Origin: Eledone cirrhosa
Taxonomy: Eukaryota
DNA: 64,000 nt
Direction: 5' to 3'
Assembly: GCA_964016885.1 (NCBI GenBank)
Contig: OZ024741.1
Coordinates: 60,264,001-60,328,000, forward strand
Both the position numbers and the translations under genes were made by a program. This document shows, one piece after another, positions 1 through 64,000 of the stretch. Below the pieces are notes generated by a model. It worked only from the letters and a program-made list of their open reading frames with translations, did no database searches and was not told the DNA's origin. Position 1 is the first letter of the stretch. Each line of letters begins with the position of its first letter.

Positions 1-1580
1 TTCCCGGTTTAATCACCGAAAACCTGACACTGCACACGTTGTACTGGATTATTGAAGAGCGACCTGATATGAACATACATACATACATATATACATACAT
101 ACTTGAACATACATATATACTTACATACATACATACCTCTGCATGTGTGTAGCTCGAATATGATTTTTAGGCCAGCAAGAACCCTACATTTTCTGGCACT
201 GATGTTACAGCTATGGACTTTGGCATCAGGAATCGGCAGCTGGTTTCCATATACTTTCATGTTTCCATATACTTTCATCCACTTCAAGCCTCCTGCAAAA
301 GCAGCAGACCTTACCTCAATGATGGCAGATTGTCATACCATACGCACCACTGTAATATACACCAGCCATTTTTGTATGGCTCCTTTTGTGACCCATTAAT
401 CCATCTTTGCTGAAGTAGAATTTCCTACGCTCGTTGAATGTCAGATCTCGGATCACCCTCACTTCCTGGCGGTTCAACATGCCAGCCCTTCTTCACATAC
501 CTATTAACCTTTCATAATTTCTTCGGGACGTTTCGAAATGTACTTTCTCTTCACATAGAGCTTCCCTCCATCGAGTTCGATCATTAGCAGCTTATTCCTA
601 CCCTCTATCGGAGATGCCAGCTTTCCACAAAATGTTTTGACACAGTCCACGAACATCATCTTAGGTTTATGAGGTAGACGTTTGCCTTTTCTATGCTCAC
701 CAGAAAGGAGTTGTTTGGGTAAATTAGAGTCCTCCATTATCACCAGATGACCTACCAATCGGAGACAGAGTTGCAAGGCAATCGACTCAATACGCTAAAA
801 GTGACTTCTTTCAAATACCTCAAAATCACTCACATACATACTCGAGTGTAGACCAAAGATTCGACAAAGGCATTGCTGATGAAAGTGCTCTAGCTGTTTT
901 AGATACGACCCGTAATTAACCCACGTCAAACAAGCTTACAGTGGAGATGATAATACACAAATCATGTAGAACTTAACTCTTTAGTATCACTGGAGATATT
1001 CCGCTGAAACCATAGTCACCTTTGTAACTTTCTGAAGGCATCACTAGCTTTGCTGATTCTTGAGGATATTTCATTGTTAACAGTGTATGGTATACTTAAT
1101 GTACTGCCAAGATAAACAAACTTCTCCACCACCCGGAGATTCTGATCAAACACTCTTATGTCTAGTTCTACGTATGGTGTTCCTGGTGAAGGCTGGTACA
1201 TGGCCATAATCGTTTTAAGTTGATTGATAAAGCAATTGTAAACAACGCATAGTTCATTAGGTGCTGCATATCTTCCCGCGTACGAACTAAATTATCGCAG
1301 TTATCTGCGTATGGAAATTCTCCAAACAGTAAGCACATGACCTTCGTATTGGCACCAAAGCGTCTTATTTTGAAAGGTTTCCCAGATGTATGACGTCTGA
1401 TGTATTTTCTATGTTGACAGTCTTGAAATACCATTAAAAATACCACTGGAAATAACTGGAACAGTGTTGGTGCTATTATGTTTCCCTGTTTGACACATTT
1501 TTACAGGAATAGATTCTGACACACTTCCACCAGACTTTCATGTCATCATGAACTTGATGCAAGATTTCCAAGAATTTTCC
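1..1580 (-). mobile_element. Decayed RTE-clade LINE, RT domain to C-terminal C2H2 zinc-finger region
   Basis: Broken frames: FPYADNCD (YADD), VVEKFVYLGSTLS, LPKQLLSGEHRKGKRLPHKPKMMFVDCVK, then finger-like KDGLMGHKRSH and C..KCRVLAGLK. Homologous to 44278-45370. Confidence 0.85.
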
Positions 1581-1957
1581 GGGCAACCAATATTTCTTTT
1601 TTCATAACATTGAAGTGAACTATAATTTATACTCATAGCTCAAGGTAAAATTGAGATATTATTAGAATATATAAGTTACCCAAGTATTGTGCAATATAGA
1701 TATATTCTTAGAACTCAGTCTGTTTCGACGTCACGTGTCCCTTTTATTTAATCTACAGAGCAGCCTGCTCGTGGCGTGAGGGAGACGGTTCTTGCTGCGG
1801 TTACGAAGGTTGTTCTCGGCAATACCTTCAATATATTGTTCACCATAGGAAGCAGCCAACACGGAAAGGATGCAGATATTGTCTCGCCACATTTTATATT
1901 CATTTATCTATTCATTCCCCTTTTATATTATCTCTGATTATTTGTATATATATATAT

Positions 1958-2048
1958 CTTCGATGAAGCTGGTTTGCCGAATCTTGCAGTGAAGACATGT
2001 CGCACATCCTCCATGCTCTTGCCAGAATGCAATCGATCATGTGTCCAT
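1958..2048 (-). mobile_element. ~90-bp fragment of Tc1/mariner transposase N-terminus between TA tracts
   Basis: Close copy of 4169-4259; reads WTHDRLHSGKSMEDVRHVFTARFGKPASSK. Confidence 0.7.
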
Positions 2049-2197
2049 ATATATAAACACAATGACATACGTAAACACACATGTTCTCTGGTGCAACACA
2101 AATATACACAAATTTGCATACCTTTTGATTTCTATAGATATAAACGTGCCGACACACACACATACATAAATGCACACATGCATTGCACACTGATGGG

Positions 2198-2363
2198 CAC
2201 ATACATATTTGTGCACAGGTATTCCAATACGGCAAGGCCTAATGAGTTCCCCTTGCAGTACGTACAATCTGGACACACTCCAGATACATATTTGTGCACG
2301 GGTATTCCAATACGGCAAGGCCTAATGGATCCCCCTTGCAGTACGTACAATCTGGACACACTC
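2198..2363. repeat. Tandem duplication, ~80-bp unit x2
   Basis: atacatatttgtgcacRggtattccaatacggcaaggcctaatg...cccttgcagtacgtacaatctggacacactc occurs twice. Confidence 0.85.
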
Positions 2364-2532
2364 ACACACACCTTGGTATTATGCCAATACTATATATCAT
2401 TTCACACCTTTCATTATTAAGGTTTTTGATGTTCAATTGAGAGAATCGATTTTACTGAAAATATCGAATAATGTACACCATTTTAACAGAAATAAAATAC
2501 TGATCCACCCACACACACACACACACACACAT

Positions 2533-2563
<31 letters not shown>

Positions 2564-2846
2564 TATGTATACACACATACACACGCGTACATTAACATAC
2601 AAAGAGACATATACACAGACACACACACACACACTTCTCCGTATAAGACAAGAGCTGAAAATATATATCTTTTAACATGTTAAAATATCCCCCACACACT
2701 TACAGACACACTAACATACAAAGAGACATACACACTTCTCCGTATAAGACAAGAGCTGAAAAAATATCTTTTAAAATGTTAAAATATCCCCCACACACTT
2801 ACAGACACATTCCTACTGACCATCCCTCTACCACGAATTACTCTGC

Positions 2847-2926
<80 letters not shown>

Positions 2927-3423
2927 TCTTAATAAGCATTTGAACTGTCAACAGGCAGCGGTTCGCACACACATCCCTGCTGACCATTATCACAACGAAC
3001 CTCTTTACTACTACTACACACACACACATATTTGTTGTGAAAGACTTATCTCTCAGTCAGCCGACACAAACCTACATTTGGCGCAAAATCAATTTTTTAC
3101 ATTCACATGACCTCTACCGACCAATCAAAATTGTTTTGCCCACAAGAATTTTTGCGACACGAATTGGCGCAAAACTTATTTTAATACCGCTGGAGCCACT
3201 TTTTTAACATAAAAACATGTAGAATTCCCAAAACTAATGAGATCAGAGCAAACATCACGGACGCTCTATCTCAAAATTATTTTTGAAAAGCATTAGAAAT
3301 GCGCAACCGGTAAAATTTAAAACCAAAACTTAATACTAACCAATACTATTACTAATTATCACTTATTCCTAATTAAACTATTTTTCACTGTGAACAATTT
3401 GTCAGCATTTTCTATTCCGTTTA

Positions 3424-3473
<50 letters not shown>

Positions 3474-3478
3474 ACATA

Positions 3479-3630
3479 GACGCATGCGTAGTTGTGTTTC
3501 TAAGAAATTCGCTTTCCAACCACCTGTTTCCGAGTTCAATCCTGCTGCGTGTCTTCTATTATATCCTCAGATAAGCCAAAGCTGTGTGAGTTGAATGAAC
3601 TTGATAGGCAGAAACTGCAGACGCCCGTCG
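3479..3630 (+). mobile_element. Degenerate tRNA-derived SINE (octopod-like); similar remnants near 8630, 17280, 23620(-), 33200(-), 38505, 42030
   Basis: B-box-like gagttcaatcc followed by gtgtcttctatta...gaaactg..gcccgtcg body. Confidence 0.55.
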
Positions 3631-4089
3631 TATGTTTGTGCGTGTCAGTGTTTATGATCTGTAGTCTAGCGGTTCGACAACAAAAGAGATCGATAAAATA
3701 AGTTAGGTCGATATCTATATAGTACTAACATTCTGTGATTGCTTGCTTGCTTGTCTGTAATGTAATACAGCCAAAAGCACAAATGTATAAATATACATAC
3801 ACGCACGTATATATGTGGGCCTTCCAGTTTCATTTCACATTATATACATATGTGTATATTTTAATTGTTTAAAAATTATTTTTAAGTGAACATGATATAA
3901 AAATATATTTTGAAGTGAACGTGACGCAACGGTCCACCGGTGGTCTAGTAATTTAGTAAACTTAAGGTGGGATCCCTGCATGACTGCAATCTAATGACTG
4001 AAACCATTACACAAGTGTATAATACTAAATAGCAATTGCTGTACGTGTATTAGCATGGCTTTCTGACTTCAACAAATGTAATTATTATA

Positions 4090-5065
4090 CAGGGCGGTCC
4101 GAAGTCTTGTCACCTCCTACCAAACAGTAATGATAAACAGTTTATGTTCCCATCGCCGTATCGTTCTCTTCAAAGAAGCTGGTTTGTCGAATCTTGCGGT
4201 GAAGTCATATCGCACATCCTCCATGCTCTTGCCAGAATGCAATCGATCATGTGTCCATACATTTGCGAGCAGCCTCTCTTCCAAACTGTAGGAGCTCTGA
4301 AGTGGAAAATGATATTATTATTACTATTATTATATATCATAAATAAGGATACTAGCAGAAAATCCACCCTAAGGGTGGTTTTCTGCTAGCATGTGTATTG
4401 ATATTATTGATATTATACGCAGGTATATATACATGTAGATATGATACATCAAATAAAATCGTAATTGACAATATATAATACATAGAAATTGAACGAAGAC
4501 TGCGTTACACTGTCTTATTTAATCAGTAAAGTAATCCATGATACATTAAAATTAGTGAGAGAAAATTAGTATGTGTATTTAAGCGATCGCCAATCGGAAG
4601 TGTTGACATTTAAGAAATTTTAAAGAAGTGAATCTTTAAATAAACAAAATATATTTAATCAACAGCCACAAAATTTAGTAGATAAATTATGTAATATTCA
4701 TTCATTATTTATTCAAAGTAATCCAACTTATGAGATAAACTAATGAGATAAAAAATGATAAACCGTACGCAGTCCCGCGCTCCTTACTTTATTATAGTTT
4801 AGATTATATATTATATTATTAAATCAAAAAATAATTGTTTCTACTTTTGGCACAAGGCCAGCAATTAACCCAGTGTATTACTGGTACTTTATTTTATCGA
4901 CCCCGTAAGGATGAAAAGCAAAGTCAACCTCGGTGGGATTTGAACTCAGATCGTAAAGGGACGTAACTGTGCTGGAAAGCATGGCGTCCGACCCTCTACC
5001 GATACTGCCAATCCAAGGTTAAAACAATATGTGACAAGGGGTGACAAAACTTTCGGACCACCATG
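4090..5065 (-). mobile_element. Internally deleted Tc1/mariner DNA transposon with nested SINE
   Basis: TIRs cagggcggtccgaagtcttgtcacctcct / aaggggtgacaaaactttcggaccaccatg, TA on both sides (4088-89, 5066-67). HTH-like peptide SMEDVRYDFTARFDKPASLKRTIRRWEHKLF on the minus strand. Confidence 0.8.
4833..5014 (-). mobile_element. tRNA-derived SINE (abundant family)
   Basis: A box tggcagtatcgg, B box gagttcaaatccc, body gttgactttgc.tttcatccttacggggtcgataaaataaagtaccag; same family as 31057, 35672, 46600, 62163. Confidence 0.9.
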
Positions 5066-5867
5066 TACTTAAGTATTACAATAAATAACTCTAAAAAAAA
5101 TTTGCCTTTTTAATTATAAGTGATTAGCTATATTGTGTGCTCCTATGTAATAGTCAATGGAGTATCAATAAGAAGAAAGTGTTTGAATCATATACCTGTA
5201 AGGGATGGAGTGCTGGCCTGTTTTAATTATCTTTCTGTTTATATCCCATTTTTTTAAAATTAAGCTAGAGGTCACCATTTTGTAAAGTATAAACGTCATT
5301 TATTGTCTAAAAAACAGTAAAGACTGAATATATCGGTATGATTTCGTATCATTTGCATGTAAATATGTAGTTGTCCCTGTTTATACGTTTGTATATATTT
5401 ATTTCGGAATACGAGCTCACACATATACCAGCAGAAAAGCCCGCAGTGATCGGTGATTCGACTCGAACAAACATATATTCCCGGAAAATAATCTCAACGT
5501 CTCCCACCACTACATGCACACACATATATTATCTGAGAACCGCTTGGAGGCTGGTATATCTGCCAGTATATGAACAAAAAAACAACTCAATCTGAAAATG
5601 TGAATCAATATGTTTTCGTTTATTCTATTGGAAAGGAAAACAAAGAAAATAATATTTGGGCATCTGATTTCTAATCTGTTAGAAAATAGGGTGTCACGTC
5701 TATTGAAATGAAAACAATATTAATGGAGAAGAAAATTTATGGTTTCAATCTTACCTTGGAATATATGAGCGACGAATAGCAGACTGCGCCAAAACGCACA
5801 CTAGTAAATCACTGACGTTTGAAAATAATACTAAAAACCGACATCTACTGTTGTTGTGTTGGCAGAA

Positions 5868-5953
<86 letters not shown>

Positions 5954-5964
5954 GTATATATATA

Positions 5965-6031
<67 letters not shown>

Positions 6032-6053
6032 CTATAATATAAAATATGTACAC

Positions 6054-6084
<31 letters not shown>

Positions 6085-6170
6085 CATATATATGTATATA
6101 GATATATATGTGCATATATATATATTTATATATATATATATATATATATACAAATATATATATTCATGTA

Positions 6171-6268
<98 letters not shown>

Positions 6269-6474
6269 TATATACATACACATATATACATATGTATTAT
6301 ATATATATACAAGGGTGAACAGCAATTGACTTCTTTACATAGAAAAATATCATGACTTTTCTGTCTCTACCAAGTAAATGATCGACTTTAAAAACAACCA
6401 AACAATAACATATAGATTTAAGATTTACTATCTAAATACAATGTTTTAAAATTCTAACATAGAGTGTGTCTTAA

Positions 6475-6619
<145 letters not shown>

Positions 6620-6642
6620 CTCCAGTATATTTATCATAAACT

Positions 6643-6686
<44 letters not shown>

Positions 6687-6696
6687 GGTGTGTCTG

Positions 6697-6814
<118 letters not shown>

Positions 6815-6823
6815 ACCAGTAAG

Positions 6824-6917
6824 ACCCCGACAGCTGAGCTCAAGCCGTTTCGACGGCTAATTCTGGACTAAATGAAAATTTATCCTGGTATTTAAATAGC
6901 CGATCTTCTCAAGGGGT
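6824..6917 (-). ncRNA. Type I hammerhead ribozyme, U3-A8 variant (family A)
   Basis: ACCCC-UUGAGAA-GAUCGGCUA..UAGCCGUC-GAAA-CGGC-UUGAGCUCA-GCUG-UC|GGGGU. Confidence 0.75.
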
Positions 6918-8234
6918 GATTCCATATATGGTCAAAGTGATTGTCAAAAATCAGTAGTAATTCTGTGGTTGCAAATTAGTAGGGGAGGTGGTGGCTAAAC
7001 CTGCCAGTAGGAGAAAGAGGGGAGGGGGTGGAGTAGACCCAATCAAGCGTTGGTAGTGCCAGCTACAGCTGGGCATGAGGTCAAAGAAGATACAGGGGAG
7101 GGGGAGGGGGAGGAAGTCGGAACGGTAGGTAGAACAATGGGGGGTAGAAATATATAGGAAAGAAAAAATACTGAGAGTGAAGAAAAGCAAATAAGTGTAA
7201 AGAAAAAAGTAAAGTAAATTAAATTCTACGACCTAGGTCTCTAGCTATTGTTAGGCTAGAATAAATAAATAAAGAAAGAAAGAAGTAAAGAAAGAAATAA
7301 AGAAATAACGAAATAAGTAAAAGAACTAGGTGGGACGAAATATGCAAGGACCCTTTTAAGAGGTATAAGTACGTAAATGATACGGTGACGGGTCAACAAA
7401 AGGGGCCAAAATACTAAAGAGACTACCACGAAATAAACAATAAAGGTTTCCATCCCGGGTACAATGCCAGCAACCACCCAGTGCAGCAAAGTGAACTAGT
7501 ACGAGATAATAATTCTGAGTCCCGAGAAAAATATATACTAATGCTAACTCTAAAAGATCTAAAACAAGCTACATGAAAGTTCGTACGAAGCAAAGGTAGA
7601 ATACGGAAAAATAAATTCAGAATCCACCCCGCCCCAAAGAAAAGCGAAGAAAGAAATACTGAAACGAAAAAATAAGGCATAAGTGCCACTAAGAAATATA
7701 GAGGGCACAGAGAATAGTGGGAGCGGTCGGAAAAAGGGGACAAGTATCCGGGGTCTAAACCAACTGCTATAAAGGGCGGAGTCCGCCAAATCTATCATAG
7801 ACTAGGGGAGGGGGTGGGGGTACATAGGCTACAAGGGGCCAAAGGGCAGCCTCGGGTGGGCGAGAAAAGACGCCGACAAAGGAGAAGAGCTGGGGTAGAA
7901 GGACTAAGGAGAGAGGGGGGAAGGAAATAAAGGAAGCGATAAAAGAATACAAAGAAGATCTTACGTCTCCCTTGGCAAGCAGGGGTTACCCATTGCAAAA
8001 TCGGCAAGTGGGGTGTTATAGCCCTAGTCTACCCCCCCCCCCCCGGGTCATTATGGGGTTTGAGGGCGAGGTAAGTCCTACGCAATCTATGTTTACATGC
8101 AGTAACCAGTTCATCTTTCTTGTTTAGGAGTTGGTCCGTCGAAAACAGCATTTGTAAAGTTTCCTCCGAGCATAAATTGCACGGACGGCGTCCTCCCGTG
8201 TAAGAATTGGCTCTGGACAGTAATCTCCAGAATT

Positions 8235-8328
8235 ACCCCTTGAGAAGATCGGCTATTTAAATACCAGGATAAATGTTCATTTAGTCCAGAATTAGCCGTC
8301 GAAACGGCTTGAGCTCAGCTGTCGGGGT
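8235..8328 (+). ncRNA. Type I hammerhead ribozyme, U3-A8 variant (inverted copy, family A)
   Basis: Same fold as 6824-6917; GUC cleavage triplet at 8321-8323. Confidence 0.75.
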
Positions 8329-8419
8329 CTTACTGGTTCCTATTACCCACTCTACTACCTCAAGTATTGACTACTTTGGTGCGTTATGGTCCACCTGGTT
8401 CCTTACCACATTTCCTTCG

Positions 8420-8486
<67 letters not shown>

Positions 8487-9255
8487 TATATATAATTATA
8501 CCACATAGAAAACATACCACCACATGAATATAACACCCATATAGAAAATATATAATACATAAATACACCTCCCATATAGTAAACGTAGTCCACATATATA
8601 TATTTCCTGCATAGATATCATTGTGGAAAGAGAGTGGCCGAATGACTGACGAGTTCTCTTCGCAAACCTTCAGTACAGGGTTTTATCCGACTGTGTGGTA
8701 CCTTGGACAAATATTATTTAACATAGCATCGGGTTACGCTGCATTTTCGTGAGGATTACGTTCTGGGGACAGACGTCCCAATATTGGTCAGTCATTTAAA
8801 CATTAATTTCATAGCAGGCTGTTCCGTGTCTCAAACAACTGTAAGCCTCGGCATGCATAGTGAGTAGGTTCCATTGATCTACCTCATCGAAATAGAATTA
8901 ATATAAACCACTTCACTTTTATATTATCATAAAACTGTGTCTGAAATTCGAAATGAATATTGGAAATGTCTAGACAATGATAGCTATCTCTTACATTTAA
9001 TTTATTGTTTGATATTTGAAATGTCAATAAAAGTTTCAAGAATCGCATCCAACTACAATAAATGTTTCTCGTTGTAATGTTCATTATAAACTGGCTGACA
9101 ATTTTCTGGGATGATTTTGATAATAGAAGGGTTTACGATACATTTCAATTGTGTGTGTGTCTATCTGTCTATTTATCTATCTATCTATCTTTGGTACAGT
9201 TATATACATATATATAATAAACAAGAAAGATGGTCTCATTTGTACATATCTATTT

Positions 9256-9330
9256 ATTTTGTTTTTACGTATTTCAAAGACGTAAGGCAGTTCTATAACA
9301 CTGTTCTACGTGTTCTCTTCAGACAAAAAT
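9256..9330 (-). ncRNA. Degenerate hammerhead
   Basis: UUUUGU-CUGAAGA-long stem II (ACGUA/UACGU, CAGU/ACUG)-GAAA-UACGUA..ACAAAA; cleavage-site region disrupted. Confidence 0.45.
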
Positions 9331-9430
9331 CCATTGATATGTTACCGGTCATACGTGTCTTCACCGACCAGTAAGCATATGTCCGAAATTCTCAAGTAGC
9401 AGTTCTCATATGTCTGGGATATATATATAT

Positions 9431-9580
9431 AACGAAGGAAGTGTGGTAAGGAACCAGATGGACCATAACGCACCAGAGTACTCAATACTTAGTGTACTAG
9501 AGTGGGTAATAGGAAAATGTTTAACCCCGACAGCAGAGCTCAAGCCGTTTCGACGGCTATTTCTGGACTATTTCTGGACA
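9431..9580 (-). mobile_element. Family A PLE terminus (tail plus half hammerhead) in TA repeat
   Basis: Homologous to reverse complement of 8283-8421. Confidence 0.85.
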
Positions 9581-9586
9581 ATATAT

Positions 9587-9682
<96 letters not shown>

Positions 9683-9919
9683 TTTACGTATCGAGAAAAG
9701 AGAAAAAAAGGGGGGATAGGTGATACATTTAGTTATTTGCCAAGTAGCGTATGCCAAAGGTGCTCGATACTAGTGCCGGCAGTATTAAATATTCGAAGTG
9801 TTAATATTTAGTGGGCTAGAGAGTTAGCAGAGCGTAAGCACGTGGGAAAGTAAAATATCGGAGAATAGACCGTTACAACACGTTTAGATGGAACCACCCG
9901 TAGCAAAAGTACAAGGACA

Positions 9920-10852
9920 CGTAATCGCCACCGTAACGTCCTATGGTCCCCCCCCCCCTACTCTCGGGGTGTGGCCTCCAACATACCCCGGATGTTCTTC
10001 GAAGCCTTAGAGAAGAACTTCCCGCCCAACCATAGGTATAGAAAAATTCTTAATAGGAACAATATAAAAATATCCTTCTCTACTACCCCTAACCCACCAG
10101 ACATTATAGGAACAACGAACCACAGTAATATCACCAAGACACAGCACCTCGACACAGACGCACCTACACTTGACAATAACTATATCGGCCTTAACAACTC
10201 CCTGGCAGCATCCAATAGTGTTGGCAACGGCATCCGCAGACGCAACCAGAATAACCGCGAAATGAGTGGGGAACATGCAGAACATGACGTGCGGAATAAC
10301 AATCGCATCACCCCGCGTGCTGTGGGTTGTAATGGTGCTAAGGACAGCTGCGGTAGCGTAGGTAACAACGTAGGCAGCAACAATGATAGCCTTACCGTGG
10401 GAAATAGACGCAAGCGCGACAGAAATTGCAACTGCCACGACAGAGGACGCTGCCCCCTTAGAGGATACTGCTTGACTGATAGGCTTATATATAGATGCAC
10501 TATTACTAGCCACAATAGCGTTAAACATTATATAGGGGCTACCTCCGGCCCGTTCAAAATTAGGTTTCGAACACATCACTCTTTCACAAATAGAAAACTA
10601 AGGCACTCCACTTCGCTCGCGGACTACATCACATCACTAAAGGACTTAAACATCAGCTTCTCCACGCACTAGGAGATTGTCGGCAGGGCTGCACCGTACA
10701 ACTTCAAGAGGAAATGTGATCTTTGCCTCATGGAGCTCTATCACATCATAACTGCACTCCACGAGCTCATCAACAGCAGAGCTGAAACAGCGATAAGTTG
10801 TACACATCGCTTAAAAATATCCTTCTTCAGATGGGTTAAGGATGACGAGTGA
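9920..10852 (+). pseudogene. PLE linker plus GIY-YIG endonuclease, one in-frame TAG at 10670
   Basis: RNVLWSPPPYS..NIPRMFF..NFPPNH..ILNRNNIKISFS; CNCHDRGRC (CxCx5C); LIY..HYIGAT..FKIRF; past the stop *EIVGRAAPYNFKRKCDLCLME..LINSRAE..CTHR. Confidence 0.9.
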
Positions 10853-11111
10853 AACAGTACACTGGACCTCCCTGCAACAAGTCTTAACACCCAGGAAACA
10901 ATCCTTGCATACCAGACCCAACATAAGACAAACGGATGCGGCAAAAAAAAAAAAATTGTGCAGGAAAGACTGCCCTAACACCGGCCAGAGTTACCTCCCT
11001 TGACCTGCTGCAAAATCAAAACAAGAAATTTTTGCGAGCAATGAACCTTGATGTGGATTTAACCCCCAAAACTCTTTCCGAGTAATATAAGGAACACTTG
11101 TGATTATTTAT

Positions 11112-11151
11112 GCCCTTGAGAAGCCCAACTGGGCGAAACGTACGTAGGTGC
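11112..11151 (+). ncRNA. Minimal type I hammerhead, U3-A8 variant
   Basis: GCCC-UUGAGAA-GCCC AACU GGGC-GAAA-CGUACG-UA|GG(U)GC; palindromic stem III ACGUACGU. Confidence 0.75.
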
Positions 11152-11205
11152 TGTTTTAAATAAACATGTTGTAACGGTCTATTCTCCGATTTTTTACTTT
11201 CCCAC

Positions 11206-11238
<33 letters not shown>

Positions 11239-12003
11239 TAATTTAATATATTAACTAACATAAGCGCACAGATGTACGCTAATGCCAGCAAATACACAGG
11301 TTATGTCATAGTACCTAGGTGGTTCAATGCAGGAGGATGCAGAACAATAATATAAAAGACGTAAAATAAGAAAATTTAAAAAAATTAGGTTCTGCAATGG
11401 GATAAAGACAGTTACGTAATGAACTGTTGAGAATTCCATTGCGTCATCATGGAGGTCTATTCTCAGCCAAGTCTCCAGGCAATGCGCGGACACTGGGGAC
11501 TCATATAAAAATAATAATAATTCGGTAAATGGAACAGCTATGCAGAACAATAATATAAAATGGAACAGCTATGCAGAACAATAATATAAAAGACTTTAAT
11601 ATTATTGTTCTGCATCCTCCTGCATTGAACCACCTAGGTACTATGACATAACCTGTGTATTTGCTGGCATTAGCGTACATCTGTGTGCTTATGTTAGTTG
11701 ATATATTAAATTATCTATATTTATCTCCAAATCTCTGATTTGTCGAGCAAACCTGCCAAAACCACTACTAAATGTTTTTTGGGGGTGTTAGTAGGCGTCT
11801 GTCATCTTACCATCCCATTCCTAATGACTAGCCTCTGTGTCACGTGATTGATTCTTTAGAATCGGCCATTTGACCAGTGGCAGTGAGAATTGTCAGTGCC
11901 TGGAATCCAGTCCTCGATAGCTGTTCCATTTACCGAATTATTATTATTTTTATATGAGTCCCCAGTGTCCGCGCATTGCCTGGAGACTTGGCTGAGAATA
12001 GAC

Positions 12004-12083
12004 CTCCCTGATGACGCAATGAAATTCTCAACAGTTCATTACGTAACTGTCTTTATCCCATTGCAGAACCTAATTAGTTGGAG
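12004..12083 (+). ncRNA. Hammerhead of unit 1 (A15.1->C)
   Basis: CUCC-CUGAUGA-CGCAAUG..CAUUGCA-GAAC-CUAAUUAG-UU|GGAG. Confidence 0.65.
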
Positions 12084-12555
12084 TGAAAATTTAAGTAAGT
12101 AAGTTAATTTAAAAAATTTTTTTTTTTTAATTTTCTTATTTTACGTCTTTTATATTATTGTTCTGCATCCTCCTGCATTGAACCACCTAGGTACTATGAC
12201 ATAACCTGTGTATTTGCTGGCATTAGCGTACATCTGTGCGCTTATGTTAGTTGATATATTAAATTATCTATATTTATCTCCAAATCACTGATTTGTCGAG
12301 CAAACCTGCCAAAACCACTACTAAATTTGTTTGGGGGTGTTAGTAGGCGTCTGTCATCTTACCATCCCATTCCTAATGACTAGCCTCTGTGTCACGTGAT
12401 TGATTCTTTAGAATCGGCCATTTGACCAGTGGCAGTGAGAATTTTCAGTGCCTGGAATGCAGTCCTCGATAGCTGTTCCATTTACCGAATTATTATAATT
12501 TTTATATGAGTCCCCAGTGTCCGCGCATTTCCTGGAGACTTGGCTGAGAATAGAC

Positions 12556-12635
12556 CTCCCTGATGACGCAATGAAATTCTCAACAGTCCATTACGTAACT
12601 GTCTTTATCCCATTGCAGAAACTAATTAGTTGGAG
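12556..12635 (+). ncRNA. Hammerhead of unit 2 (intact core)
   Basis: CUCC-CUGAUGA-CGCAAUG..CAUUGCA-GAAA-CUAAUUAG-UU|GGAG; stem III ACUAAUUAGU is a perfect palindrome. Confidence 0.8.
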
Positions 12636-12702
12636 TGAAAATTTAAGTAAGTAAGTTAATTTTTTTTAATTTTTTAAAAAAATTTTCTTATTTTACGTCT
12701 TT

Positions 12703-12839
<137 letters not shown>

Positions 12840-13774
12840 TGGAGTAGTAATCAGTCTCCGATATTTGATTTTGTGTAATTTGAAATTGTGGACTGTCAAC
12901 ATACAGTGGTTTTTTATTCAACATATGAATCTCTTTTCGTCGTGGTGATTAACCACAGGTACAATGAAGGTGATTCTTGAAGTATATATATATAGAAATA
13001 AATAAATTACATGAATACATTAATTTCGCAATTGAAGGACCAACATTTATTACGTAACTCACGTGTGTTTCGATAATATACAAGTGAGCACAACCGATGT
13101 TTAATTTCGGAGGATTCGAAAATCCAATACCTGCATCAACTCTTTACATATAAGCTTATCGAAGTCTAACAATGTTTTTTATTCACACAAGGAAATGTTT
13201 AAATATAGAGAGAATGCGTGTCGCTAAGGAGAAACGTAGATTATATAAAGTTATAAAATAGTCGAAATATCACCAATTATACTGAGAGACGGAGAGATCT
13301 ACCATTGACCTACATTGATGATAAACACCGGCTTATCTTTAAAATTGATATAATAAACCCTACGACACTACTTACATGTCAACCTTATACTTCTGCTTCA
13401 TGTCAGCTAGTTTTACACGCCGAAATCTTAGATACACTATACCCCCCACCTAATGTAATGTCAGGGTCTCCTCAAATAATTTATTACTAGCATTGTTGTA
13501 ACTGTTCTAACTGAATGCCATTACTACTTCATATAGTAGCCTGTATATTCCTTTCATGCCTGTATATCCTCTTCATTCTCGCATGCTCCGAAGAACAGAC
13601 TGGTTATAATTTTGTATTGACGATCGAGTAACGGGAAAACAAGCGAATAGCGATCTCTAGACCTACCAGTTCAGAGAAACAATTGTCAGCAATGAGATTA
13701 AAAACCTTTTTTGTATAGCAAACCATGTAAATCTTCTTTCCTGATTTATATATATATATATATGTATATATATA

Positions 13775-14170
13775 GTGACGAAACATAAGTTAATTGCATG
13801 AACTCATAATCCTTTATTTACTGCTATATATATTTCGATGATAGCCATTGAGTGGCTATGACCTCATCAGGCAGTTAGTCAGTTCTTAGATATGCCAGCT
13901 CTGTGTTTGTGGTGTTGATTGTATCAGAGCCTTGGGACATATGAGCTTGTTAGGAATAATTTAATGTTGTCAGTAGGCATAATCTTAATTCTCATTGGTC
14001 AGTTTGTAGATGCTAGTAGGGTTGGCAGTTGACCTCAAAGAGGCAGGTGGTGTTGTAAAGTTCAAACCATCAGGCAAGTTGACAATAGTTCCATATGACT
14101 GATTTTCACAAAAACCATTCCTGGTCAGATATATATTCAATTGGGGTTTATAGTATGAAATTCGATACTA
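13775..14170 (-). mobile_element. Old PLE 3' fragment ending at TA repeat
   Basis: Minus-strand VNLPDGLN resembles the GIY-YIG C-terminal LxTxxPxGLN motif; followed by UTR and a hammerhead. Confidence 0.6.
13820..13875 (-). ncRNA. Type I hammerhead ribozyme
   Basis: ACUGC-CUGAUGA-GGUCAUAGCCA CUCAA UGGCUAUCAUC-GAAA-UAUAUA-UA|GCAGU. Confidence 0.85.
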
Positions 14171-14560
14171 CGGGTCAATCTTAAATTGAGGAATTTATGT
14201 AGGGTGGTACTACTGACAATTATGGTTAGAGTAGTATACTAGAAAATTTACATATAAAAAGACTTATGTTGGTTGACTTGCAAATACATCCCCCCCCCCC
14301 GCACGCACACATCCACACATACAAATTGAGGAATTTATGTGGGGTGATAATACTGAAAATTATGGTAAGAGTCAAATACTTAGAGAGTTTAGAAATAAAA
14401 AGACCTATGTTGGTTGACTTGTACATACACTCACACCTACCCCCATCAGACACACACACACATCTACACACACAAATCCATACAGGTGTGTATTACGCAC
14501 AAGTGCTTATATATACGACAGAGGCCCCCAAATATATACATAATTATTTCATATATATAA

Positions 14561-15428
<868 letters not shown>

Positions 15429-15445
15429 TTTCTCATATAGATATG

Positions 15446-15830
15446 TCTGAGACTTGGAAACTGACCAAGAAACTCACTCAGATAGGGATGCTACACGAGA
15501 ATGCTGAGGAGGGCTCTGAACATTAATCAGTATACACTGAGGATGAGGAACGCAGAACTGTGCGGGAGCCTCCCAAAAGTCAGCTCGAGAGTAGCACAGA
15601 GGTTAGCTGGACATGCTCATCGACATCCAGAGTTGACACCGCACTCTGTGCTTCTGTCGGAGTCTCTGCATGGACACACTAGAAGAGGGAGACCGAGATT
15701 GACATGTGTTGATACCCTAAGGACAGACACTGGTCTCTTGGAGATGCAGGACATGGCAGCGATGACGAGGGACAGAGACCGTTGGAGAGAACTCGTCCAT
15801 GGATCTCGGGAATTTTACCCCCCCCCCCCC
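15446..15830 (+). mobile_element. RTE-type LINE 3' fragment
   Basis: LRRALNI..RLAGHAHRH..RRGRPRLTCVDTLRTDTG..DRDRWRELV. Confidence 0.85.
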
Positions 15831-15861
<31 letters not shown>

Positions 15862-15862
<1 letters not shown>

Positions 15863-15965
15863 ACGAAGGAAGTGTGGTAAGGAGCCAGATGGACCAATAC
15901 GCACCAGTCCAGAAATAGCCGTCGAAACGGCTTGAGCTCTGCCGTCGGGGTCTTGAACATCTTCC
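15862..15965. mobile_element. Family A PLE mini-insertion: tail (-) fused to hammerhead 3' half (+)
   Basis: 15862-15906 matches the distal tail in reverse; 15907-15965 matches 8284-8340 forward; TA on both sides. Confidence 0.85.
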
Positions 15966-16022
15966 TATATATATGTATGTATGTGCGTGTGTGTGTTTGT
16001 GTGCGTGTGTGTGCGTGTGTGC

Positions 16023-16141
<119 letters not shown>

Positions 16142-16752
16142 AGGAATTTCGATCAATATACAATAATTTCGAATCGGTGCACCACAATTGCTCAATGAAG
16201 ACAGTTGTGAAAAACCTTTATCAGACCGAACTCTTAAACGTTAATTTTAAGGAACCAACAATGATCGAATATCATGGAACATTAAAACCAGACGGGTAAA
16301 TTGACTTAGCAATATTTTAACAATTTAACACATAAACATTATCTTATTTACATTAGTAAATGGCCTAGACTTGGAAGTTTTGAATCATGAAAAACCGAAT
16401 TCCTTTTTTAATATATCAATAATTAACATATTTCGAACGATGAAATCTCATTAGTAGGCCGTCCTAAGATCAACCCAAGGTATTGCAATTCACGGAGAGG
16501 TTAAAGGTAGAACTGGACCCCATGTATGTTGTCACAAGGGCTGCCGTGTTATTGTAGTAATCAGTGGATAGCTATCGTGTTTGGCGGGAAAATGCTAAAA
16601 ATAGACGACCTCACACACCATCTAAGCACTGAATGGAACATAACAAATTACCAGATGTAAAATAAAATAGCAATTTAGATGGATATACAATAATATAAAT
16701 AAATAAAAATATATATATTATATATATAAGCAAAGGGATATTTAATTTGTTG

Positions 16753-16789
<37 letters not shown>

Positions 16790-18230
16790 TTATGTATTAA
16801 CTTTTTCAATTTTCAATATAGGTTATAAATGTTGTGTGCGTGTCCGTTTAATCCACATATGAAACTGAGGTATTGTATATAGTTAAAGCAAGACATACGC
16901 TCACATTTAGAGGAAATGAAATTTAATTCAAATATATCCTACATTTTATATCTTCACAGCTGCTATCCAAATCCCCTAATACCTCAAATACTCCCTTGTT
17001 TAAGGTGAACATCAAAAGATTGCGTCATATTTACAGAGTTAGTGAGAAACATTAATGGAAGCTAGTAGCGATTGATGAAAGAAAGATTTAAATATTTTAA
17101 AACGAAGTAACAGGTTTTATGTAAAACCATTAACGTCATTTTCTGTTAGAAGATTCGATATATTTAGAGTAAATAAGCTATCACGTATATAATTTAATCA
17201 GAGGTAGCACGGAGAGGATTATTCCTATTTCAAATTCATATCTCAGAGTTTTATAGTTTTTCTAGTAATATCATTGTAGACGCAACAGACCCAAATAGTT
17301 AAGAGCTTCGTTTTGCAACCATTAGGTCTTGAATTCAATCTAACTGCGTGGCATTTTCTACGAATATCATTTACCCTGCCTTAGGTTGACATATGCCTTC
17401 TGAATTAAATTTGAGAAATGGAAACTGTTTGGAAATCCGTTGTGTGGTCTGTACTGTATGTATAATTCAAAGGATTAACCTTGTTAAACATATTGTCACC
17501 CTGAATCTCCACGAAAATTATGTTAAGGCTGCATATTTGGAATGCTCAGTCACTTACTCGTTATCTGGAAGACTCTTCGTCAAAACTACCGGATGTCACA
17601 CAAGTAGTAATTTAAGGCGACTAATTAGCAGAGGGGTTAGGGCGTTGACATTTGTTCCCGGTCACTACTATCTCAGTTCAAATCCTGACGGGGCCAACTT
17701 AATTTCAATATTTACGACAGACAAGGCAGGAAGTGGGGGGAGTCGTTAAAAGTTTCGTTAGAATGTTTCACGATATTTGCTCTAGAATTCTGAGGTCTGA
17801 GTTCAAATCGTGCCGAAGTCAACTTTGAGTTTCATCATTTCGAGGTAGATAAAGTACCAGACCAGTAAATAGATTCTATTTTTCCTTTATTTCGCTTTAT
17901 CATATTCTCTCCTTCGTTGGAAGAAATCGGTTGGCTTCACATCTGGGTTAGAATGCCCGAGACCTCAGGACATTATATTTTTATAGATGGCATATATCAT
18001 AAAGCGTCGAATTAGCAGAGCCGTACAGATATGAGATTAATTACCTCGGTATTTACTCAGATTCACAGCAGTCTGAGTATAAGTATACAGGCTCATATTG
18101 ACATACCCTGCACAGAATCTATTCAGTTCAAAAAATTCTTCCGTTCAGACTATAACCATACATGAGTTGTAAATCCTTTTTAGGTGAAACACGTGTTCTC
18201 AATTATGGTTTTGCTAATTGTTCTGAAATT

Positions 18231-18302
<72 letters not shown>

Positions 18303-18305
18303 ATG

Positions 18306-18343
<38 letters not shown>

Positions 18344-18436
18344 TGTGTGTCTGTATGTATGTGTATGTATTTGTGTGTGTGTGTGACATGGCTGGCGCTG
18401 TGAATTAGCGATACAAATCGTTTTGGGGGAATGATT

Positions 18437-18545
18437 GGACTCTAGCAACGCGGAATAAGGTATTTTGCTTAAGAACAACTGAGGGTCGGGAATCGAATTC
18501 ATGACCTTACAACCGTAAGCCAAACACACCAACCACTAAGCCACA
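18437..18545 (-). mobile_element. tRNA-derived SINE head (second family; also 18817+, 34078+, 62596-)
   Basis: tgtggcttagtggt..gaattcgattcc..ttcttaagcaaaatacct on the minus strand. Confidence 0.65.
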
Positions 18546-19131
18546 TCTATACAGAACTGTGTTATATATGTGTCTTAATAAATGAATAAATTCTTTACGT
18601 ATATAATTAGTATTTTCCGCTCTTCGGTGTTTAGCTCTAAATAATAAAATATCTATCTATATGACAGCCGTAAAAACGTTGCCAAATAGAGTATGGCAGG
18701 TTGCGATACATTTCATATATGAAATATTCCGGATATATCACGCTTCATAGAATATACACCACTTTTATTATGAAATTTATTAGTGATGCAATATTGATTT
18801 CTGCTAAACCGAGTTACGCATGGCTGTGTGGTTAGGGTGATAGGTTCATGATCTTAAAGTCCCGGTAGTCCCTTGTGTCTTGAGAAAGATACTCTGTTTC
18901 ACATTGATACAGCCTAGTCAGCAGTCAAAAATGAGTTCTCCCTGCAGTTCAAAAGCCAGCCATGTTGCGCATTTTGTCAATCAAATCTCTATGAAAACTA
19001 CGTATGGTACGCGTATCTGTAGAATGCTCAGCCACTATCCTATGTACCTATTGTTAAGATCACAGTTACGAAATTTAGTTATACCAATATTTAACAGATA
19101 TGATAAATACATGCATACATACATACAAACA

Positions 19132-19620
19132 TTCTTAGTTCTTAGGTTCTTCCGCGCGTTTCGGCGCATCGAGCCGTAAGTAGTCGCCAACAATCATGAT
19201 CAGCGGCGGTTTTTACTTGTCCGTGCCAACTGATGTTGGCTGCCATCAGGTCTTTTCGGAACTTTCGTCGCCGGGTAATCTTGGAGCAACCCCACATCCG
19301 TTTTCCGCCAGGTAGAGTCAGATTCGTCGCTGTTTTCGAGTGTCGTTCGTTGGGCAGGCGCAGAATAGGGCCAGCCAGACGGCACCGGTGCTTCGTGACC
19401 ATCCTGTGTAGCGTCCACGACTCTGTTCTCCGTAGGATTTCCTCGTTTCACACTTGGTCACGCCAAAACACACAAAGGATCCTTCGCAGGCACTGCTGGA
19501 GTAATGCGTTCAGCTGTCTCTCTATCTTTGTCAGCTTTCGCTCACGTAAAACACTGTCGGTAGCTCGATGCTCTTGTACAGGAGCAGCTTGATCCTGGTG
19601 CTGATGCATAAAGACGACCA
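19132..19620 (-). mobile_element. RTE LINE 3' fragment
   Basis: QLNALLQQCLRRILCVFWRDQV; RLAGPILRLPNERHSK..RKDL; short tandem tail cctaagaactaag. Confidence 0.85.
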
Positions 19621-20916
19621 GAACATACATACATACATACATACATACATACATACATACATACATACATACATACATACATACATACATACATAGATGC
19701 ATGCATGCATACATACATGTATACTACTAACCTCCATGGGTAGAACAAGTATGTCTACATGAGGCGGATAACATCTTAAAAGATGGGAAGGAGCTTCTTG
19801 AGAAATACTAACCGAATGAGGACGAGGGAAATTGTACAGCGATACCGCAACAAATCAGTGGATGAAAAATGATATGCTTATCAGCAAAATCTCATACATA
19901 GCTGTATTGTGAGAGTAATATAGATTAGTGAAGTAGTCTTGGAATAACAAATTATATATAAGTTCTCACTTTGAAGGATATGATTTTCCAAGATGACTAC
20001 TGTGAAATAAACTTGGAGGATTTCACCCAGATCTTAAGCAGCTGTTCAAAGATGTTATCCTGATACTATCTACCTATGATGTATAATGTAGTGGCCAAAG
20101 CACTATACAATGTTATCCATAGACTGGGGAGTCATGATGATGAAGATATATAAAGTTACATGGAGGCGAAGGGCATACGTACCCGTAATATAGACAATTA
20201 CTGGTGGAGTGCTCCAGTTAAAACTCCAATAAAATTAGCAAACATGGTGGCATGGATAAGAAAATATATATATCCACAGTAGTGGATAGCAACTGCTCAG
20301 TAGATGTTAATATTCAAACTATAGTAACGGCAATGAGGATATTTATAGCAAAATGAAGAACATACAGAAACTCCATCATGACAATACATTTAGATTTGTA
20401 CTTGTGATCATTAGGGCTCTAGGATTTGTTGCTAACTGTCCAAGTATAAATTCTGAGAATTTCATATAACCATAAAGAGCACGGCTCATTAGGAAATTAC
20501 AAAATTGCAAATAAAGTTAATTACTATGTAAAACTATGTAAAACATTCCAGAAATAAAGCATGTAAAAACTTCATATACACACGTATAGATATAGAAACA
20601 TATATGAGCACATATAACTCAAAATATACAAATACACACATGCAATAACATCCATATCTACACACACACGAACACACACACACAAGCACACACACGGACA
20701 CACACACGACAACATACACAAACACACACACACAAATGCATTCAGATATACAAAAATAATTACCTAGCTGGTGGCTGTCTCAGTGTTAGAAGTCGTTTAT
20801 TTTTCTATTGGTGAGAATTAAAAAAACATGAAACTAGAACATACATATATATTTTCCATTAATATATCATCTCCAATATATCTTCATGTGAAATTGAACA
20901 TTGAAATAATTCTATA

Positions 20917-20987
<71 letters not shown>

Positions 20988-21132
20988 TATATATATATGT
21001 GTGTGTGTGTGTACAAAAGAAAGAAAAGAGAATGTACACATAATATAGAAGTTGAGAGTCTTTATATTAACAGTTTGACTTCCGTAGTTGAGTCAATCTG
21101 TTAATATAAACACTACACACACACGTATATAT

Positions 21133-21253
<121 letters not shown>

Positions 21254-22465
21254 TGTATAATTTATACACACACACACACGCACACACACACATATATATA
21301 TACGCAACATATTTGGTAAAAAGATGTTGCAATGTATAGCAGCACAATAAATATTAGAATTATGTGAATTTCAACTTATTTAGTTTCATAATTAGAAATA
21401 GATGGTAAATGAGATTCCATCTTCCTGGAGGTAGTAGACTGGAATTCCTCATGCAGACGACCGTGAATTTCGAAGATTAAACAACTATTTTTCAGAACTA
21501 AAATTATATTATCTTGCTTTACATTCATCTTCTGGTCGACAGTTTCATTATTTAAGCTGTGAAGATTTCCATAAGGTGTACTTGTTTATAAAGTAGAGAA
21601 AAATTAACCACCATAATGGAAATTAGAAATCTCCTTCAAAGTGTGGTTTCTGCACTAAAATCTGATTAATTTGTACTGGTGCATTGCACATGTCCATTGG
21701 CACTGCGCAACACTAAAAAAAGTTTGGTGATGGACCTCAGTCACTTCCGAAGATGAGTGTTCCATCTGTTGGAATAAAGGAACAACATGAAATTAACTGA
21801 ACGACGTTGTAGCTCATCGTGAGTGTTTGCGTCTCACTGAGAAGTACAATTAGGATACCTGTGTTTGTCTACTTCCCATCTACTTACACAACAAGATGGA
21901 CTATGCCTATAACTCTGCATGACATTCTTCTCACTCACTGTGCCACACTGAATCTCACTGAAAATAACGTTAAAGTTTATCAAATACGTGTTTATCAAAT
22001 ACTCAACCACTTACACTAACACTCTGTCACGCTTTATCTCCTTGGGAATCCTGTTAGGTGTATATATGGCTGTGAAAAGCTTAGTTATTTTACACCGTAT
22101 TTTCATTAGATTGCTGATCCGTTGATCGAAAAATTGGAATCGACGGGGGCCTATTCCATTCTTGCACCAACAGAGAAGAAATAATTGGTGAAAAAGCCAG
22201 TAGACAATTCTACTGAGAATTGTCACCGATATTATGGAATGAAGTCCAGATAGAACATATTAAATAACCATGCCGACACAACTCGTGAGAATATGGTGCT
22301 TTATATTTAGATAGCATATTAATTATATAAACACAGAATATTTGTCTCTGAAAATATAATCATAGTTTAATTTAATATTTCATATACACACAGATTGTCA
22401 TTTACAGAGACAACAGCGCGCTACAGACACACACACGCACATATATATATATATATATATATATA

Positions 22466-22507
<42 letters not shown>

Positions 22508-22532
22508 TATACATATATATATATGATATATA

Positions 22533-22563
<31 letters not shown>

Positions 22564-22665
22564 TTACATATATACAGAGACATCAGCGCGCTACAGACAC
22601 ACACACGCACATATATATATATATATACATATATACATACATATATATATATATACATACATATG

Positions 22666-22698
<33 letters not shown>

Positions 22699-23799
22699 GA
22701 CCAGACTCCTTCTTCCTCCCGTTAGACCTGTGCGAAATTCCTTCCTTGCTCACATTTCAACCAGGTTTGATGGTCTTTATTCTCTCGTTCACGATTTCGC
22801 CGAATTTAAATTCATAGAAATTTGGGACTTGTCTCCTTCTTCCTCACTTTCTGTTGCTTCACCATTTTGTTTGTTTACACTCGCGTCCCCTTTATTTACG
22901 TGTCCCAACGACTTTTTTTTAGCCTTTGCTCGCACCAACCGGAGGTATATGGTCTTTAAAGCGAAGAAATACCTATGATGGTTGGAAGATCACTGATGAA
23001 GGACAAACTTTTTTCATATGTAACCCATTTGCAACTCCGCAGCGCCCTTATTATCATATATATATATATATATATGTATATTCGTGAGTGAAATAATATT
23101 ATTAATATTCAGTTTGAAGCAAACAACCCCATTAGTATGTATTAGATTACCAACGCCATCCTTTTGTTTCAGCAGTGGCTGAGAGAAAACAATCGACAAC
23201 TGTTTCGGTGTTTTTGCTCCTTTATCGAGATTGTGTATTCTCGACACTGCTACCCACTGGAAATGCTGAGAATACATAGTATTCTCAAATGTATACATCG
23301 GCTGCTTATCCTTATTTGCATACTGAGCGATTTTACGGCCGGCTTTGCCGAAAATTTAAAAAGAAAACTGTATTTGTCTTCTGGAATGGAATGGAATGGA
23401 CAACCGTCGATTTTGACGATGAGTAATCTAGTTGTTCAAATATGTACTCTTAACCTAATTCTCAGAGAAATTCAACGTGACACAGTCGTGTAATTATAGT
23501 GCATATCACAGATACATGTAATCTTTCAGGTAATTCTCATTGAGAATCAGTGTGACACAGCATGTGACACGTTTAGTCCATTGATGAACAGGTACAATCC
23601 ACCCGACATGCTTTTAAACAGTTTCCGTCCATTCAATTTCACCAACAAATCTAGGTCGACCCAGGCTACGGTAAATGATACCTGCCGAAAATCTTACTCA
23701 GCTGGTCTAATGATTGCGAAGTAAATTTCCCAAATACATGGTCATGCCGCGTCCACGTATGTTTTATAAAGCTACATTTAGAAAAATGTTAATGAAAAA

Positions 23800-24588
23800 T
23801 TATGATAGTACAAAAACCATGAATAAACATAAAAGCCGTGATTGGTAGAAGTAAACTTTTAACGAACGTTCCAGTATGGAGAGAAATTGTAAAATCTTCA
23901 AAGTAAGCCGACAATTAAACTGTAAAACTAGAAATTTTTTTTATAGCATGAGATGCATAGAGGAGCAATATAGTAATAAGACCACAACTTATATAGGGCA
24001 AACAGCTTGCAGTGAGGGGAAATGGGGAGGATGTATTGAAGAAAAGTCGAAGACGAGAAAAACTCACCAGTGCTCTAACAACATGCTATGGCGGACTCAC
24101 TAGAAAACATAGAAATAGAAAGTATATTTACAGACCAAACAAATGCAATGCTCAGACAGATTAAGGATATTCAAATGAATGTAGGCCGAAACTCAATAGA
24201 ATGCAAGAATGGAACAACATCTCACACAAAATCTCGGAGGGACCACAAGACATAAATACACACTTTATGCACAGACACACAAATCATACAGCACACAGAA
24301 ATTCGTATACGTGGCAGCACACAGATTCAAATACACTCACATACACACACACATACATACACACACACACAAACGTACACGACGACTAGACGCACACCTT
24401 AAAACAACAAAATGAGATACATAGAAAAGATAAGAACAAATAGAAGACACAGAAGGACATGTTTAATCATTGAAAAATTCAAGCATTTGTGACGAAAGAG
24501 CTTTCACAAATAACAATGAAACAACTAACCGTAAATTCCACTAGTGTGGGTGGTTATTGGCAGCATGACTATCCCAAATATAACTATA
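23800..24588 (+). mobile_element. Decayed Naiad-like PLE 3' fragment (GIY-YIG, degenerate hammerhead ~24467-24508, tail)
   Basis: LNCKTRNFFYSMRC..YIGQTA; homologous to the 49133-50659 element, including the tail ttattggcagcatgac..cccaaatataac. Confidence 0.8.
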
Positions 24589-24754
24589 CATACATATATA
24601 TATCTATGTAATAAAAATATATATATAAATATATATATGTGTGTGTGTGTGTGATTATATATATAAATATACATACATATATACTTATAATACACGTATA
24701 AATATGATATATACATATATAATATGCATATATATATATAATATATATATAATA

Positions 24755-24816
<62 letters not shown>

Positions 24817-24819
<3 letters not shown>

Positions 24820-25030
24820 ATAATAATAAATTTGAAGACAAAATCCAAAGAGGGCTCGAAAAGGATAAATATATATCAAATATATAAGAACCGTAGAGCA
24901 AATATTTATTAAAATAACAGATTAAAGTTTAAGCAAAGAATCGCTGCTTTCACCCTTAACGGGATCTTCTGAAACTTCAGAAGATCCCGTTAAGGGCGAT
25001 TCTTTGCTTAATCTTTAATCTGTTATTTTA

Positions 25031-25038
<8 letters not shown>
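24817..25038. mobile_element. Fold-back hammerhead insertion (family E) in (TA)n
   Basis: Arms ~24902-24973 / 24976-25038; left arm has an ~85-bp extra tail that recurs at 31886 and 32222. Confidence 0.8.
24926..24976 (-). ncRNA. Hammerhead fold with U4->A core (family E)
   Basis: AGUUU-CAGAAGA-UCCC GUUAA GGGU-GAAA-GCA GCGAUUCUU UGC-UU|AAACU. Confidence 0.7.
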
Positions 25039-25069
<31 letters not shown>

Positions 25070-25070
<1 letters not shown>

Positions 25071-25244
25071 GTAGGTCCCGGGTTGAGTCGGGGATAACCA
25101 CAGTAAGTAAGGTACTCAATACATGGCAGAGTAATTTTTTTTATTTTATAGAAGGAGCTTCTACAGGACTAGTACTGTTTCATTCAGATGAAATTTTCAG
25201 GAAGCTCGAGCTTTTATAGAAGCTCCTTCTATAAAATAAAAATA

Positions 25245-25248
<4 letters not shown>
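25070..25248 (-). mobile_element. Family B hammerhead insertion with short inverted arm; hammerhead at 25155-25207
   Basis: GAGCUUC-CUGAAAA-UUUC AUCU GAAU-GAAA-CAG UACUAGUC CUG-UA|GAAGCUC (G8 mutated); 25216-25243 inverts 25137-25163. Confidence 0.75.
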
Positions 25249-25301
<53 letters not shown>

Positions 25302-25709
25302 TATTTATAAATATATATCATATTTATATATATACAGAGAGAGAGAAAGAAAGAGAGAGATATAGAGAGTGAGAGAGTGAGAGAGAGAGAGGGATAGAGA
25401 GAGAGAGAGAGAGGGAGAGAGAGAGAGAGAGAGAGTGAGAGAGAGAGAGAGAGATACGTATATGTAAGATAAATTATATACTTATATTGAAAATATATAT
25501 TAACGAATGTTGATATTTATCAGTGGAAAATGTATCAGAAATACTAGTTTCTACCGAATATTCCAGTGTGAATTAACATTTAAGTAAAATATATGCAGTA
25601 TATATAATTCATATATGCGTCATTAACAACAATATCTATGGATTTCCATACATAATCGTATACACGTATATATATGTGAAAGGGATCTCTCTTCCTCTAT
25701 CTCTACCTC

Positions 25710-25758
<49 letters not shown>

Positions 25759-25763
<5 letters not shown>

Positions 25764-26310
25764 TGTAATAAACAACATAAGATAATTATTTCATTTACCA
25801 GTGGTTTCTTGAAAGCAGATATATTTGTTTTCAGTCGTCAGAATAAATAAAACATGGTGTTTTTATTAAATATGGATTTGAAAACAAAATATAAAAAATA
25901 TAAAAGTGAAGCTGAGGAAACAGCGGGCGAAAAAGAAGAAAAAGAATACATACATATATATAAAAACAATAAATATATAAATATGCGCGTGGTTGAGTGT
26001 GTGTATGTTTATATATGTATTGTTTTTATGTATGTATTCTTATGTATTTATTCTTTTTCTCCTTCTTCGCCCCTTGTTTCCTCAGCCTCATTTTCATATT
26101 TCTTATATTTTCTTTTCAAATCCGTATTTAATAAAAACATTTTTATTAAATGTTTTATTCATTATGACGACTGAAAAATAGATATATCTGCTTTCAAGAA
26201 ACCACTGGTAAATGAAATAATTATGTTATGTTGTTTATTACATAACTAATAAGCTTGGTAGCCTACATAGAGCACTCTCTTTTCCTGTACATTTCCGACG
26301 GAATTACTTC
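25759..26310. mobile_element. ~230-bp-arm fold-back with a hammerhead in each arm (25790-25847 -, 26158-26216 +)
   Basis: UUUAUU-CUGACGA-CUGAAA..UUUCAA-GAAA-CCACUGG-UA|AAUGAA; the plus copy has C3->A; arms 25759-~25985 / ~26005-26248. Confidence 0.8.
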
Positions 26311-26479
26311 ACATATATATGTATACATGTATATGTGAATATATATATGTGTATATATATATATTCATATATACATGTATATATACATATTCATGTATAT
26401 ATACATATTCATAAATATACATATTCACATATATACATATTCACATCTATCTATCTATCTCTTATATATATATATATAA

Positions 26480-26609
<130 letters not shown>

Positions 26610-26703
26610 AGAGATGGATAGATAGATGTGAATATGTATATATATACATATATATATTCATATATACATGTATATAGAGAGATAGAGATAGAGATAGATA
26701 GAG

Positions 26704-26742
<39 letters not shown>

Positions 26743-26753
26743 TCCATATATTC

Positions 26754-26864
<111 letters not shown>

Positions 26865-27378
26865 CACATATATATATAGTAATGCGATACAAACACAGAT
26901 ATATATAGGCAATATATCACATATATATAAATGCATATAAGCGTTTCTATTATCATGTGTTATACTTTAGCAAGTGATAAACTGAAATGGCTGCCAACAG
27001 AAATAAAATGATAAGATACGGGTTGCAGACGTCCATATTGCATGTCATGTGATTGAATATCGTATTCCATTGAATATATAGCCATTGAAAATTCTTTATG
27101 ATAGCATTTTTTTAAACATGCATTATAGCTTCCATACATGCAGACACAATCATGGCGCACACACGTAAAAGCACAGACACACATACGTAAAAGCATATAC
27201 ACACACACATACGCACAAACACACACACACACCCAAATATATATATACACACACACACACATGTATATATATATGTACATATATACACATAAATACATAT
27301 ATATATATATATATATACATATATATATGTATATATATATATTTATATACATATATATATACATATATATACATACAT

Positions 27379-27417
<39 letters not shown>

Positions 27418-27420
27418 CAT

Positions 27421-27507
<87 letters not shown>

Positions 27508-27583
27508 CACATATATATATATGTATATATATATAAATATTTATATACATATATATATATACATATATATACATACATATATA

Positions 27584-27623
<40 letters not shown>

Positions 27624-27747
27624 AATATATACATATATATACATACATATATACGAACCAGTATCGAAAAAGTATCGTCTTCCTATCTTCCTTCGGTTTA
27701 AACGTTTTTTGAAATATTTACTTCTCCGTTCACAGATTGATTCTTTT

Positions 27748-27798
27748 AGTTTCAGAAGATCCCGTTAAGGGTGAAAGCAGCGATCCTTTGCTTAAACT
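27748..27798 (+). ncRNA. Hammerhead fold with U4->A core (family E), island 27654-27820
   Basis: AGUUU-CAGAAGA-UCCC GUUAA GGGU-GAAA-GCA GCGAUCCUU UGC-UU|AAACU. Confidence 0.7.
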
Positions 27799-27814
27799 TT
27801 AATTTGGTATATTA

Positions 27815-27880
<66 letters not shown>

Positions 27881-27883
<3 letters not shown>

Positions 27884-27923
27884 CCAGCATGGCCTCAGCC
27901 GGATGGCTGAAACAGGTAAAAGA

Positions 27924-27927
<4 letters not shown>
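27881..27927 (+). mobile_element. Isolated SINE-like 3' tail between TA tracts
   Basis: ccccagcatggcctcagcc.gatggctgaaacaggtaaaagag; a similar remnant lies at ~3970-4005. Confidence 0.5.
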
Positions 27928-27995
<68 letters not shown>

Positions 27996-27997
<2 letters not shown>

Positions 27998-28386
27998 AGT
28001 GTGTGTAACTAGGAATTACTGCAGGTTCACCCGGGAGTGCACTCGATGTTTAGTTTCACTTCTGTGATGAGGTGTAGAGCTATAGAGAGTGTAATGTATT
28101 GAAAGGATAACAAGGACGATTGGTTACTCCTTCATTACATTTATTGGTAGGTGACGCGCGTTTCGCCACTGATCAGCTCAAGGTTCGATCTGTATCGAGC
28201 TTACCCTACTCAATGATCGGAAGCTCGACGGATCCTTGCATTTTAACGGGACCGTCGAGCTGCCGATCATTGAGTCGGGTAATATCGATACAGATCGAAC
28301 TTTGAGCTGATCAGTGGCGAAACGCGCGTCACCTACCAATAAATGTAATGGAGGAGTAACCAATCGTCCTTGTTATCCTTTCAATA
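27996..28386. mobile_element. Fold-back pseudo-LTR (family F), 139-bp arms
   Basis: Arms 28097-28235 / 28249-28386 carry the hammerhead 3' half GAAACGCGCGUC; homolog at 53369-53580. Confidence 0.8.
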
Positions 28387-28388
28387 TA

Positions 28389-28452
<64 letters not shown>

Positions 28453-28473
28453 CATATATACATATATATACAT

Positions 28474-28504
<31 letters not shown>

Positions 28505-28587
28505 CATACATATGTATAGATGTATATAAAAGTATATATATATTCATATATATACATATATATACATATGTATAGATGTATATAAAA

Positions 28588-28654
<67 letters not shown>

Positions 28655-28761
28655 CATATATACATATATATACATACATACATGTATATATATATATATA
28701 CATACATATGTATAGATGTATATAAAAATATGTATATATACATATATATACAAATATATAC

Positions 28762-28806
<45 letters not shown>

Positions 28807-28886
28807 CATATATGTACATATATATACATGTATATAAAAATATATATATATACATATATATACATATATATATATATATGTAATAT

Positions 28887-28961
<75 letters not shown>

Positions 28962-28974
28962 TGTAATATACATA

Positions 28975-29045
<71 letters not shown>

Positions 29046-29076
29046 AGAACAAAAGATGGTTAAAAGAGTTCCATGT

Positions 29077-29145
29077 ATTTTATTATGCGCATTTCAAAAA
29101 CCAATATCATCATGCAATAATATTTGTGTTTTCATCAGATAAAAC
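29077..29145 (-). ncRNA. Type I hammerhead ribozyme in a ~155-bp TA-flanked island (29046-29203)
   Basis: GUUUUAU-CUGAUGA-16-position stem II-GAAA-UGCGCA-UA|AUAAAAU; palindromic AUGCGCAU. Confidence 0.85.
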
Positions 29146-29214
29146 AGGAAGACATGATATGAAGGTTAAAAAACACTTTTGATTAGTGCAGTTTTAAATC
29201 AACATATATATATA

Positions 29215-29261
29215 TAGCCGACGAAACGGCTTGAGCTCTGCTGTCGGGGTTAAACATTTTC
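29215..29261 (+). mobile_element. Family A hammerhead 3' half between TA tracts
   Basis: tagccgacgaaacggcttgagctctgctgtcggggttaaacattttc. Confidence 0.8.
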
Positions 29262-30388
29262 ATATATATATATATATATACATACATATAAAGATTCAAC
29301 GAGAATCGCATTTTCGGCGGGCAGGAAAAGCGAAGCGAAACGCAAAAATCAGAAATGATATATATATATATATGTATACACACACACTATTATATATAAT
29401 TAATATACATATATATATGTGTGTGTGTGTGTGTGTATTTATGTCTGTGTACGCACGTATGTTTGTGTGTGTGTATATATAAATGTTTGTATGTATATGC
29501 ATGTTTGTATATTTATATATGTGTATATATCTAAACTTAATATGGCCACCATTTTACGACGTTGGATGTATTTTGCATATAACATGGAAATGTTAGAAAA
29601 AATATTTGAAACACAGGAAAACTGTTGATGTGTCAAAATATTACACAGTATATCGTTATTATCTTTCTCTCTCTCTCTCTCCATTCTCTCGCTCTTTCCT
29701 TTCATCTCTCTCTAACTCTCACTCACTCTCTCACTCTCGCACTCTCTCTCTTTATCTCACTCTCACTCACTTTCAGACTCTCTCTCACTCACTCATTCAT
29801 ATTTTCTCACCCTCTCACTTTCTTATTCTCTCTAATCGTTCTCTCTGACTAAACTTTCTATGTCTCTCTCTTCTCTGACTTTCTCTCGTTTATCTCTCCC
29901 CACTCTCTCTCTCTCTCTATCTCTTTATCTCTCTCTCTTTCTTTAATCTCACTACTATTCATATCTTACTCTATTTTCCCTCTCTTTCTCCCCCCCCCTC
30001 TCTCTCTCTCTCTTGCTGCTTCATTACTCTCTCTTGCTGCTTTATTACTCTGTCTTGCTGCTTTATTACTTTTTCCTCTCTCTCCTTACTACGTCATTCT
30101 CTTCTCTCTTTGTCATTCTCGCTCCTATTTTATTCTTCATTTGTCCACTTTAACTATAATTTAATTTATCTCAGCCACATTTTACATTTGCAGGTTTGCA
30201 GGATTTAAACTAATGCGAAATATTCTCTTTTATATTCCAGAACAAATCTATTTTGTCCATGTTTCCCCGTCAATGGTTGTGTGTAAAATGTTAACATGAA
30301 TCATGTGATTCAGTTGTGCTATCTGCTATCACAGGCTGGAAGGAATGTGCCCATTAATAGAATCCTTTATTGCTCGGAAATAGTTTTG

Positions 30389-30452
<64 letters not shown>

Positions 30453-31056
30453 GCATATATACACTCACACACACACACACATATATATACATATATATAT
30501 ATATATATGTCTGTCTGTGTGTGCCTGTGTGTGTGTGTGTGTTTGCGTATGTTATATATATATGTGTGTGTATGTATGTAAACATGTCGTTGGCTTAAGA
30601 AGCAATATGAAACTTATATATTTGGAATGTAGTCGTTCCAACGGCAATTACTATAATAATAGCTGAATACGGTAAATAATACCTGAGAAAATTGTGTAAA
30701 ATATTCATGGAGATGGAAAATGTGACGGAGACATTTTACACAATTTTCCCGTCTATTATTTATAGTGATCGATTAATATTATAGCTATTTGCATTGGAGA
30801 AAATACATTTTAAATTTCAATTTTTCCTAATTCTTCTTAAGTCAAAAGGTTGTTTACACTTCTAGCTACAGGCTTAAAATCGTCAAAAAGATGGAATTCG
30901 TGGTCAGCAGCTCTTTTTTCCTACTTGCTCGGCATTCGAGACATACTAGATTCTATTCCTTTAAGGTACCACTGTCCATTGTTTCGGTCTTCTGTGATAC
31001 TTTACCAAATGTTTTGAAAATTATTTCTAATCGACTATTATTATGATGATTTTAAA

Positions 31057-31272
31057 GGTCGGTGGATTAGCATTATTGGTAGATCGTTAGACCTCATCCG
31101 TTGCGTGATATAGTTACGTCCCTTTATCTCCTAAGTTCGAATCCCACCGAAGTTATCTTTCCATTTCATCCTTACGGGGTCAATAAAATAAAGTACCAGT
31201 AACACACTGAGGTTGATTTAATCCCCTTTTCCTCTCACCAAAATTATTGGCCTTATGCCTAAATCAGAAATC
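31057..31272 (+). mobile_element. tRNA-derived SINE, diverged
   Basis: aagttcgaatccc B box plus tttcatccttacggggtc..aaagtaccag. Confidence 0.8.
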
Positions 31273-31885
31273 AGTACTACGATGATATGATTTAGGCCGA
31301 CTACATTAATTAATATATATGGCCTAGTGCTAGGATCTAGAAACTACGACCATAAAATGGTGGGTAAGGTTCCTGGACCGGAAAGAACGTTGTATTCTTC
31401 ATCAAAGTTATTTATTTCACCTTGTTCCTTTGGTCCTTTTCCCAATGCTCATCCTATATTTATTTTATGTTTCCCCATTCTTTCTGTCATTATCATATTG
31501 TAAAGTTATTTTGAAAATTTGAACCAATAAAATATTTATCTTGATATATTTTTAATGGCTGATTTCGGTGTTTAGAATGTAACTTATCAGTTAGAAACAT
31601 ATTGAAGTAAATTTAAAATATAATGAATATATTATTCCTAATTATGCCTAATATCGTGAAAATATATTCATGAATACAACTGATAAAGTGTTTTATTTTT
31701 ATATTAATTTTAATAACAGATCGAAACTTTCTTGGAAGTCCTTACGTCTTCGTATATATTCAAAATAACCTCACATACACACTGTTATTTACATTACTCT
31801 ATACCTAAAACATCTTACCTAAAACATTTTATAAATTTTATCTTCTATTTTCTTTGATATATACATATATATATATATGTATATA

Positions 31886-32028
31886 GTAATAATAAAAAAT
31901 GTGAAAACTAAAATCCAAAGAGGGCTCGATAAGGATAAATATATATCAAATATATAAGAACCGTAGGGCAAATATTTATTTGCTCTCCGAAGCAAATCTG
32001 TTATTTTAATAAAAGAGTAAATCTGTTA

Positions 32029-32076
<48 letters not shown>

Positions 32077-32365
32077 TTCATCTGTTAATCGATAGATAAT
32101 CGGTATTGGCCACTATTGTCACTGTTGGTGACAGAAATTGGAAAAACACACTTGATTCAACCCAAGGCACTAATCTCCACTACAAGATATTACAGGGGTC
32201 GTAATTCCTTGTTTCTGAAATAAAAAATTTGAAGACTAAAATCCAAAGAGGGCTCGATAAGGATAAATATATATCAAATATATAAGAACCGTAGAGTAAA
32301 TATTTATTTGCTCTCCGAAGCAAATCAGTTATTTTAATAAAAGAGTAAATCTAAATCTGTTATTT

Positions 32366-32420
<55 letters not shown>

Positions 32421-32557
32421 TTCATCTGTTGATCGATAGATAATTGGTATTGGCCACTGGGTGGGTAACAGAAATTTGAAAAACACACTTGATTCAACCC
32501 AAGGAGTTAATCTACACTACAGGATATTACAGGGGTCGTAATTCCTTGTTTCTGAAA
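31886..32557. repeat. Tandem duplication (~330-bp unit x2) containing family E tail, a TA tract and adjoining sequence
   Basis: 31894-32220 matches 32221-32557. Confidence 0.85.
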
Positions 32558-34358
32558 GGGTGTCAAATTAGAAGAGAGCCCTTCTTACCCATCCTACGGG
32601 ATAAGCGTTTACGCAATCATTTAAAAACAAATTCATTTAAAACGTATAGAAACTTTTATTAGAACTTTATTTCAAGGTACTCGAAACATTTCCTGATTGG
32701 GGGAAAACATAATTATTCATTCATCGCTGTAACATATCTTGGGAAATGGAATGGTAAGATTGTAATTCTGTGTGAGAATGCGCTATTAAGTTAGACATGG
32801 CCTGGGCTAATACTGGCCGAAACTTATCAAAGTTATGAAAGTTATATATATACAAAGAGAGGGATTAAGAGTGGAGAGGGAGAGAGATAGAGAAAGAAAG
32901 AAAGAGAGGATTTGTGTGAGAAGTGGGATAGTTGTATTATTGCACTTATAAAAGCGGTGAATTTGCAGTATCGTTAGAGCAGCAGACAAAATGCTTTTAA
33001 GGTATTTAGTTACGGATCTTCACGTTTCTTAGTTCAAAACCAGAGTGTTCAACTTTACTCGCACTTCATAGATCAATGGAACTGCCTGTTCATGAAAATT
33101 ACGTGCAACTACATATACGAGTATCTTTAACTTAATTATTTGAGAAAATTTAGCATCGCACTGTGTGTCAACAGAGTCCACCTACCCAGTTTTACTCATA
33201 AGGCATAGGTGGACTATGGTAAAGGAGACTTTCCCAAAATGCCACGTTGAGGAACCGAACCTGCGATCTTATGATTGCGAAGCAAAGTTCTTAAATATTT
33301 GGTCCTGCTATGTCCATAATACTTTCCAATTTAGTCTGAAGATCAGCAATTCGATTATATCGACCCCAGTACTTAGTTCGTACTTTATTTATTGACACCG
33401 AAGGGTAAAGGGATCGAAACACTCATCGTCGGAACTGACGGAAATCCATTCCGTTCCATATTGTCTTTCAGCTGTTTTTTTCTTATTATCCATCATTCAT
33501 ATTTGAAAGCTACAATGGCTATACAATCTGATGAAGATTTACGTTATCACGATGACAGTGACAATATGAATACAGAAAGATATTCAAGAGATGACATATG
33601 ACGAAGTAAAGGATATGAACTTTGGATTTGAAAATCTTATGTACGTCTTCATAGAATTATATAATATAGAAACTGGATACCGATATTTATCGATTTTCTA
33701 TCGGAAACAAAATAAACGGTTCTATGTTGAAATATATGAAATACATGAAATCCATTGTTGGCCCCAATATGTACAGTATTTTTTAATCTTCTGTGAAATT
33801 CTGATTGAATTCGTAACTGTGTTTTTGCTGCGGGAGATTTTGTCGTTTTCTATCAATGTTGAAATGAATTTCTATAGTTTAAAGTTATGAATTTTCAGAG
33901 AAAGAAGCAATGAATGAATGTATTTGACGGGTAGACTAAATAATTCATAGGTTTCACCACCTCCCCCACAGAAACATAACAAACATTGCGAACAAGCAAA
34001 TAAGTCAAGAAAAAATAACAACGACGTTTTTATATTAATCTTCAAAAAAATACTGACATACATATTTCATCCCTATCGCGTGGCTGTGTGATGAGAGAAT
34101 TGGACTCGCAATCGTGAGGTTGTGAGTTCGATTCCTATATCAGGCGATGCGTTATGTCCTTGACCAAGACACTTTATTTCACGTTACTCCTACATGGAGT
34201 TACGACGGATAGATAGTATTAGCAATTTGAAAAGAGCAACGGAAACATTGTTTCGGTCCAATTTGAGGAAAGTCGATCGAATATCTATATATATATATGT
34301 GTGTGTGTAGGCGTATTTGTACAGTTGTTTTTTTCTTTTCCGTACAACATCATTTAAA

Positions 34359-34399
34359 CTGAGCTGATGATGCGAATAAGGTGAAACAATTGTCCTCGG
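34359..34399 (+). ncRNA. Minimal type I hammerhead
   Basis: CUGAG-CUGAUGA-UGC GAAUAA GGU-GAAA-CAAUUG-UC|CUCGG; weak stem II; 30 nt upstream of (TA)n. Confidence 0.7.
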
Positions 34400-34444
34400 A
34401 AATTGTGAACTAACTGTTGTAGAACTACTTATATATATATATAT

Positions 34445-34588
<144 letters not shown>

Positions 34589-35091
34589 GGGGAGAAAATG
34601 ACGATTATTAGGAAGAAAAATAATTTTTTTCACTTTATTATTTTCTCTTTTTTCTGGGTTCGAAAATGTTTCAAACAAAATATTTTACTTTGTATGAAGT
34701 GTTAAGGTATTAGTTAATTTATTTATTAATTAACAATGGCATTTATTTATTTATATATTTAATAATTGTCTATTACCGGTTTCAGCATTTTATGCATTGT
34801 GAAAGGGTGGAATTTGTATTGGTATAAAATGTGGAGAGAAGATAATGTGAAGTTGAACATGTTAAGGAAATGGGAAAGAAAGAATAATATTTTTACAAAC
34901 AAGGTTTTTGAAGTAAAAGAAAAAAAGAAAAAAAAGAGGGTGATGTGGAACATCAGTGAGTTTGTACAAGTGCGATTTAGTTATGAGTAGGTTCTTCATT
35001 TTAATTTATCTTTTTAATTATTATGTTTCTCCTACACCTCTCTTAGGTTATATTCTCTTCACGCTGGTGGTTAAAATCATGTAATGGAAAA

Positions 35092-35155
<64 letters not shown>

Positions 35156-35509
35156 ATATATACATATATATATATATATATAAATATACAAATATAATTT
35201 CAGCGAGATCGTATTTCGGCAGTTGCCGTAAACAAAGCGAAACGCAATCTTCGAGATATTCGGCAAGCACCTAAATGGACTAAAATAAGACCAGACCAAT
35301 TATATATATATATATAATATATATTGGTGAAATCTCGGTTATATATATATATATAGGACCCAGAAATATGTTGACTGTTTCTCTATGCCACTGCTAGAAC
35401 AAACGGACGACGGTGGTCATTAAAAAAATATATCGTGATGAAGCTGTTTGCTTGCAAATGAATCGAATATTGTTATTGTTATTGTTATTATAATTATTAT
35501 TATTATTGT

Positions 35510-35862
35510 GTTTTGCAGTATAGAGTTATGGCCCTTTACATTCTGAGTTCAAATCCGCCGAGGTTAACTTTGTCTTTCATCCTTACGGGTCGATAGATTA
35601 AAGCACCAGTAATACACAGGGGTAATTGGTGTCCTTGTGCCAAAAGTAGAAACATTATTATTATAACAAGAGGGCGGTGGATTGGCAGTATCGGTAGAGG
35701 GTCGGACGCCATGCTTTCCAGCATAGTTACGTCCCTTTACGATCTGAGTTCAAATCCCGCCGAGGTTGACTTTGCCTTTCATCCTTACGGGGTCGATAAA
35801 ATAAAGTACCAGTAATGAACTGGGTAATAACTGGCCTTGTGCCTAAAAGTAGAAACAATTAT
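35510..35862 (+). mobile_element. Two tandem SINE copies (partial 35510-35660, full 35672-35862)
   Basis: A and B boxes and body as at 4833-5014. Confidence 0.9.
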
Positions 35863-37305
35863 TATTATAATTAATCGGTATAAATCTCAGAAATACATTA
35901 AACCAGCTATGTGAGAGCGAGAAACCAAATTCTAATTTTGTTTTTAATTTTCGGTCAAACCAGCCGTAATATCGCTAGGTATGCAACCGATGTATACTTA
36001 GAATAACCTCTTGCCACAATGAATACATCAGAGGCGTAGCTGCTCCTCCTTTGCTCAAACTATAAAAAAATAAACTAAAATTGTGCATGGCTTGCGCGTA
36101 TTTGAAATTCCAAAATTAACCTGTAGATTAACCTAGCGGAACGATTTAATGAAGTGTCAGAATTAAAGGCTGCATATTTTTTCGAGCTTATTCAAAATAA
36201 TAAAAAAAGAAATTAATTAAAATTATTCTTTATTATCAATCGGGGTAATTGTATTTTGTGTTGCGTGTTTTGGCTAGTCTAGGCCTTCATTTCTTTCTTT
36301 GTATGGTTTTGTAAGGACAGACAATATATATTGCTGCATGTTTCAGATAATTTGTGGGCTAAAATTCTCTTTGTAACGTCTGAAGTACAAGTAGTCTTTC
36401 AGATAACTAGATTATAGATTAAATATTTAAAGCATTTTGTATATAAATAGTGGGTGGGCTTTAATTTTAATTCTATTTAATTGAGTAATTGTAACTGGTG
36501 GGATGTGATTTTGTCTACTTAAGCGTTGTTATCTTGGGTCGGATTATGTAAATAAAATTATGTAATATATTTATATAATATTTATATAATAAAACATAGA
36601 AAACTATGTTAAATTGAAACTGGAATCTTCGAATGTTAATATGAAATATTTCCTCTCCAGTCTGATACATATTCAATGTCAGACCAATTTGTATTCCTAA
36701 ATTGTTTGACTACATTAGTAATATCACATTTTTTATATTGATCGGATTGTTTTTGTGGTGGGAGAGAGTTTGAAAATAAGGTAGTGCAAGGCTCGTTAAC
36801 ATAAAAATTTCCAACCATTTTCTCATTAGTACACATAGACAGCTTTTAATTTTGCTCATGGAAATTATTATACGACAGATAATTGATTAATTAAATCTAA
36901 CAGATATTTCTGATCTTTTCGGTTTTGTTAACACCACCATTGCTCTTTAGTGAATATATTACAAGTTTATTATCGCCATTCAATCCTACGTTTCTATGTC
37001 CTTTTGTATCGAGGAAAGAAATTAAAAACAAAAACAGTGAAAAATATTTAATAGTCATAGACGTTTGACGTCCATAGTGATGACGTTTTTCGTGTGTGAG
37101 TCAACAAAGTTTTCTCTTACTATAAATGAATCAGTTTCCTTTTGTTCAAAATGCTAAAGCTTAGCGTAATGGCACATTCATTTCATTAAAACCGTTATTT
37201 ATTTATCCACGACTAATGTATATGGCCAGATTCACATTGTAATAATATTGTATCGCGTATATATATATATATAGCGAAGAAATACCGATGATGGTTGGAA
37301 GATCA

Positions 37306-37345
<40 letters not shown>

Positions 37346-37978
37346 ACGTCGGTATGTTGCAAGATCGTTGTAAACAGGAATCCTGGTATGAAAACCAGTA
37401 CAGCCCTGGCAAAAAGTCTGTCAATTAAAGCAGATAGGAGTCCCACATAAGATGTTTTTTTAAAGATACTTGATAGTTTCAGCCATTACACCAATTGTAC
37501 CAATGTCATCTTTGTCTGAGTGACAAATTTAGAATATTACAAGCTTTGTAATCAATAATTATTTGAACTGAAAGAGCGAACATTTTAGAGGATGCCTCCA
37601 TGTCAGTAGCCATCTGCTTGTTATGTGTAAATAAGCAACAGGTTTGTCTGATTTTCAACCCACTTAATTTGAATTATATCATATTTATATACTTCTTAGG
37701 CATATTTTCTTTCTCCTTCCACACTTACATAATGCAATACAACTTCTATACTACTATATTCTATACATTATCAAATATAACCATCTTTATATTACATTCC
37801 ACCACATAATACAATACTTTTGATACTATAGCTACGAGTAAGACGATGCATTTAAATTTTTCATCTTGGTGTTATTTTCCTTTGTTATAATACGTTTCTC
37901 GGGAAGTATAGTTTTTAGAACCCATTACTTTTAACGGTATCATATAACCTCCTATAAGCGTCTGAAGATTATGTCACA

Positions 37979-38017
<39 letters not shown>

Positions 38018-38688
38018 CCTATTTCTACACGACAAAACGAATACAGAAAACAAAGGAACAAAAGAATACATTTTCATCGTAGGCCCACCAAACCCCTTGG
38101 ATATCGGATTTTGTGAGTAATGGTGGTATCGTAATATATATATATATATAAATATATACATACATATATAAAATTTAAGCTGAAATATATATATGTGTTT
38201 GTGTGTGGGGGGTCTATACGTGTGTTCGTAGTATATATAAATGAGTATATATAAATGTACATGTAATATTCCCATATCAAGAGGTTTTACATAAAAAATA
38301 TCTATCCAAATATAATAATATAATCTTATTTATCGTTTATGTGAAAATATAAACATTTCGTTTGTTATATAATTGTAGATAACGTCTATTATGTTTCATG
38401 TTTTAATGGTATATTCTTTTCTTACGATTTTAATTCTAAACTTATAAAAAAACTGCTGCCTTCGTATTACGAACAGATCTCATCACGTGCATGCACATAT
38501 AGGGACAAGCATGGCTATGTAACCAAATAGTTCCCTTCGCAAGAAGGTAGTTCTGGGTTCGGTCGTATTGCCCTACTATAGCCTCGAATTGTATGTGTGT
38601 GTGTATATATATATATATACATGAGCCCCAGCTTCAATTAGTAGAATGTAAATATCAAGTGTAATATAGAAATCGCTGTAGAAGCCTT

Positions 38689-38724
<36 letters not shown>

Positions 38725-38730
38725 AGTGGT

Positions 38731-38866
38731 TTAGCCAATACATATGGTACATATTTTATCGATAGTTATCTGTTGAACCTCTAAACTACATGGCATAAAC
38801 AAACACAACAAAAATAATATGCTGGCACTCAAACACCTACACACCTACACACATATATTCATACGT

Positions 38867-38910
<44 letters not shown>

Positions 38911-39092
38911 GCGCGGACACACACACACACACATATATATATATATTTATATATGTGTGTGTGTGCACGCATGAATATATCTGTGTAGGTGTTTGAGTGC
39001 CAGCATATTATTTTTGTTGTGTTTGTTTATCCCATGTATCTTAGAGGTTCAATAGATAACTAACGATAAAATAAGTACCATACGTATTGCCT
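38731..39092. repeat. Inverted repeat (~140-bp arms) around a (CA)/(TA) microsatellite
   Basis: 38731-38875 vs 38958-39092; no hammerhead found. Confidence 0.8.
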
Positions 39093-39602
39093 TAAGAGGA
39101 GTGCTTCAGCATAACCTATATCTAAACACTAAACCAACAAAAGAAGAAATAAATAATTGAGTAAATATAAATATGTTATTTTATTGATGCATGTCTGTGT
39201 TTTTGTAAAACCTGATTCAATTTGCCAAGTTCACATAAAGCGAAAATAAGAACATTTTGCGGTTAGGAGCAACTAGTTCGGTGAATAACTCGCCATTTAA
39301 AATTTGAGCTGAAATTCAACATATTTCACGCCAATGTTTAAACCTTGTCATCAAATGTGATATTCTGTCTCAATGTACAGTGTTTATATTTTGGGGGTTA
39401 GCTCATATGCCTTAACATAGAAAACGTTTTAATGTTAGTCATGTAATACACCACAACCTAGAAATAACGGTGTATAGTATCTTCTAGGTGAAATGGTTCA
39501 GTTTCCCAGGTATATGAACTAATGACCGAGATATGAAAACGAATTTCGGATCTAGCTGTCGAAACGCCCGTAGGTCAGCTGTCCTGAAATATCTTTTCAT
39601 AT

Positions 39603-39699
<97 letters not shown>

Positions 39700-39709
39700 A
39701 AATAGAAAT

Positions 39710-39759
39710 GGCTTTTATAGGACTAGAACTGTTTCATTCGGGAGAAATCATCAGGAAGC

Positions 39760-39760
<1 letters not shown>
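39710..39760 (-). ncRNA. Solo family B hammerhead filling a ~62-bp TA-flanked island
   Basis: GGCUUC-CUGAUGA-UUUC UCCC GAAU-GAAA-CAG UUCUAGUC CUA-UA|AAAGCC. Confidence 0.75.
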
Positions 39761-39834
<74 letters not shown>

Positions 39835-40219
39835 TGTATGTGTGTGTGTAAATATACATATATATATACATATTCCTAATATAGTAACTGAAACAAACAT
39901 TGTTTGTACAATATAGCAGAGCGTACGCTATATAACATGTAAGTTTTCTCATGTTCCAAAAAATTACCATTAACTGCATTTAAATATTATGCTTTAATAT
40001 TGTAATATATTTTCATAATTTGGTATTGGTTTATTATACCAATGCCATTAACCTTTTGTGTGCACGAATAAACTAACTTGATCGAAGTGCCATTTAATAT
40101 TGATTGAACATTGAAATAATTACATTAGGTCGGAAAAGTTTAAAACAACTATCATGGAGGTAGGGGATAATCCCTTGAATCAAAACTATGGAATCTATAA
40201 GCTATGATTATGCCATATA

Positions 40220-40991
40220 CGTGGCTTGTCGAAAAGGTATCCGACCTTATGGCGGGATGGGGATTAGACATGATTGGTTTCAATGCTTTATCCCTTTCAC
40301 GGTAAGTTCCTTGTACATCCACACTCTTAGCCTCGTAGTCATTCACTGATTGAAGCCCGTCTGAAATGTTATTTCCCCAGTGGCTCTCGTCTCCACCGTC
40401 ACAAACTATAGGATGTCCTCTAGAAGGAACTATGTCTTGAGACAAGGAATCTTGGCGAATGAGCCGAAGACTTTCTGAACCCCAAAATATATTAGATCAA
40501 CTGCGAAGAAAGGGGCTGGGTGTCCTCATGACGCAACAGTTAGTTTTGCGGTACTCACATATGTGGTCTATTCCACCGAACTGCATCACGAAGACATAGG
40601 ATGAATTCCTTATAGTAGTCATTTGTAGTTGTTTTTCCTATTGGTGTGTGACCAGAATTCGCAATGCCTCAGTAGCTGAAGAAAACAGTGAGCATCACCA
40701 TTTTGTTCCATACCTGGTGTTCTTTATATGGCCTCGGCGACGCTGGATGCTTCCAACCTAATGATTGGCTTCCGGGTCGTACACGAAATGAAAATGCGAC
40801 GAGTAAGTAGTATAACGCCTCATACGCTGGCTTCCTGACAATGACACATAATTATCAAACTCACCACAACTCAACCACACGCAACAATGTATGCGGCTCC
40901 ACCATGCACAGTTTCGTCTCCCTAACACTATTACCTTCTATAAGAAAAAAAAAAAAAATAATAAAGTCGGATACTTTTTCGACACTTCTTG
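40220..40991 (-). mobile_element. Internally deleted mariner element
   Basis: TIRs (tgtcgaaaaRgtatccgac core) with flanking TA; minus-strand YDPE..WKHPASPRP..MVMLTVFFSY*GI transposase remnant. Confidence 0.85.
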
Positions 40992-42186
40992 TATAAAGAT
41001 AATTTCCTCTAAGATAGATTACAATTTTCACATGAATAATAGTTTGTAAATTGATGATAAACTGGCCGCCACTTCTTTCCATATATGACCTACAATTTTT
41101 TTAATGAATGCAATTTTGCTTCGACTAGGTAAGATTTCATAGAAAATATTTTAATCTCAGAGGAAAATGTACATCACGGCTGAACTTACGTAATGTTTAG
41201 CAAGTAATATATTGCCACACTGGGGCAAAGTTCCTCAATAGCTAACATGAGTAAAGACCATATTTTCCACTTAATAATTGTGTAGATCATAAGTATAAAG
41301 CAGTGCTATGAATTGCAATATAATTTATTATCTTTCTGCTCGTAGCTTCGACATTCCAAGAAGCAATCTGTGAGACATTTATCGATGTATTATATCTCCA
41401 TAGAGACGTATCAGATTCAGCGATCATTTAGATACACCAATAAATGTGTGGAACTGTCTGAACGATGAAATCGATATAAACTGAGGCAAACTCATACATA
41501 AACCAACAGCTTAACTGATAAGATAAACGTGTGTTGAACCTCTGCCGGTTCCGCCGACAAGTGTTCCAGTTTCTTGTGGAATGTTCAGCTACTTGAATGT
41601 TAGTTTCCCGAGAAGATTGTGCTTTTGTTAGAACCACAGAACACTCATTCTCGGAACCCGCGATGGTCCAGCCGAACACATTTGTGAATGTTATGTGGAT
41701 TTATGTTTGTGACTCACTATATTACTTGTATTTATCTAATTGAATTTAAACCTTGTATCTTCACCAATGTCAGTTATTTATCAAGGGTGTAGGGTTCTAG
41801 TTTTAATAGCTTTATGTAGTTACATTTAATAACTCATTCCGGTTTATTTAATGTCATGTATTATCTGACACACAATTTATATAATGAACATAAGGTATAC
41901 ATTAACATTTATTGATATTCAGTTATAATGCGGGCATTGCTTGTATCATTATATTAGAAATAATTTACTTTGTAACTAATTTGTCACGCCAAATAATTGG
42001 GCTTCCAATATATTTTCCTATATCATATACGCAGGCATGGGTGTTTCCAATTTGATGTTTTAGCGTTCAATCCTTCTGAGGTTACCTTAAGTAAGAGTCT
42101 TCTAATATAATGTCGGTTTGACGAACACATTGTGGCGGAAATTTGGTTAACGAAAATTACAGATGCTTATGATATATATATATATA

Positions 42187-42450
42187 AATGGTTTCTAAAG
42201 GACTAGAACTGTTTCATTCAAAAGAAATCACCTGGAAAGCTTTGCAATGGGACTGAATCCAGAAATACCTGGTTGCCAAGGGAACTCTTTGGTAAAATAG
42301 CAACGCCTGTCCCTAAAACGGGACAATCTGCGGTGCTGAGACCAAGGAGACCCCAGATGGAGATATGCAGAGAGGGTATAGAGATATGTAAAATCCCGAT
42401 ACACAAGCCGAAACCACTTGGCGCCGCAGTCGGGATTTTACTTATCTCTC
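42187..42450. mobile_element. Degenerate family B hammerhead fragment joined to another small fold-back terminus
   Basis: ggactagaactgtttcattc..gaaatc at 42200-42229; gtaaaatcccga / tcgggattttac around gccgaaacc.cttggcgccgcagtc. Confidence 0.55.
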
Positions 42451-42516
42451 TCTCACAGTCTCTTTATGTATATATATATATTTATTTATTTATTTAGAGT
42501 GAGAGAGAGAGAGAAA

Positions 42517-42605
<89 letters not shown>

Positions 42606-43386
42606 GTGGTTAAATGAATGTAGTTGCTATTTCTCGAAAAAAATTGTATTTGTTTCTGCCCCTGCCCTCCCTCCACTCCGTCTTTCTATTTCTTCATTAT
42701 TTTCTCGTTTAATTTCCTGATGAAAGACTTGCCACCAGAAGGTTAAGCTTCTTTCCCTACAATATCAAGCGTAAAACTAATACATTTCTTCATCGATCTG
42801 TGTCGATTGCTTTGTTATTCCTGTTTACTTTTTGCATACACACATGTGTGTGTGTGTATTGGCAGAGATGTTGTATTGGCTATAGTTTTTCATTTTCTCA
42901 AGTTTAAACGTAAAAAGTGAATAAATATCTCTGATGTGTGTGTATATATATGTACACATATATATATATTCGTCAAGTCGGTCTCTAGTCCTACTGGTAA
43001 CATGTAACCCAGTACAACCTGTCTCATAGTCGAGTCGGTGGCGACTAATCCGGCAACCCTACCAAGCTTGCTTTGTGAGGAGGGTTATATTTGGGCACCC
43101 TGTGGAATAAATAAAATACAAGACCTGGCAAAGGTCGGAGGAACTCAGCAGAGTAAACGGCCATCCAAATAGTATTTTTCTTTATATACGGAGAGGTTAA
43201 ACTCCGAGGCATAAAAGATCTTTCTCTCCCTTCTAATGAAGCATTTCCCCCCAGCACATAAATATAGTAACTCCGGAGTAAACAAACCAATCTGCGTACT
43301 TCGTCGAGTGTCCCAATCTGCATACTGAGGTGTCGGTAAACAACCAACATATACTCAAAATTTATATACATAATTATATATATATA

Positions 43387-44230
43387 TATATCATAAATCA
43401 TGTCTTTAGAATCATCAGATATTAAAATATATACTATTTCTTCTTCTAATTAGCATAATTAACCATATACAAAGTCAATCCTAGCAAGTTATAAGAATAA
43501 ATTCTCTTATGGGGAAATCTTCGACAAATAATCGATCGTAGCCTCTTCGCGGCAGCCCCGTTCCATTATTTATCCAACATTTCGACAGCATGTAGAAACT
43601 GACTAAATATACCATCAATCATACACAATTAGTTGTAAAATTAAACTTAGAAGAAATGAGCACATACCGTAATTATATCTCTACCATGGTTTCTTCCTTA
43701 TTTAGGACATCCAAATAATAGGAATGTCCAGAGCTAGGTTTCATCAGGAGACAAACTCAAAATCAGACATCTAGTTTTTCAATCCGATCCCGCCAAAATT
43801 AGATTCAAAAATGGCTAGAAATCGCTATGTAGCTGTGTTCCAGCCAGAGAGAAAGAGTGTGATTGGTTGCTTACGGCGGGTAGGCTTGCTGCTAGAAAGC
43901 GCAGCCAAATATCGCCAAATTTAATCTCAACCTATTGGGAGATTATTAAATATAGAGGTTATCATATACATAAAGTTAAAGATATATATATGTTGCAACT
44001 GTTCACTTTTAAGCTCTATGAAGAATTAATAAATTAAAATCAAAAAATCAGAGCATTATATCATAAATCATGTCTTTAGAATCATCAGATATTAAAATAT
44101 ATACTATTTCTTCTTCTAATTAGCATAATTAACCATATACAAAGTCAATCCTAGCAAGTTATAAGAATAAATTCTCTTATGGGGAAATCTCCGACAAATA
44201 ATCGATCGTAGCCTCTTCGCGGCAGCCCCG

Positions 44231-44231
<1 letters not shown>
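43387..44231 (-). mobile_element. Non-coding terminally redundant retrozyme-like element (670-bp unit, 175-bp direct repeats) in (TA)n
   Basis: 43387-43561 and 44057-44231 differ at one base by eye; internal hammerhead; TA on both sides. Confidence 0.85.
43676..43753 (-). ncRNA. Type I hammerhead with extended stem II
   Basis: UGUCUC-CUGAUGA-AACCU..GGACAUUC/GGAUGUCC..AGGAA-GAAA-CCAUGG-UA|GAGAUA; palindromic ACCAUGGU. Confidence 0.75.
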
Positions 44232-44277
<46 letters not shown>

Positions 44278-44279
<2 letters not shown>

Positions 44280-45370
44280 ACTCTTTTTCTGAAGTCTGCT
44301 GCGCTTTGGGCCTCACAATAAGCTTGGAAAATACTGTTGTGATGTATCAGCCACCACCGGGAAAAGAGTACACTACACCAAGTCTGTACGTGTACGGAAA
44401 GAGGCTAAAAGTTACTAACAAGTTTGTTTATCTTGGTAGTACACTTGATGAATCAAGAAAGCCAGAGATGCTTTTGGACGGTTGCATAAACGTTTATGGC
44501 CCAGACGAGGTATCACCATTGAAACCAAGGTAAAAGTGTATCTGACTTGTGTCGTCTCCTCTTTGCTTTATGCTTGTGAAACGTGGGTCACATACAAAAA
44601 GCACCTCAAGGAACTGGAGAGATTTCACCAACAATCTCTTCGTAAGTTACTTGGGGTGTGATGGGAAATGTTCGTCAGTGATTTGGAAGTTCTCGAACGG
44701 AACAGCTGCGTGACTATAGAGAGCATGATCTTTCGGCATTGGTTGAAGTGGTGCGGTCACGTTGTCCGGATGTCTGATGATCGTATTCCAAAGCAACTTC
44801 TCTACGGAGAACAGTGTGAATGAAGGCGACCACCACACAAACCAAAAATGAGGTTCCGGGACTGTGTCAGGGGCACCTTGGCTTGTGCTGGAATTTCATC
44901 TGATGAATGGGAGAAGATTGGTGGGGAGCGCGAAAAGTGGAGACGTTTGATCAAGTCAGCTTAGTAAACACTTTCAAAGTCGTCGGAGAGAACACCGTAC
45001 ACTGAAAAGGAAGGTCAGGAAAAGAGACTGTTTTGAACTACCTGCTGTTGAGCAACATCTGGTTTGCCAGCCCTGTGGTCGAGCCTGCCTGATTAAAGCT
45101 GATTTGATTAGACATGAACAAAGTCATATCAGTAGACCCCATTTAGATTATGATCTGAAAAGGTTTAAGGAATGTGCAAGCATGGGAGGTCTTAAAAGAC
45201 ACATGAGAACTCACAAATAGAACCAAACAGTGGAAAGTCCCAGCGAAGCCTACAGTTGCCATGTGTGCCAGTTGGTGCACGTCCTTGGCTGGTTTAAAGA
45301 ACCACATTGGTGCCTCACATTTTTTAACATTTTATCGAGCGATGGCAATGCTCGAACACGAGTTTGCAGC
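44278..45370 (+). mobile_element. RTE LINE 3' portion with three C2H2 finger-like repeats
   Basis: LGLTISLENTVVMYQP..KFVYLGSTL; LLYACETW; WCGHVVRMSDDRIPKQLLYGE; CQPCGRACLIKADLIRHEQSH, KECASMGGLKRHMRTH, CHVC..LAGLKNH. Confidence 0.9.
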
Positions 45371-45699
45371 CATCATATATATACATACATACATATATAT
45401 ATATCTTCTCTGTCTCTAAGCACAGGCATGAACTGTCATACCCACACACATGTTTATAATCGAATAAATACGCATGTCAACTCTATTTCCCTCGCATATC
45501 TCTTCCATTTCACTCGCAACACATATCATATAAATATACCAATTTTTACATAAAAACATTATCAGACTTTTTTTTTGTGGAGAGGAGTCAATCGAAAATT
45601 TTGATCCCAATACTTGTCTGGTATGTTATATTATCGATCCAACCATAAAACCTAAAGGTCATGATGGACAAACTATCTAGAAAGTGTACAAACTAGGAA

Positions 45700-46260
45700 A
45701 GATTAAAGTTCCTTTGATATATACACAAGGTACACTATTGAGTCTATACATAAACAGACTCATTAACTGTTTAATGAACACAACCACAAGGTTATGGTCC
45801 GAACGTGGAAGAGCCGAATTCCCACTGTCATCGCCTCCAACTCTCTCACCCTCCCCTCTCTCCGTATGGTGAGCAAATGAGGTCCCACATGATGACCTCC
45901 ACACAGCCCCGGCGGACAGAATGGAGAAGGCGTTTTCCCGGAGGATGGCAAGGGAGGTGCGTTAGAAGAGCCATTCCAACTCGCGAGGCTCACAACTGCG
46001 GCTGGCCAGCTCAGCGCCTATGGTGGTGAGTAGGAGGTTCGCCCTAGGACCAAGGACACCAGAAGTCTCCACTGCCAAGGGCACGACCGCGAACCCGCCG
46101 GAGAGCGACCGGTACTTGGAAAATTTGGCCTCTTCATCCTGACGTGCAACAGAACCTGGGTTAGTCGCAGACTGCACCAGGTTGCAGCTGGAAAAGGTTT
46201 TGCTGCAAGTGGCATCCCAGACGAGGGGTTTGCCCGAGGAACGGGAAGATGGTCAAGGTC
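45700..46260 (-). mobile_element. CRE-like non-LTR retrotransposon 3' fragment (restriction-like endonuclease)
   Basis: LVWDATC..EEAKFSKYRSL..VPLAVETSGVLG..EPRELEWLF*R..LAILRENA. Confidence 0.8.
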
Positions 46261-46599
46261 ATGATTAGCTCGTGTTTGGCGTTTACATGTTAAAGGTTCC
46301 TCGTTTCTGGAGGCATAAAATGTGGAAAAAGTTACCCCAATATTTTCAAATTACACATAATGATCGATTATTATTATCGTCATTTCCGTTGGGATGACTA
46401 CGTTTTATCTTTAGCGTGTTTCTATTATATGCACTGGCGTATTCACTAAACGATCACTACTAATGGAATGTATAGTAAATATGTATTAAATACTCAAATA
46501 TCTAACTTTACTCCATATACCAACACACAATTGAATTATGACTTCTTGTTTGTTCTTATTTTAATCGTTAGGTGTTTGCTGCAGATGTTTATCAAATAA

Positions 46600-46712
46600 C
46601 TGTTTCTACTTTAGGCACAAGGCCAGCAATTACCCAGTGCATTACTGGTACTTTATTTTATCGACCCCGTAAGGATGAAAGGCAAAGTCAACCTCGGCGG
46701 GATTTGAACTCA
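46600..46712 (-). mobile_element. 5'-truncated SINE; atgtttatcaaataac repeated on both sides (possible TSD)
   Basis: Same family as 4833-5014; direct repeat at 46585-46600 and 46715-46730. Confidence 0.85.
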
Positions 46713-48855
46713 TGATGTTTATCAAATAACAAAGATTTATTTGAATTGAATTTAATAATCAACATTCATAAATATTTAATACATTATTAATATTTACGTT
46801 TAGTATTATGTGGAAAGCTACACTAAAGGGAAATCAGATAATTTACGACATACAGACCATATGGTTGTTAGTAAACAACATTTAGATATTGCCATACAGG
46901 TATTTATTAAAACACTGCAATTTATATATTCGCTAATACTATATCTAAAGTTGGCTTGTTGTTCAGAATATTAAATGATATTATGGTAAACAAGGAATCG
47001 TTTTACGGGGCGATCACTATTTTAACTTTAAAATAGTTGAAAGTAAATCGGGTATATAACTCCTTATGTGGGGAAAATAATCGACCTAATCGATGTTGTG
47101 ATGCTCATATTATATAGCTTCTGGGTAAACAAGTGTATAGATCAGGTATTCTGTCCATTTTCCCCCTCATAAATATATATCCCTGATTTAATTTCAATTA
47201 TTTAACCTTTAGAATTAGGTGTTGACTTCAAACTGCACCGATGTCAACTTAACTTTTTATAATTTCTGGGTCGATAGACAGAGAGAAAATTCTGGGTCCA
47301 TAGTGTAATTGTTAACGAGTCAAACTGGTTGCTTCGTGGTGTGTTCTGTGTTCAAATCCCCGCTCTTTCTGGTAATGGTGAGCGGCAGGTAGTATCATGA
47401 ATAGAAACATTCATGCGGACATTGTTTCCTTGGTTCAATCTGAAGACCGACTTCCTTTATATTTCAGTAGTACATGTGGTCAGATTAAAAATATATTAAG
47501 GTAGAAATAGAAAGAAGTGCTTAATTGAGCTTGTTATGGTCATTCTGTATCATTTTGAGGTAAAAATGCGATTATATTTCTAATCATAAACTTAAATATC
47601 TATTCTTTCTAAAGTCGATATCTGAAATTATAATTGGTTTAGAACTGCACTCTACAAATGAAACGACTTTATTTGGGTATTTTACTGACGTTCACATTTT
47701 CAAGATATTTGTTGCCTAAGCTGTGTAAAAGGCTTGTTAAGTAGATGATAATATCGAGTTATTTTGCAGGATGAATCCGATGTTTTGTTTTGTTTAACCT
47801 ATGGAAACGCCAGTTACTTCAATTCCCATAATAATGGAAATTATCAAAATAGTCTGTGAACTCTGGAGATGAACTTGCAGATGATCGGATTTCGGTGTTT
47901 ACCTGTCAAACTTGTGATCGTTCATATTCTATAAAACTGTGGATCATTCTTCCTTATCAAATTTATATTTCAACCTGTAAGGAATAAATCCATCTTCCAA
48001 TTCACAGACCTCACTTCCATCGAAATAATTCATGTAGACATAGAACAGTTCTACTGGAAAAATTATGAGTGAGTAACAATTGTCTTACATTTATAATGAT
48101 TCAATGAATATTTTCGTTAATAGTGAGGGCCAGTGCCGGATTTAACAGTGCTTATGTGTGTTTAAGCATATGGCCCGGTTGGCCTTTGGGGCACAATTTG
48201 CAGCCAAAAACATTTTTTACGATCAATTTTTCAAACGTTTGGGGCCTCATAACTTAACTAGAAGAGAGCCTCATTTGTCCTAAATCCGGAACTGGTGAGG
48301 CATCTCCTGAATAATCTTTATATTGAAAGCATATGGGTTTTAATTGAAATGTGAAATTCGACAATCGCAACCAACATGGTCCTAAGTATGATCTTTACAA
48401 TGTTATTCAAATATTTTAATAAAGATAGGTTAGGTTTGGTTGTATTCTACTGGTTTCTATATTTTCTTTGTTTCAAACAAACCCACATAGGTACATACAT
48501 ATATAGCTACGCACATATATACATTCGAACACACACACGCACACACACAGACATACACACACACACACACACAAACACACACATATATATATATATATTA
48601 ATATGTTGAACATTACAAACTTGAACATTGAACATTGCAAACTTGACTGTCACCACAGAATATAAACCTGAAGAATGCGAAAGCATGAAAGTACTTGTTC
48701 AATTAACACTTAACATTTAATATTCTACCATACTATTTCATTATAATACCATTATAAATTTTAAAGGATTGTAAATAAAACGAGTAAATCAGACAAAGTT
48801 GGAATTCCTCTTATTAATATAATCTTCTATACACAATCAATCATACACACCCGTG

Positions 48856-48918
<63 letters not shown>

Positions 48919-48920
48919 AT

Positions 48921-48969
<49 letters not shown>

Positions 48970-48972
<3 letters not shown>

Positions 48973-49117
48973 CAAAGAGGGTGTAGTAAGATACCAGATG
49001 GACCATAATGCACCAAAGTACTCAATAGATCGGGTAATAGGAAAAGAGTTAGGACCCCGACAGATCTATCTGTCGAAACGGCCAGATCTCAGCCGTCGGG
49101 GTCCTGACTCTTTTCAA
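48970..49117. mobile_element. Family A-related mini fold-back in (TA)n
   Basis: Tail ccagatggaccataatgcacc; IR gaaaagagttaggaccccgac / gtcggggtcctgactcttttc. Confidence 0.8.
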
Positions 49118-49132
49118 ATATATATATATATA

Positions 49133-50651
49133 TCGTTTCTAAATTTGTTTAGTAAGATTCTTTATCTGAAAACGTGTGTTGAAACCAATATTGTTATACT
49201 TTGGGACAGTCATGTTGCCAATAAGAAACACACGCACCATAGCTTTCACTCCAATTTATTATAAATTAAATTATAAATTAAAAAAATTTATAAATTTCCG
49301 GTTGGTTGGTTGGTCCCACAACCGGATGGTTGTTCATATATTGTCAAAATTCTTTCGTCACACATTCTGGGACCTCATCAGTGACCTGGGATTCTTTTCT
49401 TTGTTTTGTGCCTCTCCTTTGTTCTGTCCTACGCCATCTTGTTTTTGTGTGTGTTGTGTGCCTAGTTTGCGCATGTGTTACATCCGGGTGTCTGTGTGTG
49501 TTTTTATTTGTTTATGTATTTGTTTATTTACATGTTACTAGTTGATTGTTTGTTCTATGTGTGTGTTTTCATTTTGTCCTTAATTGTAAGTTGCGATGTT
49601 GCTATTCCATTCATGTTTTCTATTTAATTTTGGTTGGTGTTCATTTATGTTTATTGCTTCTGTGATTTGTCTAAACATTGCGTCTTTTCTGTGTGTAGAT
49701 TTTATTTTTATTTCTATGTTCTCTAATTTGCCCTTATGTTCTATTTTAGCATGTTGGTGGAGTACTGATGAGTCTTTTCTATCTTGAAGGTTCATTTAAT
49801 CCTTCTCTATGCTACGAGCTGTCTCACCTATGTACATTATATTCTTATCTTTACATTGTCTCTCAATACATTTTATGCTATATACTATGTTTCTAGTTTT
49901 GCAGTTAATATGGGGGCTTAGTTTACAGATTATGTATGTCTTATCTCTACAGTGAGGTCTTTGAAAATTACTAATAAGTGTTTTTATGGAGGTACCTGGT
50001 CTTTCCACTATCTTAATATTTAGTTTAAGTTTATCTAGGGCCCTTCTAAATTTGTAAGGTAGTTCACCTCTAGGGTTTGTATTGATGAACATTACACTCT
50101 GGTATTTATTGTATCATACCATGAGTTTATTCTATTAACCTTATTCCTAGTTCTTTCTATTCTATTCCAAAAGTTGCTCCTATATAAGTGGCAGGTCCCA
50201 TTTGTATCATTGTTTACCATTTTTTCCCATTTGGTTCCTCTATATACTCTGATTTTATCTATCTGATTGTAACCAGAGAACTGCATACGGTGGATGAAGT
50301 GTTGTATGTGTCTCTCTAGTCCTTTGGGGTTGCACATGACGTTCCTCACCACCCGTACTAAATCCGCAATCAGTATGTTGATTTTGGTGTGATCCGAAAC
50401 AGCTGAGTTTCGGTGGATCAGATATTTGGAAGTCATGGTTTGGCATAATTGGAATGGAGGTCACTGATGAGGTCACAGAATGTGTGACGAAATAACTTTG
50501 ACAATATATGAACAACCATCCGGTTGTGGAACCAGCCAGCCAACCGGAACTTTATAAATTTTTTTATATTTATAATTTAATTTATAATAAATTGGAGTGA
50601 AAGCAACTGGTGCGTGTGTTTGTTATTGGCAACATGACCCTCCCAAAGTAT

Positions 50652-50659
<8 letters not shown>
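49133..50659 (-). mobile_element. 5'-truncated Naiad-like PLE (RT thumb plus GIY-YIG) with 200-bp inverted pseudo-LTRs, in (TA)n
   Basis: IHRNSAVSDHTKINIL..MQFSGY; CKTRNIVYSIKC..YIGETARS; HAKIEH..DAMFRQITEAINI..LNRKHEWN. IR 49188-49387 / 50458-50659. Hammerheads GUCA-CUGAUGA-G-GUCACA..UGUGAC-GAAA..UGAC at 49343-49385 (-) and 50460-50502 (+). Confidence 0.9.
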
Positions 50660-50731
<72 letters not shown>

Positions 50732-50908
50732 TATCCAGGATGCTCCAACCGTTAAGGTTGTTTTTTTTCCGGGTATGTCAATATTTATTTATAAAACAAA
50801 TTTGTATTTTATCTAATGAAAGCGCACTATAATTCGCCTTGGTTGCCCTTGAAATATGTATAATAAAATAAATATGGTTTTATAAATATAGTTTCCATTT
50901 CTTAATAT

Positions 50909-50950
<42 letters not shown>

Positions 50951-51738
50951 TATATACATGAATACATTAGATTATACATGCATACAAACGTATATGCTTG
51001 CTACCTAAATGTTAATGTATGTATATATATATATATATACATACTGCATATACATTTATAATACATATATTCACACATGTTTTTATGGTTATTCGATGTT
51101 TCTTTATTTCCACCGAATAACTTTTCAACGTGACGACCGCATTTTTAAACAATTCACCAAATTCTGAAGGAAGTTTAAAACTGGCAGTTACTGCGTGATA
51201 AAACACGTTTCCACTATGCCCAAGAAACTCACCACTGGCACGTTTTACCAATTATATTTTAATTGTTTTTATATGAAATTTAAATACGATAATATGATTA
51301 AATAGATCAATTAAAGCATTAACAATTGATAATAATCGATAATAACAATACTTCTGGAAATATGCATGTGGATAACAAATAATTCGCAAACACGCATGCA
51401 TAAACATAATACACACAATATACATTTGTGTGTGAAGATGTTAAAGACGTTCAATTATCTGACAAAACATATAGAAATAACACGTATTCTGGGTTTATCT
51501 ATTGCACTGAAAGGCTTTTCAATATACAGGCTTCTAAACTAACACATAATAAGGTATATAATTGTATAACAATAAGTCTTTAAATACTCATTGTATGTTG
51601 TATAGTTAGTGTTTTATATAAAGTTTTAAGTTTTCAAATCACTGATTGTTCATACACGACAATCAATTCCTTTATGCAAAACAAAATGCTGTGCCATTAT
51701 TCTTTGACATGCTTAACTTGAATAGGATGTGTGTGTGT

Positions 51739-51852
<114 letters not shown>

Positions 51853-52980
51853 GCGTGTGTGTGTGTGCGCGTGTGTGCGTGTGTGCATATGCTTAGATAG
51901 ATTGATAGATAGAATTATATATTTATATAAACGTAGAAGCATACATGGGCCCCTTATTCAACATGTTTATGTATAGAATACATATATACAAATCTCGCAA
52001 CAAATGTTTTAATATATTATTATATCACATCTATCTCAGTATCTGTTTAAGTGCATTATATACGTGTTTCAAAATGATCATACCTTAGTAATGTGTTTAC
52101 TATTATATACCTAAATATTGAAGTTTCCAAATTTATATAAAGTTTGTTAGTGCTACTCCCAATTCCTGCTAAACACCTACTAAACTCTCAGTGGTGTAAT
52201 ATATGTAAATGAGCCGTAATGAAAATGATCATTTACAAAATAAATGAAACGTTATAATGTTTAACATCTCATACTACTGTAAGAAGAAAAAAATAGCGAA
52301 AGAGAAAAATGTAAGGGAAAGGGAAGGCGGTGAACTATACACCCTAGTGAAGGCCGTATATCCCAGCTGTACTTCACGGATGAAATGATGAACAGATGTC
52401 TGCGGAGTACAGCCAGTGACACCTACTGCATCAGTCCCTCCACCTTTATTTTCGTCGAACGGGAAAGGGGTTATTTCGTCTGGCCGATTATCATCACTAC
52501 GTTCTGCAATGGCTAGCTCAAGTTGAGACAGAAAGCTAACAATGTCTAGGTGTCTTCTGATGACGTCCTTCTAGGCGGCGTGTCAAAAGTACCGACATGC
52601 AGCACTTTGGTGACAAGATAGCGGGTGCAGTCCAAACACGTCGGCCATGGCTTCCCAACGGCATTATGCGGCTCCCATACACAGGGATCGAGAGGCTCTA
52701 AGTATTATTGATGAATGACAATAATCATGAAATACGTACGTCTTGTTCTTATAGAAATACATAGCCTTGATATGATCACAACGAAAATTATTCTTCATGG
52801 TTTCATACACACACCCTCTCTCTACCTCACCGTGTTCCTTGGATTAGAGAATATAATATTAAGCATTGTTTATATTTTAAATCCAACGTTTACTACTTTC
52901 ATGACACTTATCATGATATAAGGTTAGTTGCTGTTAAGTGTACCGGCAACAATAGAAATATTTCATAAAGGAATGTGCAC

Positions 52981-53073
<93 letters not shown>

Positions 53074-53080
53074 TCACTAC

Positions 53081-53136
<56 letters not shown>

Positions 53137-53140
<4 letters not shown>

Positions 53141-53353
53141 TCACTACGTGGCAATGATCGAAGGGAGCGATCGGGGCCACTCGTATTGCGACGATAGAGG
53201 TGAAAGTCTTGGATTGTCGCAAGACGTACTGCAGCGACGGCGTATGGCATGAACGTTTTCCTCGATCAAGTGCGAAAGTCGAAGGTTCGAAGGCGATCAG
53301 ATACCGTCGTAGTTCCGACCGTAATCGATGCCGACTGGCGCTCCGCCGGCGTT
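53137..53353 (+). pseudogene. 18S rRNA gene fragment (~215 bp, central domain) in (TA)n
   Basis: Conserved SSU motifs cgtattgcg..agaggtgaaa.tcttgga..gcaagacg, gatcaag..cgaaagt..aggttcgaaggcgatcagataccgtcgtagtt..accgtaa.cgatgcc. Confidence 0.9.
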
Positions 53354-53368
53354 ATATATGTATATATA

Positions 53369-53580
53369 TGGATCAGGGATTGCCACTCCAGTTACTGTAG
53401 GTTTACTAAAGTGAACACTCGCTGCGTAGTTTCCAGTAGGTATATTTGTGTTGTAGTATGAAGCAGAGTGTAACAGATAGTAATGAAAAGGACTAGGTGT
53501 TAGATCTTCATTACATTTATTGAGGTGTGACGCGCGTTTCGCGATTGATCAGCTCAAGGCTCGATCTGTATCGGTCGGGC
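53369..53580 (-). mobile_element. Family F pseudo-LTR fragment
   Basis: cttcattacatttattg..gtgacgcgcgtttcgc..tgatcagctcaagg.tcgatctgtatcg, as at 28130-28197. Confidence 0.8.
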
Positions 53581-54313
53581 CTAACTCTGGAATCATACAC
53601 GGAACAAAAAGCGCTACCTAAAATTTCAAGTTCTAATCATGTACATCCTCTCAGATTGTGCTCGGTGGTGCAGAGTAGAAGAGCGATCAAATTGTTTACT
53701 AGGTCATCAAGTGCATGGACATGTTTCAACATATCATTAAAAATATACTGTTTTAAACGCTTCGTTATGAAATAATATTCATATAGAATAAAGATGTAAA
53801 ATTGAAATGGCAATGTTAAAGTTCATGTGTTTATTTATGGTATTGTGTGGTGGTATGTAATATAGCGATGTTTATATTTATTTAAGTTTTGGAGTTGAAT
53901 AGTATGGAATTAGTAATGTATTATGGAAGAGTGGAAAAAGAAAGGTGATCATGAAAGTATAGAAATCAATCTCAATATACATATATAGATTCTTTATTAT
54001 TGCTAAGTGGTGACTCGTGTTTATCTAGAGTTTCTCATGTTCAGCCACAGGCGAAATCAGACATGACTAAACAGTCAATGACTGAGAGAGTATAAATAGA
54101 GGGTGAGTGTTTTTGAATGGGATGAGCTTATCGGGAGGGTGGTTATTAGGGTGAGAAGGACAGTAACAGCGAAAGAAGCAAAGAAGGTTTAAAAATAAAT
54201 AAAACAGAAATATATGGGGAAGAGGCTGGCAGCAAGCGGTAGCAGAGGATACGGATAAAATGAGAGAAAGGGAGAAGAGAAGAGAAGAAAAAGAAATATA
54301 TATATATATATAC

Positions 54314-54853
54314 GGAAAAAATGAAACGAAATTTCATTTCTCACTCTTAATACGGCTGTTACCTAAATATAAGTATGTATACGTACATAAATATATGTAT
54401 ATAGACGTACAGTAGTATGTATATATATACATACATTCACACATATATATATATGTACGTATGGGTTTACCGAACATTTATTATAATGCTCGGTTTGTTT
54501 GTAAACAAACGGCCCGAATTAAGCGGTACAGTGTTTAGCAACCATCGTTGCCCTTTTGTTCAACACTGACAAAGGAACGATGTACTAGTTTCAAGCTTAT
54601 TAGCTATCGTCAGCATCGTATACCTTCCTGCCAGATGACTGAACGTCTGATATACTTTCAGACGTTCAATGTACGTATACATACTTATATTTAGGTAACA
54701 GCCGTATTAAGAGTGAGAATGAAATTTCGTTTCATTTTTTCCATTTATCGTTTTTGGTGCGCCAGGCAGACTAACTCACTCGATATGCAAATTAGGCTGT
54801 TCAGCCGTTAATATGCATAAGGAAAGTATATACTTTCAGACGTTCAATCATCC
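54314..54853 (-). mobile_element. Non-coding fold-back retrozyme-like element (~430-nt circular unit)
   Basis: IR 54314-54388 / 54669-54742; hammerhead inside; the distal tail re-enters sequence upstream of the hammerhead. Confidence 0.75.
54577..54619 (-). ncRNA. Minimal type I hammerhead ribozyme
   Basis: ACGAUG-CUGACGA-U AGCU AAUA AGCU U-GAAA-CUAG-UA|CAUCGU. Confidence 0.9.
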
Positions 54854-54960
54854 ATATTTATATGTGTGCATGTATGTATATATATACATATTCCTGTACG
54901 TCTGTGTACATATATGTATGTACGTATACATACTTACATATATACATATATATATATTCT

Positions 54961-55026
<66 letters not shown>

Positions 55027-55704
55027 TTTAGTACAGCATTAACGAAGCTTTAGAACACGGCCAAGCTAACGAATGCAGAATCGGTCTGTAGCTTTAGCAC
55101 TCAGATGGGGAAAAGAACCCCAGAGTCATAACAATACGTTCAGACAGCTTAGCAAAATCAAGCCGCATCACTAGAGCAACGAAAATACAGGACCCAGGAA
55201 AAGATTTTATACTGACCCGGACAGAGCGGTGAGGCTGAATGCAAAATATATAATGTACATCGTATATCACACAATATACATCACATACAGCACCCAACAT
55301 CAGAGCTAAGTTCCTGGAAATCAAAGATTGACAAATTCCGATTGCAGGAGTCTGCAATATAATGGTTTTTGACGACAAAACATAGGATTTCCTTCTTCAG
55401 CAAATCTTTCGTTCTTAGCCTGAGCGGGCATGTTGTAGCTTTAAATTTCGCCGCAGACACGTGGTTTTCTCCAAGGGAGGTAACGCCGGCTTTGGCGGTA
55501 AATTCTAATTTGAGATAAAGGAATGAATCCCTTTAGACAAACCGAATTAAGCACTCAACCAGAAGTTATCAAACAAACATAAACACTTAATCAATCAATA
55601 GAATCATCTAATTAAATTAATCAGTTAATCGTTAATTCTAGGAGATATTCTATATATGTATATATATATATATATATATATAAATATATACTTATATATA
55701 TATA

Positions 55705-58700
55705 CAAAAGTTATGAAACGAAAGGAACTGTCTGGTTACTAAAAACAAAGTTTAGGATGTTGGTTAGGAGGGAATAGGAGAAAGGAATTTCCATCGTCAG
55801 CTGTTATTGTATCCCGAACCGGAGTTTACATACATTTAAAGGAGCCGTGTGAAAAATATAAAAAATAAAATTAAACAATCGAAGTCCTCAATAGACGTGG
55901 GTCGCAAACATCCTCGAAAAAATGTGAAACCCACTTCCTCAGGAGCACAAAGAGCGGTGCTCCCTTCCTCTCCCCCTTCTCCTCCTCTCTCACCTACAGG
56001 CTGATATAGAGAGAAGGCCCATTCACTAGGGCCATTCTCGCCACTTTCACCCACCATTCTGATCCTTCTTCTAAAATGGTATTTGAAAATAAGGACCAGT
56101 TGTTGGTTGGATAGAAAGGTGTCTGACCCCAACCTTTTCAACCTCGTCCACCATACAACCTCTTTAGCCATAGCTATCACACAGAGGAAAACCGCCTCTC
56201 CTTCGTTTTTGAAGGGGGGAGGCGGTTTGATCGTGACAATGTACTCGGTGGTCAACCGGATTGGGCCCACCCGAGACAGTAGTCATTCCACATAGCCCCA
56301 CAGGTCAGCAACGCCCGGGCAGTGTACGAATATGTGCGCGTCGGTTTCCTCGTCACGCACGCATCTCGGACAGATCTTTTTTGAGAGGTACCTACCCGGG
56401 CGCCCGTGTCTATTGAGCTTGTCCCGAACGGGTAGAGCTCCTCAATAGCACTGCCAAGCCAGGGACTTTTGGAAGTTGTCCACCGGTCCCCGTCAAACGT
56501 CCTACCGAACAGACTGGCTAGTTCGTCTTCCTCTATGCCCAGAGCTTCTCCGAGAACGTCGTCGCACTTGCTGAGTACCAACCCTCTATAGAATGTCGAG
56601 GTGGAGTCTCCACTGATTGCCGGATCCGCTTTCCAGAGGGCCGTGAGCGCCTGAGCACATTCAATGTGCCAGTCGCCCACTTTTCTCGGTCTTTCCTTGA
56701 CCCAGGATTGCAGCTCGGTGAGCGTGACTAGTCTCGGAAAGGCTCACCTCACACGAGAGGCCCACACCGGTTGACCGGTGAGGAATACCTGGAGGTGCCG
56801 TAGCATAAATGCGTGTTTACGCATTGTCAGCCATGGCATCCTCAGCCCTCCGTTAGAAGCGTGTTGACAGCAGATGGATCTTCTCACCAAAGGGGCCCGC
56901 TTCTTCCAAAGGAATTGGAAGAGCGCGGGCTCCATTTTGGCGAGCGTTTTCGCTGGGCAAGGCACGACGGTCAAACGGTAGTAGATGACGGACGCTATAT
57001 AAGTGTTCGCCACCTCCGCTCGACCTTTCAGGGATAGTTTTCACTCGGCCCACTTCTGGTCGAGTGCAAACACCCAGCCCGTTACCTCGTCCCAGTTTTT
57101 CTCCACCTAGAGGTCTGGTCCGAACCAGACCCCGAGCAGCTTCACCGGTCCCTTCGTCCAGCGTCCGACGACGCCGTAGGAGGGAATCGGTTTGCCTCTC
57201 CACGTTCCTAGTTGCAAACCGACGGACTTGTCCCGGTTCAGCTTAGCTCCTGTAAACCTTTCGTATTCCTCCAGTAAGGTGCCGATGTGCCCGATTTCCG
57301 AGGCGCACGACACCATTACTGTCACGTCATCGGCGTAGGCCGACGCCGGTTTTTGCAATCCCGGTTCAAAGGGGATGCCCTCTTACAGCTCCAACTTCCG
57401 CTGTAGTGGCTCGAGAGCCAGTACATACAGAAGGGAGGAGAGAGGGTATCCCTGTCGGATGGATCGCGTGATTTCGAACGGCTCCGAGAGGTAGCCGTTC
57501 ACTTTGACCCCCGAACAGATGTTGCTGCTGTGCATTGCAGCAATTAAGCCCCTGAAAACGGGTCCGAAGCCTGCTGCCGCGAGCACCGCATCCAGGTACC
57601 GATGCTCGACCCTGTCTAACGCCTTAGATTGATCCAAGTTGATCATGGCCCCACCAAAACCGGATTCATTCCCTACCCTCTCAACGATGTATCGCATGAG
57701 GTGGAGGTTGTCGTGTATGGACCTGGACGGGATTGGGCATTTCTGCGCTTCTCCCACCAGGTTCCCGACGACAAGCGCCAACCTCTTCGCTAACACCTTG
57801 GCCAAAATCTTTAACTCTGTATTTTGTAGAGTTATGGGCCTGAAGTTATCTATGTCATTCCTCACTAGCGTGACTACGCCCTTGGTCATACAACTGGGAA
57901 TTCTATTGCCAGTTGCAGTTGACCGCCTCGAGGAGATCAGAGAACATCCGTGCACATCCGCTCAGGTTCAAGGATCACACGTCCATCCATGTCCTTCAAA
58001 GACCAAATCGTGGACTTGTTTCCACTTTTTGCCTCTGCCACTCGGGCTCAGCTAACAGCTTTGGCTCCCTCGTTATGCAGAGCACGTATTTAACTCCTGA
58101 CAACGCAGCCCTCGTGCTTCGCGTCAAAGAACTGGTCTAGGGCCGTTCTTGACGCCAGCACACCGGCCACGTTGCCACTCCTAGTGGCCTCTTCTATTCT
58201 ATCTATCAATTCCCTTTCATTTCTATTCCTATCTAATGCTAATTCCTGACTAAAACCTATAGATTCTATTCTATTTGCTCTCTTGAGAGATCCCCACCAC
58301 CTGCTTTTGTCAACCGCTGCTTAACTAAAGTGCTAATCCGTTTACTGTAAGTTTTGTTTGTCGGTAAGGACAAGTTTAGCTTCCAGTAACCGGGTCCCTG
58401 TCTATGGATTCTATCAAGGTTGACTACGCAGGTCACTAACTTGTGATCCGAATAGTCAACGATGAACATTCGTGGACAGCTTAATATGTCCCTATCCTTA
58501 TTTTAAACTAGGAACCTATCTAGATACGACCTAGATGTTCCATGCGATATAGTCGATATCTATCGGCCGGGTCAAATCGACCGATTAACCGTTTGTGGCT
58601 GTTACACCCCCCTCTATCGGGACATGCCCCTACATAGTCCCAACGTGCATCCAGGATACCATTCCAGTCCCCCGCTAAAAGCAAGGAGCGAGACGTTCCC

Positions 58701-60830
58701 AGAAAAGTCTCTAGACGTTGAAAGAAGTCCGGCCCCGGTGTCCCAGATGGGGCATACGCTGCCACCAGCCTGAAGGCTCCACTTTCACTACTGCCGACGT
58801 CTAGAACCACCAGTCGGCGCTCCGGTTCCAGGTGTACCTTCTGTGTTGCGAGGTCCAGGTGTTTTCGCAGCAGAACGACAACCCCATCCCCACCCCTCGG
58901 CTGACAGAGAGATGTATAGATCTCAATGTCGTCGAAGATGGGGGCCAGTTGCTGCTCGCTGCTGATCCTGGACTCGCAAATAGCTATTACATCTATTCTG
59001 TGCGACCTGAGGTCATTGAAGAATTTGCACTGCTTCCAGGACATCCCCAGGCCGTGCACATTTAAACATCCAACTATTATAACAGCCATATGGGTGGTGA
59101 AGTGTTAAAGTGGAGAAAAAGAAAAGACACCTAACTCTCCGTCTCCTGGGGACCAGGCTGCACAATTTCCATGGGGGTGTTGGATGGGTTGTTTGGTGGG
59201 GTGGTGGTTTGGAGTGTGGTGGGACATCAGTGTGTGGTGGGGTCGAGGTGTTTGGTAGGGGTATCTGGGGTGGTGGTGGGGAAACATTTCAAAAGGACGT
59301 GGTTTGAAGGTCTAGTACAGGGGTTCCCCACGTCCTTGGGAAAGTTTTGTTTGAGCATTGCGTAGGTGTTTCTTGGGACCCTAATCATTTTTAAATGCGG
59401 TTTATTCGCCGCGTTGGTGAACATTTTCCCTTTGGTTTCCAGCGAAGGGTCATTGTTTATTGTTTGTACAAGTGTTTTGTTGTTTGTGTTGATGTATGTA
59501 TAATGTTTTTTGTTGTGTTGTGTTTATTTTTGTTTGTTCTGTTTGTTCTGTTTGTGCTGGTGGTTGTGTGTTTGTTGCATTTTTGTTAATGTGGTGCCTT
59601 CTTTTCTTTCTTTTTACTGGTTGAAAGGGCTCTCCCTCGTCGTCACTGGGTGACGTTGATAAGGGGTCCTCGTCCGTGTTGTTGGGGAGGGGTATATTTG
59701 GGGTTTTGTTGTGGTTGCGGGTGCTTTCGTATTTGTTTTATGTGGGGAAGGGTTAGGTGGGAAAATGTCTTGTGTTGTTATTTGTTCGTGTTGTTGTGGT
59801 TGTTGTTGTTGTTGTTGTTGTTGTTGTGGTGGTGGTGGTGGTGGCGGTGGTGGTGGTGGTGGTGGTGGTGTTGTTGTGTGTGGGGTGGGCAGAAGCGGTT
59901 TTTTTTGAGGGGGGAGGCATTTAAACGAGGACAGGAAGCCCTCAGGTGACCACTGCTTGAACAGTGGTAGCATGATGGCCGGCTGCCCTCAACATAAATG
60001 TTTATGAAAGCGAGTCCAGCCAGGGACACATGCTGCGGTATTCTTGCTATCCGTTCTGGTCTCATTTGGACTAGAACTTCAAGGCTATTGCCGCCGAATA
60101 CGCCCCTGGTGGATTCGCCTATGGAAAGGATTGTGTCCTCATCTTGTAAGAATCCCGTTAGCACCCATCAAATGCTCGCATTTGGCCTGATGCCCGAGAT
60201 TCTTATCTTCTGTGTTCTTTTCGCCAAATATGTAGGGAAAAGGGTGTATAACTTGGATACAATTTGCGACACAGAATATTTCTGTGCCATCAATTGATCT
60301 GTCATTAAAACAATTGAGCCGGTTTCCTAGTTGCGTTAGAAATTGTCCTGAAGGTTGTGGTCCTCAGGACTGTGTCTCTTCTAATTTCTTGGGGGGGAAG
60401 TAATTGTAAATTCCCCACCTTCCCCGAAAGTTACATAATTTCTTGCTTCTTTTAGCAATTCCTTGGCATTTGAGATATCCAGTGGCTTGTATGTTTGCGT
60501 TTCTCGGACCGCCTGTGCGAAAGAGACGCCAGTTGTGGGTCCGTTTTCTTTGGTGTTGTTGTTGTGATCATTGTTGTTGTTGTTCTTCGTCTTGACTTCA
60601 TTTTTTTTCTTTGTTGGTGTTGTCATTATTGCTGTTGTTGGTTGTGTTGTTATTGTCATTGATGTTGTTGTTTGCGTAATTGTAACTTTTGGGGTTTGCA
60701 CCCATTTCCACAATTTTTTCCGTTAATTCAGTGTTCAAGGTGTCTTTTGCGGGAGTGAGGAGGGAAGGCTTAGAGCGTTGTGCTGCTACCTTCTCTCTAT
60801 CACTTTCGGGGGGGGGGGGAATATGTCGTA
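55705..60830 (-). mobile_element. Near full-length decayed Tx1/L1-clade LINE (ORF1 with CCHC knuckle; ORF2 APE plus RT)
   Basis: ORF1 RPSCYHCSSSGHLRASCP. ORF2 from ATG 59089: GCLNVHGL, AGDWN, SDHKLV, GPGYWKLN, NFRPITL..KILAKVLAKRL, LDQSKALDRVEH, RQGYPLS, YADD. Multiple stops and frameshifts; ends approximate. Confidence 0.92.
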
Positions 60831-61047
60831 TGCGATGTACTAATAGAATCCATTATCGCCAAACGACTTTTCGTAAACAAATTATAAATATTAAATTTCG
60901 CCCCAAAAAGGGGCGAAAATTATTTAACCCAACGTTTGCAGGTCCAGTTTGTTAAATAACAAATTATTTAACAAACTTACAGTTTCTTGTAATAAATATC
61001 CAACAAAATGTAGGAGCGAAACGAAAACACGTCTATCATCTCCGAAA

Positions 61048-61135
<88 letters not shown>

Positions 61136-61189
61136 ACGAATAAATTAAGTAGAAACTTCGAAATCGCTGACAGATTTTTACCCCTATCA

Positions 61190-62055
61190 CCACCATTCGC
61201 CAACAAGAACAACAACAGCAGGAGCGGTACCAATAACAGTGTTTGGTTTAGAGATTCTTCTACAAATCAAAACCGAGGACATAAAAATATCCCGGACCAT
61301 GGAAAATTACGGACGGGTACGAAGTACAAGTTGTAACTGAGGGAAACACTGCTTTGTATGTGAGGAATCCACACATCGCGAATGAGGGGGAGATATTTGG
61401 CACCAGCACATTTAGACGAAAGACGAATATAGCTAAGAGCCGATAAAGAAATTAGGGATTGCTTTCTAAGTGACATGGGAACCCCTAATGTAAAATCCAC
61501 AGGCTGGCTTTTAAAGAGGTTCCCAAAAGAAACCCCACCAGACATGGGTGTGGAACAACCCGACCTACACGAACACCCGGAGGATTAGCAAACTTTTTTA
61601 ATTTAATCAACCAGCCAACATGGCTATTATAAAAGCAGGTTACATAAATGTTCGTGGCATGGGGTAATTCTGGAAGCAATGTCATTTACTGAATGACATC
61701 AGGTTACTAGATTTGGATGTGTCTGCCGTCAGCGAGGCCAGATTTTCTGACACGCGTGCACTAGTCCCCATTTTTTACGATTATCATATCTTCGCATCTC
61801 TTAGTCGGCCGGGAATGGGAGATGGGGTAGCAGTGCTGTTTAGGTAAGGCCTGGATCACGAGGTAAGGACGATCTTCCTAATCCTGGACGGTAATTTGGT
61901 GGTCATCAACGTGAGCAATAGCGGCAGGATTTCTTTAGGCTCCATGAAACCTTTCTAAGAACGTCTCACCCTCTACCGTTAGCAGGTTACTGGAACGGCT
62001 TCATAGACTCACGCCGGGATTGTGTGAGAGTAGCTGATAGGAGCGGTTGGTGTAA
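61190..62055 (+). mobile_element. Fragment of a related Tx1-like LINE (ORF1 end plus APE start)
   Basis: ATG 61620: MAIIKAGYINVRGMG*FWKQCHLLNDIR..SEARFS..GDGVAVLFR, paralogous to the 59089 ORF. Confidence 0.8.
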
Positions 62056-62162
62056 AAAACTATTTTTTATGTTATATTATTTACTGGATTTTATTGTAAA
62101 GTCTCTGTCTATATGTCAGACCTTGTTGCTAATAAAGAAATTATCATTATTATTATTATCTA

Positions 62163-62352
62163 GGGCGGTGAATTGGCAGTATCGGTAGAGGGTCGGACGC
62201 CATGCTTTAACGCATAGAGTTACGGCCCTTGCCATTCTGTGTTCAAATCCCGCCGAGGTTAACTTTGCCTTTCATCCTTACGAGGTCGATAAAATAAAGT
62301 ACCAGTAATGTAATGGGTATTTGCTGGCCTTGTGCCAATAGTAGAAACAATT
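62163..62352 (+). mobile_element. tRNA-derived SINE
   Basis: Full head and body as at 35672. Confidence 0.9.
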
Positions 62353-62395
62353 ATTATTATCTTCAGTATCTTTATATTTAATCATATTAAAGGTA

Positions 62396-62728
62396 AAGGT
62401 AAAGACCCTTCTTCGGTCACGAATGACCTTGGGATATGAACCTAAAAAGGCACAAGTTGGGGCAAGGTTGATTTTTGAAGACCAGTAGTCGCCCATGCAT
62501 ACCAACCTCACTTCTTCACGCCACCGATGTTGCCCAAGGAAAAAGCAAAGGCCGATACTGTTTGGCACAAGTGACGTTGCAACTCATTCATGCAATTGAG
62601 TGAACTGGAGCAACGTGAAATAAAGTATTTTGCTCAAGAACACAACGCAAAGTTCGGTCCGAGAATAAAACTCACAACGTCACGATTGTAATCCCGATTC
62701 TCTAATCACTAAGCCATGCGCCTTCACG
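62396..62728 (-). mobile_element. tRNA-derived SINE (second family) with ccttta-repeat tail
   Basis: gaaggcgcatggcttagtg head at 62725; tail aaaggtaaaggtaaag at 62390-62405. Confidence 0.75.
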
Positions 62729-63061
62729 CGGAATCATATTATTTCTATTAATATTAGTTTCTATACATGTTAACTGGAAATTATTGAGGTATTCTATAAA
62801 GAAATTAGTCTCCTGATTTTTTTCATTGCAAGAATTTGTACTTCCCACTTCACATAATGATGGAATTGGTTATTTTATTCTTCTTGCATACATTTCGTTG
62901 CATATCAAGAAAATGTCGTCACGCGTTAGCATTATGTTTATCTATATTTCAAAGCAATATTGTGTTGTAATAATTTTGAAATATATATATCTGCATCTAC
63001 GGATTTACATTTCTCAGTTTCAGAAGATCCTGCTTTAGGGTGAAATCGGAAATTGCTTATT

Positions 63062-63167
<106 letters not shown>

Positions 63168-64000
63168 TATTATATTATATTATATTATATTACATTATAT
63201 ATATATATATTTGAAAAAGAGAACAATGGCTGCACTTGTGGTTGGTGTTCTTTAACAATTCAAATGTGTTCAGTAAGTATTTATTGTTATTAGTTCTGGT
63301 TATAGATATGTGCAGGTATATGTATATGTTACTTTCAAATGTATGATAGGCTGTGATACTTAGATTACATCAACGAGCAATCCCCCAAAGTAACATATGC
63401 CAGCTTACAATAGATGAACTTTTAAATCAACTCCATTGTGTTTACAACAAATGTTGAACGACCGACATCACACACACTGTCCGTCTTGAATCTCATATGT
63501 GATGGGTCAAACTACTCTTCATTTATTGTATGAGTATTTTCATTCCCTATCAATGTTAAAAGCTACTTTATCAATGAAGATTGTTAGATCTAGGCTTATA
63601 TTATGACGGAATTCTTAAATAATTTATCATCTAACTCCTGCATAGCTTAAAATTGCTTTCATATTTCGCAATCTGATAAGTGGCAATTTCATTGCTGTAA
63701 TGATATTTTAGCTCTCTGTCCTTGAGTGACTATTAAATAAATACACGCCGGCTCTAAAGTTTTGCCTCGTTCTAAAGAATAAATCGATACCAGTTTTTCA
63801 TTTCGTTACATAGGTGATCAACAATGCTTAATGATCAATTTGATTAATATTCATGCAATAAGGTTCGAATATCCAAGAGATTAGTTCTTTATTTTTATCT
63901 ATTGATACGCTGTTTAGTTTGAAGTAGAAGTGCTTCCATGTTAGTGCTTATTATAGAGGTTACAAATATACAACACATCCATCGTCAGCTCTGACCATAG

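Follow-up and report, generated by a model that had tools for sequence, protein, structure and literature searches.

The DNA analysed here is a 64,000-nt stretch of Eledone cirrhosa contig OZ024741.1 (hereafter the window), and all positions refer to it. At 43387..44231 it holds a non-coding insertion that is bounded by TA microsatellites and contains more than one copy of a 670-nt unit (845/670 = 1.261 units). The features of the insertion are as follows.

43387..44231, minus strand (RNA sense): whole insertion, 845 nt or 1.26 units; the strand is assigned from the hammerhead orientation and from strand-specific folding
43387..44056, minus strand: full non-coding unit, 670 nt, 33% GC
44057..44231, minus strand: upstream partial copy, truncated at its 5' end (pseudo-LTR) and made up of the 3'-most 175 nt of the unit
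43387..43561, minus strand: downstream repeat, the last 175 nt (3' end) of the full unit
43676..43753, minus strand: predicted type I hammerhead motif, from a motif scan and shuffles
43417..43680, minus strand: predicted rod-like hairpin, ~265 nt from just past the cleavage site, apex near 43547
43387..43416, minus strand: weakly paired 3' tail ending in a 5-nt TA run common to the target; putative priming site
43812..44054, minus strand: 5' structured domain of hairpins and a multibranch, with words that we take to be CCAAT-like (43938, 43866) and GC-box-like (43880), a weak promoter lead only
43373..43391, no strand: left TA microsatellite target, with a 5-nt overlap with the element 3' end
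44231..44278, no strand: right flank TA tract, then (TG)17; TSD unreadable

Read in the RNA sense (minus strand), the insert opens with 175 nt that repeat the 3' end of the unit and continues with the whole 670-nt unit. The two repeats lie 670 bp apart and are identical at 174 of 175 positions; the sole mismatch is T43521/C44191 on the plus strand, which is A in the downstream and G in the upstream repeat in the RNA sense. Measured from stop to stop, frames reach at most 45 aa on the minus and 72 aa on the plus strand, and those that begin with ATG reach at most 44 aa. These results agree with a preliminary description of this DNA, which had reported near-identical 175-bp direct repeats at this spacing, no ORF, and TA tracts on both sides. 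The right tract continues into (TG)17. Any TSD is hidden by the TA target. Pol III A/B boxes and a tRNA origin were looked for in the element and neither was found.

A local duplication of 175 bp at the DNA level in an older element, or an assembly artefact of the same extent, would account for copies that are 99.4% identical in a microsatellite-rich region. However, TA tracts adjoin the two outer ends of the repeats exactly but neither of the inner ends. What is duplicated is the RNA 3' end, set upstream, which is the pattern of Penelope-like elements (PLEs), and the copies differ at one base; we regard this explanation as very improbable. The size of the insert and its two near-identical terminal direct repeats also recall a TRIM, or a plant-type LTR retrozyme with true 175-bp LTRs. 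Against this, TG..CA ends are absent in either orientation, and inspection of both orientations, done by eye rather than with a tRNA library, found no TGG-starting PBS after either repeat and no clear PPT. The hammerhead described below is of type I and lies outside the repeats, which hold only a half-core. With the termini, PBS and PPT all failing, the doubt that the preliminary description had cast on a TRIM/LTR element is justified, and we consider such an origin scarcely credible.

The flanks carry traces of other elements. The left flank at 43030-43100 (plus strand) looks like an RTE-type LINE 5' end and, from the order of its motifs, possibly holds a truncated twister-like ribozyme, with no Rfam match. 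In the right flank, 44279-45370 (plus strand) is an unrelated, broken LINE RT C-terminus with a zinc-finger-like tail and with APE+RT protein matches at 52-71% identity, which we take to be of the RTE clade. Twister-like motifs at RTE 5' ends are mentioned in PMC7761336.

The 64-kb window contains no further copy of the 670-nt family. A hammerhead-anchored pattern gave 0 matches in bacterial and archaeal genomes, phages gave no match, and a plasmid match to the element of 40 nt at 86% was judged to be chance. No published description of the element was found; repeat libraries lay outside the scope of that search, which is therefore weak evidence.

The preliminary description had also placed a minus-strand hammerhead at 43676-43753, outside the repeats. 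This call is made by motif scan and shuffles, and it was borne out: among 3000 dinucleotide-shuffled versions of the unit, 0 had the strict motif and 19 had a loose one. Rfam gave no match to a hammerhead or other ribozyme at the gathering score in the window, nor at E up to 5 in 42600-44600. Stem I has 6 bp (43753-43748 with 43681-43676), the cores are CUGAUGA at 43747-43741 and GAAA at 43693-43690, with a GUA triplet, stem II is extended (43740-43694) with A.A at its base instead of G-C, and stem III is an eight-base palindrome (43690-43683). Cleavage is predicted at 43682|43681, which lies outside both repeats and leaves 295 nt to the 3' end. One more CUGAUGA half-core, standing alone, starts at 43418 and is mostly inside the 3' tail (43387..43416); by inspection it has no GAAA partner or valid register and was rejected as a second hammerhead.

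Several properties of the motif bear on whether it would cleave. PLE hammerheads usually keep a conserved G10.1-C11.1 pair, as described in PMC4209133, and the A.A at 10.1/11.1 may, judged from the sequence, leave this ribozyme dead. The predicted probability of stem I is below 0.02 in every context tried, including 3'-truncated RNAs without the rod. The base of the rod is predicted to pair with the 3' strand of stem I and so to compete with it, but since stem I stays below 0.02 without the rod, the rod is not its sole competitor. Stem III is predicted to be far more stable as a self-duplex (-11.2 kcal/mol) than as a hairpin (+2.9 kcal/mol), and a stem III of this dimer-dependent type is known from PMC4209133 and, in the axolotl, from PMC7229834.

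The upstream copy (175 nt) is shorter than the distance from the cleavage site to the 3' end (295 nt) and so contains no ribozyme; it stops 14 nt beyond the rod apex, before the hammerhead is reached. The hammerhead in the middle of the element, to which the preliminary description drew attention, thus follows from truncation alone and needs no special cause. The locus holds one hammerhead, not two or more tandem units with a hammerhead each, and could not release a unit-length circle by itself; a multimer may lie elsewhere in the genome.

Folding of the RNA strand gave a result that is new here and was missed in the first reading, a predicted strand-specific rod. On the minus strand the stretch between the cleavage site and the 3' end (295 nt) folds at -82.2 kcal/mol (z -5.69, reached by 0 of 200 shuffles), whereas the same region on the plus strand has z +0.56. 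The fold has 104 pairs, of which 17 are G.U, and most rod helices have a probability above 0.95. When the 670-nt unit was folded as a circle, the predicted z was -5.83 for the RNA strand versus -0.37 for the other strand (40 shuffles), and the unit outside the rod region is also structured (z -4.42 versus -2.43). In the background, z -5 was reached in 1 of 82 folds (41 windows, both strands, 8 shuffles each). The 295-nt windows at 56701 and 57601 folded unusually well on both strands. The 3' UTRs of two coding PLEs showed no rod (z -1.2 and -1.3).

In a strand-neutral alignment of the rod, G.U outnumbers A.C by 21:4 (p 0.0009 against 50:50, or p ~0.05 by a hand estimate that takes account of the G+U-rich composition). 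A decayed DNA palindrome or MITE is disfavoured as the sole cause of the rod, as one strand only folds and G.U exceeds A.C. A-to-I editing was considered as the source of the G.U pairs by way of the ADAR neighbour preference, which concerns a 5' G. Such a G stands before 5 of the 17 guanines in G.U pairs and before 18 of the 65 adenines that are paired, which is no depletion, and editing was rejected. The mismatch between the repeats turns an A-U pair of the rod into G.U, and 27% of random changes would retain a pair. We read the predicted strand-specific rod, in this single copy, as suggesting selection on the RNA of one strand. The whole unit is predicted to be branched and not one rod, with a paired fraction of 0.65 versus 0.62 in shuffles. 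No circle-specific structure was found, as no confident helix crosses the unit junction; the circular fold scored -173.3 versus -178.7 for the linear fold, a difference that is partly the loop-closure penalty of the model.

The setting of the insert was examined across the window. A single scan gave six hammerhead motifs, where 40 shuffles had a mean of 0.225. In addition to the motif of the insert these are:

54619-54577, minus strand: type I hammerhead motif, with a perfect six-pair stem I and a palindromic stem III
34358-34400, plus strand: type I hammerhead motif, from the motif scan
29144-29078, minus strand: type I hammerhead motif, from the motif scan
25847-25790, minus strand: type I hammerhead motif, with an inverted copy near 26165-26215 (plus strand)
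13876-13819, minus strand: type I hammerhead motif, from the motif scan

Each of the six is followed on its 3' side by a TA tract at 66-356 nt, and for the five motifs outside the insert the tract lies within 200 nt (66-159 nt from the core in each case), compared with 26% of background positions that have a TA tract within 200 nt. The 295-nt distance from hammerhead to end in the insert is the longest in the window. A further motif at 60373-60310 passed the looser scan only, lies 4663 nt from a TA tract and is not counted among the six. Two coding remnants were recognised in the same surroundings:

49134-50659, minus strand: PLE remnant with an RT thumb, a C-terminal YIGET endonuclease, a 3' UTR that holds a hammerhead core, and a terminal TA tract
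9869-11205, plus strand: Hydra-like PLE 3' remnant with a GIY-YIG-like ORF (9869-10850) and a CxCX5C linker

The first is a canonical Penelope-like element. Its RT and C-terminal endonuclease part (49601-50442) has four RT-like protein matches, the best of them at 58% identity to a protein that is named as an Octopus vulgaris RT-domain protein, and reading 49134-50460 as Naiad was ruled out by the C-terminal position of the endonuclease. There is a ~200-nt inverted copy of this remnant, its two 3' ends differ by a tail of ~55 nt, and a related piece lies at 23778-24001. The 3' UTR of the second remnant has a hammerhead variant near 11115-11150 with a palindromic stem III, followed by the terminal TA tract. 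Its GIY-YIG-like domain had an atlas score of 0.96 to a cluster in which 12% of the members carry GIY-YIG, and a homolog search with this piece gave no match; the CxCX5C linker marks the TA-targeting Hydra clade according to PMC8557442. Pfam did not recognise the PLE fragments, with a weak RT match only, for P0001.

The occurrence of hammerhead motifs before TA tracts, together with the PLE remnants, indicates that the order hammerhead, short 3' region, TA is the ordinary PLE 3' end in this DNA. The 845-nt insert is one such PLE-type 3' end carrying a full non-coding unit. Within the 64-kb window no sequence similarity, including 3' similarity, was found between the insert and the coding PLEs. 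The combination of a hammerhead with a long predicted rod could also suggest an endogenised viroid-like or HDV-like circular RNA. No ribozyme was found on the opposite strand, however, and the absence of an ORF, the branched unit and the frequency of hammerheads before TA tracts among the PLE remnants of the window speak against it as well, making this origin extremely unlikely.

Other repeats occur nearby. Another non-coding insertion of PLE type, at 11228-12707 and likewise in a TA tract, consists of two tandem ~553-nt units that are 96% identical, with an inverted partial copy, minimal hammerhead-like cores near 12009 and 12560 and template jumps visible at 11520-11620. It has two 3' ends ~131 nt apart in unit coordinates, with TA overlaps of 5 and 2 nt, and its part at 12147-12707 is structured on the sense strand (z -5.0). 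With two cores in tandem it is a better candidate for a circle than the 845-nt insert. At 31884-32557 there is a ~330-nt tandem, the unit of which includes a TA tract and flank and in which no hammerhead was found; a related piece at 24816-25035 is followed by a fold-back inverted junction. The window further contains a eukaryotic SSU rRNA fragment at 52917-53403 (plus strand), interrupted and flanked by microsatellites and likely a pseudogene; a GC-rich broken LINE at 56000-60200 (minus strand) with Pfam matches to RT (57383-57961) and endonuclease (58520-59104); and a dispersed ~200-nt repeat family at 4818-5015, 31036-31218, 35509-35875, 46594-46718 and 62142-62360 (75-96% identity).

The 3' end of the insert bears on how it was primed. 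The preliminary description held that this end falls at an internal TATA matching the target, and that TA microhomology primed the synthesis. The 3' end and the internal read-through point do have in common an alternating TA run of 5 nt, but the chance of a TA overlap of at least 5 nt is 3.8% to 8.2% depending on the definition, so that the match is suggestive only. Five 3' junctions in the window could be compared with a read-through copy; the 31.9-kb tandem, which lacks a hammerhead, was excluded. The five share 5 (this element), 5, 2, 4 and 2 nt with the TA target, so that three of them have 4-5 nt. For two of the four other junctions to reach at least 4 nt, p is ~0.005-0.02 under a null of 0.02-0.065, and 0.07 under a liberal null of 0.12. 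The unit has eight TA runs of at least 5 nt: five are predicted to be paired (unpaired probability at most 0.10), one has 0.39 and two are mostly open (43954-43950 and 43391-43387; 0.87 and 0.59). The 3' end that was used is the second most unpaired of the eight (0.59) and lies 30 nt past the rod. Given the overlaps and the predicted accessibility, priming by TA microhomology at an accessible site is probable and modestly supported. A caveat concerns the internal run, which could itself be left over from a previous target.

We consider it highly probable that the insert is a PLE-dependent, retrozyme-type element. It has the partial tandem, the type I hammerhead upstream of the 3' end, the (TA)n target and the non-coding content of a PLE-derived insertion, as well as the type I hammerhead, the short palindromic stem III, the non-coding unit below 50% GC and the (predicted) self-paired monomer of a retrozyme. 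It is likely to be a young insertion, in partial tandem, of a non-autonomous PLE or non-LTR retrozyme. Its mobility, tandem master, helper, ribozyme activity and RNA form we infer from this one locus.

A mechanism that would account for the layout is PLE-dependent insertion copied from a linear tandem RNA over 1.26 units, a proposal which, taken as a whole, we hold to be evenly poised between right and wrong. A tandem master elsewhere in the genome would be transcribed in the minus-strand sense, and the RNA is predicted to fold into the rod and a loosely paired AU-rich tail, in keeping with the strand asymmetry found above. A TA-targeting PLE endonuclease/RT supplied in trans would nick (TA)n; coding PLE remnants do lie in TA tracts in the window. 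The freed TA end would anneal to an accessible AUAUA just 3' of the rod and prime 295 nt past the cleavage site, a step for which the TA overlap is observed and the priming is presumed. The RT would then copy through a hammerhead that is predicted to stay uncleaved, its stem III needing a second copy and its stem I being sequestered. Synthesis would stop 175 nt into the next unit, giving a pseudo-LTR without ribozyme, which is the layout seen.

A parallel is the Poseidon element of Anolis carolinensis (PAc), the only PLE that has been characterised biochemically. In vitro, the RT of PAc initiates inside its RNA, 85-92 nt downstream of where the hammerhead cuts; uncleaved RNA was the main substrate and hammerhead mutations were without effect in the experiments reported, and in the RNA-seq data described there no reads end at the cut site (PMC11167929). 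The layout that a circle would give also arises when a linear tandem RNA is copied, uncleaved, from an internal start. The length of 845 nt is below the 965 nt that a linear RNA could give if cleavage at an upstream hammerhead set its 5' end, and the single mismatch between the repeats fits two distinct template units slightly better than a circle read twice, which is a weak point. Against the linear PLE mechanism, the PAc start is without homology to the target, unlike the microhomology presumed here (PMC11167929), the coding PLE 3' UTRs have no rod, and no sequence links the insert to a coding PLE in the window. The single copy of the family, the 295-nt distance from hammerhead to end and the A.A at the base of stem II also count against it.

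The preliminary description had instead proposed 1.26 turns of a circular template. The retro-insertion of more than one unit stands (845/670), but nothing at the locus requires a circle. The idea itself is already published and is not new: a 2014 study proposed that PLE RNAs are cleaved by hammerheads and ligated into circles that template more-than-unit reverse transcription (PMC4209133), and in 2020 circles of ~170-400 nt were described for animal non-LTR retrozymes, with PLEs proposed as helpers (PMC7229834). Applied here, dimeric hammerheads would cut tandems, the 670-nt monomers would be ligated, and a TA-primed PLE RT would go 1.26 times round. This agrees with a non-coding unit that has strand-specific self-pairing, and with a dimer-type stem III that would cut multimers and spare the monomer circle, following the logic of PMC4209133. 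Circles have been shown for coral, mussel and axolotl retrozymes (PMC7229834), and one of the two 3' ends of the 553-nt element at 11228-12707 lies beyond the unit junction. However, the linear tandem gives the same layout within its length bound, and a single circle should give identical repeats, although the one difference is weak evidence and may have arisen after insertion. The demonstrated animal circles are of 170-400 nt, even if predicted units reach 972 bp (PMC7229834; 10.64898/2026.07.22.740005), the hammerhead, with A.A at 10.1/11.1, is predicted to be misfolded, the paired fraction barely differs from that of shuffles, and 1 of 9 predicted Xenopus dimers was cleaved in vitro according to the preprint 10.64898/2026.07.22.740005. 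We therefore regard a circular template as possible but rather unlikely. Positions 43681 and 43682, the ligation site in that model, are contiguous in the genome, so an RT-PCR product across them could also come from any uncleaved linear transcript. The fullest form of the circular reading is more doubtful still: that of a 670-nt cephalopod retrozyme that would live as a circular RNA, with dimeric hammerheads releasing the monomer, the 265-nt viroid-like rod locking the ribozyme, a single-stranded AUAUA exposed, and a TA-targeting Penelope RT priming there through base pairs with the nicked microsatellite and rolling past the ligation site.

Two priming events could also produce the layout. 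In this scheme the full unit would be inserted first, and a re-primed RT, or a second copy of 175 nt, would follow in residual TA at the 5' junction, so that the internal TA run would be target DNA rather than microhomology. The internal junction holds exactly a 5-nt TA run, PAc is able to nick AT-rich DNA of its own repeat (PMC11167929), the one mismatch fits two RNA molecules, and template jumps are seen at 11520-11620. But the second event must strike a 5-nt remnant amid many long TA tracts, and both copies end at the same base. We consider double priming improbable, and a single event on a linear tandem RNA is retained as the working model.

Two views of the more-than-unit insertions of PLEs and of the role of their hammerheads compete: the circles of the 2014 model, and the uncleaved RNA with internal initiation of the 2024 in vitro work. 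A short, young, non-coding element that is free of coding constraint is a handy test case for the PLE mechanism. The predicted rod and the repeated TA overlaps suggest a priming that is positioned by structure and assisted by microhomology, unlike that of PAc. If the circular reading were true, the insert would record rolling reverse transcription directly in the genome, with a priming rule distinct from the homology-free initiation of PAc. For annotation, the label of the insert should be PLE/retrozyme and not TRIM. As a single locus it adds one more member to a described class, the non-autonomous retrozyme-type PLEs in partial tandem, and its strand-specific rod, dimer-type ribozyme and TA overlaps would make it a useful probe of the PLE mechanism once the family is collected.

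Several known systems resemble the insert. A 2026 preprint by Li et al. (10.64898/2026.07.22.740005) interprets retrozymes as non-autonomous PLE derivatives with units of 51-972 bp, a range that includes 670. As described there and in PMC7229834, the animal non-LTR retrozymes have, like the insert, a non-coding unit below 50% GC, a type I hammerhead with a short palindromic stem III and self-paired RNA, have no LTR, PBS or PPT and occur alongside PLEs. The two-hammerhead rule of Li et al. makes the insert a 'monomer' rather than an 'active' retrozyme, as it has one hammerhead in its 1.26 units. Its unit exceeds the 170-400 nt of the animal circles, and its hammerhead is predicted to be blocked by self-pairing, which is unusual for animal retrozymes according to PMC7229834. 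In plant LTR retrozymes the unit is similar (~600-1000 nt) and the hammerhead is blocked by self-pairing, as is predicted for the insert. Each of their LTRs, however, contains a type III hammerhead, and these ribozymes, the PBS and the PPT, as given in PMC7761336 (see also PMC4918200), have no counterpart in the insert; their TSD is of 4 bp, where the TA target of the insert hides any TSD.

The layout itself is known from PLEs, in which a partially truncated copy ahead of a full-length copy forms a pseudo-LTR and TSDs are unreadable in microsatellite targets (PMC8557442). MRC1 and Chlamys-N of Chlamydomonas share with the insert the truncated upstream copy, the microsatellite target and the unreadable TSD, and MRC1, a non-autonomous PLE, was once filed as an LTR element owing to its pseudo-LTR layout. 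Most Chlamys elements, as presented in the same source (PMC8557442), are without hammerheads and use (CA)n or (C)n targets, unlike the insert. PAc has, like the insert, a 3' end downstream of an uncleaved hammerhead, a structured RNA and an AT-rich target, but it is autonomous and starts in an AC-rich stem-loop without homology to the target (PMC11167929), at the 85-92 nt given above; the corresponding features of the insert are 295 nt from the cut site and a 5-nt target overlap. The Hydra-clade and Neptune/Nematis-type PLEs combine TA-microsatellite targeting with hammerheads, and they encode RT and a GIY-YIG endonuclease whereas the insert is non-coding (PMC8557442). The remnants in the window carry the motifs of these PLEs, and they are candidate helper types for the insert.
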